From Escherichia phage AnnaHegner_Bas87: a stretch of 64,000 nucleotides of DNA. How positions within the stretch are numbered: the stretch's first letter is position 1; each line of letters begins with the position of its first letter. Under the pieces are notes generated by a model. The model worked only from the letters and a program-made list of their open reading frames with translations. It was not told the DNA's origin and searched no databases. The position numbers and the translations under genes are program-made. Below are positions 1 through 64,000 of the stretch, one piece after another. The stretch lies in the sequence record PQ850594.1; one strand, written 5' to 3'.

Positions 1-1542
1 ATGTCGTTAGATAAAGAAATTTATGAAGCTCTAACTGGAGACAAGTTGAGTATAGAGGAAAAGAAAGCTTTGCTCAATATGTTAAAAGAAAGGGACCAGT
101 GGAGAAAATATAACAAGATGTTGGCTTTTAAAGCTTACGACTTTCAGAAGAAATTCTATGCAGCAGGGTTGAAGCATCGCTTTCGATTCCTGTGCGCAGC
201 TAACCGTGTTGGTAAATCTTACAGCGAGGCATACGAGTTTGCTTGTCATGTCACAGGTCGCTATCCAACTTGGTGGACAGGTTACAGGTTTAATCGACCC
301 ATATTGGCTTGGGCAGTAGGGATTACAGGGGACTCTACAAGAAAGGTATTGCAAAAGGAGTTGTTTGGAACACCTATCGGAAAGGATATGAATCTAATAG
401 GAACAGGTGTTATTCCTCGTGATGCTATCGTATTGGACACGATAGAACGAGATGGGAACAAATTACAGATTGTACAAATTAAGCATCAAAACGCGAGAGG
501 CGAGTTTGACGGTTTAAGTACATTAGAGTTCCGTTCTACCCAACAGGGTGAACATACATTGATGGGTGCTACAGTTGATTATATTTGGCTGGACGAAGAA
601 GATCCATATGAATCTATGGCAATCTTCTCTCAGTGTGTAACACGTACGCTTACAACTAAAGGTTTAGTTACTATTACAGCTACACCAGAGAACGGTTTAA
701 CAGAGCTGGTGGATAAGTTTATGAAAGGTGAAGGAGATGAGAACACAGGTTCTCTGTATTTCCAGAATGCTTCTTGGTGGGATGCTCATGTAGATTTAGG
801 TGGACATATCACTGACCAAGATATTAAAGACATGACTGAAGGTATCCCAACATGGCAGTTAGAGATGCGTTCAAAAGGTATGCCGTTGCTTGGTTCTGGT
901 TTGATTTATGATGTATCAGATGACATGATTAAGTGCGATCCCTTTGAGATACCTGATACGTGGAAACGTGTTTGTGCTATTGATATTGGTATCGATCACC
1001 CGACAGCTGCTGTTTGGACAGCATATGATGCTAACACTGATACGATTTATGTTTATGACTGCTATAAAGAAGGTGGGTTTACTCCGGTGTACCATGCACC
1101 AGCTATTAATGGTCGTGGTCAGTGGATTCCAGTTATTCTTCCTCACGATGCCGATAATATTGAGAAGGGAAGTGGTTCGTCTGTTGCTCAATTCTATAAG
1201 AATGCAGGGGTTAATGTACAGAGTGAGACCTTCTACAACAAGATTGGAATGGATGGTAAGAAGAACTTCTTTGTAGAGCCGGGAATTACTGATATTCGTG
1301 AACGTATGATGTCAGGTCGTTTTAAAATCTTTAATATTGCTTCGTGTGCTAAACTCTTTGAAGAGAAAGCTCGCTATCACCGTAAGGTTGGCAAGATTGT
1401 TAAGGAACATGATGACTTGATGGATGCTATGCGATATTCAGCTTGTTCTGTAACACATCGTGGACGTAGTAAGCATGATGCTAGTTATGGTAGTTCATCG
1501 CTTTATCAAGACAATATTAACAGATGGAATCAGACCTACTAA
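1..1542 (+). CDS. terminase large subunit
   Basis: 513-aa ORF with Walker A-like AANRVGKS near N-terminus; first gene of structural block, immediately upstream of portal. Confidence 0.75.
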   Translation: MSLDKEIYEALTGDKLSIEEKKALLNMLKERDQWRKYNKMLAFKAYDFQKKFYAAGLKHRFRFLCAANRVGKSYSEAYEFACHVTGRYPTWWTGYRFNRPILAWAVGITGDSTRKVLQKELFGTPIGKDMNLIGTGVIPRDAIVLDTIERDGNKLQIVQIKHQNARGEFDGLSTLEFRSTQQGEHTLMGATVDYIWLDEEDPYESMAIFSQCVTRTLTTKGLVTITATPENGLTELVDKFMKGEGDENTGSLYFQNASWWDAHVDLGGHITDQDIKDMTEGIPTWQLEMRSKGMPLLGSGLIYDVSDDMIKCDPFEIPDTWKRVCAIDIGIDHPTAAVWTAYDANTDTIYVYDCYKEGGFTPVYHAPAINGRGQWIPVILPHDADNIEKGSGSSVAQFYKNAGVNVQSETFYNKIGMDGKKNFFVEPGITDIRERMMSGRFKIFNIASCAKLFEEKARYHRKVGKIVKEHDDLMDAMRYSACSVTHRGRSKHDASYGSSSLYQDNINRWNQTY

Positions 1543-1547
1543 AAATA

Positions 1548-1570
1548 GGGGAGGCTTTGTCCTCCCTTTA
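1548..1570 (+). terminator. stem-loop (GGGAGG/CCTCCC) followed by TTTA between terminase and portal; weak terminator or attenuator
   Basis: 6-bp GC stem at 1549-1566, short T tract. Confidence 0.3.
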
Positions 1571-1607
1571 GTAGTTCCTTCCAAGCTATCACCGAGGGAG
1601 AGATTAG

Positions 1608-3851
1608 ATGGCTAAGAAGAAATTTAGTGAAGATGTTTTGGATGAATTACGCGTTGACCTTCAACGTCGATTCAATTATGCTCAAGGCTATGTAGACTTA
1701 GCTGTAAAAGGCTATGCTCGTGAGGCTTGGGAATACTTCTATGGGAACCTTCCTGCTCCAGTTACTGCTGGTAGTTCTAGTTGGGTAGACCGTACAGTAT
1801 GGGAATCAGTGAATGGTACGCTCCAAGATATCATTAACGTGTTCTGTTCTGGTGACGAAGCGGTAACTTTCGTAGCCGATAACCAAGAAGATAGTGATGC
1901 TGCTGACGTAGCCACTAAACTTGTCAACCAAATTCTGTTACGTGATAATCCGGGATACAATATTATCTCTTCAGCGGCACAAGAGTGTCTGGTTACACGT
2001 AACTCTTTTATTAAATATTATTGGGATGAACAAACTTCTACCCAAACAGAAGAAGCAGAGGGTGTTCCTCCGGAAGCTTTGGCTGCATATGTCCAAGGTT
2101 TAGAAGCTGGTGGGCTTCAAGATTTAGAAATCTTTACCACTGACAACGAAGATGGTACAGTGGATGTTAAAGTAACTTACAAACAAACAGTAAAACGCGT
2201 TAAAGTAGAATATGTTCCTTCAGAACAGATTTTTGTTGACGAACATGCTACCTCTTTTGCAGATGCTCAGTATTTCTGTCATCGCACACGTAAATCTAAA
2301 GAAGATCTGGTTGCTATGGGCTTCCCTAAAGATGAAATTGAAGCTTTTAATGACTGGACTGATACAATGGACACTACTCAATCTACTGTTGCATGGTCAC
2401 GTACTGACTGGAGACAGGATACAGATGCTGATATTGGTGTTGACACTGAAGATATCGCAAGTATGGTATGGGTTTACGAGCATTACATTCGTACTGGTAC
2501 GCTCGATAAGAACAAAGAGTCAAAACTCTACCAAGTTATTCAAGCAGGCGAGCATATTCTCTCTTGTGAAGAAGTAACTAGCATTCCTTTTGTAACATTC
2601 TGCCCTTATCCTATTCCGGGTTCATTCTATGGACAGTCGGTTTATGATATTACTAAAGATATTCAGGATTTGCGTACCGCTTTGGTTCGTGGTTATATCG
2701 ATAACGTAAACAATGCTAACTATGGTCGATATAAGGCGCTTGTAGGCGCGTATGACCGTCGTTCTTTGCTAGACAACCGTCCGGGCGGTGTAGTAGAAAT
2801 GGAGCGTCAGGATGCGATTGATCTCTTCCCATACCATAATCTACCTCAAGGTATCGATGGCTTGCTGGGAATGTCTGATGAGTTGAAAGAAACTCGTACT
2901 GGTGTTACTAAACTCGGTATGGGTATTAACCCTGATGTGTTTAAGAATGATAACGCATATGCAACTGTTGGATTGATGATGAATGCTGCTCAGAACCGTC
3001 TCCGTATGGTCTGTCGTAACATTGCTCACAACGGTATGGTTGAATTGATGCGTGGTATTTATAATTTAGTCCGAGAAAATGGTGAGGTTCCTTTACAAGT
3101 ACAAACCCCTCGTGGTATGGTTCAGGTTCATCCTAAACAACTGCCTGCTCGTCACAATCTACAAGTTGTTGTAGCTATCTCTCCTAGCGAGAAATCAGAA
3201 CGTGCCCAGAAACTAATCAGCCTGAAGCAATTGATTGCTGCTGATGCTCAGTTAGCACCTCTGTTTACTCTGGAGCAAGATCGTTACATGACTGCACAGA
3301 TCTTCGAGTTGATGGGAATTAAAGATACTCACAAATACTTAATGCCTCTGGAACAATATCAACCGCCAGAACCTTCTCCGATGGAAATCCTCCAGCTTGA
3401 GATGACTAAAGCACAGGTTGAGAACGTACAGGCTTCTTCTCAGAAGATGATTGCTGATGCATTCGACCAGCGTGAACGCACTACGTTTGAACAGCAGAAA
3501 GCTGCGGACGAGTTCAGCTTACGTCAAGAAGAACTGCAATTTAAGCAAGAGAATGCTGCTGATCAGATGACTTTGGAGAATCGTAAAGAAGACAACAGTG
3601 CTACACTTGAACAGGCTAAGCACAAGTTGGCTCTGCTCCAGCAACAGGTCCGTCAGTATGAATCTGTACTTAAAGAATTGCAGATGACTCTTAATCATCA
3701 GGTCGATGTTGAGAAAGTTGCAAATCAGGCTAAAATTCAAGATAAGACTTTGGAACTCCAAAAGAAAGAAGCAAATGAAACTAAGAAAGAACAGCAAAGT
3801 TCAATCAAAGATTCACGGATTCCTAACCGTCGTCTTGGTAGTAGAAAATAA
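1608..3851 (+). CDS. portal protein (probable)
   Basis: 747-aa ORF directly after terminase with strong RBS (GAGGGAGAG); coiled-coil C-terminal region; position and size typical of portal. Confidence 0.6.
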   Translation: MAKKKFSEDVLDELRVDLQRRFNYAQGYVDLAVKGYAREAWEYFYGNLPAPVTAGSSSWVDRTVWESVNGTLQDIINVFCSGDEAVTFVADNQEDSDAADVATKLVNQILLRDNPGYNIISSAAQECLVTRNSFIKYYWDEQTSTQTEEAEGVPPEALAAYVQGLEAGGLQDLEIFTTDNEDGTVDVKVTYKQTVKRVKVEYVPSEQIFVDEHATSFADAQYFCHRTRKSKEDLVAMGFPKDEIEAFNDWTDTMDTTQSTVAWSRTDWRQDTDADIGVDTEDIASMVWVYEHYIRTGTLDKNKESKLYQVIQAGEHILSCEEVTSIPFVTFCPYPIPGSFYGQSVYDITKDIQDLRTALVRGYIDNVNNANYGRYKALVGAYDRRSLLDNRPGGVVEMERQDAIDLFPYHNLPQGIDGLLGMSDELKETRTGVTKLGMGINPDVFKNDNAYATVGLMMNAAQNRLRMVCRNIAHNGMVELMRGIYNLVRENGEVPLQVQTPRGMVQVHPKQLPARHNLQVVVAISPSEKSERAQKLISLKQLIAADAQLAPLFTLEQDRYMTAQIFELMGIKDTHKYLMPLEQYQPPEPSPMEILQLEMTKAQVENVQASSQKMIADAFDQRERTTFEQQKAADEFSLRQEELQFKQENAADQMTLENRKEDNSATLEQAKHKLALLQQQVRQYESVLKELQMTLNHQVDVEKVANQAKIQDKTLELQKKEANETKKEQQSSIKDSRIPNRRLGSRK

Positions 3852-3860
3852 GGATACTGA

Positions 3861-4097
3861 ATGAATACAAGACAGCAATTCAATAAAGAGCACGCCGCCG
3901 CTTTGGCGGCTCTCAATCACAACGGCATTCTTGACGCAGCATTAGAGGCATTAAAAGAAACCCTCATGAGAGATATTGTATTAACCGAGGCTCATGAGAA
4001 TAAGAAACGCGAAGAGTGTTATCAAAAGTATAAAATGGTTGGTAGCTTAAAAGAGGTCATAAAAGCTGCTATCAATAATGCAGGAGATATTTCCTAA
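3861..4097 (+). CDS. hypothetical small protein
   Basis: 78-aa ORF with RBS, abuts next gene (ATG overlaps stop). Confidence 0.4.
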   Translation: MNTRQQFNKEHAAALAALNHNGILDAALEALKETLMRDIVLTEAHENKKREECYQKYKMVGSLKEVIKAAINNAGDIS

Positions 4098-5179
4098 TGG
4101 CAAATGATTATATTGACCCGAACGATTTTAAATCTTTCCTCCAACTAGACGACTTAAAAGGCTCCTTTAAAGAAGAGCTTAGTCAATTAGAATCAGAACG
4201 TGAACCAGAAGTGAACATTGATGATGAATTCCCAGAACAGTCTGAGACTTTTGATCTTGATGCTTCCGACCTTCTCGGTGATGACGATACGTTAGCGTTC
4301 GAAGATGAAGATGGTTGGGAAGATCGTGAAGAGGAAGGCGAAGAAGAAGAGGAAGAGTCTGAGTTCTCTGATGAAGACGATGAAGAAGATGATTCCGGTG
4401 AAGCAGATCACGATGAAGCTGCTAACAGTGATGAAGATGGCGAAGAAGGTGAAGTCTTTGACGTAGATTATGAAACTGTTATCACCCTTCCTGATGGTCG
4501 TGAGATGACTATTGAAGAGTTGTCTAATGGCTATTTGACTGGTGCAGAAATGTCCGAACGTGAGACTACTTTGCAGCGTCATGTTGAAGCTTTTGAAGAA
4601 CGTGTTTCTGGCTTGGGTGATGTATTAGAACTAGCTGCCCTAGAAGCAGACCGAGTAATTGAAGATTACAACGGTTTTGATTGGGACAAACTCGCACAAG
4701 AAGATCCTCAAGCTTATGTAGAAAATAAACGTTTCTTAGAAAAATATACAGCTCGTCGCCAACAGCTTGAACAAGCTCAGCTTAAAATCAAGCAAGAAGC
4801 ACTAGCAAAAGAACAACAGCTCTTCCAAGCTAAATGTACTGAGTGTGTAAGCGTACTTAAACGTGAGATTCCTAATTGGGATGACAACTTGTATCAGAAC
4901 CTGATGCAGTATGCAATCGACTTAGGTGCTACAGAAGAAGAAGTGCTGAAAGAGAACCGTCCGTCAATCTTCCTAGCTCTACACAAAGCATACCAGTTTG
5001 ATAAAGGTAAGCAGCAGGTGATGGCTAAGATTAAACGTCCCGGCTCTCCACGCAAGGTTGTGAAGTCCGATGCTTCTAAGTCTCGTTCTTCCAATACGCC
5101 AGACAACGCTAAGGTTGCCAAGGCATTCTCAGAGGGTCGTATTCGTCACGAAGACGCATTTAAGTATCTCGTAGATTAA
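4097..5179 (+). CDS. scaffolding protein (probable)
   Basis: 360-aa highly acidic (E/D runs), helical/coiled-coil protein between portal and major capsid. Confidence 0.55.
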   Translation: MANDYIDPNDFKSFLQLDDLKGSFKEELSQLESEREPEVNIDDEFPEQSETFDLDASDLLGDDDTLAFEDEDGWEDREEEGEEEEEESEFSDEDDEEDDSGEADHDEAANSDEDGEEGEVFDVDYETVITLPDGREMTIEELSNGYLTGAEMSERETTLQRHVEAFEERVSGLGDVLELAALEADRVIEDYNGFDWDKLAQEDPQAYVENKRFLEKYTARRQQLEQAQLKIKQEALAKEQQLFQAKCTECVSVLKREIPNWDDNLYQNLMQYAIDLGATEEEVLKENRPSIFLALHKAYQFDKGKQQVMAKIKRPGSPRKVVKSDASKSRSSNTPDNAKVAKAFSEGRIRHEDAFKYLVD

Positions 5180-5219
5180 TCGACAAATTTATTTTTAATA
5201 GTATAGGAGCTAATATAAC

Positions 5220-6275
5220 ATGGCAAATCCAACTTTATTTGTATCTTACGACCAGAATGGTAAAAAACTTTCTTTTGCTAACTGGATTTCTGTCCTGTCT
5301 CCGCAAGACACTCCGTTTGTGTCTATGACTGGTAAAGAGTCTATCAATCAGACTATTTTCAGCTGGCAGACCGATGCTCTGGCGAGCGTAGATGCTAACA
5401 ACGCCCACGTCGAAGGCTCTCGTGCTGAAGATGGCGAAATGAAACCGACTGTAATCAAGTCCAACGTTACCCAAATTCTGCGTAAAGTTGTTCGTGTTTC
5501 TGATACTGCTAACACCACCGCTAACTACGGTCGTGGTCGTGAACTGATGTATCAGCTGGAGAAGAAAGGTAAAGAGATTAAACGTGACCTCGAGAAAATC
5601 TTGCTGTCCGGTCAGGCTCGTACCGATATTCTGGCAGACCAGTATCTGACCAACTCTGCAACTGATCCTGCTGTTGTAGGTCAGAATGATACCTCAGCTG
5701 CTCGTAAGACTGGTGCTTTCCAGTTCCTGTGTGCACACAATGGTGTTACTGGTGGTGTTGTTAAGAAAGAAGATGGTCCTGCTGACCCGGATACTGGTGC
5801 AGTAACTGTTAAAGTTGCACAGAATGCTTCTAACCCGACTACGAACATCGGTTTTGATGAAGCTGATATCTTTGATATGACTCTGCAACTGTATACCGCC
5901 GGTTCTGAAGCAGACATCATCATGATTAACCCTGCTCACGCTAGCATCTTTGCTAAGCTTCAGGAAAACTCTGTTGGTTCTCGTCAGCGTATCTTTGAGA
6001 ACACCAAACAGTTCATCTATGAAGTTAACAGCATCACTGACCCGCTGGGTCAGAGCTATAAAATCATCGTTAACCGTTGGATGCCTGCTGATGCAGTTTA
6101 CTTCTTCCGCAGCTCTGACTGGACTCAGATGGTTCTTCGTGCTCCGAAACGTACTGAACTGGCGAAAGATGGTTCTTACGAGAAATGGATGATCGAAATG
6201 GAAGTTGGTCTGCGTCACCGCAACCCATATGCTTCTGGTGTACTGTTCACCGCTGCGGGAAAGGTGGAGGCGTAA
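5220..6275 (+). CDS. major capsid protein (0-frame product)
   Basis: 351-aa ORF after scaffold with strong RBS; followed in -1 frame by an Ig-like extension. Confidence 0.7.
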   Translation: MANPTLFVSYDQNGKKLSFANWISVLSPQDTPFVSMTGKESINQTIFSWQTDALASVDANNAHVEGSRAEDGEMKPTVIKSNVTQILRKVVRVSDTANTTANYGRGRELMYQLEKKGKEIKRDLEKILLSGQARTDILADQYLTNSATDPAVVGQNDTSAARKTGAFQFLCAHNGVTGGVVKKEDGPADPDTGAVTVKVAQNASNPTTNIGFDEADIFDMTLQLYTAGSEADIIMINPAHASIFAKLQENSVGSRQRIFENTKQFIYEVNSITDPLGQSYKIIVNRWMPADAVYFFRSSDWTQMVLRAPKRTELAKDGSYEKWMIEMEVGLRHRNPYASGVLFTAAGKVEA

Positions 6276-6296
6276 CAGTTGACAGCGTAACTGTTA
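6257..6296 (+). promoter_or_regulatory. -1 programmed ribosomal frameshift signal: slippery heptamer G_GGA_AAG plus 9-nt spacer plus 8-bp stem-loop
   Basis: GGGAAAG at 6257-6263 in capsid 0-frame 10 nt before its TAA; perfect hairpin TAACAGTT (6273-6280) / AACTGTTA (6289-6296); -1 frame stays open to 7630. Confidence 0.6.
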
Positions 6297-7630
6297 GTCC
6301 CGCGTCAGTGGCTATTCTGCTGACCGGGGCTACCCAACAGTTTACAGCTGAAGCAGAACTAAGCGATGGCTCCACATCTACTACAGGCTTCGATTGGTCA
6401 GTAGCCGGTGGTGGGGCCATTTCTGTTTCTGGACTGTTCACTGCTCCGGGTTCGCCTCAAACCGCTGATATTGCAGTGACTGCTACTCTTAAAGGTGTAT
6501 CAGGTACTGCCGTTATCTCGGAAATTAAAGCTCCAATCCCTGACCCAGCTTCCATTGCCGTGACTGGTGGTGGTCTGACTGGTGACACTCTTACCTTAAC
6601 TGTTCCAGATGCTACCAACCTGACTGCTTCTGTATCTCCTGCTGGTGCACCTCAAGGCGTTACTTGGGAAATTGCAGATCAGACTAAGGCTACGGTAACA
6701 ACTGCTGGTCGTGTAACTGCTGTTGAAGCGGGCACTACTACTCTTACAGTTAAATCTTCTACTAAACCTTCTGTCACTAAAGTAATTAACCTTGTTGTTA
6801 ACCCCCAGCCTCCGACTATCGTAGCTAAAGCTGCTATTACTGGAAAATCTGGTGGAGATACCGTTGCTTTTACAGACATGTTTACCGTCCAACGCTCGGC
6901 TGCTAGTGATTATACTTTTGTAGTTACTCCAACTGCTGCTGGTACCGTGAATGCGTCCGGTCAGCTCTCTTTAGCTAGTACCGCTAGTGGTAACGTAACT
7001 GTTAAAGCTACTCACAAGACAGAAACATCTGTTACTGCAACTGCTAATATTAATGGTGTAACCCCTCTCCCAACGATTGAAGCGAAAGCTCCTATCACTG
7101 GTAAAGTAGGTGGTTCTACCACTGCATTCACCACCATGTTTACAGCAACCAATTCAGCTGCGTCTGACTACAATTTCGTAGTAACTCCAACTGAAGCAGG
7201 TACTGTAAGTGCTGCTGGTCTTCTGACCTTAGCTGACAGTGCTAGTGGAGATGTTACAGTAAAAGCTACTCATAAAACCCAGACTTCAGTAACTGCAACT
7301 TCTACCATAGAAGACGTAATACCTAAACTTACTGGTTTAGTTGTTTCAGCAGTGTCTGATGGGTCAGTAGCTGGTGATACTTTGACAATCTCAGACCCAA
7401 GCCAACCGGGAGTTTTTAACATAGCTTCTGTTCCTCAAGGTGCTCCACTAGGAACTATCGTATATGATGTAGAAGGCACAGATGCAGACAAATTGAGTAT
7501 TACCATTTCTGGTGATGCTTTAACAATTACGCTCTCTGGTGCTATCGCTAGTGAAGATACTAAAGTAACCCTGAGAACTGACCCAGGTTCTACAGTGTTC
7601 AAAACCTACACCGTTAAATCTGGTGCTTAA
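6257..7630 (+). CDS. -1 frame C-terminal extension of major capsid protein with Ig-like (Big_2-type) domains
   Basis: open -1 frame from slippery site; Big_2-like sequence (VTVSPASVAILLTGATQQF...) and internal repeats; no independent RBS at the in-frame Met 6185. Confidence 0.55.
   Translation, partial: GKGGGVTVDSVTVSPASVAILLTGATQQFTAEAELSDGSTSTTGFDWSVAGGGAISVSGLFTAPGSPQTADIAVTATLKGVSGTAVISEIKAPIPDPASIAVTGGGLTGDTLTLTVPDATNLTASVSPAGAPQGVTWEIADQTKATVTTAGRVTAVEAGTTTLTVKSSTKPSVTKVINLVVNPQPPTIVAKAAITGKSGGDTVAFTDMFTVQRSAASDYTFVVTPTAAGTVNASGQLSLASTASGNVTVKATHKTETSVTATANINGVTPLPTIEAKAPITGKVGGSTTAFTTMFTATNSAASDYNFVVTPTEAGTVSAAGLLTLADSASGDVTVKATHKTQTSVTATSTIEDVIPKLTGLVVSAVSDGSVAGDTLTISDPSQPGVFNIASVPQGAPLGTIVYDVEGTDADKLSITISGDALTITLSGAIASEDTKVTLRTDPGSTVFKTYTVKSGA
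6812..7327 (+). repeat. tandem duplication, 2 x 258 bp (86-aa units) within capsid Ig-like extension
   Basis: units starting PTIVAKAAITGKSGGDTVAFTDMFT... and PTIEAKAPITGKVGGSTTAFTTMFT... are clearly homologous. Confidence 0.6.
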
Positions 7631-7635
7631 AACTA

Positions 7636-7665
7636 AGGCTGCCTTCGGGTGGCCTTTTCTCATTT
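7636..7665 (+). terminator. rho-independent terminator after capsid gene
   Basis: hairpin AGGCTGCC-TTCG-GGTGGCCT followed by TTTCTCATTTT. Confidence 0.45.
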
Positions 7666-7688
7666 TAAGACCCTTATAAGGAGATATG

Positions 7689-7697
7689 TAATGTATT
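7689..7697 (+). promoter_or_regulatory. phage promoter-like motif TAATGTATT
   Basis: variant of TAATGTATA motif, ~35 nt upstream of ATG 7731. Confidence 0.35.
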
Positions 7698-7730
7698 CTC
7701 TTTGTCTATACACAACTAGGAGGACAAGTT

Positions 7731-8477
7731 ATGGCAATGCCTGACGTTCAATATCCCATCAATACCTACGGATGGCTCAAGAAAGCTGTGTCCCTCTGGG
7801 CTGACAGGGATGATGATGAATTTGTTAATCAGATTCCAAACTTTATTAACTTTGCAGAGAAAGAAATCTATCGTAACTTACGAATTCCTCCTCTGGAAAA
7901 AGAAGTATATTTAGATATTAAAGATGGTGTGGCTTTTATTCCACCAGACTACTTAGAAGCTCAGTGGATGATGAGAGCAAGTAATGGACATATGTTCCGA
8001 GTAACTTCTCCAGAAGAGTTAGATTGGCTGAAAAGAAATAACTCAGTAAACCCAACTAACTGGAATCAGGGAGAAGTGAGTTTTACTAGGTTGGGAAGTC
8101 GGTTCCTGTTCTACCCAGCCATCAACGCTGATACTCCGGTCTACCCTGATGATGGAAGCCCTCTTATTCCAGCGGAGAATTCGGTAATTCTTAGCTATTA
8201 TGCAGACCCTCCGGAGTTTCATGAGGATTCTGATACAAGTGCAATTTTAACAATAGCTCCAGAGCTTCTTCTATATTTCACATTACGTCATGCAAGCTTA
8301 TTTGTCCAAGATGATAATGGGGTTCAGAAGTGGTCTGCTTTAGGGAAAGCTATTCTAGATGAGGTAGTTGAGCAGAGTAAGAAAGCTGAATACTCAGGCT
8401 CTCCTCTAGTTATTCCTAGAACTATTGACCGTCTTCACAGCTCTCGTGAGTTGTATGGAATCAAACACTACAGTTAA
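7731..8477 (+). CDS. hypothetical virion structural protein
   Basis: 248-aa ORF with AGGAGG RBS in structural block. Confidence 0.5.
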   Translation: MAMPDVQYPINTYGWLKKAVSLWADRDDDEFVNQIPNFINFAEKEIYRNLRIPPLEKEVYLDIKDGVAFIPPDYLEAQWMMRASNGHMFRVTSPEELDWLKRNNSVNPTNWNQGEVSFTRLGSRFLFYPAINADTPVYPDDGSPLIPAENSVILSYYADPPEFHEDSDTSAILTIAPELLLYFTLRHASLFVQDDNGVQKWSALGKAILDEVVEQSKKAEYSGSPLVIPRTIDRLHSSRELYGIKHYS

Positions 8478-8486
8478 GGAGAGATT

Positions 8487-11264
8487 ATGATCGTTTATAA
8501 CAACCAAGCACCAGCTAATCCTAATAATGTTGGTCAGTTTGGTGCTACAGAAGGCTCTATCGGAGCCTATAAACAAGCAGCGGAATATGCTGCTGATTCT
8601 AAATATTGGGCACTTTTAGCAGAATCTAAGTTTGGGACAATTGATGATCTGATTGCACAGGTAGAGCGTCTATACCAACAAGGTGTTTTACTCCGAGAAG
8701 ATATTGAAGATTTGAAGCAGGATTTTGCTGCTCAAGACGTTCGCTTAATGAACCTGATTGCTCAAACAAACGCTGCTGTTGCAGATGCCAATAACTCAGT
8801 TGCACTTATTGATCAAAAGATTGTAGAAGTCCAGAAGCAATTGGATATTCTAATGGATATGAAGGTTACTGTCACTACCCTGCCTCCGGGTTCTCAAGCT
8901 ACTGGCTCTTTTGATAACCAAACTGGTGAGATTAAGCTGGGAATTCCTGAGGGTGAAAAAGGTGCAGATGGCTCTGTAACTGACTTATCAACAGTATCTT
9001 CTGGGGTTCCCGAGTTAGGGGATTTAGGTTTTTATGTAGACAAAGATGATAACACTGTACATAAAACCACCCTAGAAAACATTGCTAACCTGATCCCTTC
9101 TGTTCGCTCTATCTCTGTCAATGGTGGAGAGGCTCAGGATGGTGACGTTGCTTTGGATATTAATAAAACCACAGTAGGTTTAGGTAATGTTCTTAATGTA
9201 GCTCAGTACAGTCGCCAAGAGATTAATGATAAGTTTGACAAACCTATTAAGATTTATCAATCCAAAGCAGAAGCAGATGCAAATGCTCAATATCGTCAAG
9301 CCGGAGAATCTGTTTTAGTTTGGGAAGACACTCAGTATGTATTCTACACTGTTGCTGCTAATAAAACCTTAACTCCAGTTAAATCTGAAAGTCGTATATT
9401 GACAGTAAACTCAAGATCTCCCGACTCTACAGGTAATATTGATATTACAATACCTACAGGGAACCCTTCTCTATATTTGGGTGAAATGGTAATGTTTCCA
9501 TATGACCCTAACAAAACTGTAGCATACCCCGGTGTGTTGCCTGCTGATGGTAGATTAGTTTCTAAAGAAAACGCATCTGACTTAGGTCCATCTCTTGTTA
9601 GTGGACAGTTACCAGTAGTTAGCGAAACCGAGTGGCAAGCTGGTGCTAAACAATATTTCTCTTGGGGTAAGTTAGCTGATGGTATCACTGATGCAGACTC
9701 TACCAACTTCATTAATATTCGACTTCCAGACTGGACTGGTGGAGAAGCCATTCGTGCTCCAGATTCTATTAAAGACTCTAATTACAAAGGTCGTATCCAG
9801 AATCAGATTCCTTACATTGTGACCGTAAATGGTAAAGGTCCAGATGATGCTAATGGTAATGTGGTATTATCTGCCTCTAATATCGGAGCAGCTGCTTCTG
9901 GCGCTAACTCGGATATCACTTCACTCTCCGGTTTAACTACACCACTATCTCCAAGTCAAGGTGGTACAGGGGTAACCGATCTTGGAATGCTTCGTAGGGC
10001 TATTCTAGTTCAGGGTGTAGAGTGTAATGATCAAGCAGGTCCACAGTCTTATAACAGCTACAAATCCCCTAATGGGACATATACTTTTAAAGTTGATAAC
10101 TCTGGGTTAGTTGCTGCTATTAATACAGGCACAGAAGCAGTTGTTCCTTTTGCAGTAAGTGCAGGAGGTACAGGAGGCACTACTCCGGCTGAATCTCGTA
10201 GTAATTTAGGGCTTGACAGGGTTGATCAAAGAGAATTAGAGACTGTAATCTACTCTCCCGACAAGAACTCCTATATCTTTATGAACAACGGAGATTGGGG
10301 GTGCTTTAGTAATGTTTCAGGGACTATAGCTCTTTCTATTCCGCGTGGTGGTACAGGTGCACAAAGTGTTGAGGGAGCTAAAACTAATCTCGGAATCGAT
10401 AAGTTTGTACAAAGTTCTACGGATACTAAGGTGTTGGATGGTGAAGGGACTCATACATTCTTTGTAGCCGGAAATGATTGGGGGTATTTTAATAACGCTG
10501 ACTCTGTACGAGTTGCGCTTCCTGTAATAAGTGGCGGTACAGGAGGCACTACCCCAGCTCATTCATGCGAAAATCTATCTGCGCTACACACTCAATATGG
10601 AGCTGACACTTTTTATGGTAGTGAAGATTTACCTTCTGGAATAGGTTTTTATTCTGGTGACTCTTCTCCTTTTCCGGGAGGCAACGGGGCGCCTTACACT
10701 TACGCCGAAATTATGACTATCGCTGAAGGTGGTCGTGGTGGTAACTGGTCTCAGATTGGTTTCTCTACTATAACTAACCAAGCTCCTCGGTATCGTCAAA
10801 GAACTAATGACCCAGCTTTAATTACAAACTGGAGAGATTTCTTAATCCGAGATTTAAACACAACAGTAGATGTTAATGGTTTTGTCAAAATAGCGTCGCC
10901 TATTGTGAAAGTTAAGTCTGACGGCTCTTTTGAAGTTAACGATGCAGCGGTTGGTGCGACAGTAGAGAAGCTGGGGGTTGGTATTTATAAGGTTTCTGGT
11001 GTCTTAGGTTTTAACTCTGACCCTTCTTGGGGAGGGACTTCTGGTGGATTCTCAGTTCCTTACAACTCTAACGGATTGGCTCTGCTCTGGGTCGACTATG
11101 AGATTGAAGAAACTGGTGATATTATCCTGAAAACCTACCATCGTGTCCATGCTGATGCTCCTGTTTTTGCTAGAAATGAAATAGATGGATTAGCGGATGG
11201 GGATCCTGTAGATATTCCAGAAGGTCGGTGGATTGATCTTCGTGTCGAAATGCCATCCAAGTAA
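8487..11264 (+). CDS. tail fiber protein with repeated GGTGG-T motifs
   Basis: 925-aa ORF; N-terminal coiled coil; recurring ...SGGTGGTTPA.S..NLG.. segments typical of phage fiber repeats. Confidence 0.55.
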   Translation: MIVYNNQAPANPNNVGQFGATEGSIGAYKQAAEYAADSKYWALLAESKFGTIDDLIAQVERLYQQGVLLREDIEDLKQDFAAQDVRLMNLIAQTNAAVADANNSVALIDQKIVEVQKQLDILMDMKVTVTTLPPGSQATGSFDNQTGEIKLGIPEGEKGADGSVTDLSTVSSGVPELGDLGFYVDKDDNTVHKTTLENIANLIPSVRSISVNGGEAQDGDVALDINKTTVGLGNVLNVAQYSRQEINDKFDKPIKIYQSKAEADANAQYRQAGESVLVWEDTQYVFYTVAANKTLTPVKSESRILTVNSRSPDSTGNIDITIPTGNPSLYLGEMVMFPYDPNKTVAYPGVLPADGRLVSKENASDLGPSLVSGQLPVVSETEWQAGAKQYFSWGKLADGITDADSTNFINIRLPDWTGGEAIRAPDSIKDSNYKGRIQNQIPYIVTVNGKGPDDANGNVVLSASNIGAAASGANSDITSLSGLTTPLSPSQGGTGVTDLGMLRRAILVQGVECNDQAGPQSYNSYKSPNGTYTFKVDNSGLVAAINTGTEAVVPFAVSAGGTGGTTPAESRSNLGLDRVDQRELETVIYSPDKNSYIFMNNGDWGCFSNVSGTIALSIPRGGTGAQSVEGAKTNLGIDKFVQSSTDTKVLDGEGTHTFFVAGNDWGYFNNADSVRVALPVISGGTGGTTPAHSCENLSALHTQYGADTFYGSEDLPSGIGFYSGDSSPFPGGNGAPYTYAEIMTIAEGGRGGNWSQIGFSTITNQAPRYRQRTNDPALITNWRDFLIRDLNTTVDVNGFVKIASPIVKVKSDGSFEVNDAAVGATVEKLGVGIYKVSGVLGFNSDPSWGGTSGGFSVPYNSNGLALLWVDYEIEETGDIILKTYHRVHADAPVFARNEIDGLADGDPVDIPEGRWIDLRVEMPSK

Positions 11265-11274
11265 ATTTAAGAAT

Positions 11275-11295
11275 GCCCTCTTCGGAGGGCTTTAT
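11275..11295 (+). terminator. rho-independent terminator-like hairpin
   Basis: GCCCTC-TTCG-GAGGGC followed by TTTAT. Confidence 0.4.
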
Positions 11296-11307
11296 GGAGG
11301 ATTATAA

Positions 11308-13476
11308 ATGTCTAGAGAGTTAATGCCCAAATCTGGGATAATGATGCCTCACGTGGTAGTTACTAGAGATGCCGCAGTAGTGGGTGTATCTACTGTAGAT
11401 GGGGCCGCTGGTGCTATCAACTTAACAGAAAAATACCTTCAGAAGTCTGACGCTGAAGCAACCTATCAAACGAAAGCAGAAGGGGCTACTAAGCAATATG
11501 TAACCGACGCTATCAACCCCATTATGACAAATGCTCTTTTTAAAGATGACCCCTTTGTTAATAATGACACACCTATTCGCTCTGGCGGTGGTAATGGTGT
11601 TGAATCGGTAGATATGATTAAAGTCACCCCTGAGAACACCATCAAACTAGGGAGCTATGCTTCTTCTGTTCAGGGGGTTGAGATTCATTCTGCTGGTCGT
11701 CTTCAGGTTGTTGACCAGAACGACTCTGGGGTCGAAACTAAATACCCGGTATACTCTAAAAGATATCGCCCAGAAGTTGAGGATTTACCTTTCGCTTCAA
11801 TTGGTTCCTATGTTAAAGACTCCAAAGGACGCACAATTGGTGTAACTCGTACTGGCATCAACTCTGATATCAAACAACTCACCCAAAAGGTCACATTTAC
11901 CCAACCTGTAACCGTACCTGATGCTGTGGGTGATTATGATGCAGTTACTTTGAGACAGCTTCGTAATAGTGGTGGCGGTTCTGGTGGTCCTACCATGAGC
12001 GGTATCTCTAACTTCGGAATTGGCGACTTTCATTTACGTGACAGCCGTGCTTTCATCCCAGCTTTTGAGGTAGTGTCTGATGGGCAGCTTTTGAATCGTG
12101 CTGACTACCCAGATTTATGGGCTTATGCACAACTGCTATCTCCAATCGAAGACTCTCTTTGGTTGTCTAATATCTATCAGAGGGGTAGGTATTCTACCGG
12201 AAATGGTACAACAACTTTCCGTGTTCCTGACCGAAATGGTATCCAAGAGGGGTCACTGAGAGCTTTATATGGCCGTGGTGATGGTGGTAATTCTGCTGCA
12301 AATGGTCAAGTGTTTGATTCTGCTGCACCGAATATCACATATGCGTCCCCTCACACAATGGTAACACTAGCCTCCGCTCCGGGGCAGGTGGCGACTGACG
12401 GGGCACTTCAATCGATCACTTCTACAGACAATGTGGCTCCAGTGGGGACTGGAGGTAAATACATATCCACAAACTTTGACGCATCACGTTCTAGTCCTAT
12501 TTATGGCCGCTCCACTGAGGAGATTCTGACCCGTAACTTTGTAGGCGTTTGGACTATTCGTGCGCATGGTGGTTTTACTGCTGCTAATACTTCTTGGTCA
12601 GTTATTAATAGTGATGCAAACCGTCCTGCTGGTGGAACTCGAGCAACTAGTGGTTCTGTTGTTGCTGAATATAAAATTGGTTCAGAAGTAGAGGCTTCTA
12701 CTACGCTCCAAACTGATGCTTATATCGACGGAGTTTATTATGGGATTATCAATGTTTATAATAAAACCAAAGGAGTTACCAAGCAATTAGCTTTTGACGA
12801 TTCTGGAACCCTGAACTCTGATAGATATGCTGCTCGGTTTGGCACTTTGATGGCTTGGAGTGAAACAGGAACTAAGAGAGGCACCTTCTCTATGGACAAC
12901 CAAGGGATAGGGACTAACTTCCCCTTCAACTCCATACTAAGTGCTTCTCAAGCAACTAGTGGGGGGTACAAAACTACCACTCATGTTGGCATGATTCACA
13001 ACGATGCTGAGTCTTTTGCTGATTCATGCTGGCATGTTGCAGGGGATGAAGACAACAAATACGGTTGTCGTTTAACCCTTAGGCCAAGCAGGAATGAGAT
13101 TTATTACTACACTTGGCAGCCCGGCTCCACTGGAACTTACACTCTTGCTATGAATCCTGTGTCTGATGAAAAGTTGAAACATAACATCCAAGATATCTCG
13201 CCTGATGAAGCAATTCGTGCGATAAAAGGTTTGGATTTCAAATCGTTTGTGTACAACAATGATAATCAAGGAAGAACTCGTCGTGGTATCATTGCACAGC
13301 AGGCAGAGAAAGTTGAACCTCTTTATGTTAAAACTCGTAAATTCCATGACAACGATGGGGTAGAGCAGGAACAGAAAGAGTTGGATGCAACTCCAATGCT
13401 TTTAGATACCATGCAGGTTGTTCAAGATCTGCTGAAGCGTATTGAAGTTCTAGAAGCGAAGTTAGCAGAGAAGTGA
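11308..13476 (+). CDS. tail fiber/tailspike with C-terminal intramolecular chaperone (peptidase S74-like) domain
   Basis: 722-aa ORF; C-terminal ...NPVSDEKLKHNIQDISPDEAIRAIKGLDFKSFVYNN...GIIAQQAEKVEPLYV... resembles autocleaving chaperone domain of endosialidase-type fibers. Confidence 0.6.
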   Translation: MSRELMPKSGIMMPHVVVTRDAAVVGVSTVDGAAGAINLTEKYLQKSDAEATYQTKAEGATKQYVTDAINPIMTNALFKDDPFVNNDTPIRSGGGNGVESVDMIKVTPENTIKLGSYASSVQGVEIHSAGRLQVVDQNDSGVETKYPVYSKRYRPEVEDLPFASIGSYVKDSKGRTIGVTRTGINSDIKQLTQKVTFTQPVTVPDAVGDYDAVTLRQLRNSGGGSGGPTMSGISNFGIGDFHLRDSRAFIPAFEVVSDGQLLNRADYPDLWAYAQLLSPIEDSLWLSNIYQRGRYSTGNGTTTFRVPDRNGIQEGSLRALYGRGDGGNSAANGQVFDSAAPNITYASPHTMVTLASAPGQVATDGALQSITSTDNVAPVGTGGKYISTNFDASRSSPIYGRSTEEILTRNFVGVWTIRAHGGFTAANTSWSVINSDANRPAGGTRATSGSVVAEYKIGSEVEASTTLQTDAYIDGVYYGIINVYNKTKGVTKQLAFDDSGTLNSDRYAARFGTLMAWSETGTKRGTFSMDNQGIGTNFPFNSILSASQATSGGYKTTTHVGMIHNDAESFADSCWHVAGDEDNKYGCRLTLRPSRNEIYYYTWQPGSTGTYTLAMNPVSDEKLKHNIQDISPDEAIRAIKGLDFKSFVYNNDNQGRTRRGIIAQQAEKVEPLYVKTRKFHDNDGVEQEQKELDATPMLLDTMQVVQDLLKRIEVLEAKLAEK

Positions 13477-13479
13477 GAT

Positions 13480-13500
13480 AAGCCCCCTTCGGGGGCTTTT
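13480..13500 (+). terminator. rho-independent terminator
   Basis: AAGCCCCC-TTC-GGGGGCTT then TT. Confidence 0.45.
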
Positions 13501-13566
13501 AGGAGTGAAACTGGTGAATAAGTAATGAAACTACTATATCCAAAAGGAAAATGAAAGGAGAAGAAA

Positions 13567-13785
13567 ATGAAAATGATGAAACAGGTAACTTATGGTCTAG
13601 CTTGCTTAGGGACAGGTTTTGTGATTTCCACAGCAGTACCTGTAAATGCAGTAGGCTCTCATTCTATTATAGAAGCTCCTGTAGAGAAGCTTAGTTCTCA
13701 ATGTAAACAAAGGACCATTCAAAATAATTTGGTTGTTATTTGCCCAGACGCTCAATCTTCAGCTCTGAGAAAAATTCTTCCTTAA
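13567..13785 (+). CDS. small protein with N-terminal signal/TM segment (holin or secreted protein candidate)
   Basis: 72-aa ORF, strong RBS, hydrophobic N-terminus, immediately upstream of lysozyme. Confidence 0.35.
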   Translation: MKMMKQVTYGLACLGTGFVISTAVPVNAVGSHSIIEAPVEKLSSQCKQRTIQNNLVVICPDAQSSALRKILP

Positions 13786-13818
13786 TTGACCTAAAATAAC
13801 AACAAAAGGAGGTCAAAG

Positions 13819-14310
13819 ATGGACGCTATCGCATTGCCGCCTGTACAGATGAGCCTAAGTCCGGCTGGTATGGAGTTTATCATGAAGCATGAAGGCATGA
13901 GAACTAAAGCCTATAAAGACTCCGCTGGAATCTGGACTATATGTGTAGGGGCTACGCGCGATATGAATGGGTATCCAGTAAGACAAGGATTAACGTATTC
14001 TATAGAGGATTGTCTAGCTCTGCTAGATAGAGACACACAAGACTCTGTTCGTGCTACTCAGAAAAACATAAGAGTTCCTATGCTAGCTCATGAATTTGAT
14101 GCTGTCACTTCTTTCAACTTTAATGTTGGTGGTGGTGCTTTGTCAGCTTCAAAACTTAGGAAAGTGATCAACGGAGATGTGAAGGGTGATGTTTACTCAG
14201 AGTTCTTACGTTGGGATAAGATAACTGTTAAAGGTGTAAAGCAGCGGAGTCCGGGACTTCACAATCGCAGGGTTGCAGAAGCAAATCTATACACTACAGG
14301 AAAATATTAA
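13819..14310 (+). CDS. lysozyme (GH24, T4-lysozyme-like) endolysin
   Basis: E-x8-D-x5-T catalytic spacing in ...KHEGMRTKAYKDSAGIWTICVGAT... Confidence 0.75.
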   Translation: MDAIALPPVQMSLSPAGMEFIMKHEGMRTKAYKDSAGIWTICVGATRDMNGYPVRQGLTYSIEDCLALLDRDTQDSVRATQKNIRVPMLAHEFDAVTSFNFNVGGGALSASKLRKVINGDVKGDVYSEFLRWDKITVKGVKQRSPGLHNRRVAEANLYTTGKY

Positions 14311-14322
14311 TGGAGGTGCCTT

Positions 14323-15126
14323 TTGGCTATCGAAACAACTGCAGTAGTTACTACCGACTTAAACCCTCTGTACCCACGGGACAGGGATTATCTTTATGAA
14401 GGGGCTGCCCAGATACGACTGGTCAAACAAGTCTTAATTAACACTTTCCCTAACATCACAGAGCCGGTTCAACTTGATTCGGATTCTTTCAATATCCTAG
14501 CAAACAAGGTCTCTTTTACTGGAGACTCTATGGATGTTGGTGGTTTGATGATCAAAAACTTAACTCCGGGAACAGGAGACAAAGATGCTGTAACCAAGGG
14601 TCAGATGGAAGCTTTCATGTTAAACTGGATGCAGAATAAACTCTATCGTATTGGAGCTTACTATATCACTGAAGAAGATATCAACCCCGGAGATTCTAGC
14701 TCTCTTGGCTTCGGTTCTTGGGCTAAAGTAACTGGTGTTGTTATGGGTACTGGTGTTGTTAACCCTGACGGTTCGGTTCCTAACGCCCAGCGTGTGGAAT
14801 TCCAAGCAGGTGGCACAGGAGGTCGAGTATTCAACACAATCCGTGCTGACAATATGCCTCTTACTACAATCAATGGTTCCAGTTTTCAAGTTAGTTCTTA
14901 TTCTCACTCACATAATATCACGATGGGTCGTGGAGATGCTAGCGGTCACAACAGCAGTCCTAATTGGTACAGTCCGGGTGGTGGTTATACTCAGGTAACT
15001 GATACTAACACTCACTCTCACTCGATTACAGGTTCTGTTAGTTTTGGACGTGATGATGTATCGAGACAACCTATCAACACTTTGCCGCCTTTCAGAGCAG
15101 CGCATATCTGGAGACGTATTAGCTAA
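14323..15126 (+). CDS. tail fiber-like protein with His-x-His motifs
   Basis: 267-aa ORF (TTG start after GGAGGTG); HSHNIT and HSHSIT motifs and RGD near C-terminus. Confidence 0.45.
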   Translation: MAIETTAVVTTDLNPLYPRDRDYLYEGAAQIRLVKQVLINTFPNITEPVQLDSDSFNILANKVSFTGDSMDVGGLMIKNLTPGTGDKDAVTKGQMEAFMLNWMQNKLYRIGAYYITEEDINPGDSSSLGFGSWAKVTGVVMGTGVVNPDGSVPNAQRVEFQAGGTGGRVFNTIRADNMPLTTINGSSFQVSSYSHSHNITMGRGDASGHNSSPNWYSPGGGYTQVTDTNTHSHSITGSVSFGRDDVSRQPINTLPPFRAAHIWRRIS

Positions 15127-15135
15127 GGAGGAACT

Positions 15136-18100
15136 ATGGCGCTTTATCCAATAAAATCTTTAGGGGCTGTAGGGGTTATTGCTGACCAAGCTCCGACTGA
15201 TTTAGCACCTAATGCTTTCACTAATGCTATCAATGCCCGCTTTGTAGAGCAAAGAGTTTTTAAGACGGGGGGCAATGCCCCTCTTTCTTATGTAGAAGAA
15301 GATAAAGAGATTACACCACTTTCTTTTATATCAATGCCTTTTGACTACTATAGTGCAGGTAATAGCTTTCTGATTGTTGGTACAGACAAAAAGCTATACA
15401 AGCTAACAGATGAAAGTTTGACAGATATTAGCCGAAAGGTTGCTACTGTCACAAAAAGAGCTTCCGCTTCTATTAAGATATATCCGGTTGTTTCTCAGAT
15501 TGTTCCTAAAGAAACTTCTATTTCAATGAATTTCAATCAAACTAAAGCCTTGGAAGTTTCTATTCTTCCTGAAGATGCTAATAACACAGCTTTAGTTTGG
15601 GAGGTTAGTAATTCTTCTTATGGTAAAGTAGAAGCTGACACCGAGAACCCTAAAACTGCAACCTTGACGTCTTATGAAAAAGAAGGGAATTTAGTAGTTA
15701 CTGTATCAACAGCTGATAAATCTATTAGTGCTCAGATTGCAGTAAACATCATAGATGGTGATTCTGGTATCTTCTTAAGTCAGGATACAATAACTGTCCG
15801 CAAAGGTGGTAACACAACGCTAACTGCTGTTACTGGAAAAACTCCTGTAACTTGGGTCTCTAGTAATGCTTCTGTTGTGTCTGTAACACCTAATGCTAAT
15901 ACACTGACAGCTACTTTGTCTGCTAATGGTGAGGGTACTGTAACAATAACTGCTGATAACGGAACTAAGAGTGCTTCTTGTCAAGTTACTGTTATACCTC
16001 AGATAGATAGTATCACTCTGAGTCAGACAAGCGTTCAAATGAGCAGGGGTACTCAGTATGTTTTAACTGCTACGGTTAATCCTTCAGATGCTCCCAATAA
16101 AAGCATAACTTGGACTTCCTCTAATCCTACCATTGCCACAGTTTCTGGAAATAGTACAGAAGCGGTAATAACAGGGTTACTAGCTGGGTTTACTGAAATC
16201 ACAGCTGTTACTCAAGAGGGTGATAGATCAGCAACCTGTACAGTGAGAGTTGATTTAGCTGGGAGAATGATGCGAACTTCTGCAATGGCTTTATCAGAAC
16301 CTGTTGTAGATTCTATACAAGAAGAAGAAACCAATAATACTCCTATCGAATCAGAAGAGGTTTTATATTTTGTTAATGAGCCATCTGGAGTTGATACCTC
16401 AGGAATGTATGAAGGTAACAACTTCTATGATTACTCAAACGTCAACGATATGGAAGGTTTTGCACGAGCTGCACTCATGTCCAGCGATACTCCGTTGCAA
16501 TCTTTATCACTAGATATCATCGATGCCTCTCTTGATGTTGGGGAAGATATTGTAATCACAGCCAATGCTTTGCCTGAGGGAGAGTATTTCTATCAGTGGA
16601 CAGTGGACAAAGCAGGATATGTTTCAACCACATCTACTACCGGGAAATCTCTAAAACTGACAGCTATTCGTAAAGGTGAGATCAAAGTTACTTGTACTGC
16701 TAGTCAAATGACTCAGAAAGATTATGATGCTTTTGACGACTATCCTTGGTATCACACCATAATCTCTAACTGTGCAGTGGCTACCACTCACTATGAAACA
16801 CCACAGGTCAAAGAATTTGAATCTGAGTATTTCGTAGATCTTCCGGGATGGGGTGAGCAAACAGTCGTTGATAATGATGGCAACCCTTCTGTTAAGAAAT
16901 TTAACTGGAAGTGTGAGCGTATTCGTGCATTCAACAACAGACTTTTTGCTCTGAATATGAGGGAATCTAATGCATCTGGTGTAACTACTCACTACCCTCT
17001 AAGACTTCGGTGGTCGAATTTCGCTAACGAAAACAAAGCTCCATCTCTTTGGGATGATTATGCTTATGATCGTTTAACAACTTCAGACCTATCAGCAAAC
17101 ATTGTTGGTCAAACTGAGGCTTTGGAAAATGGGTACGCTGGGTATATAGATTTAGCAGATTCTAACGGAAGCTTGATTGATGTACTTCCTCTGAAAGATT
17201 ACCTTTTTGTTTACACGGAGTTCGAAACCTACATTGGCTCTCCAACCAATAACACATATCAGCCCCTTATGTTTAAGAAGCTGTTTAATGACTCTGGCAT
17301 ACTTGCTCCTGAGTGTGCAGTTGAAGTCGAAGGTGGACACTTCGTAGTAACTCAAAATGATGTGATCTTACATAATGGTGCATCTAAAAAATCTATAGCA
17401 TCTAACCGAGTCAAGAATCTTCTCATTAATGAGATCTGTCTAGTAAACCCTCTAGCTACTAGAGTTCACCTACACCAAGACAAGAAAGAGGTTTGGGTTT
17501 TATATGTAGGTCCGGGAGAGCCTAAAGAGAGTTTTGCTTGTAATAAAGCCGCTGTTTGGAATTATGAGTTTGACACTTGGTCTTTCCGTACAATACCATA
17601 TGCTCAGTGTATTGGGTTAGTCGATCCACCAGTTCTTGAGAGAGGTCCAATCTGGGCAGATTTTCAAGAGATCACTTGGGATGATCCCTCTATTAACCAA
17701 TTAGTCTGGAGAAAGGATGCTAATAACTTCCGTCAAAGGATTACAATAGTTGGCTCTTTCCTGAAGGGATTCTATCAAGTGGATGTTGGTGCTCTGGACT
17801 ACATCTACGATAGAACCAATGATAGGATTATAGAAAAACCTTTAGAAATGAGGCTAGAAAGAACTGGTATTGATTTTGATAATGTCACTAATGAGTGGAA
17901 TCAAAAACATATTAATAGATTTAGACCTCAAGTTACTGGTACAGGTACTTATACTTTTGAAGTCGGTGGAAGTCAATTCTCAAACGAGTATGGACACAAT
18001 CACTCAACTAAAGAGTTTAGGGTAGGCTCAGATCGTCATGTATCCGTGAGACTGAACCATCCATACCTATTCTATAATGTTATAGATAATGATGTTAACA

Positions 18101-18156
18101 GTAATGCTTCTATGAATGGTTTAACCATAGAGTTTAGTGTTGGCGGTCGAAGATAA
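15136..18156 (+). CDS. large virion protein with three Ig-like (Big_2-type) domains
   Basis: 1006-aa ORF; three ~80-aa segments with Big_2-like pattern (e.g. ITLSQTSVQMSRGTQYVLTATVNPSDAPNKSITWTSSNPTIATV...). Confidence 0.55.
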   Translation: MALYPIKSLGAVGVIADQAPTDLAPNAFTNAINARFVEQRVFKTGGNAPLSYVEEDKEITPLSFISMPFDYYSAGNSFLIVGTDKKLYKLTDESLTDISRKVATVTKRASASIKIYPVVSQIVPKETSISMNFNQTKALEVSILPEDANNTALVWEVSNSSYGKVEADTENPKTATLTSYEKEGNLVVTVSTADKSISAQIAVNIIDGDSGIFLSQDTITVRKGGNTTLTAVTGKTPVTWVSSNASVVSVTPNANTLTATLSANGEGTVTITADNGTKSASCQVTVIPQIDSITLSQTSVQMSRGTQYVLTATVNPSDAPNKSITWTSSNPTIATVSGNSTEAVITGLLAGFTEITAVTQEGDRSATCTVRVDLAGRMMRTSAMALSEPVVDSIQEEETNNTPIESEEVLYFVNEPSGVDTSGMYEGNNFYDYSNVNDMEGFARAALMSSDTPLQSLSLDIIDASLDVGEDIVITANALPEGEYFYQWTVDKAGYVSTTSTTGKSLKLTAIRKGEIKVTCTASQMTQKDYDAFDDYPWYHTIISNCAVATTHYETPQVKEFESEYFVDLPGWGEQTVVDNDGNPSVKKFNWKCERIRAFNNRLFALNMRESNASGVTTHYPLRLRWSNFANENKAPSLWDDYAYDRLTTSDLSANIVGQTEALENGYAGYIDLADSNGSLIDVLPLKDYLFVYTEFETYIGSPTNNTYQPLMFKKLFNDSGILAPECAVEVEGGHFVVTQNDVILHNGASKKSIASNRVKNLLINEICLVNPLATRVHLHQDKKEVWVLYVGPGEPKESFACNKAAVWNYEFDTWSFRTIPYAQCIGLVDPPVLERGPIWADFQEITWDDPSINQLVWRKDANNFRQRITIVGSFLKGFYQVDVGALDYIYDRTNDRIIEKPLEMRLERTGIDFDNVTNEWNQKHINRFRPQVTGTGTYTFEVGGSQFSNEYGHNHSTKEFRVGSDRHVSVRLNHPYLFYNVIDNDVNSNASMNGLTIEFSVGGRR

Positions 18157-18161
18157 CAAAT

Positions 18162-18189
18162 AGGGGCTTCGGCCCCTTTTATTGTTTTT
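18162..18189 (+). terminator. rho-independent terminator
   Basis: AGGGGC-TTCG-GCCCCT followed by TTTTATTGTTTTT. Confidence 0.5.
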
Positions 18190-18191
18190 AA

Positions 18192-19172
18192 TTGGAGGTA
18201 CTTATGGGTGCTGGAGGTTTTCGAAAGAATACTGGTAGAAACAACACCACACTTCCGTACAATGTTGGTTTTCTAAACAATGTGCAGGATACAGAAACTT
18301 ACAACGTTGCCGTCTATGATGAACTACAAAAAGTTAGTACAGCAACTAATCAGATGTTTCAAGCTATTGATGAAATACATGAAGAAATTGATGTTAGGAT
18401 TAAAGCTCTTAATGCAATGAATCTTCAATTTGATGAACTTGAAAACAGAATTACTACAGAGATCGAAACAGCTATTGCTGATATTCAAACACAGATGGGC
18501 AATCTGTCCACTGAAGATATTTGGGATAATTCAGTACAACCGCCAGTTAAGCTAGAAAGTTCTATGGCAGGGTTTAAAACTTCTATAGAAGGTAATGAGG
18601 TTAAGATACAATCTGTTGAGGGAATCGTAAACCAGCAGGGAGAGGAAATTGGCTTAGTTCAAACAGAGATCTCCAACATTAACAGCAGTCTATCTTCTTA
18701 TATGAAGCTATCTGACTACGAAGCTACGTGGGGAATTAACTCAAATGTCAACGGTAGGTATGCTGGTGTCAAACTAACTAACAACGGCACGAATAGTCAG
18801 TTCCAAGTTACAGCTGATAAGTTTGTTGTAGGTGATGGTAACTCGGGTAATACACCTTTTGTATTTGAAGGAGGTCGAGCTAAGATAGAGTTTGCTGATA
18901 TTAAGAACGTCAATATCACAACTGCTCAAATTGCTAATGCTCGTATTCAGTTTGCTCAAATAGATAACGTGTGGATTACTGATGGTCAGATTGCCAATCT
19001 TACAGCTAACAAGATCACTGCTGGCTCTATGAGTGGTTCAAACTGGAGACTTACTGTTGGTGGGGATTTTGTGATGGGTGGCACAGGTGGGGCACAGCTC
19101 TGGATGAATGGTAATAGAATTGATTTCTATGATGGGAGCGGTGCACTGAGAATCAGAATAGGGAGTTGGTAA
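18192..19172 (+). CDS. tail fiber-like protein (coiled-coil N-term, beta-rich C-term)
   Basis: 326-aa ORF; likely true start ATG at 18204 after GGAGGT. Confidence 0.4.
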   Translation: MEVLMGAGGFRKNTGRNNTTLPYNVGFLNNVQDTETYNVAVYDELQKVSTATNQMFQAIDEIHEEIDVRIKALNAMNLQFDELENRITTEIETAIADIQTQMGNLSTEDIWDNSVQPPVKLESSMAGFKTSIEGNEVKIQSVEGIVNQQGEEIGLVQTEISNINSSLSSYMKLSDYEATWGINSNVNGRYAGVKLTNNGTNSQFQVTADKFVVGDGNSGNTPFVFEGGRAKIEFADIKNVNITTAQIANARIQFAQIDNVWITDGQIANLTANKITAGSMSGSNWRLTVGGDFVMGGTGGAQLWMNGNRIDFYDGSGALRIRIGSW

Positions 19173-19173
19173 T

Positions 19174-20205
19174 ATGGCTTATGGAATATGGTGTCAACCT
19201 GTAGGACCGGGACCAGCTTCCCCAGCTCCTCTCTTTATTGATAGCGGAAGCACTTTTCCTCAAATAAAAAATTCAATAAGTGGGAGTTTCAACTTTAACG
19301 GGGCTGGTAGATCTTTTCCTATTAGTGGGTGGGATGGGAGTGGTCAAATAGTGATTGTACCAACAGGCTCTCTTTGTTGGCAATGGGAGGTTCCTCCTAA
19401 TTTAGTTCCTGATGTATATTGTGTCAACAATATCTATGTAGAGAATAACACATCATTCAGGGTTACATTAAACCAAAACCCGGGAAGCAACCCTTTGTTT
19501 GACTGTGGTTTCAATGTATATCAAATCTACCCAAGAGCTGATAGGAACTATGGAATAACCTTCTCTAATACAGCTGATTATTTCTCTATCTCAGATGCTG
19601 GGATTGTGGGTCAATGCATCTGGGCTTGGCAAGGAACTATAAACAACGCTCTACAGATACCTGATATTGGTGGTTTCTATATGCCTAATGCTGTAGTTTT
19701 TGCTAACTGGTCTGATGGTGGTGTTGGTTTATCTTATACATCAGGAGATAGGGTGATTCGAGTTTATCAAAACAGGTCTTATAACAATGGCAACACTAAT
19801 GAAGGTGGTTCTGTGTTTGCTAGGGTTGCTGTATTTTGTAATGGTGCTGGGGTTCCTGAACACAACGGCGGTTTAAATATATACTCTCCCGGAACTACTC
19901 AGTGCGTATTCTCTACTTATAGGTCTCCTTTTACAGTAGACACTTTCGTAGGCTCAGCAGGTGGAAATACTGGCTTAGCTTATCCTATGATTCCTCTGTC
20001 TTCTGGAGTTGGAGCTATCAGAGGAAGTGGGAGTGGTTGGTATTATCAACAAATGCGTTCTCATACCATGTCAGGGTCTTCAATAGGAACTGGATATGGT
20101 AGATATATGTTCCAATGGTCTAACAGTTATGACTTAGGTTCTAATGCTGCTGTTAATATCTCCATCCCTGTAATCAACGCTGCTAAGATTTTTGCAGGTT
20201 TATGA
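19174..20205 (+). CDS. hypothetical virion protein
   Basis: 343-aa ORF abutting previous gene. Confidence 0.4.
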   Translation: MAYGIWCQPVGPGPASPAPLFIDSGSTFPQIKNSISGSFNFNGAGRSFPISGWDGSGQIVIVPTGSLCWQWEVPPNLVPDVYCVNNIYVENNTSFRVTLNQNPGSNPLFDCGFNVYQIYPRADRNYGITFSNTADYFSISDAGIVGQCIWAWQGTINNALQIPDIGGFYMPNAVVFANWSDGGVGLSYTSGDRVIRVYQNRSYNNGNTNEGGSVFARVAVFCNGAGVPEHNGGLNIYSPGTTQCVFSTYRSPFTVDTFVGSAGGNTGLAYPMIPLSSGVGAIRGSGSGWYYQQMRSHTMSGSSIGTGYGRYMFQWSNSYDLGSNAAVNISIPVINAAKIFAGL

Positions 20206-20217
20206 TAAGGAGTTTTT

Positions 20218-21015
20218 ATGACAAAAATAATGGGAGTGTCAGAGCTTGACCCTTTGGTCCAACAAGCTTCTAAGAAATATGGCATTCCTGCTGCTCTTAT
20301 ACATGCAGTGATTCAGAGAGAGTCTAATGGAAGACCTTCTGTTGAATCTGGTACAGGACCAGTAGGTTTAATGCAAATCAGTAAGGGGTTGGCTAAAGAT
20401 TATGGATATAAACTTGAAGATAGGTTAGACCCTGCAAAGAATATTGACATGGGTGCTAGATATTTAAGAGATAACCTGAAAGCTTTTGATGGTGATGTGA
20501 GGAAGGCTTTGGTGGGGTATTCAGAAGGAACTGGTGGTGCTAAGCAAATGTTTGCTGGTAAGAGAGGGTTTACACCTCAAGCTTTAGATTCAATGAATAA
20601 TAAGCTGTTCCTACCATTCTTTGATAAGAACACAGCAGCGGCACAAGTGGCTAATCCTGTAGGTGCTTTGAAAGCAGTTCAGCCTGTGGACCAGTTTGAT
20701 TCTAATACGCTGACTAGAGAAGGTGCTGCAAACGCTCCTACTCAAGCAGAGATAGCTGCAAGCAAGGCTGGAGCTTTAGGTGGTCGTCCTGTAGAGTTTT
20801 ACTCTGATGAACAATCTACTGGGGAAAATCAAAAACCTCAACAGAACTTTGGAAATGCTGTATTGGCAGCTGCTTCTATGCTTGCAGGAAAACAGCCTAA
20901 CTCTCAAACCGTACAGAGAGCACATGCCCCTACTCAAGCAGGTTCTCGATACAGTCCACAAACACAAGCCGTGCTGAGACGTTTGTCTAGCATAGGTACT
21001 GATATTTACAGATAA
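20218..21015 (+). CDS. lytic transglycosylase (SLT domain) virion protein
   Basis: ...IQRESNGRPSVESGTGPVGLMQIS... matches SLT catalytic Glu region. Confidence 0.65.
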   Translation: MTKIMGVSELDPLVQQASKKYGIPAALIHAVIQRESNGRPSVESGTGPVGLMQISKGLAKDYGYKLEDRLDPAKNIDMGARYLRDNLKAFDGDVRKALVGYSEGTGGAKQMFAGKRGFTPQALDSMNNKLFLPFFDKNTAAAQVANPVGALKAVQPVDQFDSNTLTREGAANAPTQAEIAASKAGALGGRPVEFYSDEQSTGENQKPQQNFGNAVLAAASMLAGKQPNSQTVQRAHAPTQAGSRYSPQTQAVLRRLSSIGTDIYR

Positions 21016-21024
21016 GGAGGACGT

Positions 21025-22077
21025 ATGTCTCTTTTCGGTTCTGCTCCTAAATCTAAGACTACGGTAGCTCCGTCTTCTCAGGTTGATGCTCTTCTGAAAC
21101 AGATTGTAGCAAATGCTCAGGCTATGAATCAAAACGATCAAGGTTTTATTAATCGTAACATAGCAGGTTTTAATGAAAATCAAACAGCAGCTCTTTCTAA
21201 TTTAGCAAATTCTAACACACTCAACCAACTCAGTAAGATGTACACCCCTAGAACTCAACAAGGGTTGGACCAGATGAATGAGTTGGCTCAGAAATATCAA
21301 AACCTAGTTAATAAAGGTGGTATCACTGCTCAGGATGTTAATAATTTTAGCTCTGGATTGAATAGCTCTGCTTTAGCTAAGTCTACAGGTAAAGCTGCTG
21401 CTAATGTATCTCTTGGTAATGGTTCTGATTCAGGTTCTCTTAGACGTGCTGCTGCTCAAGGTGCTGCTCTCTCTTCAGCGAATACAAACCTTTCTCGTTC
21501 TATTCAAGGTAAAAACATGGGTGTTAGCAATCTTATGAATAACAACTCCTATCAGCAAGGTTTGCTCAATGCTCAATCGGGTCTAGCAAATCAGAATCTG
21601 AATCTAGGAGCTGCTGGGGTACAAGCTGGTCAACAGGCAATACAGAATCAGCTCACTGCTGGGAATCTTCAACAACAGCAAGATCAACTCCAAGCTAACA
21701 ACAATTGGGAGAATGCTATTGGCAATCAGCAGTATGGTTGGAATCAGCTTAACAACCAGCTTAATGTATTAAACTCAGTAAGCCCAATGGCTGGGTACAC
21801 CATTACTAACAAAGGTGCTGCCCCTAATGTTTCACAACAAATCCTTGGTGCTGGGGTTACTGGTCTTGGTATTGCTGGACGTCTAGGTGCTTTTACCCCT
21901 AATCAGCAAACTACTAATGCTTGGAACTCATACAATGCTTCTGGAGGTCAAGCTGGGATGGCTGGTCCTATGATTGGTGGCTCAAACCTGTCTCAACAGA
22001 ATGGTCAGAGCAACTGGTTATCTACCGCAGGAAGTAATATCTTAGGTGGTGTTCTAGGAGCCTTTGGAGCAAATTAA
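21025..22077 (+). CDS. Q/N/G-rich low-complexity virion protein
   Basis: 350-aa ORF; N-terminus MSLFGSAPKSKTT; poly-Q/N segments. Confidence 0.5.
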   Translation: MSLFGSAPKSKTTVAPSSQVDALLKQIVANAQAMNQNDQGFINRNIAGFNENQTAALSNLANSNTLNQLSKMYTPRTQQGLDQMNELAQKYQNLVNKGGITAQDVNNFSSGLNSSALAKSTGKAAANVSLGNGSDSGSLRRAAAQGAALSSANTNLSRSIQGKNMGVSNLMNNNSYQQGLLNAQSGLANQNLNLGAAGVQAGQQAIQNQLTAGNLQQQQDQLQANNNWENAIGNQQYGWNQLNNQLNVLNSVSPMAGYTITNKGAAPNVSQQILGAGVTGLGIAGRLGAFTPNQQTTNAWNSYNASGGQAGMAGPMIGGSNLSQQNGQSNWLSTAGSNILGGVLGAFGAN

Positions 22078-22086
22078 GGAGGAGCT

Positions 22087-23055
22087 ATGGCTTTATTTGG
22101 TAGTGGGAGTAGCAAGACTACTTCTAAAATGACAAGACCTGACTACATTCAGTCCTATATTGATCAGTTGGTCAATCAGGTTAATAACACTAGTTCAGGC
22201 GATTATGTGTATCGAGAAAATGTTGGACTTAATCAAAACCAGCAAGAAGCTCTGAACAATCTATCACAATCTGGTGCATTAGGTGCACTTTCTTCTCAGT
22301 ATATGGATGCTGCTCAATCTGGTTTAGGTTATCTAGATAATGCATACTCTGGATATAACAACCTGTCTAACTCTGGTCAAATCACTGGGGAACAGATTGG
22401 TGCTCTTGCAGGCCAGCTCTATGACGACGAGGCTGTGCAAGCAGCTATTGCAGCGAATAATGAACAAACCCAACAGAGTTTGGCTAGGAATGCACTTCCT
22501 CAAATCTCTCAGCAGTTTGCTGGTCAGCAAGGTTCTGGTGCACGTATGGCTAAATCTTTTGCTCAGGGTGATGCTCTGAACCAGATGCAGAACACAGCAA
22601 CTAATATTACTAACAGTGCTTATGACTCCGCTCTAACTCAAGCACAGAACATTCTTTCTGGTAATAGACAAACACAAGCATCTGCTTTGGGTGGTTTATC
22701 TAACATTGGCTCCAATCTTGCTAATCTAGGAAACCAAGCTGGTCAGTTATCACAACAGCAAATGATGAATCAGTGGAATGCAGGACTGCAACAGCAGCAA
22801 CAACAGCAGTCTGATTTGAACAATGCTTATGAGAATGCTCAGAATGCCGCTAATTGGGGTTGGCAGGATATTAACAATCAACTAGGTGCTGCCGGGGTTC
22901 TTAATGGAGCTTTAGGGACAACCACAACTACTAAAACATCTGGTGGTAGTGGAGGCTTCCTAGGTGGTGCTGCTAGCGGTGCTGCTGCTGGCTCAGCTTT
23001 TGGCCCTTGGGGTGCTTTAGCTGGCGGTGTTATCGGTGGCTTAGCTAGCTCTTAA
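22087..23055 (+). CDS. Q/N/G-rich low-complexity virion protein (paralog of 21025-22077)
   Basis: 322-aa ORF; N-terminus MALFGSGSSKTTSK; similar composition and motifs. Confidence 0.5.
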   Translation: MALFGSGSSKTTSKMTRPDYIQSYIDQLVNQVNNTSSGDYVYRENVGLNQNQQEALNNLSQSGALGALSSQYMDAAQSGLGYLDNAYSGYNNLSNSGQITGEQIGALAGQLYDDEAVQAAIAANNEQTQQSLARNALPQISQQFAGQQGSGARMAKSFAQGDALNQMQNTATNITNSAYDSALTQAQNILSGNRQTQASALGGLSNIGSNLANLGNQAGQLSQQQMMNQWNAGLQQQQQQQSDLNNAYENAQNAANWGWQDINNQLGAAGVLNGALGTTTTTKTSGGSGGFLGGAASGAAAGSAFGPWGALAGGVIGGLASS

Positions 23056-23069
23056 TTAGGAGAATAATT

Positions 23070-24737
23070 ATGCAACAAACTTCTTATGCGTATCTTCGCA
23101 GTCAAGACCCAAGAAATCAGATTTATGGTGTTAAACAAGGGGCCGCTTCGGCCTCTCCATACATGGCAAGACCTGCTTATCCAGCTGCTGATGTTTCTAT
23201 GTATAACCGGAGACCTCCTGCCTCTCCTGTAGGTTTATCCTCTCTTGTTGCTACTACTCAAGAAGACCAAGAAGCTATGTTAAATCCGGGATTTAGGCAG
23301 CGCCTTATGGAAGCAGAGAATCAAGGGACTCCTACAAGCCTTCAGGGTATTGATATTGGCGAACCAGCTCCTGCTATGAATAACCCAGATCTATCCTCTG
23401 ATGAGGGTCTACAAGCTGCTGGGTTGATGCCTAGTGACCCACTTCCTGTTACTCCTCCTCGTAAACCTCTGGAAGAAACAGATAAAGAGTTCTCTCCAGT
23501 TCAGGTGGAACAGGCTCAGAATGTTATTAACACTTTAGCTAATAGTAATCCAGCTCCTGAAGGTATGGCTGGTGCAACTCGTGCTAAAGACCAAGAACGT
23601 ATTAATAATGATATTATGGAAGTAGCTAAAGCTAAAGATCCAGCACAAGCTTGGAATGAGCTTCAGAAGCAACCGTTCTACCAGAAGTCTAGTTTCTATA
23701 CTGGCTTAATGGGTGTTGGTCTTTCTATCATGTCAGGTAAATCCCCTATTGAAGCTTTCCAGATTGGTTCTGGCTTAGCTGCTCAGGATGAAACTAAACA
23801 ACAACTAGAAGCCAACCGTGATGCTCTGTTAGAACAAGGCTATTCTCAAGATTCAGTTGCTGCTGCAATTGCTTCGGGAGATCCCTCCCTTCTCAAAATG
23901 CGTCAGATTAGTCCTCAGGAGAAGATGGCTCTTGCTGCTCAGGATGAAGAACGTGCTAATCGTGAGTGGGATAGACGTCAACAGATTCAAGAGAATTCGA
24001 TGCGGGAACGTGCTGCTGAAACTCGTCGTGCTGCTGAAGAACGTGCTAATGCTCAGTTCGAGAAACAGAAAGAACTTATTGGATATCGTGATCAAGTTAA
24101 AGCAGAGCGTGCAGAGAAGGCTGCTCAGAGCTTTACTTTCAACCCTAAAGAAGTTCGTCTGGCTCAGAACACAGCAGAAGGTACAGTTGCTAAGCAGTGG
24201 GCAGAGAAAGCAGGTCTGTTCAACCAGTCTCATAAGGACTTGGATTTAGCAGACAAAGCTGTTAAGGATAAGGATTACCAAACTGCTCGTTCTGCTTACA
24301 TGCAGGCTATTATGAACTCCGCAAGGGCAGAAATTGGTGCTAACCGTTCTCTCCAAGCTGATGACTTGGCTCACTTTGCAGAAGACCCGTCAATCTTCGT
24401 TAAGGTTGGTAATACTTGGTCCCTTAAAGCAGGCTATCGTCCTTCTGATGCTGCTCTGTCATATGCTCGTAAGCAGGCAACTGTTGGTGCTACTTCCGCT
24501 GAGAAAGGTGTGAAGGATGCTAAGAAAGCAACAATTGAGGCATATATCGGTTCTGGTATGGATAAGAAAAGAGCTACAGCTCTTGTCAACCGTGCTATCC
24601 CATCTGCTGGTTTCTATGACCCATTCGGTACGTTTGAGAGTGAAGCTGAAGCAGCTGTTGGTGGAGATACTACAAATCCTCGCTTAACAGGTGCTCTTTC
24701 TTCTTCAGCGGCAGATACGAGTTGGATGTTCCAGTAA
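23070..24737 (+). CDS. hypothetical internal virion protein
   Basis: 555-aa ORF with RBS in structural block. Confidence 0.45.
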   Translation: MQQTSYAYLRSQDPRNQIYGVKQGAASASPYMARPAYPAADVSMYNRRPPASPVGLSSLVATTQEDQEAMLNPGFRQRLMEAENQGTPTSLQGIDIGEPAPAMNNPDLSSDEGLQAAGLMPSDPLPVTPPRKPLEETDKEFSPVQVEQAQNVINTLANSNPAPEGMAGATRAKDQERINNDIMEVAKAKDPAQAWNELQKQPFYQKSSFYTGLMGVGLSIMSGKSPIEAFQIGSGLAAQDETKQQLEANRDALLEQGYSQDSVAAAIASGDPSLLKMRQISPQEKMALAAQDEERANREWDRRQQIQENSMRERAAETRRAAEERANAQFEKQKELIGYRDQVKAERAEKAAQSFTFNPKEVRLAQNTAEGTVAKQWAEKAGLFNQSHKDLDLADKAVKDKDYQTARSAYMQAIMNSARAEIGANRSLQADDLAHFAEDPSIFVKVGNTWSLKAGYRPSDAALSYARKQATVGATSAEKGVKDAKKATIEAYIGSGMDKKRATALVNRAIPSAGFYDPFGTFESEAEAAVGGDTTNPRLTGALSSSAADTSWMFQ

Positions 24738-24762
24738 TCTAAGACCTAAGTCCTATCTCTTA

Positions 24763-24771
24763 TAATGTATA
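24763..24771 (+). promoter_or_regulatory. phage promoter-like motif TAATGTATA
   Basis: exact 9-mer 37 nt upstream of ATG 24808; AAGGAG RBS between. Confidence 0.45.
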
Positions 24772-24807
24772 TAGGAGGTAGGACATTTTTATTTATAAGG
24801 AGACGTT

Positions 24808-27800
24808 ATGGCTAATTTAAAATCGTGGGAAGAAGCTTCCAAAGCTCCTGCGTATCTGAATGCCTCTCCAGAGCAACAGGCTCAAATGAGAGAACAATAC
24901 AAGGCAGCAGGGGGCACTATTCCTGAGACTCAACCACAAGAGCAACCACAACAAGAAGAACGAGGTGTTATTGGGGAGTTTGCTCAAGGTGTGTCTAACG
25001 CTCTTCAATCAGGTGGTGCTAACATTGCAGCTAGTGCTGCTAAAGGTTTAGGTGGGCTGGTAGAGATTGGTGAAAACCTAACTGGTTCGGAAACAAGCTA
25101 TGGTAAGCGCATTCAAGAGAACTCTAAGCAATTGCTGGAAGAACGCTTATCTAAGATAGAAGATGGTTTTGGTAAAACAGCTGGTCAGTATGCTGGTGTT
25201 GCTGCTGATATTGGTTTGACAGTTGCAAACCCTGCTGTTGCTGCTGCTGTTATCGCAGCTCGTGAAACAGGTCGTGCTTATGCTGATCAAACTCCTAAAG
25301 AAGATGAAGATAAGTCAATCTTAGATGCTGCTCTTGTTGGTGGTGCTAACTACGCTGCTCAGAAGATACTTCCGGGCATGACTGGTACAGCTTCTACTAC
25401 TCTAGGTCGTGTAGGACAAAGCGTAGCCTCTAACGCGGTTGCTGGTGCTAAGGGTGGTGCTATTGTTGGTGCTGCTGAAGCTCAGAACAAATATGGAGAT
25501 GATACTACTCTAGCTAATGTCTTAGAAGGGGCTATTGAAGAAGGTGCACTCGGTGCCGCTTATGGTGGGGCGATTGGTGGGGTTCATGGGTTAATAAGTC
25601 GTCCTAGTCCTCAAGTGTTTGATCGTACTCCTGAGCATGTTAAGACTGACATTGCTGCTGAAGATGAGGCTATTCGTAAAGCTGCTAACGCTGATGAACT
25701 TCGTGAAGCCTATGCTAAAGCTGAGAATGCTAATGCTGCCTCTGCTTTAAACCTTCTGGATGAAAATGGTTTCCGAATCACAGATGCAGTTGCTATGGAC
25801 TCTCCTGCTGTTCAACGTATATTAAATACAGATCAAAATCGTGCAGAGAAGGCTGCTACGGTTCAGAAAGATAGTTCTAACGTTCCCGGTCTTAATCCTT
25901 TAGCTTCTCCTAAGAAGACTCAAGGTAAAGCTTTTGCGGACAACGAGTACAACCAGAAACAAGCTGTGGCAATGAAAGATGCAATGGCTGACTACACTAA
26001 AGATAACACCAAAGCCCTTACTGATGTTCTAGACAACCTAGACCGAGAGTTAGTAGCTCTGAGAGCAAGTGGTGATTTTACTGGTAGTGCTATTGACATT
26101 AAAAACCGTACTCAAGCTGATCGTGATTTTATTGATGCTTATAAAACTTTTTACAGTGAAGCTAATCGTTTCAAAGCTCGTGATGGTGAAGACCTAAACA
26201 ACTTCATTGATAAAGCTACTCAGTTGCAGAAGCTCTCTGAAAATGTTTCTCCAGAAATGAAGAAGGCCATTGGTGGATTAAAGAAACTAAAAGGTATGCC
26301 TGAAGGTTTTAACCCTATCCAAGATGCTTTCACTCTGAATAATACAGCTAAGTTCATGAGTAACCAAGACCGTGGTTGGACCTCTCTGACTGATGACGGT
26401 TTTCGTGAAGCTCCGGCTCCTGTGTTAGTTAAGAATCCTCTCGGTGCAGCCAAGTATGTACTTAACCGCTTTACTTCCGATCGTGCTCGTGCTCAACGTG
26501 AGAAGCAACAGTCAGCTAATAGTGAAGCTATCCGCTCTTTGGCTAGGGCTGATTTAGAAGTACAACGAGCTAGAACTCAGGCTGAAGAAGCAAGAGCAAA
26601 AATGGAAGAAGAACCAACTACAGAAGATATCAAATTCCGTACTCAAAATGATGCACCTTCCGAACCGGTTCGTGAGGAGCCTTCTGCTACTACTGTGACG
26701 GAAGAAATTCCTTCCTCTCCAGCTCCAGCTGAAACACCTCTTACTGCGAGGGATTTGGTTGCTCAAAGACGTGCTCTCCAACAAGCAGAGCTTAGACGTC
26801 AAGAAGCTGAAGCTGCTCAGGCTCAAGAAAGTGCTACATCAGAACCTGAACCACAGCAAGAAGCTCTTACAGCTAGAGAATTAGTAGCTCAGCGTAGGGC
26901 TGTAGCAGAGGCTAAGAAACGTCAAGAGGCAGAGGAAGCAGAACGTGCTAAAGAAGCTCCTGAGGAGGCCGTAGAAGAGCCTAAAGAGAAACCTGAGCCA
27001 TTACCTGCTCGTGCTCCTAAAGCTCCTGAGAAGGCTCCTGAGCCTGTTAAACCATCACTCGGTGTAGAGCGTCTGGCTTCTATGTCAACTGCTGCCCGTC
27101 AGGCAACAAAAGATCGTGCTGACCGATTTGCTCGTTCTTTGTATTCGGCTGCTGCTAAAGCTAAAGCTACTGCGGAAAACTTCCTTTCTTATAAAGGAGA
27201 CCCTAAAGAGCTTATGCGTCGTATCCGTCAGGAAGACCAAGCAAACAACACACAGCGTCATGAAGAGATGGCTAGAAACCAACTAGCTTCACAGCAAGGC
27301 ATTGCTTCTGCTAAATCTCAACATGTTCGTGCTTCTTTTGCTGATTGGGTGAAAGAACGTGGGTTGCCTTCTGATATTGCTACTAAGGCTTTACGGGCTG
27401 AAGAGAAAGGTTTAGGTGGGAACGTCACAAGTCTAGATTCACTGAAGCGAAGAGCTGAGCGTTTATATCAGAAACAAAGAGATGATGAGTTTGACCGTCT
27501 CTATAGAGAGGCTCTGGAAGAGAATAAAGCTTTTGATAAGAGAGATGCTCCTAAACTGGTAGACCAGAAGAAAGAGCTTCAGGATGAAATTGGTGCGTTG
27601 CTTGATGCTGAACCGTTACGTCCTGCTCAGAAAGATGCTATGCGTAGGATTATGGAAGACTTCGTGGAGAGCAAGTTTAAATCTTCAGAGAAAGCTGGAA
27701 GGGTTGAGGCTTTGGAAGTTGGTCAGATGAAGGATGTGTGGGATGGGTTTATTAATACCTATAACCGAGAAGTTAACATGTTCAACAAGGCTAACAAGAA

Positions 27801-29253
27801 TTCTCAATACGAAGCAGCAGCTAAACACTTGCAAGCACGTCAAGAACGTCTTGAGACGCTCCGTAACAGAGCTAAGGCTCGCAGTGATGCTAAGGCAGCC
27901 ATGGAGGCTGAGAAGCAGTCCTTGGAGGCTATAGCGGCTCAGAAATCAGAGATAGAGAAGATGTTCAAAGAATTGCCTGAAAGTGTCAGAGAGGCTCAGG
28001 AAGGGCGTACTTTGAAACAGCTTGCTGCTCACCATGATAAGAACTCTCCAGTACCACCGGAGCGTTTCCGTAGTATTATTGAACGTATCCACAACGCTGA
28101 GAGTGATTACCTCGATCGCAAACGTCGTTTGACCGAAGCAGAGGAAGATGCTCGTGAAGCTAAGTGGAACAGGATGTATGAACAGGCTGAGGAAATGAAC
28201 CGTAGGTTTGATATCGATGCTAGAGTGAAGAGAGATAAAGCTCTAAAGGAAGCTCAAGAACGAGAGAATGACTTAATGGCAGTTCAACGTCAGCGTGATG
28301 ACATTCATAAGCGTTTAGTCAATACTCTGGAAGAGAAGGGAGTTTCTAGGGAAGATGCTGAAGCGTATGCTGGGTCTTACATGGATAATCGGTATGCTTT
28401 GTTAGAGAAACCAATGACTCCAGTGGAACACCAGAATGCTCGTGCTCGTATTGAATCTGACGTAGAGAAGTTTGTTAAGAAATACGAAACAGCTACTCCA
28501 ATCGAAAGAGAGATCGCTAAAGCAACTGGTGATGTAGATGGGAAACCTTCTGACTTAGATGCAGAAACATTAAAAGCTATCGAAGATGCTCGTAAAGTTG
28601 ATTCCGATTTTAAGAAACTCTTAGATGAAGAGAAGGAAATGGAGAAGATTCGTTCAGCTCTACCTGAAGATGAAAGATCTCAGGCGAACTCTGATATTCT
28701 GGAAAGTATCAAGAAACAGGAAGATGATTTTGCTAGCAAAGCAGAGAAAGCTTTTATTGAAGGGAAGGATTTGCAGGAGTTAGCGAGTGTTGCAGAAGTT
28801 CTAGATAGGGTTCATGGTGCAGACAAGGCTGGTAACAACCGTCGATTTGTACGTGCTCTACAGACTGCTGCCGAGAACAAGAAACGTTATGGGGATAATC
28901 CAGTGGCTTGGTTTAGTGCTGATGATTACTCTGCTATTGCGAAACTTGGTGCTGCTTCGGCAGGTGGTAACAAATCTCGAGCACTTGAGAAAATCTTTGG
29001 TTCTACAGCAGAACAAGCTAAAGGGAAACTTTTAGGGCGGGATGATGTAGCTAAGATTAGGCGTGTGATTGAAGCGAATCCTAATGTTAAGATTCCTTCT
29101 TACAAGACAACTACTCGACAAGAGTACATGCAGTTCTTGGAGAAGTATAATGACGAGGGAGAGTTGAAAGTCAAACGTGGTTCTCTGTCTGACAAGTTGG
29201 AGAGAGGTAAGCGTCAAGCCAAACTCCGTGTTAGAGTTCGAGCTAAAGAGTAA
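24808..29253 (+). CDS. giant internal virion/ejection protein
   Basis: 1481-aa Ala- and charge-rich ORF with long helical regions; last gene of structural module. Confidence 0.55.
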   Translation: MANLKSWEEASKAPAYLNASPEQQAQMREQYKAAGGTIPETQPQEQPQQEERGVIGEFAQGVSNALQSGGANIAASAAKGLGGLVEIGENLTGSETSYGKRIQENSKQLLEERLSKIEDGFGKTAGQYAGVAADIGLTVANPAVAAAVIAARETGRAYADQTPKEDEDKSILDAALVGGANYAAQKILPGMTGTASTTLGRVGQSVASNAVAGAKGGAIVGAAEAQNKYGDDTTLANVLEGAIEEGALGAAYGGAIGGVHGLISRPSPQVFDRTPEHVKTDIAAEDEAIRKAANADELREAYAKAENANAASALNLLDENGFRITDAVAMDSPAVQRILNTDQNRAEKAATVQKDSSNVPGLNPLASPKKTQGKAFADNEYNQKQAVAMKDAMADYTKDNTKALTDVLDNLDRELVALRASGDFTGSAIDIKNRTQADRDFIDAYKTFYSEANRFKARDGEDLNNFIDKATQLQKLSENVSPEMKKAIGGLKKLKGMPEGFNPIQDAFTLNNTAKFMSNQDRGWTSLTDDGFREAPAPVLVKNPLGAAKYVLNRFTSDRARAQREKQQSANSEAIRSLARADLEVQRARTQAEEARAKMEEEPTTEDIKFRTQNDAPSEPVREEPSATTVTEEIPSSPAPAETPLTARDLVAQRRALQQAELRRQEAEAAQAQESATSEPEPQQEALTARELVAQRRAVAEAKKRQEAEEAERAKEAPEEAVEEPKEKPEPLPARAPKAPEKAPEPVKPSLGVERLASMSTAARQATKDRADRFARSLYSAAAKAKATAENFLSYKGDPKELMRRIRQEDQANNTQRHEEMARNQLASQQGIASAKSQHVRASFADWVKERGLPSDIATKALRAEEKGLGGNVTSLDSLKRRAERLYQKQRDDEFDRLYREALEENKAFDKRDAPKLVDQKKELQDEIGALLDAEPLRPAQKDAMRRIMEDFVESKFKSSEKAGRVEALEVGQMKDVWDGFINTYNREVNMFNKANKNSQYEAAAKHLQARQERLETLRNRAKARSDAKAAMEAEKQSLEAIAAQKSEIEKMFKELPESVREAQEGRTLKQLAAHHDKNSPVPPERFRSIIERIHNAESDYLDRKRRLTEAEEDAREAKWNRMYEQAEEMNRRFDIDARVKRDKALKEAQERENDLMAVQRQRDDIHKRLVNTLEEKGVSREDAEAYAGSYMDNRYALLEKPMTPVEHQNARARIESDVEKFVKKYETATPIEREIAKATGDVDGKPSDLDAETLKAIEDARKVDSDFKKLLDEEKEMEKIRSALPEDERSQANSDILESIKKQEDDFASKAEKAFIEGKDLQELASVAEVLDRVHGADKAGNNRRFVRALQTAAENKKRYGDNPVAWFSADDYSAIAKLGAASAGGNKSRALEKIFGSTAEQAKGKLLGRDDVAKIRRVIEANPNVKIPSYKTTTRQEYMQFLEKYNDEGELKVKRGSLSDKLERGKRQAKLRVRVRAKE
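26740..26991 (+). repeat. tandem 126-bp (42-aa) repeat inside giant protein gene
   Basis: LTARDLVAQRRALQQAE... / LTARELVAQRRAVAEAK... Confidence 0.4.
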
Positions 29254-29300
29254 ACAAAAAAAGCCCCCAACCTGTAAAAAGGAAGGGGGCTTCTTTATTT
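29254..29300. terminator. bidirectional rho-independent terminator at convergent junction
   Basis: AAGCCCCC...GGGGGCTT hairpin flanked by A7 upstream and CTTTATTT downstream. Confidence 0.55.
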
Positions 29301-29358
29301 CTAGATGTTAGAATCCATCGAATTCATCACACATCCCAATTTTCTTCTTCGAAGTCAA

Positions 29359-29625
29359 TCATAAGACCTCCCAATCATCTGCAAATAAATCACCCTGAGA
29401 TGGAACCCATCCGGGTTGCATAATACCCTGAGCATTCTTTAAGTCTAAATGAGGGGCGATAGTGAATCGACCTGTGATGCCAGCTTTTTCATAATCAGAA
29501 CCCGGTCGAGCTTCTTCTACTTCATATCCACCTGCTTTGATGACGAACTGATTTGCACCATTCCAACCAGAACGAGCAATCTTCTTACCTTCTTTTACTT
29601 TAATAAGTGCTGAACTAAAATCCAT
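29359..29625 (-). CDS. DUF2829-like protein (Tad2-like anti-defense candidate)
   Basis: 88 aa; ...EGKKIARSGWNG... and C-terminal ...WVPSQGDLFADDWEVL match my recollection of DUF2829. Confidence 0.5.
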   Translation of the reverse strand: MDFSSALIKVKEGKKIARSGWNGANQFVIKAGGYEVEEARPGSDYEKAGITGRFTIAPHLDLKNAQGIMQPGWVPSQGDLFADDWEVL

Positions 29626-29633
29626 TTGTTCTC

Positions 29634-29936
29634 CTAGATTAAATCATAATACTTAATAATATCGGAGAGCTTAAACTCTCGAATGTCATTCTTGTCGTTG
29701 TCCCAAGCGGTCATTATCCAACAAGGTTTGCCCCCATTATGATAGCGGGAAGAAGCAACTGAGGTTCGTAAAGGAATAACGGAGCGGTCTGCAACTTCAC
29801 CTCTCCAATTACGATAGCTAAAGCGAAGAACTTGTTTCGTAGATACTTGATCATGTGTGTTTTCCTTGTTCATAGATTCAAAGACTTCTCTTTCTTCAGG
29901 AGTCTCTAGATTTTTTAAATTCACGTCTTGCATCAT
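29634..29936 (-). CDS. hypothetical protein
   Basis: 100-aa ORF. Confidence 0.4.
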   Translation of the reverse strand: MMQDVNLKNLETPEEREVFESMNKENTHDQVSTKQVLRFSYRNWRGEVADRSVIPLRTSVASSRYHNGGKPCWIMTAWDNDKNDIREFKLSDIIKYYDLI

Positions 29937-30300
29937 TCTCTTCCTTAGTTTTTATCTTATGGCAAGGCTCTTTGCATAAGACTTGAAAACCATCTTTCTC
30001 AACTAAAGCCCTCTCGATGATTTCATCCCAAGTAGCTTCATGGTCCACTGGAACAATAGGCTCTACATGGTCTACTGCTACGTCTTTAAGAGGAGAATCA
30101 TTACCACACATGGCGCATTTGTAATGCATTGCCAGTTTGCCAGTTTTAGGGTTGATTTTACGTTCTGTCTGAGCCTCTTTGAGAGAATCAAACATAGGTT
30201 TCCATTTCCTAGTCAGAGAACGAATCCCTGACTTAATGAAGGAGTTATAACGTGCTTCAGTCCACTGACCAGAGCATCTTGTCTTCTCAGCTTTCGCCAT
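29896..30300 (-). CDS. HNH endonuclease
   Basis: ...CAMCGNDSPLKDVAVDHVEPIVP... HNH motif. Confidence 0.6.
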   Translation of the reverse strand: MAKAEKTRCSGQWTEARYNSFIKSGIRSLTRKWKPMFDSLKEAQTERKINPKTGKLAMHYKCAMCGNDSPLKDVAVDHVEPIVPVDHEATWDEIIERALVEKDGFQVLCKEPCHKIKTKEENDARREFKKSRDS

Positions 30301-30478
30301 AACCTACATCCATATCAGCGTCTTCCCAAATGCGTTTATTGACTCGGTGTGATTCTTTATCAGCACGAGGGATACGACCTGTGCGACGATCAAATGCTTG
30401 GTGCTTAATCTTTTGATCTTTACGAGATTCACGAGTAGAGAAGTTTTCATCATACGAACGATAGTCAAATTTACCCAT
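30287..30478 (-). CDS. hypothetical small basic protein
   Basis: 63-aa ORF. Confidence 0.3.
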   Translation of the reverse strand: MGKFDYRSYDENFSTRESRKDQKIKHQAFDRRTGRIPRADKESHRVNKRIWEDADMDVGYGES

Positions 30479-30488
30479 TATAATATCC

Positions 30489-31334
30489 TTATTCCCAAGT
30501 TTTATCTAACCATGACCAATCAAAGAGGTCACCTTCAGCTTGTCCAACGAAGAGCAATCGAGCGTTTTCTAACATCTTATCTTCTGCTTCTTCCTCGAAC
30601 CTCTTATAGTATTCCATTCGTATAATATGATAAAGAGTCCACTTATCGAATACCTTCTCAATAAGTTTGATTGCAGCCTTGCTACCAATGCCTTTACGAC
30701 GCATTACTAGATTGCCACCCCACATCATTTCAACCTTCTCACCACATCCGGGAATGTTATCTGTGCTATCCCCGATCAGCATCTGGTAGAAGAAGTTCTG
30801 CCATGCTACTTCCTCTGGTACATAGTGGGGAGGTACTTCTTTCTGTCTCTCCCCGCAAGCCCAACGGTAATGCCATCCGGGGGTGATTAACAAATCTTTA
30901 TCACGGGTGCAAATGATAGTGTTCTTATCACGTCTCTGTCTTTCAGCTAAGGCATCATCTGCCTCTCTCCCAAAAACTTCAACGAATTCATAATTCTCTT
31001 TAATGTAATCACTGACATTTTGCCAGTGGTGAGGTCTTTCTCCCGGTGGTCGATTAGCTTTATAACCTTGCTGCTTAGCAATATCAAACCGAAAATTACC
31101 ACCTTCGCTGAAGTAAAAGATTGTTTTCTCGCAACCAGACCTTGCAATGATTACATCTATTTTATGTTGAAGTCGTTCAATCAAGAATCCATAATCAACT
31201 GGAACACGACCTGTGTCTAGAAAAGGATGCTCTTGTGTAAGAGCACCGACTTCATATCGCAGAACATCTGCATCCACAATTGCTACTTCAGGATAGATTA
31301 CATCAGACATAGAGACCTCTCCGTGTCCCTTCAA
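30489..31334 (-). CDS. 5'-3' exonuclease / flap endonuclease
   Basis: ...LIGDSTDNIPGCG... motif characteristic of FEN / T5 D15-type exonucleases. Confidence 0.7.
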   Translation of the reverse strand: MKGHGEVSMSDVIYPEVAIVDADVLRYEVGALTQEHPFLDTGRVPVDYGFLIERLQHKIDVIIARSGCEKTIFYFSEGGNFRFDIAKQQGYKANRPPGERPHHWQNVSDYIKENYEFVEVFGREADDALAERQRRDKNTIICTRDKDLLITPGWHYRWACGERQKEVPPHYVPEEVAWQNFFYQMLIGDSTDNIPGCGEKVEMMWGGNLVMRRKGIGSKAAIKLIEKVFDKWTLYHIIRMEYYKRFEEEAEDKMLENARLLFVGQAEGDLFDWSWLDKTWE

Positions 31335-31899
31335 TAATCCACTCTAAATCCTCAACTGCCTCTTCTACAGAACGGTCATTAAAGAGGAGGTAGGTTGGTA
31401 GGTTTGTTCCTTCAATATAAGAACGGGAGTCTCCTTCAAAGGAGCAGCCATCGCGGAGAATCTGAACTACTCGAACATGGAAGTGTTTCTCTAGTTCTTC
31501 AACTTCTGCTTTAAATCCACCATCAGAGAAGACGATAACATCATTCTGTGATGGGATACGTTGTTGAATACTGCTAACAGCAAGTTTACCCATGCAGGTC
31601 TCACCAAACATAGGCTTCAGGTAATTCTCGCTAGTTGCAATCATCAAGTCTCGAACTGACTTACCGTCCCATTCAGGACGGCTATGTTCTTTCCACTCAC
31701 GGTCGTTGTACAGCTCCATGAACTCGTAAAGAGGTAGACCTAATGCAGCAGCAGCCACTCGATACATAGGCTCCTTAAAAGCCTTTACATGCGGCCTAAA
31801 CTCGGTGTTACCAAGTGTTTTCTCTAACCAAGAATTAGCGATTGTATCTTTACCACAACCCGGTGGTCCATTCAGAATTACTACTAATGGTTTACTCAT
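31303..31899 (-). CDS. P-loop nucleotide kinase (dNMP kinase candidate)
   Basis: Walker A GPPGCGKDT at N-terminus; 198 aa. Confidence 0.5.
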   Translation of the reverse strand: MSKPLVVILNGPPGCGKDTIANSWLEKTLGNTEFRPHVKAFKEPMYRVAAAALGLPLYEFMELYNDREWKEHSRPEWDGKSVRDLMIATSENYLKPMFGETCMGKLAVSSIQQRIPSQNDVIVFSDGGFKAEVEELEKHFHVRVVQILRDGCSFEGDSRSYIEGTNLPTYLLFNDRSVEEAVEDLEWIIEGTRRGLYV

Positions 31900-32549
31900 T
31901 ATTGAATCATCCCTTGAAGATCTTCTTTATCAAAGTGCTTCTCTACTACCGCTTCATACAGATCACGATTCTCTGAATAACGACGATAGAAGGTTCCGTG
32001 TGAAATTCCCAACTCTTGCTGGATGTGATCATGTGGGATGCCGAGAAAGAGCATTGAGAACATGCTTGCCATCTTACGGTTTTCCATAATGTCACTCAGG
32101 TCTTGGAAGAAGAAAAAGATTCTAGATTCCAAGAACGGGTCTCCAGTAGAATCATGCTTATCCATCGCAATCTCTAAAGGACTTTCCCATGAATTCATCT
32201 CAGGAGGTCTAAACATATCAGCCTCTGGAATAGAGTAGATACGTCGGTCTCCAACTGTCTGACGATTAGAACGAATCGACCAGATGATATTCTTGACACG
32301 ATAAGTCATGTGCTCAATATCTTTTTCATCAGTGAGCAGAAGTTCTTCTTGCTTTGCAAATACAAAACGCCAAGCGTTCAGTAACACTTCCTGAGCAACA
32401 TCCTCTGCCTCGTGATAATCTTTAATGTCATACATAAAATACTTATGCACAACTTTCCAGTTCTCTCGATAAAATTCATCGAAGGTTGGATAATATTTAA
32501 TAGGAATGCCATGAATACGATAGCGTGTGGGTGTTGTCTTCTTCTTCAT
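31899..32549 (-). CDS. phage-encoded sigma factor (sigma-70 family, ECF-like)
   Basis: region-2-like ...[15 protein letters not shown]... and C-terminal HTH-like ...[17 protein letters not shown]... Confidence 0.55.
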
Positions 32550-32573
32550 AAGTCGTCCTTAACTTACTTTATA

Positions 32574-32798
32574 TTAAACTACACAGAACAAATATATTGC
32601 TGTGTCAGGACAAGGGATGTGATCACTAGGTTGCCTAATTCTATCCCATTCATCATCTTCTGCTATATAATAAGCCCAATAAGACTCACCATCGTTGATG
32701 AAGAATTTGAATGTTCGTCCCCAAATCTGATTATTATGTTCCCATACTGCATGAAATTGAGTAACACCTTCTGGTATTGTAAGTTCCGCTCTGATCAT
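32574..32798 (-). CDS. hypothetical protein
   Basis: 74-aa ORF. Confidence 0.3.
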   Translation of the reverse strand: MIRAELTIPEGVTQFHAVWEHNNQIWGRTFKFFINDGESYWAYYIAEDDEWDRIRQPSDHIPCPDTAIYLFCVV

Positions 32799-33094
32799 TG
32801 TATTCCTCTCTCCTTGAGAGCTTTAAGTAAACCATTATGGTTAGCAGCACAGGTTGTATAATTATCCTGATACCACTCAAGTGTTGTTGCAAATGCCACT
32901 CCCTGTGCACTCTGAAGTAAAGGGAGGTCTACATCACATTCAGCTTTTAGGTTTGTTGGTAAGGGCATTAGCTGCCTGCTGTTGTCGCTCATTGAACAAG
33001 CCATCAAACTAGAAGCGAGCAAAATCACCAAACAACTCTTTTGCTTTTTCTTTGTAAGCATTTTCTGCACCTTCTTGAGTGCTATGATAACCAA
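32795..33094 (-). CDS. lipoprotein, outer-membrane spanin (Rz1-like) candidate
   Basis: signal peptide with lipobox LMAC; likely start at internal Met (33061); overlaps 3' end of HNH gene. Confidence 0.4.
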   Translation of the reverse strand: MVIIALKKVQKMLTKKKQKSCLVILLASSLMACSMSDNSRQLMPLPTNLKAECDVDLPLLQSAQGVAFATTLEWYQDNYTTCAANHNGLLKALKERGIQ

Positions 33095-33533
33095 GCCAAA
33101 TTACTTTGTTTTGATATCCGATACGAGCACTCCATTTATTAATATCTGACCTGTATCCTACACCTTTTATTCCAGTTAAAGAGTTCTTTTGAACTATTTT
33201 ATTGGCATTGTTGAGGACAGGTGTTGCTTTTCTTAGATTGCTCCAAGAGTTATTAGACTTATCTAAATCTTTATGGTCTATTTGGAAATCGGGAATTTCT
33301 CCAGTTTTTATATACCAAGCAACTCGGTGAGCTTTGTATGTCTTTCTCTGAAAATTCAATGTTACATAACCAGCTTTTGTTTTACACCCTGCAACCTTTC
33401 CTGCGAGTCTTGAGTTCCACTGAGCGCTCTTATCTTTAGAATGTTTCCAGTACAGAAGACCGGAAGCCTCGTCATAAGACAGATATTTAATTAATTCTTT
33501 AATTTCAGTGCCTCCGCTGCTTGTTGTTGTCGT
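33009..33533 (-). CDS. HNH-AP2 homing endonuclease; N-terminal region lacks a canonical start codon
   Basis: open frame reads ...LSYDEASGLLYWKHS...AGYVT-NFQRKTYKAHRVAWYIKTGEIP...IDHKDLDKSNNSWSNLR... then AP2-like domain; only in-frame ATG/GTG/TTG is TTG at 33359. Confidence 0.55.
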   Translation of the reverse strand, partial: TTTTSSGGTEIKELIKYLSYDEASGLLYWKHSKDKSAQWNSRLAGKVAGCKTKAGYVTLNFQRKTYKAHRVAWYIKTGEIPDFQIDHKDLDKSNNSWSNLRKATPVLNNANKIVQKNSLTGIKGVGYRSDINKWSARIGYQNKVIWLGYHSTQEGAENAYKEKAKELFGDFARF

Positions 33534-33856
33534 TCATTGAAAAGTCCTACATACTCATCGCTAGCACACACATTGTAAAAAACTGGCTTAGTCTTTTCAT
33601 AATGCATCTCTTTGTAAATAGTTTCCGTGTTCTTCTTCCAGTTTGATAAACCAGTTAGAACTTTCTGAGCCACTTCATCAGCAGCCCTAGCCCTCTCAAT
33701 CTCTATCTCGTGCTGCTTCTTCTCTTGGTCAAGAGTGTTGCTATCATTTCGATATTGCTCAAACTTCATTCCACCAAAGAAAATAAGAGCTGTGAAAATA
33801 AGAAAGCCTATATTGTTTTGAAGCTTTTCCATTTTAACTCCAACGAAAAAAGCCAC
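33491..33856 (-). CDS. inner-membrane spanin (Rz-like) candidate
   Basis: N-terminal TM helix then charged coiled coil; 121 aa. Confidence 0.4.
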   Translation of the reverse strand: MAFFVGVKMEKLQNNIGFLIFTALIFFGGMKFEQYRNDSNTLDQEKKQHEIEIERARAADEVAQKVLTGLSNWKKNTETIYKEMHYEKTKPVFYNVCASDEYVGLFNERQQQAAEALKLKN

Positions 33857-33868
33857 CCAAAGGTGGCT
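33843..33868 (-). terminator. rho-independent terminator (minus strand)
   Basis: AGCCACC-CAAA-GGTGGCT hairpin followed on minus strand by TTTTT. Confidence 0.45.
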
Positions 33869-33890
33869 AAGCTATTACAAGGAGAGATTC

Positions 33891-34631
33891 TTAGAATGGA
33901 GAGTCATCCTCTTCAAAGGTTGATTGCGGCTCTTCATTAATGGTAGGGATGCTTGGAGTAGCATCTTTCTGTTCAGTGTCAGAAGCTTTAGTAACTTCAC
34001 GACCAGCCAGAGGGATATTCTTAGCATCGTTAGCTTGAGTCAAGAGGCTACGTTGGAATGGGAAGATTGCTTGATAAGCAGCTAAGTTAGCGTCAGTCTC
34101 AGCATACGGTTCGAAGAAGATCAACTCACTACGAGGAGCACCTACCGCGTCACGATATTTAGTCGGGATTGGAGTGATGCTTTTAATGGAGTTTTTCTTC
34201 TCACCAGCTTTGTTTACATAGGAATTAACCAGAATGTTAACAGGCTGACCTAACAGCATATCTTTAAACCAACCCAAATCACCTTTCAGTGCTTGAACAC
34301 TTGGGTCGATCATTTTAATCAGATTTAGAATACCAGAGTTCTTAGCTCGTGGATTTACATCGAAAGATTTAAACTGGCAAGCAGGACGAGGGTCCAGAGG
34401 TTTGCCTTCATTATCAGTCCCTGTTGCATCTACGCCAATCAGCTCAAAAGCTAAGTCCATACGGAAAGCTGGATTCTTAGGAGTAACTGCTTTGGTTTTA
34501 GGGTCAATCCAAGGGTCACGATTGTGAACACCCAAACCTACAACACGAACAATACGTGCTTCGTACTCACCATCAGGGATTACATCGTAGTTGGATTTAC
34601 GGGATACAGACAGTTCAGGGATCATAGACAT
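33891..34631 (-). CDS. ssDNA-binding protein candidate (acidic C-terminal tail ending in Phe)
   Basis: 246 aa; C-terminus ...STFEEDDSPF resembles SSB/gp2.5-type tails; otherwise unverified. Confidence 0.4.
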   Translation of the reverse strand: MSMIPELSVSRKSNYDVIPDGEYEARIVRVVGLGVHNRDPWIDPKTKAVTPKNPAFRMDLAFELIGVDATGTDNEGKPLDPRPACQFKSFDVNPRAKNSGILNLIKMIDPSVQALKGDLGWFKDMLLGQPVNILVNSYVNKAGEKKNSIKSITPIPTKYRDAVGAPRSELIFFEPYAETDANLAAYQAIFPFQRSLLTQANDAKNIPLAGREVTKASDTEQKDATPSIPTINEEPQSTFEEDDSPF

Positions 34632-34690
34632 ATTAATATTTCCTTATATAGATTTAAGATTGTTGCTCTCTTTGAGCGGTTTGTATACTA

Positions 34691-34699
34691 TATACATTA
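34691..34699 (-). promoter_or_regulatory. phage promoter-like motif TAATGTATA (minus strand)
   Basis: ~60 nt upstream of start 34631. Confidence 0.4.
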
Positions 34700-34761
34700 C
34701 ACTTATACAGATAAGGTTCTATTATACTATAACCTTTTTGGTAGTAGATAATGACAAGTAG

Positions 34762-34770
34762 TAATGTATA
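34762..34770 (+). promoter_or_regulatory. orphan plus-strand copy of TAATGTATA motif in ORF-free region
   Basis: no plus-strand ORF downstream; faces antisense to phosphatase gene. Confidence 0.3.
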
Positions 34771-34964
34771 TATGGTATAGCTAGTAAAGCTATTGCAGGC
34801 TTGTATATTGGGCAATCATTGTAACCCTTGCAAGTACCGAAGGGCAGGAGACACCTGCGAGATAAAAATAGAGAATTAAGGAAATCCTTGATTTAGGTTG
34901 AGGACTCCTAGGACTTTGATTCTCTATTAAAATCAAAAGAAAACTTAACTTAAAACAATAACTT

Positions 34965-35603
34965 CTACCATTCTAAAAGACCTTTAAAACTAGTTTGTTC
35001 TACTGTTCTCTGATAAGGTAAGTTAGATTCTGCTTGTTTGCTTAACATCTCTTGTACTTTATCAGTAATTGGATAATCTTTTTGTAATAAAGAAGCTATC
35101 CACTCTTTCCTACTTTCCAGTTCTTTTCTAATCTCTTGCAGAGACACAGCTTTGTAATCAATTTGTTCCATAGAGGTACAAAAATATCTCCAATCTTTGA
35201 TAGTAGAGTTATGAGTATGAGCATAGATATTATACTTTCCTCTCATTTCATCAGAGTGAATAGGAATATGAGTTACCCAAAATTCTTTGTATTTATAATC
35301 ACCACTGATGTGTCTAAAGACTTTCATCATATCAGGGAGAAGTTCTAATCTGTCATGATTTCCTAAGACAAGATGTTTCTCTCCCTTTACTTCAGCGATA
35401 ATATCAAGTGCATATTTCTCAAACACCCAATCACCTGTAAAGAAAGTTTTATCACGTTTAGTAACATGGTCGAACGCTGCTAAGATAGCTTTGTCATGTT
35501 CTTCAATACTACTAAACTTCTTTCTAAAATTACAGATGTTACGATGGCCTAGGTGACCATCACCTGCAAAATAAACTTCAGCCATTCTCGTATGTGTCCT
35601 CAT
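34965..35603 (-). CDS. metallophosphoesterase (Ser/Thr phosphatase-like)
   Basis: GDGHLGH and LVLGNHD motifs of calcineurin-like phosphoesterases. Confidence 0.65.
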   Translation of the reverse strand: MRTHTRMAEVYFAGDGHLGHRNICNFRKKFSSIEEHDKAILAAFDHVTKRDKTFFTGDWVFEKYALDIIAEVKGEKHLVLGNHDRLELLPDMMKVFRHISGDYKYKEFWVTHIPIHSDEMRGKYNIYAHTHNSTIKDWRYFCTSMEQIDYKAVSLQEIRKELESRKEWIASLLQKDYPITDKVQEMLSKQAESNLPYQRTVEQTSFKGLLEW

Positions 35604-35763
35604 AATATGAGTAGTTGAAGGATTCAGCTTTCGTTTCAGCCTCCTCCATATCGTCTGTTTCCAGAATCACTTTCCAGCCAGAACCTTCAGGATACTCAGC
35701 CCCTTCGTCTAGCCAGACTTTATACCGTTTAGATAGTGCAACCATCGCAGATATAATCTCCAC
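35578..35763 (-). CDS. small acidic protein (paralog of 36313-36492)
   Basis: shared pattern Y.VW..E..E....GW..IL.TDD.EEAE...N..YYE. Confidence 0.45.
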   Translation of the reverse strand: MEIISAMVALSKRYKVWLDEGAEYPEGSGWKVILETDDMEEAETKAESFNYSYYEDTYENG

Positions 35764-35932
35764 TCAAGGATTCTTGTAAGAGACGAGATTGCTCATCGGC
35801 ATACAAAGCATCAATTTCTTCCTTGAGCTTTGCAAGCTCTACAAAGTTGATAAGTTGCCCATAATCTGTCGCATCTGTGATAAATTGAAACAAACCTGTC
35901 GCATCATTTTTAATAATATATTCATTAGACAT
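35729..35932 (-). CDS. hypothetical small protein
   Basis: 67-aa ORF. Confidence 0.35.
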   Translation of the reverse strand: MSNEYIIKNDATGLFQFITDATDYGQLINFVELAKLKEEIDALYADEQSRLLQESLSGDYICDGCTI

Positions 35933-36156
35933 TATAGCAACTCCCTTTGTTTACTGTTGATAACAGTCATCGCTGTTACTGGGTTGTTTGTTCCAAGATA
36001 TTCTAGAACAGAGACACCCTTAGTCGGTTTATCAGCCTCTATGTAATTCTTAACCTTGCCACCAAGAACCGCTAGAGAAGCCTGAGCTTCTGCTTCATCA
36101 GTATGAACTCGGTCAACTGTTTTCTTTCCAATCGTGTAAGTGTGAACGTAAATCAT
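35932..36156 (-). CDS. hypothetical small protein
   Basis: 74-aa ORF. Confidence 0.35.
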   Translation of the reverse strand: MIYVHTYTIGKKTVDRVHTDEAEAQASLAVLGGKVKNYIEADKPTKGVSVLEYLGTNNPVTAMTVINSKQRELL

Positions 36157-36359
36157 TTAACTTCCTCAATATTGACTAATTCAAAACTTCCTATTTCTTC
36201 AAGTTTGATAATCTCTTTAACCTTCTCAACAGCTTTAATAGGGTTTTCTTCTTCTACAACTTTACACCCTGACACTTCAAGACTTCCTGTTCCACGAAGG
36301 TATAAATTTAACTTATAAACTACTTTGTAGTATTTCATCGTGCTCCCAATTTCTTTCAT
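36153..36359 (-). CDS. hypothetical small protein
   Basis: 68-aa ORF. Confidence 0.35.
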   Translation of the reverse strand: MKEIGSTMKYYKVVYKLNLYLRGTGSLEVSGCKVVEEENPIKAVEKVKEIIKLEEIGSFELVNIEEVK

Positions 36360-36492
36360 AATATCCAGAGTTGTAGTTTAGGGCGCATTTCTCGGCCTCT
36401 TCTATGTCGTCTGTGTTTAGGATATTAACCCAACCACCAACTTCATCAAAACCCTCTTCTTCTTCATTAAACCATACGCTGTATTTCTTCAT
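36313..36492 (-). CDS. small acidic protein (paralog of 35578-35763)
   Basis: likely ATG start at 36492 (MKKYSVWFNEEEE...). Confidence 0.45.
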   Translation of the reverse strand: MKKYSVWFNEEEEGFDEVGGWVNILNTDDIEEAEKCALNYNSGYYERNWEHDEILQSSL

Positions 36493-36664
36493 CTTGATAA
36501 GACTCTCCCCCAATCCTTGATGTAACAGCGACCGTCAACCCACTTGGTCTCTGATTTAAACTCTTTTGAGATTCGAGTCTCGCAATCTTCTTTACTGTAA
36601 TCTCCAAGAGCATCCATCGCCCAAAGAAACAGAGCAATTACAATAGACCAGATTAGAAACTTCT

Positions 36665-37057
36665 TCATCGTATCACCAGAGGCTCTTCAGAGTATACAGG
36701 AGAGGCTATTTCTACCGGAGGTGCTGCTCTAAGGTCATTAAGCCTTACGCCCTTCAGCATACCATCTAGGTGGTCCATTTTAGGGATACCTACAGGGAAG
36801 TCATCAATCCAAACATCCACAAAGAAACCCAAGCTCTGAGTGACGGAATCCTTCTGAACACCGTTGCAAAAGATAACAGGAATATCTAGACTTGCTGCAT
36901 CTGCTAGAAGCTCCTCATTTGAATACCCATTGGGTTGAGCAAAACGATAGGTGACAATACGTACGTCATGTCCACGAGATTTCATAAGACCTACAATGTG
37001 GGTCCACATCTCTTTGTCCACTGTAAAAGTATCATCATAATCTAAACCAATATTCAT
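36665..37057 (-). CDS. HAD-superfamily phosphatase (nucleotidase candidate)
   Basis: N-terminal MNIGLDYDDTFT = HAD motif I DxDxT. Confidence 0.5.
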   Translation of the reverse strand: MNIGLDYDDTFTVDKEMWTHIVGLMKSRGHDVRIVTYRFAQPNGYSNEELLADAASLDIPVIFCNGVQKDSVTQSLGFFVDVWIDDFPVGIPKMDHLDGMLKGVRLNDLRAAPPVEIASPVYSEEPLVIR

Positions 37058-37095
37058 ATTAGCCTCTTAGACAAGAAAAGCCACCCGAAGGTAGC

Positions 37096-37338
37096 TTATT
37101 TATTCTGTGTTTCCAGTTCGCTGATACGAACTTTCAAACCATTGATTTCAGCCTGAGCGGCTTCTAGCTTAATTAGAGCTTCTTCAGCGTCAGCTTCTGT
37201 TTGAAGAACCGCAGTAGTTAGTTCATACAAAGCCTGACGTAGTGAATCTTTGCCCATAGAATGAATCTGTGCAACAAAGAATTGCTTACCTTCAGTTGTT
37301 TCTAGAGTCTCTTTCAATTCTTTAGATGTTAAAGTCAT
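37096..37338 (-). CDS. hypothetical coiled-coil protein
   Basis: 80-aa ORF. Confidence 0.4.
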   Translation of the reverse strand: MTLTSKELKETLETTEGKQFFVAQIHSMGKDSLRQALYELTTAVLQTEADAEEALIKLEAAQAEINGLKVRISELETQNK

Positions 37339-37340
37339 TA

Positions 37341-37508
37341 TTACTCCCTTTCATAAATTTTGAGAACTGTACCACCATCTGCTTTAATCTGAGCAGCGAC
37401 TTCATCGCGTTCTTCATCAGAATAAACCAGTTGGTTGTGAAATTTTCCTGTAGCATCTTGGAAATATACATTCCATTTTGGAGCAGGTTTACGAATCAAA
37501 TCCATCAT
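37341..37508 (-). CDS. unlisted small ORF (55 aa)
   Basis: ATG start, TAA stop overlapping next start (TAATG); MMDLIRKPAPKWNVYFQDATGKF... Confidence 0.35.
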   Translation of the reverse strand: MMDLIRKPAPKWNVYFQDATGKFHNQLVYSDEERDEVAAQIKADGGTVLKIYERE

Positions 37509-37639
37509 TGATCTTTCTCCTCTCGTTCAACCCATGTACGGAAAAGCTCCCCATACACTTTGGCATCATCAAAACGTCCTTCTTCCTGTGCGAGTTTTTG
37601 TTGCTTCAAGCACCATTCAGAACTTTTTACTTCTTCCAC
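37505..37639 (-). CDS. unlisted small ORF (44 aa, GTG start)
   Basis: AAGGAGACAAGGAA RBS; stop overlaps next ATG (ATGATG). Confidence 0.3.
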   Translation of the reverse strand: MEEVKSSEWCLKQQKLAQEEGRFDDAKVYGELFRTWVEREEKDQ

Positions 37640-37696
37640 TTCCTTGTCTCCTTAAAAAGAACTAATCAATAAGACTAGTTCATTTCGTAATACGAT

Positions 37697-37888
37697 TCAG
37701 CTCTTCCACGGGAGGTTGATGGTTAAATTCTTAATGGAGAAATCTTTATCAGGAAACTCTTCCATTAACTCAGCCGCTTCTTGAATAGCTTTTCTTTCTG
37801 TGTTATAGATGCAGAAATGTCCATTACAGCAAACAATTGCATCTTTTGCTCCCGTAATGGCCCATGTTTCATGTACATGTCTAGTCAT
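37697..37888 (-). CDS. hypothetical small protein
   Basis: 63-aa ORF abutting DNA polymerase gene. Confidence 0.35.
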   Translation of the reverse strand: MTRHVHETWAITGAKDAIVCCNGHFCIYNTERKAIQEAAELMEEFPDKDFSIKNLTINLPWKS

Positions 37889-37905
37889 TATTCCTCCACT
37901 ACAAA

Positions 37906-39753
37906 TTAGTGAGTGTGATTCCAGTTTAACCCAATCTTACAGTCAGATGCCAGAGGGCATTCCATTTTGAGATACTCACCTGCTTTACGAACACACTCTT
38001 CAGTGAGGGTACGAAGTTTGTTAACATCGTCACGATGTACAGTGAACTGGCCTTCATCATGCATGTCAATAACCTTCGCACAACGAACACCATCACGCTC
38101 AATCCATTTATTAAGGAATAGCATTGCATACTTCATAACAATCGCCCCAGCGCTCTGTAAGAGAGTATTTAAGGCTTTATGAACCATAACCTTTCCAGTT
38201 GCATCTCTTCTCATTGTAATACGACGTCCATCCACACCGTAGATGTATCCACTTTGTGCTTTCTCTGTCATACGTTCAATAAGAATTGCAATACAAGGAT
38301 TCTCTGCTAAGAATCTTGCCCTCATGACAGCTCCTTCATCAGAGCCACCGCCTACGATGCTTCCTAACTTAGCGTCACCAGCTCCGTAGTTGAATGCGTA
38401 GATAAATGTTTTAGCATTATCACGAGTAGGAAGGCCAGCAAGTTTTTGGTTATGTGAGTGAATATCTCCTTCTAAAAGAATATCTCTGTACATAACAGCA
38501 GAAGCTAGACCGCGTTCAGCTTCTCGTTTCTTAGCCGGGTTGTTTTCTCGCTCTGCTTCAGCGAGCATCTCACGACACTCTTTAATAAGGTAGTGAGCTA
38601 GCATCCTCAGCTCAAGACCAGAGCCATCGTAACCTAAGAAGATTTCACGACCAGCAGGAACATAGAACTTATAGGCACCTACAGGTTTGTCTTTCTTGCC
38701 CGGTTTTCCCACTTCGTAGATAGTGTTAGTACCCTTTCGTACGTAACACCCATCAGGGATATGGTTGGTAATGGTGAAAGGATGGTTATGACTATCGTCT
38801 GAGGAATAGTCAGATTGAAAAAGACTGCGGCACTCGTGACCAAACAAACCGCGAGAAGGAATATTAACAACAATGCGATGTTTAAAACGAAATGTCGGAG
38901 TAGCGCAGCTATTAGCTTCGGCGGACAACTTACCATCTTTACGTTCCTTGTCGATAAGCCCGCTAATCAAACCTAGCCTGTGAGCCGCTACAACGCGTCT
39001 CTTAAGCAAACTTCCTACACCCCCTAGCTCACCCCCAAGCCCTTCTTCAAGAGTCTCCTCAAGGTTTGTAGGGGCTGTAGGCCACTTGTTTGATGTAGCC
39101 AAAGCTTTTTTGATTTCATCAAAGGTTACAGGCTTCTTCCTATTAGGGTTAAGACCTAAACCGCTGACATAGGCTTTCATATAATTGACAGTGTGATAAC
39201 GGAAGTGCTTATCCAAAAACCTTCGGATATCAGCATCTATCATCTCTGCTGTCTGTTTCTCTTTAGCGTTACCTCGAATCCAAGCAGAATACCATGCAGA
39301 GTATGTACCATACTTCTTCATAGCTTTACGAATTTCAAAAGTATTCCAAGGTTTCTTAGAATAATTCCACTCTGGAGGTATAAAACCTTCATCCATCAAG
39401 GCTTCTTTAATACGTGCATCTTTTGATGGGTCAAAATCTACATACTCAACGCAAGTAAACGCCCCACCGATATCTTCTCTTTTAAGACCAACCCTATCGC
39501 AATAGAGCTGAGGCCACTTCTGTAAAGCACCTGACTTCTTAAAAGGCTTAGCATAAGTTGAACCATCCACCCGCATTTTAGGGAGGAGAGGAATCAGTTC
39601 TTTATCAATATTGACAATAATCTCTTTGAGAAGGTGAACAAACCACCGAGCGTTTCTTCTGTTGAAGTTGACTCCATGCTTCGCTTGTTTTGAGATTATA
39701 TCAGCGACTGTCATCTCCGTTATGAAAGGTAACTTATCAGGGTTATCCATCAC
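37906..39753 (-). CDS. DNA polymerase, family A (polymerase domain)
   Basis: motif A YDGSGLELRMLAH, motif B RDNAKTFIYAFNYGAG, motif C MHDEGQF. Confidence 0.8.
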   Translation of the reverse strand: MMDNPDKLPFITEMTVADIISKQAKHGVNFNRRNARWFVHLLKEIIVNIDKELIPLLPKMRVDGSTYAKPFKKSGALQKWPQLYCDRVGLKREDIGGAFTCVEYVDFDPSKDARIKEALMDEGFIPPEWNYSKKPWNTFEIRKAMKKYGTYSAWYSAWIRGNAKEKQTAEMIDADIRRFLDKHFRYHTVNYMKAYVSGLGLNPNRKKPVTFDEIKKALATSNKWPTAPTNLEETLEEGLGGELGGVGSLLKRRVVAAHRLGLISGLIDKERKDGKLSAEANSCATPTFRFKHRIVVNIPSRGLFGHECRSLFQSDYSSDDSHNHPFTITNHIPDGCYVRKGTNTIYEVGKPGKKDKPVGAYKFYVPAGREIFLGYDGSGLELRMLAHYLIKECREMLAEAERENNPAKKREAERGLASAVMYRDILLEGDIHSHNQKLAGLPTRDNAKTFIYAFNYGAGDAKLGSIVGGGSDEGAVMRARFLAENPCIAILIERMTEKAQSGYIYGVDGRRITMRRDATGKVMVHKALNTLLQSAGAIVMKYAMLFLNKWIERDGVRCAKVIDMHDEGQFTVHRDDVNKLRTLTEECVRKAGEYLKMECPLASDCKIGLNWNHTH

Positions 39754-39766
39754 CCACTCCTTATAG

Positions 39767-40120
39767 TTATTGGTATATTAAATCTGTGAATGCTTGGTTG
39801 TCTTCAACAATATCTAAAGCTTCATATGAATCAGCCAATTCATCCACATAAAAGACTGCTGGAATATCTTCTGCTCGTTGTCTACGAGCTTCTCTCCGTT
39901 CGTTGCTGTTTCTCTGAACCTGTGCAAGTTTCATACCCCACACCTGCTCATATAACTCTGGATACTTGTCACTAACCACTACATAGTTTCGAGCTGGTTG
40001 GTTTCTATTAATCTTCGCTGTCAACTCAATAAACTGGCGAAACTCTTGAATAGAGAGGTTGTCATGAATATTATCCCACTTGAGAACGCAGTGACGTTCT
40101 AGGCGTTGAGGTACTGGCAT
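39767..40120 (-). CDS. hypothetical protein
   Basis: 117-aa ORF. Confidence 0.4.
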   Translation of the reverse strand: MPVPQRLERHCVLKWDNIHDNLSIQEFRQFIELTAKINRNQPARNYVVVSDKYPELYEQVWGMKLAQVQRNSNERREARRQRAEDIPAVFYVDELADSYEALDIVEDNQAFTDLIYQ

Positions 40121-40123
40121 AAC

Positions 40124-40393
40124 TTACTCCACTGTAGGGAATGGTTTTAGGTTGTTCATGGCTGTACGAACATCAGCACAGACTTCAGGGTCACGATAAG
40201 AGAGGAATTTACCATCCTTACCACGAATCATTACATTAGTCCGTGCTGTTTTATTAGGCAATAAAGAAATCCCTCCAATCAGGTGATTGGTAGGGTGTTG
40301 TCCTTGATTAACCTTGTAGTCATGAGTCTGAGCGTCACCATTAAAGAGATGATCACGAATTTGGATTAAGCTGATCTTCATATTATGCACCAA
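40124..40393 (-). CDS. hypothetical protein (tandem paralog A)
   Basis: shares TARTNV.(I/L)RG.DGKF(L/I)S(Y/F)RD...NLKPFP with next ORF. Confidence 0.45.
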   Translation of the reverse strand: MVHNMKISLIQIRDHLFNGDAQTHDYKVNQGQHPTNHLIGGISLLPNKTARTNVMIRGKDGKFLSYRDPEVCADVRTAMNNLKPFPTVE

Positions 40394-40634
40394 AGTTAGG
40401 GAAAGGTTTCAGATTTTCAATAGACTTAGCAATACGCTTAGGAACAATCTTATCACGGAAGGAGATGAACTTGCCATCAGGGCCACGAAGGGCTACATTA
40501 GTACGAGCTGTTGTTTTGTTAAACTGAATCATCTCAACAGAGCTTGTAACATTTTCTACAGGAAAAGTATAACTCTCAGTTGTGTTCAGAGAAGGAAGGA
40601 AATCAGTTACAGTGATATAAGTTACTTTAGACAT
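40383..40634 (-). CDS. hypothetical protein (tandem paralog B)
   Basis: see paralog A. Confidence 0.45.
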   Translation of the reverse strand: MSKVTYITVTDFLPSLNTTESYTFPVENVTSSVEMIQFNKTTARTNVALRGPDGKFISFRDKIVPKRIAKSIENLKPFPNFGA

Positions 40635-40653
40635 ATTTATTACCTTAGGTTAC

Positions 40654-40687
40654 ATAAAAGAAAAGGCCACCCGAAATGGGTAGCCTT
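40654..40687 (-). terminator. rho-independent terminator (minus strand)
   Basis: AGGCCACCC-GAAAT-GGGTAGCCT hairpin (one G-U pair) followed on minus strand by TTTTCTTTTAT. Confidence 0.45.
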
Positions 40688-40690
40688 ATA

Positions 40691-41008
40691 TTAACTTGAG
40701 CTTAAAGCTCCTTTTCGACCGCCTGCTGATTTTCCAGCACGATCTCCACTTTTGCCGCCGTTCGAGCGATTTCGAGAGACTGATTCAACACGTAAGTTAC
40801 TTGACGCATTAGAACCTCCCGACTTGATTGATCGTTTGTGTCCAACATCTTTACCTCGGACAGCAGCTTTTCCATCGCGCTTTTCAACGATGCGACGTGC
40901 ACGGTGGCGCTGAGCATCTCCGCTCTTGCTACCAACGCCGGTCTCACCCCTTGCGATTGCAGTTCTTCGTTCTTGTGCATAATCACGTTTCGCCTTATCG
41001 GTCATCAC
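40691..41008 (-). CDS. basic Gly/Lys/Arg-rich low-complexity protein (frame uncertain)
   Basis: ATG directly downstream of promoter motif; overlapping alternative frame 40702-40986 also open. Confidence 0.3.
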   Translation of the reverse strand: MMTDKAKRDYAQERRTAIARGETGVGSKSGDAQRHRARRIVEKRDGKAAVRGKDVGHKRSIKSGGSNASSNLRVESVSRNRSNGGKSGDRAGKSAGGRKGALSSS

Positions 41009-41030
41009 AACTCCTTAACATATCAGTGTA

Positions 41031-41039
41031 CACTAAGGA
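41031..41039 (-). promoter_or_regulatory. phage promoter-like motif TAATGTATA (minus strand)
   Basis: exact 9-mer ~22 nt upstream of ATG 41008. Confidence 0.4.
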
Positions 41040-41052
41040 GTATACATTATGT

Positions 41053-41790
41053 TTATGATTTTTCAGATTCCATTGCTTTAACAATAGCTTTACAGAAACC
41101 TGAACGAACAATATCGTCTGATTCACCATCTACTAGAGCGGCAAATTCAAATAACTGGTGACGGTAGATGAAATCAGTAGCCCAATCCAGACCACTCTCA
41201 CCACGCATATCATGCTGATTAGTATCTCCCATGCAGAACATCTGAGAGGTTTCACCAAGACGTGTCATGATTGAATATGCTTCATCAGGAGTAGTATTCT
41301 GGAACTCATCAACAATCACGATGGCGTCATTGAATGATCGACCACGCAGATATTCCAGAGGTACGAACTCAATGTTACCATTACCTACTTGACATTCGTA
41401 GAAACCTTTACCGTAGCGCTGAGTAATAACATCAACGATTGGCATCAGGTATGGTTCAAACTTCTCACGAAGCCCACCGGGAAGTAGTCCAAGACTGTTA
41501 CCCATACCAACAGCAGGTCGGCTTAGGATAATCTTCTCAATCTTCCCACTCTTCAGAGCATCGATCACTGTAGAAGTGATTACGAATGTCTTACCACAGC
41601 CAGCAGGAGCATCTGTGAATACAACCTGTTTGGTTTTAATTGCATCAAGCAGCTCACTCTGGAATTGGTTCTGAGGTACTACCGGCTTAGCAAGAACTAC
41701 TTCTTCAAATTCCCGCTTTCCTTTCTTGGTGACGAGAGCTTCACGACGTAATTCTCTCCGTGATGCTTTCCGAGATTCTCTACGACTCAT
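41053..41790 (-). CDS. phoH: PhoH-like ATPase
   Basis: Walker A ...DAPAGCGKTF...; 245 aa. Confidence 0.75.
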   Translation of the reverse strand: MSRRESRKASRRELRREALVTKKGKREFEEVVLAKPVVPQNQFQSELLDAIKTKQVVFTDAPAGCGKTFVITSTVIDALKSGKIEKIILSRPAVGMGNSLGLLPGGLREKFEPYLMPIVDVITQRYGKGFYECQVGNGNIEFVPLEYLRGRSFNDAIVIVDEFQNTTPDEAYSIMTRLGETSQMFCMGDTNQHDMRGESGLDWATDFIYRHQLFEFAALVDGESDDIVRSGFCKAIVKAMESEKS

Positions 41791-41968
41791 TTCCTACCTC
41801 CGTGTTCTTCATATAAGAAGCTACAGGATTTACACTCTGAGCAATGGATACCTATAACCTTAATTTCGACAAACTTCTTATTCTTCCCTTTAGTCGGGGA
41901 GCCTTTGGCAAGCTCCCGTATTACTTTCGAGTCCAAATGGAGAAGAGTTGATTCACATTTAAAACATT

Positions 41969-42289
41969 TCAGATTGATTTGTCCTTATGTAAACGGTATA
42001 CTTCAGTAGCCATACAAGCTATACGCTCGTCATGAGGAAGATGCATACCAGTGGAGCCATTCCATCCATTGAACTCTGAATCGAAGAATCCAATAGGCTC
42101 AGGATACATCTCTTGCAAGGTGGTTAAGTCATCAGCCACTTGTTGCCACTTATCGTCAGACCAGATTGGGTCATCCAACCAATAATACAAATAGGAGTGG
42201 ATAAGCATCTGTGTTCTGTGTCGTTTAATCACTTCAGCAGGACTGATTTCATTTCCGTTACCAGTCCTAAATGTATTATTGTTGATCAT
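41969..42289 (-). CDS. hypothetical protein (motif resembling NAD-ligase domain Ia)
   Basis: ...LIHSYLYYWLDDPIWSDDKWQQVADDLTTLQEMYPE... ; weak. Confidence 0.35.
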   Translation of the reverse strand: MINNNTFRTGNGNEISPAEVIKRHRTQMLIHSYLYYWLDDPIWSDDKWQQVADDLTTLQEMYPEPIGFFDSEFNGWNGSTGMHLPHDERIACMATEVYRLHKDKSI

Positions 42290-42765
42290 TCCAAAACCCT
42301 TTCTTCTAAATCATAAAAGATTTGATTTGTCCCATTATTCTCAACAAGCACTGTTCCATTATCTAACAGGGTAGCAACTTGGGAATAAGGAATGTTCTTT
42401 AACATCAGAGAGTTGGTGGTTGGCTTCTTTTTGAAGTAAGCGACAGGCTCAACGTAGAAGGAAATCCCACGACTCCCTTTGATTGGAGTACTCGAAGACA
42501 ATACCCAAATTGTTTCTGGATTGCCTACTCCTTTTTCAACACCGACCTCAACAAGAGAGTCAGCAGCGAAACCTACAGGACGCCTAGAAGAACCAAGCAA
42601 CCGAATATATCCCGGTAGTTTTGACATATTAGACCAACTGCCAGTGTTTTCATTAAACATAGGTCGTGTATTTCCATATGCCCAAACCTGATTATCACAA
42701 TCGCGGGCTATGTATTTGGTCCACTCAGGAACATCATATTCTCTTCCTTCAAAAATAGCTTTCAT
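42286..42765 (-). CDS. hypothetical protein
   Basis: 159-aa ORF. Confidence 0.4.
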   Translation of the reverse strand: MKAIFEGREYDVPEWTKYIARDCDNQVWAYGNTRPMFNENTGSWSNMSKLPGYIRLLGSSRRPVGFAADSLVEVGVEKGVGNPETIWVLSSSTPIKGSRGISFYVEPVAYFKKKPTTNSLMLKNIPYSQVATLLDNGTVLVENNGTNQIFYDLEERVLE

Positions 42766-43074
42766 TTAGATAACCTTGTGCTTGTAGGTGTTAGGTTTGT
42801 AGTAATGCAACCAGTTTATGTGTTGCTTCTGTTCAAGGTAGTGCCTGCAATCATGACAAAAAGCATGACCCAAACCTGTTTCCTCGTTCAGCTTGAAATT
42901 GATAAGAAGCTTCTTCTTTTGACAGAAGCTACATACTTTAGTGGGCTTCACGTAGTGCGTCCCATGAGATTGGGAAAAGTTTACGAAGCTCTTCATCAAC
43001 AGTTGATGCGAATAAACGCACTTCGTATTGAGCATGGTCTGACAGACGTTGACGACACAACTCTGACCAACCAA
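42766..43074 (-). CDS. Cys-rich zinc-ribbon-like protein
   Basis: CSFCQ...CHDCRH motifs; 5' end overlaps ThyX gene in another frame, start uncertain. Confidence 0.3.
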   Translation of the reverse strand: MVGQSCVVNVCQTMLNTKCVYSHQLLMKSFVNFSQSHGTHYVKPTKVCSFCQKKKLLINFKLNEETGLGHAFCHDCRHYLEQKQHINWLHYYKPNTYKHKVI

Positions 43075-43588
43075 ATAAAGACCCTGTCCACACCCACTCA
43101 GTGATCATGCCCTGAGGCAATACGAATCGAGCTTGCTCTGGAGCGATAAACTTAATCAATTCATCATACGACTCAAGAGCTGTTTCGTATGCCCGATTAA
43201 TCAGAACTAGTGCAGAGTTTTGTGCTCCTGTGGTGAGGAGATTCCCCGCACCTGCATGGAGGTCCGAAGGTCTTTCAAAAATCTCTTTAGGGATGAAGAG
43301 TTCAACTGCTCCATCTTTATACCGCCGGGACATTTCGTTCCATGAGAATCCAACTTGGTGTTTATTGAGTTGTCTAGCAATTGCAATGGGAGCCTTACAC
43401 CGAAAGGTGATTTGAGGGTGTCGAAAAGGAGTCACATGACGTTCCCGAGCTAAGAATTTAATCAACCGCTCGTCACGTTCGTTCAGATCACCATCTCGTG
43501 TCACACCAAAGGAAACCCTTGCTGCATTGACCACAGATTTGTCGGAACCCATGTGCTCTACCAGTGTTGCTTTTAAAAAATCAGACAT
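42938..43588 (-). CDS. thyX: flavin-dependent thymidylate synthase (ThyX)
   Basis: ...TPFRHPQITFR...ARQL.KH....SWNEMSRRY ThyX-like signature. Confidence 0.65.
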   Translation of the reverse strand: MSDFLKATLVEHMGSDKSVVNAARVSFGVTRDGDLNERDERLIKFLARERHVTPFRHPQITFRCKAPIAIARQLNKHQVGFSWNEMSRRYKDGAVELFIPKEIFERPSDLHAGAGNLLTTGAQNSALVLINRAYETALESYDELIKFIAPEQARFVLPQGMITEWVWTGSLFGWSELCRQRLSDHAQYEVRLFASTVDEELRKLFPISWDALREAH

Positions 43589-44048
43589 ACTTCAACTTCT
43601 CCTTGTTGTAAACTTCTTCTGCCTCTTCGCAAGAAGCAAAAGTCCCTAAATGTATATTCTTACCTTTGACGCCAATGATGGCTCGGTATCTATCACCAGA
43701 AGTTGTCTTACGAAGATACACACCCCTAGGAAGATTTCCTATCTTGCTATCAACATCATACTGCTTTCTGTTATGGCAGTTAGTGGATGGATTTACATCT
43801 CTTAGGTTATCAATCGAATCATTAAGTTTGTTCTGGTCGATGTGGTCAATTTCAAACTCAGGAAACTTTCCATGAACAAAGAACCAAGCAAGGCGACAAG
43901 CTCTGTAGCTTTTCCCTTCATACTCAATATAACGATAACCTAGAGAAGATACATATCCAGCTTGATTCCCTTTAACCCTTCGACCTTTTGTGTTCTTCCA
44001 GAAGAAGGCTCCAGTCTTAGGGTTATATTCCAAGTCATCTTGTATCAT
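43581..44048 (-). CDS. HNH-AP2 homing endonuclease
   Basis: N-terminal ...YNPKTGAFFWK...AGYV..LGYRYIEYEGKSYRACRLAWFFVHG...IDHID... plus AP2-like ...DRYRAIIGVKGKNIHLGTFASCEEAE... Confidence 0.65.
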   Translation of the reverse strand: MIQDDLEYNPKTGAFFWKNTKGRRVKGNQAGYVSSLGYRYIEYEGKSYRACRLAWFFVHGKFPEFEIDHIDQNKLNDSIDNLRDVNPSTNCHNRKQYDVDSKIGNLPRGVYLRKTTSGDRYRAIIGVKGKNIHLGTFASCEEAEEVYNKEKLKYV

Positions 44049-44055
44049 CTCTTCC

Positions 44056-44268
44056 TTAATAATAAACTTTTGGTACTACTACAATGAAACCCGCTGCTGT
44101 CATATATGCACGGTGGATTGAAATCTTCGAATCACGACCCATCTTCTTGAGGGCACGTTTAGTGCATCGTGCAGTTTTACGAGTAGCACACGTGTTAACC
44201 CTTGGATACTCCATCTCTGGATATTCAGAAACAACAGCCCAAAAATACACATCTTTTCCTTGAGTCAT
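44056..44268 (-). CDS. small protein, paralog family member 1 of 4 (C-terminal K-V/I-Y/H-Y)
   Basis: 70 aa; shared TR.EAR..K.. and C-terminal PKVYY. Confidence 0.45.
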   Translation of the reverse strand: MTQGKDVYFWAVVSEYPEMEYPRVNTCATRKTARCTKRALKKMGRDSKISIHRAYMTAAGFIVVVPKVYY

Positions 44269-44283
44269 AATAGCACCTATTCT

Positions 44284-44499
44284 TTAATAGTAAATCTTTT
44301 TATAAATCAGGTTGCTTCCACTTTCTGTTTCAATCCCTTTCTGGATTGTAATCTTAGAAGCACCGGTATTAGCAATTTTTAAAGCTCGTTTAAAGCGGCG
44401 AGCCTCTCTCCGTGTTGTGTATGAGGAGAAGCTAGGGATTGTACTATCAAAATTAAACCACTTAACTACCCAAAAAGTAATCCAAGGTTTCTTTTCCAT
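44284..44499 (-). CDS. small protein, paralog family member 2 of 4
   Basis: 71 aa; TRREARRFKRALK ... KKIYY. Confidence 0.45.
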   Translation of the reverse strand: MEKKPWITFWVVKWFNFDSTIPSFSSYTTRREARRFKRALKIANTGASKITIQKGIETESGSNLIYKKIYY

Positions 44500-44500
44500 A

Positions 44501-44776
44501 TTAAATACCTTTCAGAGCTGTATCTAAAAACGCACGGAGGTTTGATTCAGTTTGCATACCGGACAAGCTGTAGTGAGCACCACTGTTCATGTTAGGAACC
44601 ACAAAGGCTGGGATACTGCGAACACCATATTCAATGGCTCGCTCTCGACCATCACCTTCAGAGATATTTACTTCTTCAACTTCTACGTTGTAATCAGCTA
44701 CAACTTTCTTAAACACAGGAGCCATAGCTGCACATGGAGCACAGGAATTACTATAAAACTTAATTACTTTACTCAT
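44501..44776 (-). CDS. thioredoxin-fold (thioredoxin/glutaredoxin-like) protein
   Basis: CAPC active-site-like motif after beta strand (KFYSNSCAPCAAM); likely start MSKVIKF with AAGGAA RBS. Confidence 0.55.
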   Translation of the reverse strand: MSKVIKFYSNSCAPCAAMAPVFKKVVADYNVEVEEVNISEGDGRERAIEYGVRSIPAFVVPNMNSGAHYSLSGMQTESNLRAFLDTALKGI

Positions 44777-44777
44777 T

Positions 44778-44954
44778 TTATTCCTTGTTAATAAACAGAT
44801 TGATATGACGCTGGGTAGCAGGAACAACAATAAAAGATTTATACTGACCTTTTGCTAAGTCATGAGCAATCTTCTTTGTCTGACCAAGACCCATCACACA
44901 GCCACTAACGATAATGGCATGTGCTTGTAATTCTTCAGGTAGGTTTAGTTTCAC
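44778..44954 (-). CDS. unlisted small ORF (58 aa, GTG start)
   Basis: AAGGAA RBS; stop overlaps thioredoxin ATG (TAAAATG). Confidence 0.3.
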   Translation of the reverse strand: MKLNLPEELQAHAIIVSGCVMGLGQTKKIAHDLAKGQYKSFIVVPATQRHINLFINKE

Positions 44955-44966
44955 TCTTTGGATTCC

Positions 44967-45152
44967 TTATAGCATACAAAGAATAATAACAAGAGGTAGT
45001 GTTATAGCAAAATGTACCAGAACAACACTACCTAGCTTGATAGCTTTAACATCCTCTTCTGCTGGGTTTTCTTTAATTGCTAAATTTCGAGCTTTATATA
45101 TAACAGTACCAACTATTAACGACCACACGGCCCACACAATCAGTGAAATCAT
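44967..45152 (-). CDS. small membrane protein (2 TM), tandem paralog
   Basis: shared K.NP...K.IK.GS.ALV.F pattern with next ORF. Confidence 0.45.
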   Translation of the reverse strand: MISLIVWAVWSLIVGTVIYKARNLAIKENPAEEDVKAIKLGSVVLVHFAITLPLVIILCML

Positions 45153-45161
45153 ATCAAACCC

Positions 45162-45383
45162 TTATGCAGTCAACAGGTGGAGAAGGAAAGGAATGACAAC
45201 AGAGAAAACTACCAGAGCAATGCTACCATGTTTAATAGGTTTGGCATCATTTGGATTTTCTTTAAGCATCTGCTTCTGAGCCAGATAAACGATACCACCA
45301 ACAAGGATTGCCCATACAGACCATACGATTGCTGAAAACATACTCATATCCTTATAAAGAAGTTCGCCCCACCTCTTGAACAA
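45162..45383 (-). CDS. small membrane protein (2 TM), tandem paralog
   Basis: see above. Confidence 0.45.
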   Translation of the reverse strand: MFKRWGELLYKDMSMFSAIVWSVWAILVGGIVYLAQKQMLKENPNDAKPIKHGSIALVVFSVVIPFLLHLLTA

Positions 45384-45404
45384 AGAGACAGGGCGGAGGT
45401 TTGA

Positions 45405-45980
45405 TTAGTAAGACACATCACCACTGGAGTGGGACATGTTGCTCTTGACGAAGTAACAGAACTTGCCAAGACCTTCATTAATTTCTTGAAGCATACTCTG
45501 GTCCACTGGATAGGTGCACAAGTCTGAATCAAACTCATCCATCTTCTCAATGATACACATAAGAGTCATGCACATGTCGGAAAGCATACCGTCCATGTCG
45601 AGATCAGCGTTACCTTCTCGGAACCAAGCATGGCCTAAATAATTACTAGCAGTAGCATCCACTTTAACACAATGAAAGCGCATACGCTCTGCTATTCGGT
45701 CGCCTGCCTCACGAGCATAATCTTCTAGTTCATCGAACATACCATGAACACCTTGGAAACCAGCTCCAGAGACGTTCCAGTGGTAGTTCTTTGCTTTGAT
45801 GTGTAGAAGTTCAAGGTTAGCTTGCACACCACACAAGATGTGTTCTAAGCTGTTACCGCTAATCAGTTTATTCATTCCCTCAAGACGAGAGATAGAAGAG
45901 TCAGTAGTAGAGAATGGGTTGCTAGAACCCACTCGTGTTAGTTCTGGTAAGTCGAAGACATTATTATGCATTAGGTGCAT
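45405..45980 (-). CDS. Dps/ferritin-like protein
   Basis: ...KAKNYHWNVSGAGFQGVHGMFDELEDYAREAGDRIAERM... matches Dps ferroxidase region. Confidence 0.6.
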   Translation of the reverse strand: MHLMHNNVFDLPELTRVGSSNPFSTTDSSISRLEGMNKLISGNSLEHILCGVQANLELLHIKAKNYHWNVSGAGFQGVHGMFDELEDYAREAGDRIAERMRFHCVKVDATASNYLGHAWFREGNADLDMDGMLSDMCMTLMCIIEKMDEFDSDLCTYPVDQSMLQEINEGLGKFCYFVKSNMSHSSGDVSY

Positions 45981-46311
45981 CCCCTTCTAAGTTAGTTGAA
46001 TTAGCTACATTACGAGCAATGTTATCCATGACCTGCTGGGTAATAACAATGCAATTCTGTGGGTCTACAGACTTAGAACGCCCCATTTCAGGGTCATAAA
46101 CCTTAACACGCTTGGCTGTTGAGCCAGTAACTTGCAACACTTTGAGAAGATAACCTTGGTTTCCAATAGACCATGCAACAACATCACGATTCTTGATATA
46201 ACGACCAAGCATATCACGATGATAGAACTGCTGCATAACTTTAGCTTTGCTAATCTCTTCAGATGGCGGGGCCACTTTACTCAAATCTAACATAACTCTC
46301 TCCTGTTTCAT
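45964..46311 (-). CDS. hypothetical protein
   Basis: 115-aa ORF. Confidence 0.4.
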   Translation of the reverse strand: MKQERVMLDLSKVAPPSEEISKAKVMQQFYHRDMLGRYIKNRDVVAWSIGNQGYLLKVLQVTGSTAKRVKVYDPEMGRSKSVDPQNCIVITQQVMDNIARNVANSTNLEGDAPNA

Positions 46312-46330
46312 ACAATATTCTTATACTGTA

Positions 46331-46339
46331 TATACATTT
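46331..46339 (-). promoter_or_regulatory. phage promoter-like motif (AAATGTATA, minus strand)
   Basis: ~20 nt upstream of start 46311. Confidence 0.3.
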
Positions 46340-46363
46340 GAGAGTTATCATATCTACTACCAA

Positions 46364-46579
46364 CTAGTAATAAACCTTGCTGGATATGAATCCAGCACTG
46401 TTATGGATATTTTCAATCCAACGATGAATCTCCACCTTTTCAGCGATTCCTAAAGCTTTTGTAGCTTTTATAGTTTTCTTAGCAAGACGAGCCTCTTGTC
46501 TTGTGTTGAATAATTGAATACAATCACCACCAAGAGCTTTGTTAGCCCATTTAGTACGAACTGCCCATAATTTATCCAT
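46364..46579 (-). CDS. small protein, paralog family member 3 of 4
   Basis: 71 aa; TRQEARLAKK ... SKVYY. Confidence 0.45.
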   Translation of the reverse strand: MDKLWAVRTKWANKALGGDCIQLFNTRQEARLAKKTIKATKALGIAEKVEIHRWIENIHNSAGFISSKVYY

Positions 46580-46791
46580 TAGTAATGTACCTTTCCGCTG
46601 ATATAGAAACGACCTGATTTAAAGTCTTGAGCTTTGTGGATAGTGATCTTATTAATTGTGCTTTCACAACTTAACAAGAACTTCTTATGAGCGCGAGCTT
46701 CTTGACGGGTATTCCTAATACCCATTGACTCTGTACCACTGCTCCAGTGAATACGAACTACCCAACGTCTTTTCATTGTTCCAAACTCCAT
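46579..46791 (-). CDS. small protein, paralog family member 4 of 4
   Basis: 70 aa; TRQEARAHKK ... GKVHY. Confidence 0.45.
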   Translation of the reverse strand: MEFGTMKRRWVVRIHWSSGTESMGIRNTRQEARAHKKFLLSCESTINKITIHKAQDFKSGRFYISGKVHY

Positions 46792-46982
46792 TATCTGTCA
46801 ACCAATTTAGGGACAAACTGCATTACACAGACCTGACTACGAGGGAGATTTATTTCACAAGCGGCTCTTCTCGTCTCAATCTTAACGCTAGAATCTGGAC
46901 CAACGTTAGATATAAATACTCCCATAGCAAATGCCCCAACTACAAAACCAATAGCTAAGTAAGTAGCTTTTTCTTCTTTCAT
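46791..46982 (-). CDS. small membrane protein
   Basis: 63 aa with one TM segment. Confidence 0.35.
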   Translation of the reverse strand: MKEEKATYLAIGFVVGAFAMGVFISNVGPDSSVKIETRRAACEINLPRSQVCVMQFVPKLVDR

Positions 46983-46987
46983 CTTGG

Positions 46988-47521
46988 TTATACACCTTTA
47001 GATGCAACTACCCCATTGCTGCCATTGTAACGACCCTTCACTGCATAGGAATCATCACCAGCGTGAGAGTGTTCAAACATAACCATCTGACCAACACGCA
47101 TCCCAGCACGAACTCGTAAGCTGTGGTTGTGGGTAACGTTATGGAATTCAAAGGTCAGCTTACTGCTGTTAAACCCTGCATCAGCCCAACCAGCATGTAA
47201 GTGGTTCAAACCACAACGAGCCATTGAGGAGCGAAGTACAAACAGACTTGAGATGTTATCTGGAAGGTTAAACTCTTCCATTGAGTGCGCTAAGAAGAAT
47301 TGTCCCGGAGTGATGACAATACCATCTTCAGGGATTTTCACCTCTTTCCACTTGAGGTTTTCTTTAGCATCAATGTCAACAATGCCGTCAGCCTGTTCTT
47401 CAACAAGGATAGTATCACCAATACGGATATCCACACTAGCAGCGTTAACATATTTATGCTCCGCATCTAAAAAGCCATTATCAATAACACTGTGTAATTC
47501 TTGAGAACCTAAAAGACTCAT
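46988..47521 (-). CDS. dCTP deaminase / dUTPase-family enzyme
   Basis: ...NAASVDIRIGDTILV... and downstream motifs typical of dCTP deaminase. Confidence 0.6.
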   Translation of the reverse strand: MSLLGSQELHSVIDNGFLDAEHKYVNAASVDIRIGDTILVEEQADGIVDIDAKENLKWKEVKIPEDGIVITPGQFFLAHSMEEFNLPDNISSLFVLRSSMARCGLNHLHAGWADAGFNSSKLTFEFHNVTHNHSLRVRAGMRVGQMVMFEHSHAGDDSYAVKGRYNGSNGVVASKGV

Positions 47522-48966
47522 GAGTTTCTGTTTCCTTGTACAGATGATGCCAAATTGTTAATCATGTTACGAGCTGTTTCACGAGTCAGCGTAACACCTG
47601 CTAAGTTACTATCAAGTTCACCAACTAATTCACGAGCTGTTGCTCGGAGTTCTGCACCAAGTGTAGTGTTAGAATGAGCCAGACCATTACGACGACCGAC
47701 AGGTCGAGGAGTATTGTTAGCATCATTAGCTAAAGATGCAAAACCAATACGAGCAGCTTCACGAGCGGCTATAGCTGCTACCCGATCTTCCGTAGGGGTT
47801 GGCAAATCACCAACTTCTACACGTTCTATATCACTAGAACGTAGACCCTGAACAACAGAGCTAACTGTTTCCCATGAACGACGGGAGCGCTGCAAATCAC
47901 CCATAGATGGAGAAGAAGCAGGTCGAACAGTTACTCCACCTGTATCATGAGTGACGTGCCATGTACGAGTACCCATTCCAGAAGAACGGGCACTACCAAA
48001 ACTACCAGTGAAAGTATCACGAGGTGACTCTGTAGCAGGTGCTGCGAATCTTGTCTGTTGCCAAGAGTCACGTCTGTCAGTTCCCGGAGTCCAAGGCTGC
48101 GTAATTGCTTCAGCACCTATAGTGGTTAATCCGCTAGACCATTCTGTCTGTAGATTAACTTCCTCGTCCAGATAACTACGACCCCTTTCCTGAGGAATGT
48201 TTAATATAGTTTCCATCATCTTCAGGGTATAATGACGACGCTGATTCTGATATAAATTTACACCAGCCATAGGTCCAACTAAATCACTAATCAGGTGAAC
48301 TTCTGGCTCACCGAAAGCTCCCATTGCAAGGTGCATGTATTCAGTAGAACTGCTATAAACTGCAACAGTTGCTTCAGGCCACTTCTTGTGAACATACTTC
48401 ATTTCACGACTAGATACCACAGGAATGTCACGAGTGTATGACATTGCAAACAAACCTTCGTTTGACACATACAGATTACCAAGAGTCATAAACCCTTGAC
48501 AGATCATAGGAAAGCGACGGCTTAAAGTATCCATATCCAAAGGTAGATTAATCATCATCTGGATTTTAACTTGATCAATCTCAATTTCCAGAATCTCTTG
48601 GAAAGTGAAAAGCGCTTCAGCATAGGTTGTCCCGTTAACAGGCTGAATTAGTCGAGATGTAACCTGAAGCCCCTTACTTTCTGTCCAAGATAAGAAGTTG
48701 TCAAGGAATAGTGCAGCATTACCTACGTTAGCAGGGCTGTTTTCTTGACGAGTGTTCCAACGAAGCCCTCCTTGAACTAGGAAGATATCAACATCATTCG
48801 GAGTTCTATTTTGAAAGAACGTATCACGGATAGCACCACCTGCAATAACAGGATAGATGCCATCAGGGACTACGTTATCTCTGATCAAATTACGAATCAG
48901 GTCAAGCCCTACACTGAGGGCTTCTCCTTCTTGAAGGTTCAATTCAGATAGTGGAATCTTAATCAT
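47518..48966 (-). CDS. Pol-beta-superfamily nucleotidyltransferase (CCA-adding/poly(A) polymerase head-like) with low-complexity C-terminal half
   Basis: ...VIAGGAIRDTFFQNRTPNDVDIFL... (GG..RD...DxD); C-terminal ~230 aa rich in R/S/T/G/A. Confidence 0.55.
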   Translation of the reverse strand: MIKIPLSELNLQEGEALSVGLDLIRNLIRDNVVPDGIYPVIAGGAIRDTFFQNRTPNDVDIFLVQGGLRWNTRQENSPANVGNAALFLDNFLSWTESKGLQVTSRLIQPVNGTTYAEALFTFQEILEIEIDQVKIQMMINLPLDMDTLSRRFPMICQGFMTLGNLYVSNEGLFAMSYTRDIPVVSSREMKYVHKKWPEATVAVYSSSTEYMHLAMGAFGEPEVHLISDLVGPMAGVNLYQNQRRHYTLKMMETILNIPQERGRSYLDEEVNLQTEWSSGLTTIGAEAITQPWTPGTDRRDSWQQTRFAAPATESPRDTFTGSFGSARSSGMGTRTWHVTHDTGGVTVRPASSPSMGDLQRSRRSWETVSSVVQGLRSSDIERVEVGDLPTPTEDRVAAIAAREAARIGFASLANDANNTPRPVGRRNGLAHSNTTLGAELRATARELVGELDSNLAGVTLTRETARNMINNLASSVQGNRNS

Positions 48967-48968
48967 TT

Positions 48969-49517
48969 CTACATTTTCCAGTTGAGAGATGGGGGATTCT
49001 TATAATCAAATCCAGCCATTTGGCAAAGACACATGTAAACCTTAACTGTCAAGTTAACGTCTTGTTCACAATACGTGAACATGTCTTCAGTGAAAGCATC
49101 CCATGCTTCTTCCTGTTCACCATAGTCACCCTTCAGCTCTCCCAGAAATTCGCCCCATTGCTTGAGGCCATGACCGCGAGGTCCGTGTCTAGGGTCGCCT
49201 TTGGGATATTCTGGACTGTCACCAATACGGTCAGGCTTGAGGTATCGACTCAGGCACAGGGTATCAAAGACATTAAAACGAAAAGGTATCACATGAGAGT
49301 AGAATTTAAACAAAGCAGGAAGGTCAAAATCAATAATATTGTGACCTATTACTACATCAGCTTCTTTCAGTTTGTGTAGTGCTTCTTCAATTTGGTGAGG
49401 GCGATACCCCCACCGTTCTCCAGACAGTACATCAAATATCCATATACACCAGACATTCTGAATACCATCATAGAGGTTATCACCTTCAATATCAAACGCA
49501 TACAGTTTCTTTACCAC
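48969..49517 (-). CDS. DEDD-family 3'-5' exonuclease (DnaQ-like)
   Basis: Exo I YAFDIEGD, Exo [16 protein letters not shown], Exo III YCEQDV. Confidence 0.6.
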
Positions 49518-51301
49518 GGACGTGCCTCCCCTTCTTGTGAAAGTAAGGAAGCTGCATCTTCTCCGTTGGTGACTGTAAACGGATTATCTTCATCAACTTC
49601 ATGATCTTCTCGTTCCACAAGACGACCTGTTTCGTTAATGTATTTGGTATAGCAAACCCCTGTCTGTCCATAGTTACGCTCTTTGAGCAGACGTATGATT
49701 GACAAGTTTTTACCTAACCCATCCGCTTGTTTATTACGTTCGAAACCGATAATACATTGACACCAGCGCATTAATGAACGTGAGCCAGTAAACTGTACTT
49801 CTTTAACCTGACCACCTTCTTCGTGAGGGGCACCGCCCGCCGGAGCATTCAAGTGAGATAACACAAAAGCAGTGAAGTCTAATTCCTTACACATACCAGC
49901 AAGCTCTGAAGCAATCTTACTGATTTCTGTATTCACTTCGGATGGAGTTAAGTGAGATACCAATGCAGTGATGTTATCAAGAATGATAAATTTACACTGA
50001 TTCTCAACTACCCAAAAGCGAATACACTGCTTAATGTCTTCCCATTCGTTCTGCCCAAAGTTGTCATACAAGAAAAACTTATCAGCGTATCGAAGTGCTT
50101 CATCTCGTAGCTGGCTTTCTTCGTACTCAACATCTGGTCGGTGGAAAGGTACAGATGCTGACTTACCTGCAATGTTCTTAACAGACATGCCTACCTTCTC
50201 TTCCAAGAAGAAGCCACCACCATTAAAACCATGCTCAAGGCAAAGCCATGCTACCAGTTCGTGTGCGATTAAGGTTTTACCTGAACCAACACCACCGCCG
50301 ATTGCAACCATCTCTCCCCAACGAATACCGAAAGTCATGTCGTTAAGAGTTTTCCACGGATAAGGGATACCCCACTCCGCTTTCTTCAGAGCATCTTCAA
50401 GGCAATCAAAAACTGTAACAGCGCCGGCAGGAGATTCCCGCTTAGCTGAATATTTCAGATTGTTGAAAAGCTCTTGACCTCTCCCTGCAAGTAACATGTC
50501 GTTTGCATCTTTGATTTCCTTTTCTTGTCCGTTATAAGTGAACGTACCTTTTGGAATTCTTGCAAACTTGACATGTGGGTACAGAGAACGACCTTTAGTC
50601 AATGCAATCTCTCCTGCATCATCATTGTCCATGCAGAGTACAATCTCCTCGAAACCATTAATAAAATCACGATTTCTTGACAACACAGAAGAGATTGAAC
50701 CTGCACCGAACGGAAGAGAGACACAAGCAGGTTTGATATTAGTTGCGTTTGTGAACGCAGTAAGTACGTGGAATCCAGACATACAAGAGAGTGGGTCTTC
50801 GAAGATGAAGAGCTTCTTATTGTAAACATCGCCACGTTGTGCTTGAGCCATACCAAATAAGTCGGCTTCTTTCACATTACCTACATAATAGAACTTCTTG
50901 CTGTCTAGAAGTTTTACTTCATATCCAACAATATTCCCATCACGTTCACGAGGGAAGAAGTAGCTGTCAGGAGTTTGACCATCTGTTTGGCTTAAACCGA
51001 TACGGCATCCATAACGTTCAGATACAGCTTTAGGAATTAAGCGACGAGTCAACTCTCCCTGAGGAAGCTCTAAGCAATCGTCTAAGACTTCTCGGAGTTC
51101 TTCAGGGGACAGCTCTTTCTTTTCATTAGGAGTGGGCGTCGTTCCTTTCTCGAAGATTTCATACGCACCACATCTGTTACATGAACCCCACTCCTCACCG
51201 GACTCTTCATTTCGGAAGAGAATCATGTGATTGCGGGTCTTATCACGACCATGAGAGATACACTCTTTACAGCCTGTGTCTCCCAAAATGATCTTTGACA
51301 T
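49511..51301 (-). CDS. primase-helicase (T7 gp4-like)
   Basis: N-terminal Cys4 zinc ribbon, central primase region, C-terminal DnaB-like helicase with Walker [10 protein letters not shown]. Confidence 0.8.
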
Positions 51302-51336
51302 GCTCTATCCTCCTTGGAATTCCTTGAGCAATCTTC

Positions 51337-51594
51337 TTAATAAAACGATCGTATTTCTTCCCACACGTCATCTTGCAAGTTTCGGAAACCCTGCAAGGTT
51401 TGCTTTGTTCTGTGAATAAATTCTTCAGAGTGCTTATCAGGTGTGAGCATACTGACAAACTTTTCATAGCGATTAATCTTCCACCGCATCTTTAAGTAGT
51501 CAGATTCAAGCTTTCTTAATTTCTGCCTGTCAGTTACTGTCATCCTTCTCACCTGCCAGATATGCTGTCCAGTCACCCGATTCAACCAGAACAT
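51337..51594 (-). CDS. hypothetical protein
   Basis: 85-aa ORF; likely shorter true start. Confidence 0.35.
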   Translation of the reverse strand: MFWLNRVTGQHIWQVRRMTVTDRQKLRKLESDYLKMRWKINRYEKFVSMLTPDKHSEEFIHRTKQTLQGFRNLQDDVWEEIRSFY

Positions 51595-51961
51595 CTTGTT
51601 CTTCGTCGATGTGATAAATCCACGCTTCCACAGTTTCGCCGCTGTCCAATAATACTGGAATCAGCGTACGCTTATAAAAGGTGTATGGGTTATCATTGCC
51701 ACGGTGACCTTCCAGACCGTCATATGGGCCTTCCAGACCAGCTTGGGTTGTTTCAAAGACTTCTACACGAACAGGCTTACCATTGCTGTCATGCTCCAAA
51801 GATACACTTGGGAAGTATGCTGTGCAATACTGATACAGGTTACAGTTGTTTACTGTCCACCCTTCACCAATAGACACACCACCTGCACGAGCATTGATAG
51901 CATGGTTGTGTTGACCTTTTCTCAAGCTTCCGTAAGTTGCAACTAGTACTTTATCAGACAT
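51530..51961 (-). CDS. GGCT/AIG2-like protein (gamma-glutamyl cyclotransferase fold)
   Basis: N-terminal VLVATYGSLRKG motif; 143 aa. Confidence 0.5.
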   Translation of the reverse strand: MSDKVLVATYGSLRKGQHNHAINARAGGVSIGEGWTVNNCNLYQYCTAYFPSVSLEHDSNGKPVRVEVFETTQAGLEGPYDGLEGHRGNDNPYTFYKRTLIPVLLDSGETVEAWIYHIDEEQDVLVESGDWTAYLAGEKDDSN

Positions 51962-52027
51962 TATATTACCTTTTAGTGTTTCAGTTAAATTCGAACTAGC
52001 CTCCTCTTTCGAAGAGGCTAAAGCAAA

Positions 52028-52213
52028 TCATTCTACTTCGAAGTGTTTGATCACACCAGTCAACACATCAGATTGGAATGTACCCACTAGCTCTGTACCT
52101 CGGAAGAAGTTAACACTTGTTCCAAGTGATTCAAAGCGATCTGCTTGAATGTCCAGAGATTGAATATTTCCTTCTGCTGACATTGTACGAAACATGATTG
52201 TGTATTTATTCAC
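52028..52213 (-). CDS. hypothetical small protein
   Basis: 61-aa ORF in cassette. Confidence 0.35.
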   Translation of the reverse strand: MNKYTIMFRTMSAEGNIQSLDIQADRFESLGTSVNFFRGTELVGTFQSDVLTGVIKHFEVE

Positions 52214-52452
52214 AGACTTGTTACTCCCTTATCTGCTTGTGCAATTGCGATGATACGCTCAGCACATTCCATTGAATATTTATCACCTCGTTTGAGGAAG
52301 GTGATGATTGCAGAGAACTGATTACCAATCATTCTCTTATTTGTGATACCGAACTCTTCACAGAGTTGGTTGATAGCTTTACGAGAGCCTACAATCAGAG
52401 GCTCTTTTTCTTCGGTCATTCCACGGCTGATCAAATCTTCGATAGACAACAT
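52210..52452 (-). CDS. hypothetical small protein
   Basis: 80-aa ORF in cassette. Confidence 0.35.
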   Translation of the reverse strand: MLSIEDLISRGMTEEKEPLIVGSRKAINQLCEEFGITNKRMIGNQFSAIITFLKRGDKYSMECAERIIAIAQADKGVTSL

Positions 52453-52478
52453 TACAAATTCCTTTTTGTTTAATTTAA

Positions 52479-53714
52479 TTACAGAGTTACTGCTACTTCG
52501 CTACCTTCAACATTGACAGACTCTAACTTGCGAGGGTTATGAATCTGTACCGGATTAACCGGAACGTTCCAACCACTACGGTAGAAGTTACGACCATCAC
52601 AGAACAAAATGACATTGGCAGACATTGCATTCGGTTGCAGGTTGTTATGGACATGACGGATATCTGCAATCCAATAACCACGAGACAAAGTGTAACCAGT
52701 AGGTGCATTACGAATAGTTTGAGTATTCATCTGACCTTCCAGTTGCATCTCTTCAGGAACTACATCTACCGAATCAACTGGCTGTGCTACCTGATCTTCC
52801 AGTGCAAAGTTTTCATCATTAGCGCTTTCGCTGTCATCTACCAACTCACCGTCTCCATCTTCAATCGGAGTCTGGTAAACCACTTTATACTGAGGAGTAT
52901 AGAGAGGGTTCTGAGCTTTAACAAACTCAAGGATGTTATGGCGGTAGGTATCCAGAGTTGTACCAGTCAGGCCCGGTGCTGTATTAACTTCCAGTACCCA
53001 CGCTTCTTGACCTTTGGTGATAATATCAACTGCACCGAAATCCAGACCCATTGATTCAACAGCTTTCACCGCATTGATCAGAGAGGCGTCATTCGGAGCA
53101 TCTGTGAAGGAGCTTGAGTAAACCCAGCCAGTGTGGTGATTACGAATATCTTCACGATAGTTAGGGTCTTCGCGATAACCATTGCGACGAATCTTCTTCT
53201 GAACATAGGTGATTACACCTTTGAACACATGGACACGCCACTCACGACGTGGGCCTTGAATGCCTTTAGTGTACAGTTCAGCTCGACCAAGACCATCACC
53301 CGGTTCTACAACAACAATACCCGAACCAGAGTGACCAGTCAGCTCATGGCGCTCATACACAATATTACCAGTGTTTGACCACTCCTGAGCAGTCTCTTGA
53401 ACATCTGTGTATTCCACAGTTTTAACACCTGCTTGGTCCATCACACTGAAAGCACGACGTTTGTTCGCTGCCATATATAAGGCTGCGGTACGGTTAAGGA
53501 CGGTTGCAGAACCAAAGAATGATTCAGGATAGCGACGGTTCCCGTAGTTAACAACCACATCACCTTCACGAGAACGCCAGCGGCTATTCTCTGAAAGAAG
53601 ACCCATCACGTTAGCATTGATGCGTTCATCACGGATAGTATCACTGATAGCAGATACTAGAGCGTTAACAGAATCAGACGGGCCATACGGAAGAACACGG
53701 ATACGAGTAGTCAT
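52479..53714 (-). CDS. ATP-grasp ligase (RimK-like)
   Basis: ...DFGAVDIITKGQEAWVLEVNTAPGL... ATP-grasp signature; ~130-aa C-terminal extension. Confidence 0.6.
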   Translation of the reverse strand: MTTRIRVLPYGPSDSVNALVSAISDTIRDERINANVMGLLSENSRWRSREGDVVVNYGNRRYPESFFGSATVLNRTAALYMAANKRRAFSVMDQAGVKTVEYTDVQETAQEWSNTGNIVYERHELTGHSGSGIVVVEPGDGLGRAELYTKGIQGPRREWRVHVFKGVITYVQKKIRRNGYREDPNYREDIRNHHTGWVYSSSFTDAPNDASLINAVKAVESMGLDFGAVDIITKGQEAWVLEVNTAPGLTGTTLDTYRHNILEFVKAQNPLYTPQYKVVYQTPIEDGDGELVDDSESANDENFALEDQVAQPVDSVDVVPEEMQLEGQMNTQTIRNAPTGYTLSRGYWIADIRHVHNNLQPNAMSANVILFCDGRNFYRSGWNVPVNPVQIHNPRKLESVNVEGSEVAVTL

Positions 53715-53716
53715 TT

Positions 53717-53947
53717 TTAGATACCTTTTAGTTTAAGAATTTCGTTACGACAGGATTGAATTTTAGCTTCGATTGCCCAATACTCAGCGAACATTTCGTC
53801 TTCTTGGGCATCGCTTGGAGAGTCAATTAAGTTAAAAGCAAACGGATACAGCTTTCGCTGCTCCGTTACCAGTTGTTGAAGTCGGAGTTGTTGATACTCC
53901 AGCATTGTCAGGTGAGGCTTAGCTCCCTTGCTTGACATGAGGCTCAA
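53717..53947 (-). CDS. hypothetical small protein
   Basis: 76-aa ORF. Confidence 0.35.
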   Translation of the reverse strand: MSLMSSKGAKPHLTMLEYQQLRLQQLVTEQRKLYPFAFNLIDSPSDAQEDEMFAEYWAIEAKIQSCRNEILKLKGI

Positions 53948-54152
53948 CTTTAATCCCCTTCATTTTAACATAGTCAGCCAACACGTTATTGATAACGGTT
54001 GGAAAAGGGATTTCTACTGGAGAGTCAACCAGCTTCCCAATACCTTCTTGCATCCACTTCTGGATTGCTCGGAGGTTATCACATCCTGTGCTTGTCATCG
54101 GAATACGGCGGGTAGTTACCACGTTATCCAACATCAGTTTACGAACTTCCAT
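53919..54152 (-). CDS. hypothetical small protein
   Basis: 77-aa ORF. Confidence 0.35.
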   Translation of the reverse strand: MEVRKLMLDNVVTTRRIPMTSTGCDNLRAIQKWMQEGIGKLVDSPVEIPFPTVINNVLADYVKMKGIKVEPHVKQGS

Positions 54153-54163
54153 AACTATACCTC

Positions 54164-56197
54164 TTAGTGTTTACCTTTACAGTAATCTGAATTACAGATC
54201 ACCCTGTTTTCTTTGTTCAGTGAGCAAGTTTCTGCATCACGCCACGGAATTTGTTTATAACAGACTGCACAAAACCCAATTGAAGTCCAGAGGGCTTTTG
54301 TAAACTCAGCTGTTCGTTGTCCATCGTAACTGACAACTGTTTTTCGGAGAGAGGTTGACTTTTCTGGAAATGTCTCCGCTTTCTCAGCGGGTACCTCCTT
54401 TGGGGCATTCTTTGGACCATAAACAGAGATGGCATAAGTATCACCACCACGTTTTTCCAAATACGAATTAGGAACATCTGCAAGTGTGATGTCCCCTGAA
54501 CGTTTTGCTGAGCTGACCATTACAATCATACGGCTAAGCATACGTTCATCAACACGAACAGCTACTTCAGGACGACGTGGGTTGGTTGTGTCTACTGCTT
54601 TAGTCCAAATATAACCTTCAGATAGAGTAACATTCTTTACTTTATCTTTGATTTCTTTGGAGCAGATATAACAAACGTCTTCACCACGAAGTTTACTCAT
54701 TTCGTTGTCAAACTCGAAATCAGTCTTGACTTCACCACAGATAGCACATACACCCAAAGGCACATCTTCTTCCTCTTCAGAGGTTTTAGATAACGCTTCG
54801 AAGCATTCTGGATGCCAGTATGCCTGATAAGCAAACACAGCCTTACGAGCATCTTTCCAGTCAATGTGCTTATCACAACCACCACAGTCACCATGAGAGT
54901 GAGATTCCCAGAACTTACGAGTGACTTCTACACCATTCTTAGTGATGAAGGAGTCCTCTGCATCAAAAGGGATATCATCATCAAAATCAGCAGTAGTGCT
55001 TTGAGGCTCCTTATCTGTAGCATCAACAAACAGCCCTGAAGTTAGTACGAGGCGAATCATACTGTCCACTTCGGAGATACAAGCGATTGTCCCGCGATAT
55101 ACTACCTTTGGGTTTTCAAGAGCCTTAAGATATTCATCTTTGGCTACGTTGTGAACATCCCCTTCGACATACTCTTGGGCTTTATCATCGTAGATGTAAC
55201 CAACCATCTTACCACGATCTGTGTTGTTATAAGCATGGAACTCGTGAGGAATAATATCCACACGACCATCACGACGATAAGGAAGACCACGATCGGCAGC
55301 CAGTTTGTTCTGGTCTTCAATCGCTTTACGACGACGAATGTCTCCGCTTGTCACGCCGGGCTTGTCGTCTTTGTTTCCGTAAATGTCGCTTGTGCTGCTG
55401 CTTGGTTTGTTTGTCTGTTGGTTCTGATAAAGAGAGGAGTTCGAGTAATAGCCGCCCCAGCGACTCGTTACCGTAAAAACCGGAAGCTTGTGCTCCACCT
55501 CTTGAACCAGAGTCATACGACTGTTAGACACATCAAAGATATACTCAGTTCCCACTTTACACTCGAAGTGGTCATTGATACGGTTCTTGTGGGATTTAGA
55601 ACGCTCTAAAATCCACATAAGCATAGCTTCTTCAGAAGCCCCAAACCAATCCAAACCACAGCGGGCTAGGTGGAAAGGACGCTCATCATTACGGATAATG
55701 TGAAGCGTGTTGTCTTTAGCATCATGCCAAATCAAAGTGAATGCACCATCCAGTTTTTGGATAGTCTCTGCTGCTCCAATGGTGTTAATTGAGTGGCAGA
55801 TGTTTTCACTATCAACTTCGAAACGCTTACTGTCAGGAAGGAGATCTTGATCTAACAGGGTTCCATTATGAACCAGAGTAATATCCCCGTGAGTAAATGG
55901 GTGAGCATTTCGAGCATTGACAGCCCCACGAGTGGCATGTCGGCTGTGACCAACAATCCACGAAGGAGGAACTACGTAGTTCGTAAGCCCTTTGGTAATA
56001 TTTGTATATTCTGTCTGGAGCATAAAAGCATAAGAAGGAAGAGCTTCTTTATAAGAGAAGACTTGCTTTTCACCTTTACGCTGACCAAACACACCAGTTG
56101 AGTGCTGTCCACGGAAAACACCAGCATACAGAAGTTGGTTGAAAATGTCCAAATCTGCTGAGGTCATGTTGCCGCCAGCTAATACGATACCACAAAT
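54164..56197 (-). CDS. class-II (Ntn) glutamine amidotransferase domain fused to Cys-rich zinc-ribbon region; probable AUU start directly before catalytic Cys
   Basis: in-frame ...TAG AAA ATT TGT GGT ATC GTA... gives (I)CGIVLAGGNMTSADL...FRGQHSTGVFG matching GAT-II N-termini; AGGTGG 8 nt upstream of ATT; no asparagine-synthetase PP-loop seen. Confidence 0.55.
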   Translation of the reverse strand: MCGIVLAGGNMTSADLDIFNQLLYAGVFRGQHSTGVFGQRKGEKQVFSYKEALPSYAFMLQTEYTNITKGLTNYVVPPSWIVGHSRHATRGAVNARNAHPFTHGDITLVHNGTLLDQDLLPDSKRFEVDSENICHSINTIGAAETIQKLDGAFTLIWHDAKDNTLHIIRNDERPFHLARCGLDWFGASEEAMLMWILERSKSHKNRINDHFECKVGTEYIFDVSNSRMTLVQEVEHKLPVFTVTSRWGGYYSNSSLYQNQQTNKPSSSTSDIYGNKDDKPGVTSGDIRRRKAIEDQNKLAADRGLPYRRDGRVDIIPHEFHAYNNTDRGKMVGYIYDDKAQEYVEGDVHNVAKDEYLKALENPKVVYRGTIACISEVDSMIRLVLTSGLFVDATDKEPQSTTADFDDDIPFDAEDSFITKNGVEVTRKFWESHSHGDCGGCDKHIDWKDARKAVFAYQAYWHPECFEALSKTSEEEEDVPLGVCAICGEVKTDFEFDNEMSKLRGEDVCYICSKEIKDKVKNVTLSEGYIWTKAVDTTNPRRPEVAVRVDERMLSRMIVMVSSAKRSGDITLADVPNSYLEKRGGDTYAISVYGPKNAPKEVPAEKAETFPEKSTSLRKTVVSYDGQRTAEFTKALWTSIGFCAVCYKQIPWRDAETCSLNKENRVICNSDYCKGKH

Positions 56198-56274
56198 TTT
56201 CTAATCCACCTGAAGGGTAAACCCTTTCATCTAATTAACCTTTAAATGCGCCCTGTATAAGAGCGCCCGTTGTG

Positions 56275-57375
56275 TTACAGTAGTCGTTCTAATTGCATTT
56301 CCAGATGGTCTGGAATATAACCAGTGACGTTATCATCACTGCTACCTGATTCACGCATCAATGCAAACATGTGACGAATTTCACGAACCGTTGCGATTCG
56401 AGTGCTTTCAATCTGAGGGGTGTAGTAGGTCATGATCTCTTCGTAGACACTGTTGGCATTACCGCGCACATATCCCAAGAAACCATAGAAGTCATTCATA
56501 TCACGTAAGTTGATAAGGACTTCACCATCAGGGCCAGTCTGTTGCACACGAACACGACCAACCAAAGTCACAGATTGCTCACGACAGAAGAGAATATCAC
56601 GAGCAAGACGATACCCTTCAGTGAGATCACTGTCTCTTGGAGTATAGTCTAGGGGTAGATGTTGAATCATAGGAGCGAAGCGCAGCTCATTCAACTTCTC
56701 AACATAAGCTTCATTGTCTAAATCTGCATATTCAACAGCCAGTTTCTTGAGAACCAAGAAGCGGTTGACCAGATTCAGAAGTTGGCTCTTTTTCCACTTC
56801 GGCTCTGAGATACGGAACTCAACAGAACCAAATTGAGATAGAGGCAAAAGATTAAGGGAGGTATATTTATCCCAGCTATTAACAAGAGAGTGGAAGAAAG
56901 CTTCCCCGTCTCGGTTGAACGCTGACGAAGCATTCATAACTTGTGCTTGAACGACAGCAAAAGCTGGACAGAAGTTGCTACGATAGCGATGGTATCCAGA
57001 ACATTTGAACATCATCTTTTCATAGAACGTCCATCCAAGAATAACTTTCTTAAGGATGTTACTATCAGCGTCACGCATATCCATATGAACATGAGTGGAG
57101 CAGCGCCAAGTTCCCTCGGCTCCAGAATCCTGTACTGCTTCACTCAGATTGTTAATAGCACGAAGTAATTCTTCACCGTTGTAAGGTCGTGCACATACTA
57201 ATTCACAACCATCACGAAGAGAGCCATCTTCAGTACAAACCCACATATCAGCGTCAATGTCAGTTGTACCTTCGACTTCTAACTCAATACCAACACCACA
57301 CTGAAAAGCAATACTTGGATGCGGTTCAGATAAGCGAGGGTTACGGTATCCAAAAACTTGTGCTACGGTTGTCAT
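56275..57375 (-). CDS. GS-like carboxylate-amine ligase (amidoligase) candidate
   Basis: 366 aa with ...WRCSTHVHMDMRD... (HVH motif); adjacent to second such gene. Confidence 0.45.
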   Translation of the reverse strand: MTTVAQVFGYRNPRLSEPHPSIAFQCGVGIELEVEGTTDIDADMWVCTEDGSLRDGCELVCARPYNGEELLRAINNLSEAVQDSGAEGTWRCSTHVHMDMRDADSNILKKVILGWTFYEKMMFKCSGYHRYRSNFCPAFAVVQAQVMNASSAFNRDGEAFFHSLVNSWDKYTSLNLLPLSQFGSVEFRISEPKWKKSQLLNLVNRFLVLKKLAVEYADLDNEAYVEKLNELRFAPMIQHLPLDYTPRDSDLTEGYRLARDILFCREQSVTLVGRVRVQQTGPDGEVLINLRDMNDFYGFLGYVRGNANSVYEEIMTYYTPQIESTRIATVREIRHMFALMRESGSSDDNVTGYIPDHLEMQLERLL

Positions 57376-57998
57376 AATGATTCCACCAACTCTACATTAT
57401 ATGATGACAGGTCTGAAGAAATATGCTTGAACTTCTCCAGAAGGTTTAAAGATTGACGACCATTGTCGCCATAACCAGCTTCAAGAAGCACGTTTCCAAC
57501 GTAAGCCCCTTTGTAATAAACTTTTCCATCGACAGGATTGATATAGATGAAACGAGTAACCAACCCTTCAAACTCTGGATTAAACAGGTTGTACACCAAA
57601 TCACCCGGAATCGAACGTCCGAGAGAAGGTGGAGTACCACGAAGTTTATTCCCCATCAAGCCTTTAGCTCGCTGACGAACAGGGTTGATATGGGTCCAGC
57701 TCACCATGTTATTACCATGCTGAAGGTATCCTACATCTGGAGACTCCAGAATGAGGCTGTGATCAAACACTGGGATATTACTAACAATCTGACGTTCAAA
57801 CTGACCTTCGGAGTTTTTAGTCCAGCGTTCCGCCTCAAACACTAAAGACATTTCAGCGTCGTGTGAGTAGTCGTCAATATCAAAGTTACCTTGCTGACGA
57901 ACATCAAGCACATATAGAGGGAGGTTTTTACCATCAGGTGATCGCTGGGCAATCCATGTTCCACAATAATAGTGTTGAAAATCTCTTAACAAGCTCAC
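57372..57998 (-). CDS. hypothetical protein (cassette member)
   Basis: 208-aa ORF overlapping neighbours by 4 nt. Confidence 0.45.
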   Translation of the reverse strand: MSLLRDFQHYYCGTWIAQRSPDGKNLPLYVLDVRQQGNFDIDDYSHDAEMSLVFEAERWTKNSEGQFERQIVSNIPVFDHSLILESPDVGYLQHGNNMVSWTHINPVRQRAKGLMGNKLRGTPPSLGRSIPGDLVYNLFNPEFEGLVTRFIYINPVDGKVYYKGAYVGNVLLEAGYGDNGRQSLNLLEKFKHISSDLSSYNVELVESL

Positions 57999-58007
57999 AA
58001 TATCACC

Positions 58008-58859
58008 TTATACAATCTGGAGTTTAGAGGAGAATTTATCCGCTTCTTTAACATCGTTACTGTTGATGATGTTGTGAAGCTTTTCAATTGGAAGGCGAGA
58101 ATGAAGTGACATCAATACTTCCATATCACAGCCTTGAACAACCTTATCAACTTGCTCATAAACAAACTTGCGGGTTGACTTCTCGCCAATCCAGAAGTTA
58201 GAAAGAGAACGATATTCAATACCGTAATCTTTGTAGCGAATGGCAGAAGCCTTTCCGTATAACTCTTTACGACGAGTGTCTTTATCCATGATCACAGCTG
58301 GCAAGGACAGGAAGTAATCACACAACACACCCAACATCATTTGAGTCTGACGACTAATTTCCAGCGTACCAGTGACGCCAAGGTGAACATGACCGCCAGC
58401 AGTACGCAGACCTTTGTCTGTCGCTACTGGAGATGGGTTTTTCTGACCAGTGAAGGCGTTGAAATCAGGAGTACAACCAAATACAAAAGCTGACGGGTGG
58501 AATGATTCAAGCTCTTCTGAAGTGAACACATGAGAGCTAATCCCAAGCGCTGCTTCCAGACCACGATCATTCAGGATTTTGTTAGTCAGATCAATACCAC
58601 GCTGAATATTATCATCAAACGCTTCAAATCCTTTCTGTGGGTTAATATCGAATTCAGCCAGAACGTTGTCTTCTTGAAGACGAACATCAGGGGCCAGATC
58701 AATTTTGTTGTCTTTAGAGCAGCCCAGCTTACCAGCCACAGAGGTGATAATACCAGAAGCAGTACGAACAAACATTTCAGGGTCAGAACCAATAAGGAAA
58801 GCACGCTTAGTCATTGTAATACTCCACGAGTTCATCAAAAAGGGAAACAACACGAGCAC
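58008..58859 (-). CDS. GS-like carboxylate-amine ligase (amidoligase) candidate
   Basis: ...RTAGGHVHLGV... motif; probable start MTKRAFLIG at 58814 overlapping upstream stop (AATGACTAA). Confidence 0.45.
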   Translation of the reverse strand: MLVLFPFLMNSWSITMTKRAFLIGSDPEMFVRTASGIITSVAGKLGCSKDNKIDLAPDVRLQEDNVLAEFDINPQKGFEAFDDNIQRGIDLTNKILNDRGLEAALGISSHVFTSEELESFHPSAFVFGCTPDFNAFTGQKNPSPVATDKGLRTAGGHVHLGVTGTLEISRQTQMMLGVLCDYFLSLPAVIMDKDTRRKELYGKASAIRYKDYGIEYRSLSNFWIGEKSTRKFVYEQVDKVVQGCDMEVLMSLHSRLPIEKLHNIINSNDVKEADKFSSKLQIV

Positions 58860-59757
58860 CAGCTTCTTCTGGTGTCATTGAGGAAGGTACTGCTTGCATC
58901 AGTCGTTCGATAAAACTGCGAACAGTGATTCTGTCCATACGCTGATCTAATACTTCTCGCTTGTGACCTGCACAAGTTGACCAGAGACGCAACCACTCAC
59001 TCATACTTTCATAATGGTCAGGGTCTTGGTCACGACGGCGTGCCATACGACGGAGAACTCCATCATTATGGTTTCGTACATAACCATCTCGGTTATCATC
59101 AACACCGAACACATTCTGAACCCATACGTTTTCAGAAAATTCATCAGTGGTGCAAATTAGTGGCAGAAATGCAATTGCACTCATGTCACCATCAAAATAA
59201 GTCGCTGCTGACTCATCGGTTGAGTCTACGTCATTACTATAACACCAGCGACCAAAGAAGTTACGACTTAAACCAGCTAAGCGTAGAGCTAAACCGATTC
59301 GTTGTCGCTTAAGCAACTCTTCCTTGTCTTGTACGCCTTCCTGAAGGAACTCCATTCCATTAAAATCACCATCCAAATAACTACGGATGGTCATTAGTCC
59401 AGTAAACACCTTGTCTGCTGGATGGTTTCGAAGGTTCACGGCAATGGAGTTCACCGAAGTGACAGAGAACATATCTTTATAGCAAGACATTGAGTTAAAA
59501 ATGTCTGTTGCTTCAACTAAAGCTCTTTCGATATCTTTAGCCGGCACGCCATAAAAATTGTGAGGCCAGAAGTTAATAACTTCAATTTCTGAAGTTCTGT
59601 CACGAAGGCTTGTTCGGTTACGACTTTCACCGTTAATGTCTGTAACAGAATACATGTGCATACAGTTAAAAGTACCAAAGCAAGCTCTTCCTTTGAACAC
59701 TGACTCACCGAAATCCTCTGCCGGTGTTACCGGAGCAATCGATGCGGAGATTGACAT
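58807..59757 (-). CDS. hypothetical protein (cassette member)
   Basis: 316-aa ORF. Confidence 0.45.
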   Translation of the reverse strand: MSISASIAPVTPAEDFGESVFKGRACFGTFNCMHMYSVTDINGESRNRTSLRDRTSEIEVINFWPHNFYGVPAKDIERALVEATDIFNSMSCYKDMFSVTSVNSIAVNLRNHPADKVFTGLMTIRSYLDGDFNGMEFLQEGVQDKEELLKRQRIGLALRLAGLSRNFFGRWCYSNDVDSTDESAATYFDGDMSAIAFLPLICTTDEFSENVWVQNVFGVDDNRDGYVRNHNDGVLRRMARRRDQDPDHYESMSEWLRLWSTCAGHKREVLDQRMDRITVRSFIERLMQAVPSSMTPEEAGARVVSLFDELVEYYND

Positions 59758-59765
59758 ATTCGCCT

Positions 59766-60983
59766 CTATTTATTAAAGAATAATTTTTCCATAATGGTTT
59801 CCCACTCTTCTGAGGGGAGGGTTGAGAACCCGTTTCCGTGAAGCCTGTTTGTCATGCAACTAATAATATTGTACATGTTGTAGCTTCGGGTGGATTCTGT
59901 TCCATTGTTCCAGTTATAACCGAAAACAATTTTATCGAAGGAGGTTTTATCCGTAGTTACTTCTCGGATGAACTCAACCAAGAGCGATTTCTCTGTGATG
60001 ACCGCACGTTCACCATCTGGCAGATTACAATACTGAGGAAGAAGGATTGGTAAGAACATCGAATTGTTCACTCGACAATCGCGCACACCTTCACTGCGAT
60101 AGATTAGGCTTGAGAAGTCTTCATCACGCAGGTGTCCTTCACCTTCAGTGTATTCACACTGTCGCCATTTGGTCTGGCGAGGTTTAACCATTGTACTACC
60201 AACGCCTACTGTATACAGAGACGCTTGGAAGATACATGAATCGTAATCATTCCCTGTTAAAGCAACTTGCTCATTGCCGAACACATCCACTGAAGAGTTG
60301 ATCAGTCGGCTGAATGCAAGAGAGGCTAAAGGGGACCAACCTTTCTTATACATCTTGTTCAACATTTCATACACAGCAGATTTTTCATCATCTGTATAGA
60401 ATGTACGATTCAGCATCAGATAGAACAGAGCGCGATCAGCAGGACAACCATCAGTACAAACACCCATGAATCCTACTTCATGCCATACCAGACATGAGTC
60501 AGAATCCTTATCCATGAATGCTTCAAAGGCTTCCATTACAGCCCTGTCAGTAACATCAGGACGGTTGTTTTCTTCTGCCCATGTTTCTACATGAGAAGGA
60601 GGACGAGGGTCTCCATTCTCCACCCCTTCGCGGAAATATTGAGTGGTAATAGGCTTTTTATCACCATAACGTTTTACACCATAAGCGGGAAGGTGTGTAC
60701 CAGAGTTCCAGATGTACTTAATTTCGGACATAGGCATCATGTTTTCAAGAACGTTCTCTTCAGCAGTGCCTTGACGAACCATCATATTTTCACTCCACAC
60801 CTTAATGCGGATATTCCAGCCGTAGTTGCTGTCATACGTGTTATAATAATCAGGATCACCATCTTCATCTTCATCATAATCACCACCCTGATAGTAACCT
60901 GCTTTCAGGAAACCATAACAAGGAGGCCAGATGGTTACAACATCATCTGATTCTTTCCAGCTTTGAAGTGTTACAGGGAACAT
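59766..60983 (-). CDS. hypothetical protein (cassette member)
   Basis: 405-aa ORF, first long gene of cassette. Confidence 0.45.
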   Translation of the reverse strand: MFPVTLQSWKESDDVVTIWPPCYGFLKAGYYQGGDYDEDEDGDPDYYNTYDSNYGWNIRIKVWSENMMVRQGTAEENVLENMMPMSEIKYIWNSGTHLPAYGVKRYGDKKPITTQYFREGVENGDPRPPSHVETWAEENNRPDVTDRAVMEAFEAFMDKDSDSCLVWHEVGFMGVCTDGCPADRALFYLMLNRTFYTDDEKSAVYEMLNKMYKKGWSPLASLAFSRLINSSVDVFGNEQVALTGNDYDSCIFQASLYTVGVGSTMVKPRQTKWRQCEYTEGEGHLRDEDFSSLIYRSEGVRDCRVNNSMFLPILLPQYCNLPDGERAVITEKSLLVEFIREVTTDKTSFDKIVFGYNWNNGTESTRSYNMYNIISCMTNRLHGNGFSTLPSEEWETIMEKLFFNK

Positions 60984-60994
60984 CTTTTACCTCT

Positions 60995-61357
60995 TTACTC
61001 TGCTACCAAAAGGCTCAGAGATTTGCGAATGTAGTCAATACTACGGAAGTTTCGATAGTTCTCTTGGAAGCGCATTTTTTCAAACTCTGCTTCCTGAAGC
61101 TCTACCTCTGCTGCTTTATATCCTGATAAAGCTAAACTTACCACATCCTGAGGTAAGGTATTACGACGGCGAATAAGATATTTATTCGCTTTTAGTTTAC
61201 CTTGTGCACGAGCCATTTTGGCCTTTGCCGCCTTGATACCATGAGAAATCCAAAGCAGTTGCTGTTTCAGATCTTCCTCATCCATACCACCTAAATCATT
61301 TGCTACTTTATGAAGCGTAGACAGGTTCACATGGCCTTTAATGGGGCGTAGGTTCAT
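60995..61357 (-). CDS. hypothetical protein
   Basis: 120-aa ORF. Confidence 0.4.
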   Translation of the reverse strand: MNLRPIKGHVNLSTLHKVANDLGGMDEEDLKQQLLWISHGIKAAKAKMARAQGKLKANKYLIRRRNTLPQDVVSLALSGYKAAEVELQEAEFEKMRFQENYRNFRSIDYIRKSLSLLVAE

Positions 61358-61521
61358 AACTTCTCCTGTTTGTCACATTGATTGGTTAGCCAGTTGTAAG
61401 ACCCTCTGTTATTCTTGCTTAACTCGCAAGATGCAAAAGAGTACATCCTGACAAACCCCACAGTGGCTAAGCAAATAAAGATTGCTGCCAATAAGAATTT
61501 AGCTTTCAACTTATTATCCAT
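61354..61521 (-). CDS. unlisted small membrane protein ORF (55 aa)
   Basis: MDNKLKAKFLLAAIFICLATVGFV...; stop overlaps next ATG (ATGA). Confidence 0.3.
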   Translation of the reverse strand: MDNKLKAKFLLAAIFICLATVGFVRMYSFASCELSKNNRGSYNWLTNQCDKQEKL

Positions 61522-61762
61522 ACAACCTCTTCTTTGAACTTAAAAAAGGACTCTCATAAGAGAGCCAAGCTTTAAGGCCAATTAAATAGATATCACCCAA
61601 TATCTGTGGATAACCTGCTCTTAAAATATTCTATCCGACGGATGTTCGAGGATTATTCCTCTCCCTAGCATCGGCCCCATACGGGAAAGATTAAATTAAG
61701 ATTAGGTTAGTTGAGCCAGAATAGCTCACATAGCCCTCTGATACTCACGAGGGCTATAGATG

Positions 61763-62014
61763 TTACTCTGTATCTCCGTCGAAGCGGAGGATTGCTGTCG
61801 GAACAGGAATAACTGCCATGTCAATCTCTAAACGGAAGAGATGACCTGTGCTCAACTGAACTGCTGTTACCGGCTTAGCGATACCAGCAACAGAGGCAGA
61901 AGGGATTCGGATAAAGAATTCCCCCGGATATTCAACCGAACGAAACACATCTCCCGGTGTCATATCTTTTACTTGAACAGTAGGCTCAGGAGGTGTTTTA
62001 TTGGAAATTTGCAT
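61763..62014 (-). CDS. hypothetical protein
   Basis: 83-aa ORF. Confidence 0.4.
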   Translation of the reverse strand: MQISNKTPPEPTVQVKDMTPGDVFRSVEYPGEFFIRIPSASVAGIAKPVTAVQLSTGHLFRLEIDMAVIPVPTAILRFDGDTE

Positions 62015-62247
62015 TACAAACCTTTCTTAGCACGATCTTTGGCAGTCTTGCCAGTGCGAATACGGTGGGAAACATTAACCAGTTCGCCGCCTTCGACGAT
62101 GGTTACGCTTTTATTTTTCGCAATATCGAATACAGTCTTCTCTGTACCGCCCAGACGAATCTGTTTAGGTTCGCTGTGGGTCTGAGTTGATTTAGACTGG
62201 AACTGGAACGGCTGACGGATGGCATCAATTGCGCTAACTTTAGACAT
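62014..62247 (-). CDS. hypothetical protein
   Basis: 77-aa ORF with AAGGTAA RBS. Confidence 0.4.
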   Translation of the reverse strand: MSKVSAIDAIRQPFQFQSKSTQTHSEPKQIRLGGTEKTVFDIAKNKSVTIVEGGELVNVSHRIRTGKTAKDRAKKGL

Positions 62248-62274
62248 GCTTTATTACCTTACATTAAAGAGAGA

Positions 62275-62703
62275 TTAAACAACAAATTGGAACGCTTCGT
62301 ATCCAAACTTGTATGAGAAGTCATGCTTGAATTTCACTACACGACCACGATCACGGAAAGATTTCAGACGACTAATAAAGCCAGCCATCGGCTCAGGGTC
62401 AATAGGGCTACGAATCTTCATAGCTACAGAGTGCAGCTTGAAGCGTTTACCAGTGCTACAGGCCATCATCACATACTCCATACGAGTAGTCCAGATGTTG
62501 AGCACCATGCTTGTTTTCTCCGCTGACCAACCAGTCTTGCGGGCGATTTCTTTATGGACATTAAGCTCCAAAGGAAGAGGGAATTGCTTGTTGAATGAAG
62601 CCGGATATAGCTTGACCAGAAGGTCAATGTTTTCTTTATACGTTAAGTAAGCCAATTTCTTGCTTACGTTAGGGAATTTCCCAGACATTTTTTGAAGCTC
62701 CAA
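62275..62703 (-). CDS. hypothetical protein, possible ProQ/FinO-like RNA-binding domain
   Basis: ...LYPASFNKQFPLPLELNVHKEIARKTGWSAEKTSMVLNIWTTRMEYV... loosely fits FinO/ProQ pattern. Confidence 0.35.
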   Translation of the reverse strand: MELQKMSGKFPNVSKKLAYLTYKENIDLLVKLYPASFNKQFPLPLELNVHKEIARKTGWSAEKTSMVLNIWTTRMEYVMMACSTGKRFKLHSVAMKIRSPIDPEPMAGFISRLKSFRDRGRVVKFKHDFSYKFGYEAFQFVV

Positions 62704-62887
62704 AACAGCGCCGAAAAGAGAGGCGTCATAGTAGCTAAAGGGAGGAGAGAAGAGGGATTATTTACTTACCTTTTTCTGTCCATTGATATACCAGATAACT
62801 GAACCGTCAGGCTGTCGTTGACCGAAGCCTTTCAAGTTAACCATTTCTTCTTCAGAGTAGGCACGTTTTCTCACTGAGTTTCTCCTG

Positions 62888-63145
62888 TCAATAGAAGGTG
62901 TGTGTAGAGTCATCGTTCATACATAACCAAACGAAGAAGACAATCACACAGAAAGCAATAACACCGAGAACTGCAAGGATTATAGTGTTAGCTAATGTGG
63001 TATCTAACACGCTTTGCAGGTACATAAAGAATTGTACGATACCACATAACCCTAGCACGACCCCAACGACAATGAGGAGCCAATATGTGCAGAGAAGGAC
63101 TGCATCTAATAGTGATACATACTTTGGATGATCTTTATGTCTCAC
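62888..63145 (-). CDS. small membrane protein (2 TM)
   Basis: 85 aa, two hydrophobic helices. Confidence 0.4.
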   Translation of the reverse strand: MRHKDHPKYVSLLDAVLLCTYWLLIVVGVVLGLCGIVQFFMYLQSVLDTTLANTIILAVLGVIAFCVIVFFVWLCMNDDSTHTFY

Positions 63146-63401
63146 TGATCTTTTCCACTAAATCCAGAGTTGCTGATTCAAATACAACACCAACTACCAT
63201 ATTAGGTGCCATATTACGAACGTATCCGCTCTGCATAGACACGGCCCGAGAGTATTCAGAACCGTTAGAACTTTTGTTTACCTTCATGTAAAGGGTTTGC
63301 TCTTTATCTTCTTTCAGAGTAAAGAAAGAGCCGGGAAGAAGCCTCTGAACAGTCAGAGGGATATCTGCAACATGAGTCTTATTGATAGTAAGAACTGTCA
63401 T
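63135..63401 (-). CDS. hypothetical protein
   Basis: 88-aa ORF. Confidence 0.35.
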   Translation of the reverse strand: MTVLTINKTHVADIPLTVQRLLPGSFFTLKEDKEQTLYMKVNKSSNGSEYSRAVSMQSGYVRNMAPNMVVGVVFESATLDLVEKISET

Positions 63402-63404
63402 TGC

Positions 63405-63659
63405 TTATTCCTTAATAGTTGCTTCAGCTTTAATAGGAATAACAGCAACATCTTTACGAGGTGCGGTCGCTCGACCTGTGTTAAGGCAGGCTACAAGTCT
63501 GTGCTCATCCGCACCTTTAATACACAGTCGAGTTGAGAACTCGGTAGATAGTAAGATGTACAAATCGTCATCTTCACTGTTAGGATACATGAAGCAATCC
63601 CCAAGACGCAGAGCGCTGAGTGGTATTGCGTTCTTACTGGCTGGTTTATTAACTTTCAT
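63405..63659 (-). CDS. hypothetical protein
   Basis: 84-aa ORF; most upstream minus-strand gene in window. Confidence 0.35.
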   Translation of the reverse strand: MKVNKPASKNAIPLSALRLGDCFMYPNSEDDDLYILLSTEFSTRLCIKGADEHRLVACLNTGRATAPRKDVAVIPIKAEATIKE

Positions 63660-64000
63660 TTTACCACCTTTAGTTATGGACCAATTTATGAGAGAACTCT
63701 CGGAAGAATGCTTTCATAAATAGGGGGAGGGGACGAATCCTCCCATATCCTATTAATTAATGTTGCATGTAAGACCTAACAATCCGATGCTGTAGTGGAT
63801 AGCGTAAAACGCTTACCGGCATTAAACCCAGCCCATGAGGGGCTTATGTGATTAAAATGCTCAACATTGAGCGGTTAGTTGATAGGAGATCTGAAGTCCT
63901 ATCTCAAAGGACTCTCGTAAGAATCCTTCACGATATCACTTAGTAAGAAAGATTATCAACTTATCCGCTACCCAGCCTATTAACATAAGGACAGGTAAGA

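Follow-up and report, generated by a model that had tools for sequence, protein, structure and literature searches.

The 64,000-nt window analysed here comes from a phiEco32-like podovirus that shares 99% identity with Escherichia phage Bas86. On its minus strand, positions 51530-60983 encode a GGCT/AIG2-like protein, a RimK-like ATP-grasp protein, a class-II (Ntn) glutamine amidotransferase, an Amidoligase_2 protein and a COOH-NH2_lig protein, together with three proteins without assigned function (unkA, unkB and unkC) and four short ORFs (Table 1). This block is the archetypal phiEco32-type cassette and is already known: the cassette type was reportedly predicted computationally by Iyer et al. 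in 2009, and the Pfam family PF14395 ("phage phiEco32-like") takes its name from a cassette phage. An earlier note on this DNA had rightly mentioned such predictions and the lack of an experimentally defined substrate; the literature that we found merely cites the 2009 prediction, and no experiment defining the substrate turned up. New here are a conserved core of nine genes, larger than usually annotated and including the unkA/unkB pair, an SH3-like-barrel protein and the small DUF7195 protein; an ATT start codon for the amidotransferase; a Peptidase_C26 gamma-glutamyl hydrolase that replaces or accompanies GGCT in distant relatives; and a previously undescribed structured RNA directly upstream of the cassette.

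Table 1. Genes and features of the cassette and its upstream region in the window
Feature	Position	Strand	Remarks
unkA, 405 aa	59766..60983	-	conserved cassette protein, apparently new fold
unkB, 316 aa	58807..59757	-	PHROG 13102; probable distant paralogue of unkA
COOH-NH2 ligase type 2 (glutamine-synthetase/GCS2 fold), 268 aa from ATG 58814	58008..58814	-	PF14395, PHROG 3815
unkC, 208 aa, GTG start	57372..57998	-	SH3-like beta-barrel protein
Amidoligase_2 (glutamine-synthetase-fold carboxylate-amine ligase), 366 aa	56275..57375	-	PF12224, PHROG 7469
Class-II (Ntn) glutamine amidotransferase, ATT start, 677 codons	54164..56197	-	GATase_6
DUF7195 protein, 77 aa	53919..54152	-	Pfam PF23825, E 3e-19
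Short ORF, 76 aa, lineage-specific	53717..53947	-	PHROG 13464; dN/dS 0.53
RimK/MptN-like ATP-grasp ligase with C-terminal extension, 411 aa	52479..53714	-	PHROG 2599
Short ORF, 80 aa, conserved inside Gordonclarkvirinae	52210..52452	-	81% aa identity to EP335, dN/dS 0.12
Short ORF, 61 aa, fast-evolving	52028..52213	-	45% aa identity to EP335, dN/dS 0.56
GGCT/AIG2-like gamma-glutamyl(amine) cyclotransferase, 143 aa	51530..51961	-	Pfam GGACT, PHROG 2520
120-aa ORF directly upstream of unkA, transcription unit common to both	60995..61357	-	PHROG 11370; 55% aa identity to EP335
55-aa ORF, one hydrophobic segment (by eye), first ORF past terminator	61354..61521	-	annotated in Bas86
Structured RNA element and intrinsic terminator	61536..61762	-	conservation, fold z-score, covariation

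Profile matches and retained metal-/nucleotide-binding residues show three predicted ATP-dependent ligases, two carboxylate-amine ligases of the glutamine-synthetase fold and one RimK/MptN-like ATP-grasp ligase, and the general idea of ATP-dependent amide-bond formation put forward earlier is supported. The COOH-NH2 ligase matched PF14395 (E = 2.8e-8, 33.7 bits, cut-off 25) and PHROG 3815 (E = 2e-111), was found in 310 phage records and has D11/E13, Q47/D49/N50/E54, R137, G140, H142, H144, R182, E200 and R202 invariant in eight phages. Its HVH motif and family had been called correctly, but the ORF had been drawn too long at the 5' end (58008-58859), since homologues begin at ATG 58814, giving 268 aa. 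The Amidoligase_2 protein matched PF12224 (E = 3.1e-8, 34.2 bits, cut-off 22) and PHROG 7469 (E = 4e-142), with invariant G29/E31/E33, S52, E58, C92, H95, H97, N175 and E186-F-R188. For the ATP-grasp protein, which has an LEVN motif, the Pfam RimK match (E = 7e-4, 19.6 bits) fell just under the cut-off of 21 and the NCBIfam matches to MptN (5.8e-9) and the RimK family (2.9e-6) far under theirs; PHROG 2599 was matched at E = 5.8e-169, and the top PDB sequence matches were RimK chains (E = 0.002). Together with the GGACT and GATase_6 matches given below, these searches bear out the enzyme-family calls of the earlier note, whose motifs all lie on the minus strand where it had placed them (AGGHVHLGV in 58008-58859, CSTHVHMD in 56275-57375, VLEVNTAPGL in 52479-53714 and YGSL in 51530-51961).

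The class-II domain attributed earlier to a 667-aa protein is real (GATase_6 in Pfam, E = 2.6e-14), but that ORF, with its start at ATG 56167, does not include the CGIV N-terminus, which, with the catalytic Cys, is encoded only if translation begins at ATT 56197 (677 codons). Two codons before the ATT there is an in-frame TAG, the Cys follows the ATT immediately, and relatives have ATG-TGT at this point. H83/R85, H109-N-G111 and D128-S129 are invariant. Besides the Ntn domain, the protein has zinc-ribbon modules and a middle region rich in beta structure; the Cys-rich region noticed before is genuine, with a weak LIM match and a CxxC...CxxC module kept across phage groups, and Pfam gave no domain beyond this match and GATase_6. 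An asparagine-synthetase/PP-loop domain is indeed absent (Pfam, NCBIfam), the AsnB model aligning with the glutaminase part only. The missing synthase domain speaks against general nitrogen/amino-acid auxiliary metabolism, in which glutamine, glutamate or glutathione turnover would be boosted for the phage, as one study has read comparable genes of phages (amidoligase, amidotransferase, "glutathione synthase" and GGCT; PMC10945688). Although the set of enzymes is reminiscent of the gamma-glutamyl cycle, no cassette protein reaches the cut-offs of housekeeping enzyme families (NCBIfam), and unkA, unkB, unkC and DUF7195, conserved and phage-only, fit no housekeeping role; we give this explanation almost no credence.

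The GGCT/AIG2-like protein matched GGACT (Pfam, E = 8.9e-16) and PHROG 2520 (E = 4e-41), and Y10-G11-x-L13 and D81-x-L83-E84-G85 are invariant in six phages. The intact active site of the Ntn glutaminase and the kept catalytic Glu of GGCT/AIG2 show both to be putative enzymes specific for a gamma-glutamyl amide with a free glutamyl alpha-amino group. The Peptidase_C26 family includes gamma-glutamyl hydrolase and PuuD. A member with an intact Cys-His-Glu triad occurs in phages O4, IME234 and cr108_1; GGCT was not found in the first 50,000 of the 50,509 bases of O4, and a Rhizobium phage has both. That C26 replaces or accompanies GGCT in distant relatives points to a free gamma-glutamyl-amide intermediate.

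The same specificity bears on the published hypothesis that cytoplasmic murein precursors have their stem peptide remodelled, e.g., by amidation or extra residues, with an altered wall after infection that would exclude superinfecting phages or prepare lysis. The literature reads the cassette as cell-wall modification (PMC10580990; PMC11318856) or names it "peptidoglycan modification cassette" (PMC5498523), always citing the 2009 prediction, and we found no experimental support there. The stem peptide has free carboxylates and a free amine besides its gamma-glutamyl linkage, Gram-positive MurT/GatD is a textbook combination of ligase and glutaminase that amidates stem peptides, and the carriers among the records examined are mostly phages of Gram-negative hosts, called podoviruses in the source papers. 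However, GGCT and the Ntn glutaminase need an L-gamma-glutamyl group with a free alpha-amine, whereas the stem peptide contains N-acylated D-isoglutamate (textbook knowledge); Mur-ligase, transpeptidase and envelope-targeting domains are absent from the cassette (Pfam, NCBIfam), and the genes it sits with serve replication, not lysis or exclusion. We consider this hypothesis unlikely.

For unkA and unkB, a fold is confidently predicted that is apparently new, with conserved Cys, His, Asp and Arg; no solved structure matches it, and unkB has neither a Pfam nor a PDB match. The two align weakly by hhalign (E = 0.067), including the motifs PAD[RK]..LM..R and W.Q...G.G[HY].R[DN], and both profiles rank two syntenic GAP52 ORFs as the top two local hmmsearch matches; judged from these alignments, unkB is probably a distant paralogue of unkA. 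An ORF of 290-320 aa occupies the unkB position in Bruynoghevirus, GAP52, SJSY21 and L009, where the DUF7195 gene also sits between the amidotransferase and ATP-grasp genes. No gene of the block is better conserved than that of DUF7195 (91% aa identity to EP335, dN/dS 0.046), which is also the only short ORF kept across phage families. The suggestion that the four short ORFs encode peptide substrates did not hold up: the 61- and 76-aa ORFs change rapidly (dN/dS 0.53-0.56), the C-terminal Glu of the former is missing in phage EP335, and the termini of DUF7195 vary.

The SH3/Tudor/KOW-like unkC is likely a binding or adaptor subunit. Like the zinc ribbons of the amidotransferase and the extensions of the ATP-grasp and amidoligase proteins, it looks macromolecule-binding, which favours a reading in which a protein of the host or the phage receives glutamate or a short peptide, a mark that the amidases would reverse or edit. 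This might resemble polyglutamylation of ribosomal protein S6 by RimK, which is among the closest characterised relatives of the ATP-grasp protein, or the gamma-glutamyl-lysine isopeptide of pupylation, the Pup ligase PafA being a textbook glutamine-synthetase-fold ligase; epsilon-(gamma-glutamyl)-lysine is, furthermore, known to be cleaved by GGACT-type enzymes. Yet a conserved tag-like small protein is absent, the short-ORF termini being variable, the known substrates of GGCT- and C26-family enzymes are small molecules and not intact proteins, a set of nine conserved genes is large for tagging, and the data point to no target. Protein modification seems rather unlikely.

The block is conserved in 98 phage records, the nine genes being collinear in Gordonclarkvirinae, Grimontviridae, Bruynoghevirus and one metagenomic relative; Zobellviridae and crAss-like phages have most of the nine in rearranged order. 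The dN/dS values of 0.05-0.27 for the main genes indicate purifying selection on each, and conservation, collinearity and selection together go far beyond chance. Peptides of the ATP-grasp, amidotransferase and GGCT proteins were detected in SU10 preparations, which argues that cassette proteins are produced in infection (PMC4281155), and directed evolution of a Bruynoghevirus yielded parallel missense changes in amidoligase and amidotransferase (PMC11450229). Host takeover or counter-defence, which the earlier note favoured over virion assembly on account of a position in the early-transcribed arm, may or may not be its role. The cassette lies outside the small early genes; it starts past a terminator on the boundary with them and continues directly into primase/helicase and replication genes, likewise in distant phages. 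Immediately upstream lies the structured RNA of roughly 200 nt, which ends in a terminator hairpin (61566-61549) followed by a U run. It is ~95% identical to that of EP335, compared with ~50% for the flanking proteins, and the 103 phage records that contain it include Salmonella 7-11 relatives (~70% identity). Its fold z-score is -3.9, 12 of the 61 pairs of the model show compensatory changes (covariation support), and 98.5% of cells are paired in the model versus 38-52% when it is slid; Rfam gave no match.

Primase, UDG and thymidylate synthase genes adjoin the cassette in several lineages, and in viral metagenomes thymidine-hypermodification genes are found together with genes for amidoligase and amidotransferase (PMC8989533). 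Both observations, and the 15 EcoRI and 23 EcoRV sites in the window, favour DNA hypermodification or another DNA-protecting chemistry. Phage DNA or nucleotides would then carry an adduct derived from an amino acid, which would account for the resistance of Gordonclarkvirinae to restriction-modification systems. However, the Bas86 annotation lacks a base-hydroxymethylase, 5-HMU kinase, DpdA and TET-like enzyme, it lists a ThyX-type thymidylate synthase, and we found no literature reports of unusual bases. Furthermore, strong avoidance is seen for CCWGG (1 site versus ~74 expected), for GATC and for several 6-bp palindromes, indicating long-term exposure of unprotected DNA. We regard such a modification as very unlikely.

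The best explanation, which we put forward tentatively and at a little less than an even chance, is that the entire block is one operon for a cytoplasmic multi-enzyme pathway in which a short amide chain of gamma-glutamyl/peptide-like character is assembled on a low-molecular-weight acceptor and afterwards trimmed. It would act in the pre-replicative and replicative phases of infection. One glutamine-synthetase-fold ligase would link an acceptor amine to the gamma-carboxyl group of glutamate, and the remaining ligases may add more amide bonds, the ATP-grasp most likely an alpha-linked glutamate. GGCT, or the Peptidase_C26 hydrolase in other phages, would strip the gamma-glutamyl group again, by analogy with pathways that use gamma-glutamate as a temporary handle. 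The amidotransferase, with zinc ribbons in place of a synthase domain, could supply ammonia to the neighbouring Amidoligase_2 or be a gamma-glutamyl amidase, and unkA, unkB, unkC and DUF7195 may be additional subunits, enzymes or adaptors. GGCT- and C26-family enzymes act on small gamma-glutamyl compounds, and with eight or nine genes, metabolite chemistry fits better than simple tagging. It counts against a small acceptor that zinc ribbons, SH3-like barrels and ligase C-terminal extensions often bind proteins or nucleic acids and fit a macromolecular target equally, and that RimK, the nearest characterised relative of the ATP-grasp protein, modifies a protein; moreover, the making and cleaving of one bond type within one operon is explained by analogy only.

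The most plausible acceptors would be a peptidoglycan-precursor peptide or a polyamine. As an explanation in its own right, polyamine handling, in which glutamine-synthetase-fold ligases would gamma-glutamylate putrescine or spermidine in the manner of PuuA/PauA and GGCT or a PuuD-like C26 enzyme would later free the amine, appears distinctly unlikely. A glutamine-synthetase-fold ligase with Peptidase_C26, as seen in cassettes, is the textbook PuuA/PuuD pairing, gamma-glutamylamines are GGACT substrates, and the replication module always surrounds the cassette. Pseudomonas aeruginosa is a host of cassette-bearing Bruynogheviruses, and polyamine build-up is reported, according to a summary, to disturb phage replication in this species (PMC11898732). 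However, the case is pure analogy, the phage ligases not being PuuA orthologues (no NCBIfam match); it leaves three ligases, unkA/unkB and the Ntn glutaminase unexplained, and hosts already encode the pathway. If polyamines are the substrate, the cassette would control the level of free polyamines, which influence phage DNA replication and packaging.

The block at 51530-60983 is the already described phiEco32-type cassette, and what is new here is a sharper parts list and a likely chemistry, not a substrate. Two GS-fold ligases, an ATP-grasp protein, a class-II amidotransferase and a GGCT protein, the five enzyme families whose presence in one operon marks this cassette, are all encoded on the minus strand within no more than 9.5 kb, with short or overlapping junctions. 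Families and order are identical to those of the phiEco32-type cassette, and we see no difference in kind; indeed, the Pfam model named after phiEco32 (PF14395) matches one of the ligases, the other ligase family model being PF12224. The cassette was reportedly predicted by comparative genomics by Iyer, Abhiman, Burroughs and Aravind in 2009 and is said to have been called a "peptidoglycan modification cassette" by Hardies in 2013. The latter term is in use as its alternative name (PMC5498523). To this description we add four further conserved phage-only components (unkA, unkB, unkC and DUF7195), the ATT start of the amidotransferase, a Peptidase_C26 alternative in relatives and a structured RNA upstream. 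The earlier note, which had read the block as an amidoligase/ATP-grasp/GAT-II/GGCT cassette, was right in what it observed and largely right in what it assigned: all ORFs and quoted motifs were found in the window, PHROGs gave a strong match for every one of the five enzyme families, and GGACT, GATase_6, Amidoligase_2 and COOH-NH2_lig scored above the curated Pfam thresholds. In the NCBIfam scan, matches to MptN, RimK, Ddl, GlmS, PurF, AsnB and EgtC were all below threshold; the PADLOC scan gave 0 matches, and a tRNA scan of the window found none.

Coordinates of the cassette genes, the upstream element and the Peptidase_C26 genes of related cassettes
Feature	Coordinates	Strand	Context
Conserved non-coding structured element	61536-61762	-	between early genes and cassette
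unkA	59766-60983	-	cassette
unkB	58807-59757	-	cassette
COOH-NH2 ligase (type 2)	58008-58814	-	cassette
unkC	57372-57998	-	cassette; SH3-like barrel
Amidoligase_2	56275-57375	-	cassette
Amidotransferase	54164-56197	-	cassette
DUF7195	53919-54152	-	cassette
ATP-grasp	52479-53714	-	cassette
GGCT	51530-51961	-	cassette
Peptidase_C26	L011 5253-5873; L012 5399-6091; L005 7369-8001; L015 8983-9594		Zobellviridae, crAss-like phage and Rhizobium phage cassettes (L numbers, compared phage loci)

By megablast, the block matched 98 phage records, with Escherichia phage OliverMaurmann_Bas86 as the best match (99.1% identity over the full stretch); the matched relatives are phiEco32-like podoviruses (Gordonclarkvirinae). 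In the Bas86 annotation, the cassette lies between many small early genes and the genes for primase/helicase, DNA polymerase, dCTP deaminase and ThyX. Phage EP335 has a collinear block, and the element just upstream matches phiEco32 itself. Comparison with EP335, Bruynoghevirus phiIBB-PAA2, Cronobacter phage GAP52, Vibrio phage SJSY21 and one metagenomic relative revealed a common order of unkA-like, unkB-like, COOH-NH2 ligase, unkC, Amidoligase_2, amidotransferase, DUF7195, ATP-grasp and GGCT, usually followed by primase/helicase. One PHROG unites unkC of the E. coli and Pseudomonas phages, and no gene of the block is more conserved than DUF7195, which is present in all four phage groups. Rearranged cassettes in Zobellviridae (O4, IME234) and crAss-like phages (phi14:2, cr108_1) still adjoin primase, UDG, ThyX or a CCA-type nucleotidyltransferase. 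Altogether, at least 310 sequenced phages carry the cassette, with Escherichia, Pseudomonas, Vibrio, Aeromonas, Salmonella and marine hosts as well as crAss-like gut phages represented. Compared with EP335, every main gene of the block shows purifying selection (dN/dS 0.05-0.27), but the 61-aa and 76-aa ORFs do not (0.53-0.56). The suggestion of the earlier note that short ORFs might encode a peptide substrate does not hold for substrates of the RimK or Pup type, since the C-terminal Glu of the 61-aa and 120-aa ORFs is lost in EP335.

Several peculiarities of single genomes emerged from the same comparison. Bas86 has an HNH endonuclease gene at the unkB/COOH-NH2-ligase junction (11285-11755 of its locus, L001), and its ligase is annotated as a two-piece join; this insertion is absent from the window (junction 58807-58814), and most other close relatives have about 500 to 600 extra bases somewhere in the block. 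In Vibrio phage V07 (L013, MT135025.1; a 349-kb record flagged UNVERIFIED_ORG), the cassette part has almost the gene layout of the 50-kb podovirus IME234 and stops at a terminase gene, and the record may be a chimeric assembly. A gene for a CCA-adding-type nucleotidyltransferase lies by the replication genes in the window (~47500-49000, annotated in Bas86) and in IME234 (L012 15505-16254), and GAP52 has RNA ligase 2 just past the cassette; RNA-repair-type genes thus recur near it.

Both GS/GCS2-fold proteins are predicted to be ATP-dependent carboxylate-amine ligases. Amidoligase_2 (PF12224, 34.2 bits against a threshold of 22) has invariant ExE, HxH and E-F-R motifs, and the COOH-NH2 ligase (PF14395, 33.7 bits against 25) has invariant D/E, Q-D-N-E, HxH and E-x-R motifs. 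The latter most likely starts, as judged from homologues, at the ATG at 58814 and not at 58859 as first proposed. Sequence searches found no solved relative of either ligase, and searches of solved structures with profiles of both ligases, unkA, unkB, unkC and DUF7195 gave nothing usable. As to the third ligase, the protein is an ATP-grasp, yet no demonstrable member of the RimK, LysX or MptN families. It has a strong PHROG match and a Mg/ATP motif E-x-N (WVLEVNTAPGL, aligned with RimK residues 214-271); Pfam support is weak, the RimK model reaching 19.6 bits against a cut-off of 21. RimK, which polyglutamylates ribosomal protein S6, and the alpha-L-glutamate ligases MptN, CofF and LysX are its best sequence relatives, and the PHROG naming follows RimK, but the NCBIfam scores fall far under the cut-offs (MptN, 35.4 vs 350; rimK_fam, 26.8 vs 143; RimK equivalog, 21.8 vs 331). 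Furthermore, the protein differs from RimK by a 140-aa C-terminal extension, and an S6-like substrate is not evident.

The start codon of the amidotransferase is an ATT (56195-56197) that immediately precedes the TGT of the catalytic Cys, making this Cys the first residue after the initiator; two codons upstream of the ATT, the frame is closed by a TAG. Only initiation at this ATT yields the Cys-first N terminus quoted in the earlier note, which lies outside the 667-aa ATG ORF to which it had been ascribed, an ORF that begins ten codons later. ATT-TGT is also found in Bas86 and EP335, and ATG-TGT in four distant relatives; the deposited EP335 annotation starts farther downstream and so misses the catalytic Cys. 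Ahead of the ribosome-binding site lies a conserved hairpin, AAGGGTTTACCCTT. The glutaminase part matches GATase_6 in Pfam with 53.8 bits (cut-off 27), and its glutamine-binding and oxyanion residues (H83/R85, H109-N110-G111, D128-S129) are invariant in 8/8 phages. The protein has neither a PP-loop nor any other synthase domain: the GlmS, PurF and AsnB models cover the glutaminase part only, and past residue ~230 a search for a fused acceptor domain gave just a weak LIM/zinc-finger match and the conserved CxxC...CxxC module. In the eight-phage comparison, the glutaminase is followed by a low-complexity linker, a beta-rich region and this zinc module, and the E. coli phages have two extra zinc modules. 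This architecture differs from that of an ammonia-channelling synthase. The protein may be either a gamma-glutamyl amidase or an ammonia supplier to a separate partner, most obviously the adjoining Amidoligase_2. When a Bruynoghevirus was subjected to directed evolution, missense changes arose in independent lines in exactly the amidotransferase and Amidoligase_2 genes (PMC11450229).

The enzymes that accompany the ligases point to gamma-glutamyl chemistry. Alongside the ligases, three unrelated types of gamma-glutamyl-amide-cleaving enzyme are found repeatedly: the Ntn glutaminase, GGCT and Peptidase_C26, to which gamma-glutamyl hydrolase and PuuD belong. The GGCT of the window (PF06094, 59 bits against 22.8) retains Y10-G11-x-L13, the YGSL motif, and L83-E84-G85 with the catalytic Glu as invariant residues. 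A C26 protein with an intact Cys-His-Glu triad is encoded in the cassettes of O4, IME234 and cr108_1, and one is also encoded in that of Rhizobium phage RHph_N3_13; depositors labeled it amidotransferase or carbamoyl phosphate synthetase, and it is present in 59 phage records. In O4, no GGCT was found in the first 50,000 of 50,509 bases. GGCT and Peptidase_C26 are not strictly exclusive alternatives, as both occur in one Rhizobium phage. GGCT chemistry requires a free alpha-amino group on the glutamyl residue, and therefore, a pathway with GGCT must pass through an H2N-Glu-gamma-CO-NH-R species, the very product that a GS-fold ligase forms from glutamate plus an amine.

Gamma-glutamate serves as a transient handle in Puu/Pau polyamine catabolism, butirosin synthesis (BtrJ/BtrG) and ergothioneine synthesis (EgtA/EgtC). 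Because the gamma-glutamyl-cleaving enzymes of the cassette share the logic of these pathways, we consider a small-molecule pathway of several steps more likely than mere protein tagging. In the Puu/Pau route, a GS-fold ligase (PuuA) forms the gamma-glutamyl amide that a C26 hydrolase (PuuD) later removes, and a C26 counterpart is found in the four C26-bearing cassettes; the window, by contrast, has GGCT and no C26, its ligases are no PuuA orthologues, and the cassette lacks oxidase and dehydrogenase steps while having two extra ligases and an Ntn glutaminase. In butirosin and ergothioneine synthesis, an ATP-dependent glutamyl ligase (the ATP-grasp BtrJ; EgtA) is paired with a GGCT-like (BtrG) or class-II-amidotransferase-like enzyme (the Ntn amidohydrolase EgtC) that strips the glutamate. 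The cassette has the same pairing, and its amidotransferase matches EgtC weakly (NCBIfam, E = 0.006), but the homology is at the superfamily level only, the cassette has no recognised carrier protein, PLP enzyme, methyltransferase or further tailoring enzyme, and its host is a lytic phage. A protein or nucleic-acid target is kept alive by macromolecule-type binding modules. Of the systems that act on macromolecules, pupylation is alike in combining a GS-fold ligase (PafA) with an amidase acting on a gamma-glutamyl/glutamine group (Dop, a deamidase), but the cassette has no Pup-like small protein with a conserved C-terminal Gln/Glu and no proteasome link. Likewise, peptidoglycan amidation by MurT/GatD or AsnB-type enzymes combines a ligase and a glutaminase to amidate a carboxylate, but the cassette has no Mur-ligase or asparagine-synthetase domain, and its glutaminase is of class II with zinc ribbons.

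In a viral structure library, unkA matched only uncharacterised proteins of other cassette-bearing phages, with two proteins per genome in GAP52 and Aeromonas phage LAh_8 that correspond to two syntenic ORFs. The unkA and unkB profiles have the motifs PAD[RK]..LM..R and W.Q...G.G[HY].R[DN] in common, and the best local profile matches of both are the same two GAP52 ORFs. For these reasons, unkA and unkB are taken here to be divergent paralogues with a phage-only fold. Sequence alone does not establish the paralogy (hhalign E = 0.067; local hmmsearch E = 0.02-0.5) and is suggestive only, the structural support being better. The unkA family comprises 23 clusters among 1.84 billion proteins, and its profile reached no other family in that set. 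Invariant Cys, His, Asp and Arg residues suggest a predicted catalytic role for both proteins. By its sequence, DUF7195 gives no more than the impression of a candidate ribbon-helix-helix protein.

A structured RNA element lies directly upstream of the operon; it closes with a strong hairpin that resembles a terminator and has a U run (61566-61549), and the first ORF of the block comes next. The 240-nt gap that holds the terminator shows ~95% identity to EP335, whereas the flanking proteins are just ~50% identical. The element is present in 103 phage records, with ~70% identity in Salmonella phage 7-11 and its relatives; nhmmer found none in the GAP52 locus or that of the metagenomic relative, Rfam gave no match at E ≤ 1, and an exact-pattern scan of viral contigs returned four contigs only. 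By an eight-phage alignment, the predicted structure is strand-specific and consists of a 5′ hairpin, a long-range helix around three inner helices and the terminator. Of its 61 pairs, 12 have compensatory changes, most of which reflect one deep split between two phage groups, though spread over many different pairs; 98.5% of the cells are paired, compared to 38 to 52% when the partners are slid. Irrespective of phage group, the bases flanking a GAGG/CCUC hairpin (alignment columns 121 and 136; window ~61654 and ~61639) covary as A:G or C:A, which suggests a non-canonical or tertiary pair. The element also includes the sole perfect DnaA-box 9-mer of the window (TTATCCACA, 61605-61613, minus strand), which 8 phages keep unchanged; chance alone would give ~0.5 perfect matches in 64 kb, and part of the 9-mer is the 3′ strand of the long-range helix, so its conservation may reflect RNA structure and not DnaA binding. 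A promoter of the gp36 type was not found upstream of the cassette (exact minus-strand matches to the phiEco32 consensus tAATGTAtA lie only at 34699 and 41049), and no sigma-70-like site was predicted in the 240-nt gap. The RNA could be a small RNA, either 3′-end-derived or stand-alone, or it could act in cis as an attenuator or antiterminator and so control whether early transcription proceeds into the cassette and the replication genes.

In the literature found, no experiment on the cassette is reported, and all readings trace to the 2009 prediction: cell-wall or peptidoglycan modification that blocks superinfection (PMC11318856, PMC5498523, PMC10580990), secondary metabolite synthesis (PMC10580990) or nitrogen metabolism (PMC10945688). 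The ATP-grasp, amidotransferase and GGCT proteins were detected in the proteome of phage SU10 (PMC4281155). The BASEL study noted a striking resistance of the Gordonclarkvirinae to restriction systems, for which no mechanism is known. EcoRI (15) and EcoRV (23) sites are plentiful in the 64-kb window, whereas CCWGG occurs once (~74 expected), GAGCTC 0 times (14 expected), CTGCAG once (17 expected) and GATC at 0.41 of expectation, several palindromes being under-represented. These counts are more in line with unmodified DNA under long-term restriction pressure than with blanket hypermodification, and therefore, a link of the cassette to restriction resistance is no more than the most interesting of the readings that remain. 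No base-activating enzyme (dUMP hydroxymethylase, 5-HMU kinase, DpdA or TET/JBP) was found in the Bas86 annotation (99% identical) or among the cassette proteins. In its full form, this reading is a long shot: the cassette would place a replication-linked gamma-glutamyl or peptidyl adduct on DNA, nucleotides, polyamines or a replication protein and so explain the restriction resistance of the Gordonclarkvirinae, with its expression gated by the RNA and terminator at the early/middle boundary and with unkA and unkB as new-fold enzymes.

For more than 15 years, annotation of the cassette has relied on analogy. E. coli K-12 with restored O-antigen now supports growth of the close relatives Bas86-94 (PMC11990801), which makes the question experimentally tractable, and the extended parts list and the gamma-glutamyl-amide inference point to deletion targets and to products to seek. 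Its true function would close a recurrent annotation gap in therapeutic phages such as Kuravirus and Bruynoghevirus and could reveal a new amide-bond chemistry or a new counter-defence.

Follow-up and report, generated by a model that had tools for sequence, protein, structure and literature searches.

Initiation at the rare codon AUU has been described for a small number of genes. Phage T4 gene 26 reportedly contains an internal AUU initiation site. The E. coli genes infC, which encodes IF3 and follows thrS, and pcnB each start with AUU and have a Shine-Dalgarno (SD) sequence of their own. Reporter constructs with AUU yield 6 to 8 times less product than those with AUG or GUG; in the infC context the coupled AUU reaches twice the level of a monocistronic AUU, with reinitiation and de novo initiation contributing about equal shares (PMC3592434).

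Homing endonucleases (HEs) are a second point of reference. T4 mobA and the bypass element that accompanies it are said to form one mobile cassette. Free-standing HEs of the HNH type, such as T4 mobA with gene 60/39 and the 50-nt bypass element, or Aeh1 mobE in nrdA, split critical conserved parts of phage genes (PMC2988022). Class-II glutamine amidotransferases (GATs) such as GlmS, PurF and AsnB are the third, because their nucleophile, Cys1, must be the free N-terminal residue.

Here we analysed a window of 64,000 nucleotides from Escherichia phage AnnaHegner_Bas87 (PQ850594.1), a phiEco32-like E. coli podophage. The window contains a class-II GAT gene that most likely starts at AUU, judged by comparison with its relatives, and that is preceded by a leader which looks like the leftover tail of an HE cassette, an origin that was not visible in an earlier, sequence-only reading of the same DNA.

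The start region shares with thrS-infC and pcnB a rare AUU with its own SD, and the sequence UAG AAA AUU parallels UAA GGU AUU of infC. In contrast to thrS-infC, the ORF preceding GAT is just 9 codons long and lacks conservation among homologous junctions; IF3 autoregulation of GAT is neither known nor implied, and the AUU appears to have come with a mobile cassette and not to have evolved as a feedback sensor. As in T4 gene 26, a phage protein would be made from AUU in an E. coli host, but the AUU of gene 26 is internal and secondary and yields a shorter product, whereas that of GAT would be the sole productive start. The likeness to mobA and mobE lies in an HE situated in a conserved part of a gene, with accompanying sequence that keeps the host gene expressed. 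The differences are that GAT is split right at its beginning, which leaves the protein in one piece and makes bypass unnecessary, that the cassette at GAT provides both a new SD and the non-AUG start, and that the endonuclease is gone from the window phage. Like GlmS, PurF and AsnB, the phage protein has the Cys1 nucleophile and matches GATase_6/7, but its family is specific to phages, carries a long Cys-rich C-terminal extension and has no isomerase or PRTase domain. Unlike B. subtilis PurF, the phage GAT shows no evidence of a propeptide, and, unlike classical class-II GATs, about 19% of the sampled family members start with AUU, AUC or UUG.

The GAT gene and the anatomy of its start

Read from the AUU, the class-II (Ntn) GAT gene spans positions 54164-56197 on the minus strand (677 codons plus stop), as derived from the ORF list and matches to Pfam GATase_6/7/4. 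The identical extent is annotated in Bas86, phiEco32 and SU10. An N-terminal GAT domain, detected with the GATase_6 profile (2.7e-14; 53.7 bits, cut-off 27) and just above threshold with GATase_7 (25.1 bits, cut-off 25), is followed by a Cys-rich C-terminal region. An amidoligase gene (Pfam Amidoligase_2; 56275-57375, minus strand) lies upstream and provides the cluster context. The predicted nucleophile is encoded by TGT at 56192-56194. This Cys is invariant in 19 aligned members of the family, and in the family profile it aligns with residue 1 of mature GlmS (1xff) and residue 1 of PurF (1ecb); alignment and the structure-family profile show all active-site positions of the Ntn fold intact. 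GAT protein has been detected in SU10-infected cells with 9 peptides (SU10 proteomics), the N-terminus not being among the mapped parts.

On re-reading the reverse complement of 56050-56330, the arrangement described in the sequence-only reading proved real on the minus strand: ...TTTAAAGGTTAATTAG is followed by ATG AAA GGG TTT ACC CTT CAG GTG GAT TAG AAA ATT TGT GGT ATC GTA TTA GCT GGC GGC AAC ATG ACC... An in-frame mini-ORF (56201-56230, MKGFTLQVD*) begins at ATG 56230-56228 and ends with TAG (56203-56201), 3 nt before the ATT. Then follow AAA (56200-56198), the proposed AUU initiation codon (ATT, 56197-56195) and the Cys codon (56194-56192), with zero canonical starts in frame between the TAG and the ATT. 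The motif AGGTGG, which had been placed 8 nt before the ATT, was found there at 56211-56206 and is the candidate SD for the AUU; its counterparts at the equivalent position of homologous junctions are AGGAGG in T4S1, AGGCGG in BUCT695 and GAGAGG in L231. Two sequence features of genes that start with AUU are present in GAT, an AUU in frame at the required N-terminus and an SD at working distance. The ORF listed by the program starts, as had been stated, at the internal ATG (Met11; 56165-56167), which is also the choice of gene callers.

When aligned, the SD core and the AUU lie rather far apart, which counts against the explanation proposed below.

Start codons in related phages

Among 80 relatives from IMG/VR, the codon before the Cys is ATG in 65, ATT in 11, ATC in 3 and TTG in 1. 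Distant homologues start with MCG(I/L)V, encoded by ATG TGT and with an ordinary SD in front. Outside the phiEco32 group, eight of the nine ATT or ATC loci have an in-frame stop upstream, no canonical start in between, and an SD 6 to 10 nt upstream. The internal ATG 56167 is replaced by CTC or CTG in EP335, phiEco32 and rybdy3, and there a further start codon in frame is not reached until 45 to 113 codons later. The CGIVLAG codons, in contrast, are conserved with synonymous changes only. The ATT is already annotated as the GAT start in the phiEco32 reference record (phi32_83), the SU10 RefSeq record and Bas86, whereas several GenBank records pick ATG 56167.

The sequence-only reading had proposed initiation at the AUU directly before Cys1 and had suggested an alignment of homologues as a check. 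The alignment shows the Cys codon and the CGIV codons to be conserved, and the comparison strongly supports the proposal: homologues have ATG at this position, the downstream ATG is not conserved, the reference record starts at the ATT, and 14 of the 80 relatives have ATT or ATC. All of this points to AUU as the start codon.

HE cassettes adjoin GAT genes with non-ATG starts

An HE gene is located directly 5' of GAT in ten phages (one of them cut by the contig end), nine of which start GAT with ATT, ATC or TTG. Using an intact HNH_3 endonuclease (Pfam 7.7e-9) as the query, jackhmmer retrieved HE ORFs that end 6 to 37 nt before GAT at non-ATG loci only (L074, L081, L098, L231 and L236), together with two HE fragments 48 and 160 nt upstream of GAT in BUCT695. 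No HE was found by jackhmmer at the ATG-type GAT loci (0/67), and none was detectable at five of the non-ATG loci (L040, L053, L060, L080 and L091). An independent search that started from the HE yielded five more cultured phages in which an HE adjoins GAT. Four of these have ATT or TTG; UFV-P2 carries the HE, yet its GAT still starts with ATG. The association between HE and non-ATG start has a P of 0.0055 in the unbiased set of 80 and holds for 5/6 in the HE-first set, the P values being rough because the loci are not independent in phylogenetic terms and the element itself led to some of them. HE tails were also seen by eye in L077 and L048 but could not be confirmed statistically (E 0.42, and no hit).

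Near-isogenic Vibrio phages provide a direct comparison. BA6, without an HE, has ATG TGT at the GAT start, whereas VPp1 and WD615, both with an HE, have ATT TGT and TTG TGT, respectively. Since the flanks are about 98% identical, the HE is seen here as a presence/absence polymorphism at one site. The BA6 sequence ...ATTATG TGTGG corresponds to ...ATTATG-[HE cassette]-GTTATT TGTGG in VPp1, and the BA6-type target around the GAT start would be ...ATTATGTGTGGAAT... With TTAT(G/T) present in duplicate, once at each VPp1 junction, the insertion may or may not lie strictly between ATG and TGT. VPp1 also has a stop, 3 nt and a start before its HE.

Three further junctions connect these cassettes with the window phage. 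In T4S1 and L231, an HE, intact in T4S1, is followed by the same junction of hairpin, SD, GATTAG(A/T)AA and ATT. The order in T4S1 is HE stop, hairpin GGGGU-UGUG-ACCCC, and AGGAGGATTAGAAA ATT TGT; its junction matches the window at 21/22 nt, while GAT itself is only about 36% identical. The HE ORF of L231, the 5' end of which is cut by the contig, extends through the hairpin to TAG TAA ATT and runs through the place where the mini-ORF would sit. In BUCT695, a decayed HE is followed by the element at 90% identity. The GAT of BUCT695 is 56% identical to that of the window, more distant than the ATG-type relatives L012, L024, L025 and L028. The leader of the window phage is therefore homologous to sequence directly behind HE genes in T4S1, L231 and BUCT695. 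We also weighed whether an ATG TGT G found 5' of the HE in T4S1 could be the original start of GAT, left behind; lacking an SD, this idea was dropped as unsupported.

The leader of the window phage

The leader of about 52 nt (56195-56246, minus strand) can be read as what remains of the 3' end of an HNH_3 HE cassette. It would comprise the final HE codons with the stop region TTTAAAGGTTAA, a hairpin, the SD, ATTAGAAA and the ATT. With an HE profile, no HE gene or homologue was found among the six-frame ORFs of the window, nor is there an HE at the GAT start in 96 phiEco32-like records; the relic status of the leader thus rests on about 50 nt of similarity. As only these approximately 52 nt resembling a cassette 3' end are left, we class the leader in the window as a relic and not as a member of the HE-cassette group. 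The relic is present in all phiEco32-like phages, without presence/absence polymorphism among them, and occurs once in the window.

The sequence of the leader is strongly conserved. Comparison of ten phiEco32-like genomes revealed an invariant block of 55 nt (56190-56244), while 80% of the third-codon positions of GAT vary in the same genomes. Across 96 records of Escherichia and Shigella phages, a 61-nt core shows an identity of at least 98%. The arrangement is thus not a product of chance. A decaying relic ought not to stay invariant over 55 nt, which counts against the relic explanation and implies an additional function that this origin does not account for. We suggest that a regulatory function, still to be explained, underlies the complete invariance of the leader in phiEco32-like phages.

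The hairpin AAGGG-UUUA-CCCUU (56213-56226, extendable to UGAA(A)GGG/CCCUUCA) overlaps the mini-ORF. Its pairing is kept by double changes: L231 has an extra A-U pair, and T4S1 has G-C in place of A-U and an extra U-A pair. The folding energy of the leader hairpin is unexceptional (z -0.7), and folding of the leader and eleven HE-GAT junctions produced hairpins with z-scores from -2.2 to +1.1, so thermodynamics alone gives the claim of a structure no support. The mini-ORF with its ATG is found in phiEco32-like phages and in BUCT695 (there with F4L and V8A), and is missing from T4S1 and from L231, which has CTG at that position. The SD-like AAAGG 8 nt before the mini-ORF ATG (56239-56243) is AAATG in BUCT695 and hence not conserved. 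A second hairpin, GCGCUCU-UAUAC-AGGGCGC (56248-56266, minus strand), directly follows the amidoligase stop codon; it has compensatory variants in EP335 and phiEco32, and no U-run follows it.

Compared with Rfam at E up to 10, 55900-56500 returned sub-threshold noise only, and neither a sigma-70 promoter or terminator nor the gp36 promoter consensus tAATGTAtA was found in the leader. Scanning the collection for the exact 54-mer recovered phiEco32-like phages only, and gapped patterns recovered only identical phiEco32-type copies from metagenomes and viral contigs. A 14-mer, TAGAAAATTTGTGG, was too unspecific to find leader variants, and the hairpin 18-mer matched unrelated DNA. The scan of genome contigs for the element gave six loci only, including L231, which was decisive.

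Proposed origin and use of the AUU start

We consider it probable that GAT is translated from AUU and that the leader is the relic tail of an HE cassette which carried a replacement initiation region. The AUU (56197-56195) would be read by initiator fMet-tRNA with the help of the SD AGGUGG 8 nt upstream. Removal of the formyl group and then of Met would expose Cys1 as the N-terminal nucleophile. The segment from the AUU through the SD and the hairpin back to TTTAAAGG (56246-56195) would be the 3' end of a free-standing HNH_3 HE cassette, which in related phages adjoins the GAT coding sequence at its 5' end. In the near-isogenic genomes available for comparison, the cassette is inserted no more than a few nucleotides away from ATG|TGT, and it would bring the host gene a replacement translation-initiation region ending in ATT, ATC or TTG. 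In phiEco32-like phages the endonuclease ORF would have been deleted, with the tail alone surviving and the mini-ORF a by-product of the relic instead of a conserved feature. As the mini-ORF stop lies 3 nt before the AUU, like the thrS stop before infC, terminating ribosomes may add some reinitiation.

A more far-reaching version of this explanation is conceivable, although we hold it to be doubtful. HNH HE cassettes would specifically invade the junction between the start codon and Cys1, the most conserved DNA of GAT, and would keep the invaded gene functional by supplying a substitute RBS. A non-AUG start (AUU, AUC or UUG) would then have been selected as self-immunity, since AUG would rebuild the target. 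The phiEco32-like phages would have lost the HE and domesticated the 52-nt tail as a leader with a uORF, a hairpin and the AUU, constrained base for base.

If GAT does start at AUU, many GenBank records shorten it by 10 to 113 codons and lose the catalytic Cys, because gene callers disallow ATT or ATC starts. The family would form a natural cluster of genes initiated at AUU, AUC or UUG (15 of 80 relatives, against a handful of such genes known in E. coli). It would offer a ready system for non-canonical initiation and IF3 discrimination in phage infection, with near-isogenic ATG controls (BA6 versus VPp1 and WD615). The cassettes would represent a third way in which a free-standing HE can enter an essential coding sequence, one that needs no intron, intein or ribosomal bypass, namely by cutting in right behind the start codon and bringing a new initiation region.

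Alternative explanations

Several other routes to a GAT protein can be weighed against direct initiation at the AUU. The AUU might be used mainly by termination-reinitiation, with ribosomes that start at the mini-ORF (SD AAAGG, ATG 56230) stopping at UAG and restarting 3 nt further on, which would make the mini-ORF essential and selected. The arrangement of stop, 3 nt and AUU is exactly that of thrS-infC, and stop, 3 nt and start recur before the HE of VPp1, and the mini-ORF ATG and its SD fall within the invariant block. An upstream ORF, the translation of which is putative, does end near the restart codon, but it is not conserved wherever the junction is: BUCT695 has AAATGT instead of the mini-ORF SD, the ATG is missing from T4S1 and L231, eight other ATT or ATC loci lack an in-frame upstream ORF, and the AUU owns an SD. 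We regard this mechanism as unlikely. Reinitiation, one of the options in the sequence-only reading, may stand as a local addition, but it cannot be the conserved mechanism, since the T4S1 and L231 junctions have no mini-ORF ATG. Another of its options, an inactive protein that starts at Met 56167, lacks Cys1 and is non-catalytic or repurposed, with the CGIVLAGGN codons as a decaying remnant, agrees with the choice of gene callers and several GenBank records. It is very improbable given that this ATG is missing from EP335, phiEco32 and rybdy3, that the CGIVLAG codons change only synonymously, and that the active site of the Ntn fold is intact. Least credible of all, to about the same degree, are two ways of crossing the TAG. 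In the one, translation would start at ATG 56230, read through the UAG, and yield a 12-residue propeptide that is removed autocatalytically to expose Cys1, as in B. subtilis PurF, the propeptide of which has 11 residues. The similar length, the reading frame of the mini-ORF, and an in-frame ATG in L053, 11 codons before its ATC start codon and 12 before the Cys, fit this idea. However, TAG is an ordinary stop in this phage; the view that it is at least rare in the window was wrong, as TAG terminates eight ORFs with a length of 80 aa or more, among them a 405-aa ORF (59766-60983, minus strand) that ends ...FFNK TAG. A scan of the window for a suppressor found no tRNA. Moreover, a tandem TAG TAA precedes the ATT in L231, T4S1 lacks the ATG and shows two in-frame TAGs, conservation of the peptide is absent (KGFTL in the window versus ERDLSL in L231), and the Cys directly follows Met in 65/80 relatives. 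Read-through with a propeptide is rejected also because the mini-ORF is absent from the HE-bearing variants. In the other, ribosomal bypass of the T4 gene 60 type, peptidyl-tRNA would take off at AAA codon 2, beside the hairpin, and land on the AAA after the UAG, or the initiator tRNA would slide from AUG to AUU. Matched AAA codons do surround a 24-nt gap ending in UAG, the hairpin begins at the take-off codon, and the landing codon is preceded, 5 nt away, by an SD-like sequence. Yet the codon after take-off is the sense codon GGG and not a stop, a nascent-peptide signal is missing, only two residues have been made at that point, the ATG or the AAA pair is missing from the homologous junctions of T4S1 and L231, and the product would still require processing of an MKI extension.

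The remaining alternative concerns the origin of the leader and not the start codon. The GAT operon could have inherited the leader vertically since long ago as a regulatory element, for example a translational operator or a protein-binding site, with the adjacency to HEs coincidental or secondary. Its extreme invariance with sharp edges, the compensatory changes that keep the hairpin, and the lack of any phiEco32-like genome with an HE are in agreement with such an element. We nevertheless assign it a low probability. The distribution of the leader is phylogenetically discordant, as it is common to BUCT695 and T4S1 but missing from closer ATG-type relatives, and in three lineages it lies directly behind HE ORFs or HE remnants. 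The comparison of BA6 with VPp1, in turn, shows a cassette that brings its own SD and non-ATG start.

Translation start of the amidotransferase gene

The window shares 99.9% identity with Escherichia phage Bas86 and falls within the phiEco32-like podophages (subfamily Gordonclarkvirinae). Its GAT gene (minus strand, 54164..56197 when read from ATT) lies within an amidoligase/COOH-NH2 ligase/ATP-grasp cluster. The product is a class-II glutamine amidotransferase (GATase_6, 2.7e-14): it shows the two testable hallmarks of the class, and no isomerase or synthetase domain is attached. In the family profile, the Cys encoded by TGT at 56194-56192 aligns with residue 1 of the mature GlmS and PurF structures. 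Therefore, a protein translated from Met 56167, the start in the mechanical ORF list, would be without its nucleophile.

All sequence features described in the sequence-only reading are present in the reverse complement of 56050-56330. This strand reads CTG TAA (the amidoligase stop), CACAAC, GGGCGCTCTTATACAGGGCGC, A, TTTAAAGGTTAATTAG and then the ATG of a nine-codon mini-ORF in the GAT frame (56230-56201), which has AAAGG 8 nt before its ATG and ends in TAG. The sequence continues AAA ATT TGT GGT ATC GTA TTA GCT GGC GGC AAC ATG ACC, with the ATT at 56197-56195 and AGGTGG located 8 nt before it.

Comparison with homologues bears out the proposed AUU start directly before the Cys. Distant homologues begin MCG(I/L)V, and their DNA has an ordinary Shine-Dalgarno sequence (SD) followed by ATG TGT exactly where the window has ATT TGT. 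The phages EP335, phiEco32 and rybdy3 lack a counterpart of ATG 56167 but retain the CGIVLAG codons, with synonymous changes only. The codon preceding the catalytic Cys was tallied in the 80 best IMG/VR relatives: 65 have ATG, 11 ATT, 3 ATC and 1 TTG. The non-ATG starts occupy at least seven separate places in a rough neighbor-joining tree. Nine ATT/ATC loci lie outside the phiEco32 group. Each carries an SD of the GGAG or AGGA type 6 to 10 nt before the start, and in eight of them an in-frame upstream stop occurs without an intervening canonical start. Without AUU or AUC initiation, the enzymes of all ATT/ATC loci would lack Cys1. AUU initiation of the window gene is thus well supported at the level of comparative sequence.

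The ATT is already annotated as the CDS start in the original phiEco32 record (phi32_83), the SU10 RefSeq entry and Bas86, so the AUU start as such is not new. We came across neither experimental proof nor any discussion of this start; the proteomics of SU10 detected the protein, a detection that did not map the N-terminus. In the SU7, ECBP2 and 4E8 records the CDS begins at the downstream ATG, and the annotated starts are too late by 58 codons in EP335 and 113 codons in rybdy3. Overall, public annotations cut the amidotransferase by 4 to 113 codons (loci L004, L005, L237, L239 and L241, and SU7, ECBP2 and 4E8), and the catalytic Cys is lost from them because ATT and ATC starts were not called.

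The window start appears to work like that of infC or pcnB. The thrS-infC junction of E. coli reads UAA GGU AUU; reinitiation and de novo initiation share about equally there, and the AUU product is several-fold below the AUG product (PMC3592434). The phiEco32-like arrangement of stop, 3 nt and AUU is identical in geometry, and since reinitiation contributes at thrS-infC, by analogy a contribution is plausible in phiEco32-like phages.

Endonuclease cassettes and non-AUG starts

In some related phages, a free-standing HNH_3 homing endonuclease (HE) gene lies directly 5’ of the GAT gene. For 85 GAT loci, the 1.5 kb preceding the gene was translated into six-frame ORFs and searched with the endonuclease; matches were found only at L074 (ATT), L081 (ATC), L098 (ATC), L231 (ATT), oyster phage T2S1 (TTG) and, as fragments, Aeromonas phage BUCT695 (ATT); none of the 67 ATG loci matched. 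In the unbiased 80-locus sample, the three HE-positive loci all fall among the 15 non-ATG loci (hypergeometric P = 455/82160 = 0.0055, by our own arithmetic). A second search, started from the endonuclease instead of the GAT, gave five cultured phages with the two genes adjacent, in which the GAT starts with ATT (275E43-1, T4S1, VPp1), TTG (WD615) or, as the single exception, ATG (UFV-P2). Together, the GAT start is non-ATG in nine of ten HE-bearing loci. No endonuclease was detected at five non-ATG loci, and tails proposed by eye in L077 and L048 were not significant. We found no paper connecting these endonucleases with the GAT start codon, and the association, as read from these loci, appears to be new. 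In Pseudomonas phage UFV-P2, the HNH_3 endonuclease at 168-590 is directly upstream of the GAT, yet the start is ATG TGT.

The Vibrio phages BA6, VPp1 and WD615, which are ~98% identical on either side of the site, allow a before-and-after comparison. BA6 reads AAAAGGTATTAAATT ATG TGT GGA, and VPp1 reads AAAAGGTATTAAATT ATG GTA TAG TTT ATG(HE)...TAA...hairpin...CTAAGGTGAACCGTT ATT TGT GGA. The cassette therefore lies within five nucleotides of the ATG/TGT junction; a duplication of TTAT(G/T) at its two ends leaves the exact boundary ambiguous. On this reading of the alleles, the host gene would receive both a replacement SD and a non-AUG start codon from the cassette. In VPp1 (~1255-1275), what was once the GAT SD and ATG has become the beginning of a two-codon ORF, ATG GTA TAG. 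Next comes TTT ATG, where the endonuclease begins, a spacing of stop, 3 nt and start that the window shares. Reinitiation from this captured host initiation region may serve to express the endonuclease.

Why cassettes end in non-AUG codons could be explained by hitch-hiking of an ancestral cassette’s ATT through co-conversion, or by selection against rebuilding the endonuclease target. The evolution of the cassette resembles that of mobA/gene 60 and mobE/nrdA, where free-standing endonucleases split host genes (PMC2988022). In contrast to these systems, the GAT is cut at the start codon, and the compensation is a substitute initiation region rather than bypass or subunit reassembly.

The leader as a proposed cassette relic

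The mini-ORF/hairpin element is found in every one of the group's 96 Escherichia/Shigella phage records (at least 98% identity) and, outside these, at 90% identity in BUCT695, whose GAT N-domain shares only 56% identity with that of the window protein. Because relatives with a plain ATG are closer (L012, 72%; L024, L025 and L028, 62-65%), the distribution of the element is phylogenetically discordant. The 200 nt before the element in BUCT695 hold a decayed endonuclease N-terminus and helix-turn-helix (HTH) tail. This unannotated HNH gene remnant (3306-3500) lies between an amidoligase-like gene and the GAT, with its N-terminal portion MDKVLKKITHQGDCWLWTGCINSDGYP in a different frame from the HTH tail.

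Two further variants are informative. In L231, a phage contig within a Herbiconiux assembly, the sequence is AAAAGGTAAG CTG GAA AGG GAT TTA TCC CTT GGA GAG GAT TAG TAA ATT TGC, and an ORF of at least 73 aa extends across the hairpin and ends at tandem stops that immediately precede the ATT. The 139-aa endonuclease of T2S1 (HNH_3, Pfam 7.7e-9; weak C-terminal HTH_23 match, 0.006), which is directly upstream of a GAT starting with TTG, is a homologue of both this ORF and the fragments in BUCT695. Phage T4S1 has an intact endonuclease with its stop in CTTTAA, then the hairpin GGGGU-UGUG-ACCCC, AGGAGGATTAGAAA and ATT TGT; its junction matches the window at 21/22 nt, although the GATs are only ~36% identical. 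By direct reading, hairpin pairing is kept across the four variants: an A-U pair is replaced by G-C in T4S1, and an extra pair beside the loop is A-U in L231 and U-A in T4S1.

We hypothesize that 56246-56195 (minus strand) comprises the last codons and stop region of an endonuclease gene (TTTAAAGGTTAA; compare TTAAAAGGTAAG in L231), followed by hairpin, SD, ATTAGAAA and ATT. No endonuclease homologue was found in the window, so phiEco32-like phages retain the tail only, and the window, lacking the endonuclease ORF, would carry a relic rather than an HE cassette. The proposed cassette origin of the leader is, as far as we could find, new.

The mini-ORF would then be a by-product of the cassette tail. 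Its ATG is absent in T4S1 and replaced by CTG in L231, its SD is absent in BUCT695, and its peptide is not conserved across variants; because none of these is kept, it would in principle be dispensable. Readthrough of the TAG to give a propeptide, an alternative in the sequence-only reading, is ruled out as a conserved mechanism by the tandem stops of L231 and two in-frame TAGs in T4S1. The accompanying view that TAG is rare here was mistaken: a 405-aa ORF (59766-60983) ends FFNK-TAG, and eight ORFs of at least 80 aa terminate in TAG. A scan of the window for tRNA genes found none.

Constraint on the leader and neighboring features

A 55-nt block (56244-56190, minus strand) with sharp edges is invariant among ten phiEco32-like genomes, which share 69-98% identity across the 660 nt around it. 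The GAT codons of these genomes vary at 80% of third positions and at 16-25% of first and second positions. Not every base would be required for the SD, the start codon and a hairpin of five pairs, which makes an additional constraint likely. Candidate explanations are a protein-binding site and a weak AUU initiation region that tolerates very little change; leader folding energies are unremarkable and do not explain the invariance, and Rfam and promoter searches gave no match. The block is conserved more strongly than the catalytic domain at non-synonymous positions.

Several neighboring features were observed. The motif TTTAAATGTAA, similar to the gp36 promoter element of phiEco32 (tAATGTAtA), recurs upstream of the GAT in phages of the 7-11, Privateer and BUCT695 types: ~20-30 nt before the GAT ATG in L024, L026, L028 and L029, and at 3500-3512 in BUCT695. 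The window has TTTAAAGGTTAA instead. Directly 3’ of the amidoligase stop codon, a hairpin GCGCUCU-UAUAC-AGGGCGC (56248-56266, minus strand) has a counterpart with compensatory changes in EP335 and phiEco32, GUGCCUC(U)...(A)GGGGCAC; it is not a classical terminator because no U-run follows. A 39-codon TTG ORF in another frame (56076-56195, minus strand), which starts at TTG 56195-56193 inside the ATT TGT junction and shares its SD with the AUU, is probably spurious. The C-terminal two thirds of the GAT (54164-55450, minus strand) form a long extension with several CxxC pairs (weak LIM match, E 0.008), and GAT homologues likewise end CxxC...CxxC.

Follow-up and report, generated by a model that had tools for sequence, protein, structure and literature searches.

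Does a lytic Escherichia coli phage encode its own RNA chaperone and, if so, which RNAs would the chaperone act on? The question is raised by a small gene on the minus strand of Escherichia phage AnnaHegner_Bas87 (PQ850594.1), whose 64,000-nt stretch of DNA was analyzed here and is called the window throughout. The original prediction, made with low confidence, described the gene product as a 142-aa protein, encoded among the earliest genes, with a segment loosely resembling the FinO/ProQ pattern. FinO/ProQ proteins form one of three major bacterial sRNA-chaperone families, and what is known of their phage members comes solely from automated annotation and a single line in a review. In particular, that 2023 review mentions phage-encoded members only in passing, and the KASIA genome paper describes them as rare and places the KASIA copy in an early block. 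The literature searched contained no phage FinO protein characterised in terms of expression, binding or phenotype.

The gene and its start codon

The window belongs to an E. coli podophage of the Gordonclarkvirinae/Suseptimavirus type (phiEco32-like), and the region around the gene is 92-94% identical to those of phages SU7, ECBP2, EK010 and UKE3. The predicted open reading frame is present on the minus strand (62275..62703, 142 aa from a TTG) and contains the segment that had drawn attention to it; its length, in turn, should probably be revised. The TTG (62703-62701) overlaps a Shine-Dalgarno GGAG at 62698..62701 (minus strand), the ATG at 62688 has this GGAG 9 nt upstream when the sequence is read directly, and the relatives SU7_91, Bas86_0087 and ECBP2_0092 are annotated in a 414-nt, 137-aa form, with the ribosome binding site itself annotated in SU7. 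For these reasons, the protein most likely has 137 aa and is encoded, together with its stop codon, by 62275..62688 (minus strand), a gene that is 100% identical to Bas86_0087 at the nucleotide level. Residue numbers are counted from the ATG at 62688, except for the Pfam match, which is numbered on the 142-aa form.

Pairwise comparisons in a set made up of the window and five non-identical relatives yield dN/dS ratios of 0.06-0.19 (dS of 0.05-0.29 and dN of 0.009-0.027), showing that the gene is real and under strong purifying selection. Nearly all amino-acid replacements among these relatives fall outside the FinO domain core described below.

Upstream of the ribosome binding site, the spacer at 62689-62757 (minus strand) is shared with phages that do not have the gene. 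A 4-bp GC stem with a U-tract in this spacer, annotated as a terminator in phage 4E8, folds no better than shuffled sequences (z = +0.37) and was rejected. An antisense RNA partner of the FinO-FinP type was also sought, and the gene is not covered by any convincing pair of antisense promoter and terminator; a terminator-like site on the plus strand (62612-62627) is weak and has no matching promoter.

Evidence for a FinO domain

Taken as a single sequence, the protein scores 25.9 bits against the Pfam ProQ/FinO family PF04352 (E = 1e-5, residues 23-92), below the gathering cutoff of 27. A single-sequence phmmer search of the PDB gave no relevant match, a single-sequence AlphaFold2 model was unusable (pLDDT of 48), and word-indexed searches returned almost no relatives, making an exhaustive search necessary. 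An exhaustive HMMER search of 1.84 billion representatives identified 43 relatives, 42 of which match Pfam ProQ (best E-value of 1e-26), and the 90% cluster that holds the protein carries a precomputed PF04352 call. When compared with the PDB, a profile of the family matches all solved FinO domains and, beyond them, nothing notable: the N-terminal domain of E. coli ProQ (5nb9, 2.2e-17), RocC (7rgu, 3.8e-13), FinO (1dvo, 1.5e-11), Lpp1663 (6s10, 3.6e-11) and NMB1681 (2.5e-8). Sub-threshold matches to DUF7343 and to ribosomal protein L31 in Pfam and NCBIfam are noise, and the PHROGs matches are to families of unknown function.

The predicted structure leads to the same assignment. Supplied with the alignment of relatives, AlphaFold2 produces a model with a pLDDT of 92.4 and a pTM of 0.85, and the best 26 Foldseek matches of this model in the PDB are all FinO domains with a probability of 1.0, after which the E-value exceeds 1. 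The TM-scores for RocC chains range from 0.63 to 0.73, normalised on the target, and about 97-98 of the 137 residues align structurally with solved FinO domains. The modeled core (residues ~10-110; 62359..62661, minus strand) has the helical arrangement and beta-hairpin of the FinO fold, with helices at residues 10-27, 44-52, 56-68, 70-79 and 98-110 and a hairpin formed by residues 81-83 and 93-95. FinO/ProQ similarity is therefore found by HMM and by fold alike; the resemblance is not a chance one, and the profile and structure evidence for it is much stronger than the Pfam score. The protein almost certainly contains a FinO/ProQ domain, and the low-confidence call with which the analysis began is borne out.

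The protein is not ProQ sensu stricto, as it does not have the Tudor-like C-terminal domain: PF17516 has no match in the 137 aa, only a short helical extension occupies this end, and the ProQ-like matches that do carry PF17516 are distant. It is instead a divergent minimal FinO-domain protein. Its C-terminal extension (residues 111-137; 62278..62358, minus strand) is specific to the phage clade and consists of a helix at residues 114-128 followed by an aromatic tail. The extension lies beyond the matched region, considering that profile matching stops at position 112 of 159 and that the helix is predicted to begin at residue 114.

N. meningitidis ProQ (NMB1681, 3mw6) and L. pneumophila RocC (7rgt/7rgu) and Lpp1663 (6s10) are likewise minimal FinO-domain proteins. 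In contrast to them, the present protein is phage-encoded, shares only 16-19% identity with them, carries a serine in place of RocC R75 and an asparagine in place of the beta-turn glycine, and has the additional C-terminal helix and aromatic tail. The plasmid proteins FinO, FopA and PcnR resemble it in being small, basic and carried on a mobile element, where they act together with element-encoded RNAs. However, the long N-terminal helix of FinO is absent here, the phage gene has no evident cis-antisense partner, and tblastn finds no plasmid homolog of the protein.

The predicted RNA-binding site

Residues were mapped by an anchored alignment to RocC and ProQ, and their roles were taken from the paper on the RocC-terminator crystal structure (PMC9674577), where the 3'-nucleotide pocket comprises RocC Y87 and R97, equivalent to ProQ Y70 and R80. 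The aligned residues of the phage protein, Y72 and R82, are invariant in 42 of 42 family members. Further, T67 aligns with the pocket threonine of RocC (T82), and S55 aligns with the helix N-cap serine (RocC S70, ProQ S53), a position occupied by S, T or D in 35 of the 43 members; all four residues are located within the core. The protein is strongly basic, with a pI of 10.0 and 24 lysines and arginines versus 11 aspartates and glutamates. Judging from the conservation of the pocket and from this composition, the protein probably binds RNA.

The site also departs from the canonical one. The basic N-cap residue, Arg or Lys (RocC R75, ProQ R58), is an arginine in about 80% of sequences family-wide, and the R75D substitution costs more than 100-fold in affinity (PMC9674577). 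Here the position is Ser60, and within the phage clade it is an arginine in only 7 of 43 members (S in 13, R in 7, G in 5, N in 4 and A in 4). This arginine is frequent but not absolute in the family, and its loss marks divergence, not exclusion. Similarly, the near-invariant beta-turn glycine (RocC G52, ProQ G37) is replaced by Asn43, with glycine in 38 and asparagine in 3 of the 43 clade members. Asparagine is also compatible with a beta-turn. As a consequence of Ser60 and Asn43, the RNA affinity or the binding mode may differ from those of a canonical FinO domain. Other positions are characteristic of the clade and are invariant or nearly so, including R69 (42 of 42 members), W66 (41), E71 (40) and Y17 (39).

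Distribution among phages

By tblastn, the gene occurs at 95% identity or more in 21 E. coli phage records only, corresponding to about 21 Suseptimavirus-type phages. More distant relatives, with 29-41% identity, are found in Salmonella 7-11-like, Erwinia phiEa21-4-like, Aeromonas LAh and Shewanella KASIA phages, a few of them annotated as ProQ or RNA chaperone; other family representatives lie on phage-sized metagenomic contigs, and BFVD contains about 11 viral cluster representatives with a FinO fold. The proteins 7-11 G0X555, phiEa21-4 gp115, LAh_8 gp040, KASIA p031 and that of rhizobiophage phiM9 form one phage-restricted clade with the present protein, united by 29-41% identity or by a shared fold. 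They are usually encoded in early or non-structural blocks, some carry an automated ProQ/FinO or "RNA chaperone" label, and several differ in having added C-terminal domains (227-234 aa) and in genomic neighbourhoods that are unrelated to that of the window. The gene thus belongs to a phage-only branch of FinO proteins, for which the domain call already exists in automated annotation: UniProt names both the SU7 ortholog (98% identical) and the 7-11 protein "ProQ/FinO domain-containing protein".

In the alignment with Kuravirus 4E8, the gene behaves as a single-gene cassette, cleanly present or absent between flanking genes that are themselves conserved. It is absent from phiEco32, 4E8 and most Kuraviruses and is therefore dispensable for the phage lineage. 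Salmonella phage 7-11 encodes a second FinO-fold protein, G0X575.

Transcription unit and expected timing

The gene appears to be transcribed within a unit of seven small ORFs (61763..63659, minus strand), whose other members are all of unknown function and gave no functional clue in Pfam or PHROGs. Three proteins of about 84 aa that flank the gene (63405-63659, 63135-63401 and 61763-62014, all minus strand) cross-match PHROGs 7832, 12612 and 6570 and look like a paralogous family. Upstream of the unit is a sigma70-like promoter (63930..63959, minus strand; TTGATA-18-TATCGT with a TG) that is conserved in Suseptimavirus relatives.

The sigma70-dependent early class of phiEco32-like phages corresponds to the leftward cluster of the right arm, and the middle and late promoters, among them the mapped middle promoter P68, carry a tAATGTAtA element. 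On the minus strand of the window, exact copies of this gp36-type element are present at 34691 and 41041 only, and the FinO-domain gene, at 62.3 kb, is far upstream of both. It is located downstream of the sigma70-like promoter and upstream of the slot syntenic to phi32_91/90. Synteny with phiEco32 thus supports placing the gene in the sigma70 early class, which agrees with the early position originally proposed; the gene is nonetheless not among the earliest, as it sits mid-way in the early arm.

Structured RNAs at both ends of the operon

At its 3' end, the operon gives way to a gap of 240 nt without ORFs (61522-61762), which is occupied by a conserved structured non-coding RNA, here called R1 (61542..61760, minus strand), recognized by folding, conservation and covariation. 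A 158-nt core (61603-61760) is followed by an extra hairpin, a terminator hairpin (61566-61549) and a U6 tract. The gap is near-invariant across relatives that differ by 6-8% in their coding DNA; these include 4E8, which has no FinO-domain gene. The gap folds more stably than shuffled sequences (z = -4.0). Within the 20 kb that were scanned, no minus-strand hairpin other than the R1 terminator carries an uninterrupted U6 tail; the flanks of this terminator, with pyrimidine-pyrimidine mismatches followed by A-U pairing with the tail, fit the rules for ProQ-type ligands. Blastn locates R1 in 103 phage records, comprising all Gordonclarkvirinae examined and the Salmonella 7-11 group (70% identity); in phiEco32, it sits between phi32_91 and phi32_90.

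Covariation supports the R1 structure. In an alignment of 11 sequences with 62 base pairs, 98.7% of cells are paired, compared with 37-54% when the partners are slid, and 11 pairs show double compensatory changes, compared with 0-3 in the controls with slid partners; on four of five measures, the observed value was not reached by any of 500 shuffles. The pair closing helix 7 (columns 117 and 132 of alignment A4, at ~61656 and ~61641) is A...G in the window, SU7, ECBP2, phiEco32, WFI101126 and SeKF_80, and C...A in Paul, Bas93, NJ01, myPSH2311 and 7-11; this A.G to C.A covariation suggests a conserved non-canonical pair.

At the other end, a second conserved structured non-coding element, R2 (~63690..63925, minus strand), lies between the promoter and the operon and ends in a GGGAGG...CCUCCC hairpin (63744-63725). 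It could serve as the operon's 5' leader or be an sRNA in its own right. R2 is near-invariant among relatives, folds with a z-score of -2.9, and has 41 predicted pairs, 7 of them with compensatory changes. Phage records that contain R2 number 149 and include N4-like Gamaleyavirus phages (Schitoviridae), at 68-81% identity. A comparison with 5,426 E. coli genomes yielded no match to R2, and the idea that it mimics a host sequence was dropped.

R1 and R2 have in common the arrangement of their 5' hairpins and a set of invariant loops (in R1, GCUAGGG and CAUCCG), and the UCAACUAACC motif of R1 recurs in R2. When the whole window was searched for the shared motif TCAACTAACC, the only exact copies were the two in these RNAs, and the overall count did not exceed chance. 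R2 is probably a paralog of R1, and we read the two as one multi-copy structured ncRNA family. Moreover, a covariance model of the R1 core detects full-length copies in the N4-like phages ECBP1 (L020, 1274-1413) and G7C (L021, 1193-1333), immediately upstream of an R2-type copy and beside tRNA genes. These tandem R1-R2 pairs occupy a CDS-free stretch of about 2 kb that adjoins the tRNA genes. Bas86 has an additional R1-like paralog (L002, 2422-2559), past the right end of the window and about 4.5 kb upstream of the FinO-domain gene; it is overlapped by the annotation of a 55-aa "hypothetical protein" (Bas86_0102), possibly an ORF called in error. In an alignment of the R1 family guided by the model, and hence leaning towards the structure to which it was fitted, covariation is seen in 19 of 44 pairs and in every one of the seven helices, the paired cells amount to 97.6% versus 36-48% when slid, and none of 500 shuffles reached the observed value on any of the five measures.

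The family is common to the Gordonclarkvirinae (including Kuravirus), the Salmonella 7-11-like phages and the N4-like phages. No Rfam family has a gathering-level match in the window, leaving both R1 and R2 without an assignment; the best match by E-value, STnc100, is partial and spurious (19.7 bits against a threshold of 47). No report of ncRNAs in these phages was found in the literature. With strong covariation, multiple copies and a range spanning three phage families, the RNA family is probably more novel than the protein and, with or without binding by the FinO-domain protein, would represent a novel class of phage ncRNA.

Proposed function and alternative explanations

The best explanation, to which we assign a probability of about 0.6, is that the phage produces an early, minimal, basic FinO-domain protein, which attaches to terminator-type 3' ends and stabilises RNAs or remodels them. 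On the model of RocC, ProQ and FinO, the protein, made early from a host-sigma70-type promoter, would grip an intrinsic-terminator hairpin at its base; the Y72/R82 pocket would enclose the 3'-terminal nucleotide, and the N-terminus of the S55-capped helix would read the phosphate backbone. The most likely outcome would be that the 3' ends of phage early transcripts are shielded from 3' exonucleases and polyadenylation, potentially including the operon's own end, a structured RNA that finishes in a hairpin and U6; assistance with RNA-RNA pairing is a second possible outcome. We infer each element of this scheme, from RNA binding and early timing to the identity of the ligands and the stabilising effect, and regard protection of phage 3' ends as the protein's main role only tentatively. 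R1 and R2 are plausible ligands through a link that is circumstantial. Weighing against the model, the candidate RNAs are present in phages without the protein, and the protein is present in phages without R1 nearby.

The protein could instead be directed mainly at host RNAs, competing with or replacing host ProQ, which performs the host's own paralogous function; its candidate targets would be ProQ-dependent sRNAs, type I antitoxin RNAs and mRNA 3' ends, and the effect would be a rewired post-transcriptional control or the retention of labile antitoxin RNAs after host transcription is shut off. The gene's location in the early arm among small genes of the host-takeover type is in keeping with this, as is its pattern as an accessory single-gene cassette, which is typical of host-range and counter-defence genes. 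Host ProQ ligands are terminator hairpins of the kind that the conserved Y/R pocket would recognise, and the phiEa21-4 and 7-11 homologs adjoin NAD-salvage genes: ribose-phosphate pyrophosphokinase and nicotinamide phosphoribosyltransferase (NadV) are encoded within 1-2 genes of the FinO homolog in both phages (L017, 17201-20462 and L003, 2983-6351, respectively). However, the divergent N-cap region suggests a specificity unlike that of ProQ, and the search of the E. coli genomes detected neither host-derived sequence nor a host mimic in the element upstream of the operon; action chiefly on host RNAs is considered unlikely. A narrower role, as the dedicated chaperone of R1 and R2 within an RNP or in target pairing, would parallel FinO-FinP, FopA-Inc and RocC-RocR. 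The operon is bracketed at its 5' and 3' ends by members of one strongly covarying RNA family, R1 finishes in a hairpin and U6 with ProQ-type flanks, Salmonella phage 7-11 has both an R1 RNA and FinO homologs, and the characterised FinO proteins of mobile elements usually have one or two dedicated RNA partners. Even so, the RNAs occur in about 100-150 phage genomes, most of which, such as those of Kuravirus and N4-like Gamaleyavirus, have no detectable FinO homolog, and no R1 was found within 20 kb on either side of the FinO genes of the Erwinia, Aeromonas and Shewanella phages. With most RNA carriers lacking the protein and three FinO phages lacking a nearby R1, there is no signal of co-inheritance, and we consider an exclusive partnership improbable.

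A role outside RNA binding, in which a degenerate FinO fold is re-used for DNA binding or for protein contacts, for example through the C-terminal helix, could draw on the loss of the canonical N-cap arginine and beta-turn glycine, on the conserved C-terminal extension of unknown function, and on the weak background fold matches of the model, which are winged-helix DNA binders. We judge such a role very improbable. Among these explanations, binding of terminator-type 3' ends by an early phage protein is preferred. A more ambitious version, in which the protein, R2 at the 5' end and R1 with its terminator at the 3' end form an RNA-chaperone/ncRNA module that serves in host takeover, is doubtful; if true, it would be the first FinO-based riboregulatory RNP of a virulent phage.

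The locus offers a tractable system, with an E. coli phage, a BASEL phage (Bas86) that is identical across the gene, natural presence/absence variants and candidate ligands in adjacent DNA, and the role of a lytic phage's own RNA chaperone is thus directly testable. The divergent N-cap region could additionally show how FinO domains tune their specificity. Elsewhere in the Bas86 genome (L002, 9890-11198, or ~57500-58800 on the minus strand of the window by collinearity), the annotation of the COOH.NH2 ligase CDS joins two pieces that enclose an HNH endonuclease ORF, an arrangement that suggests an intron with a homing endonuclease.
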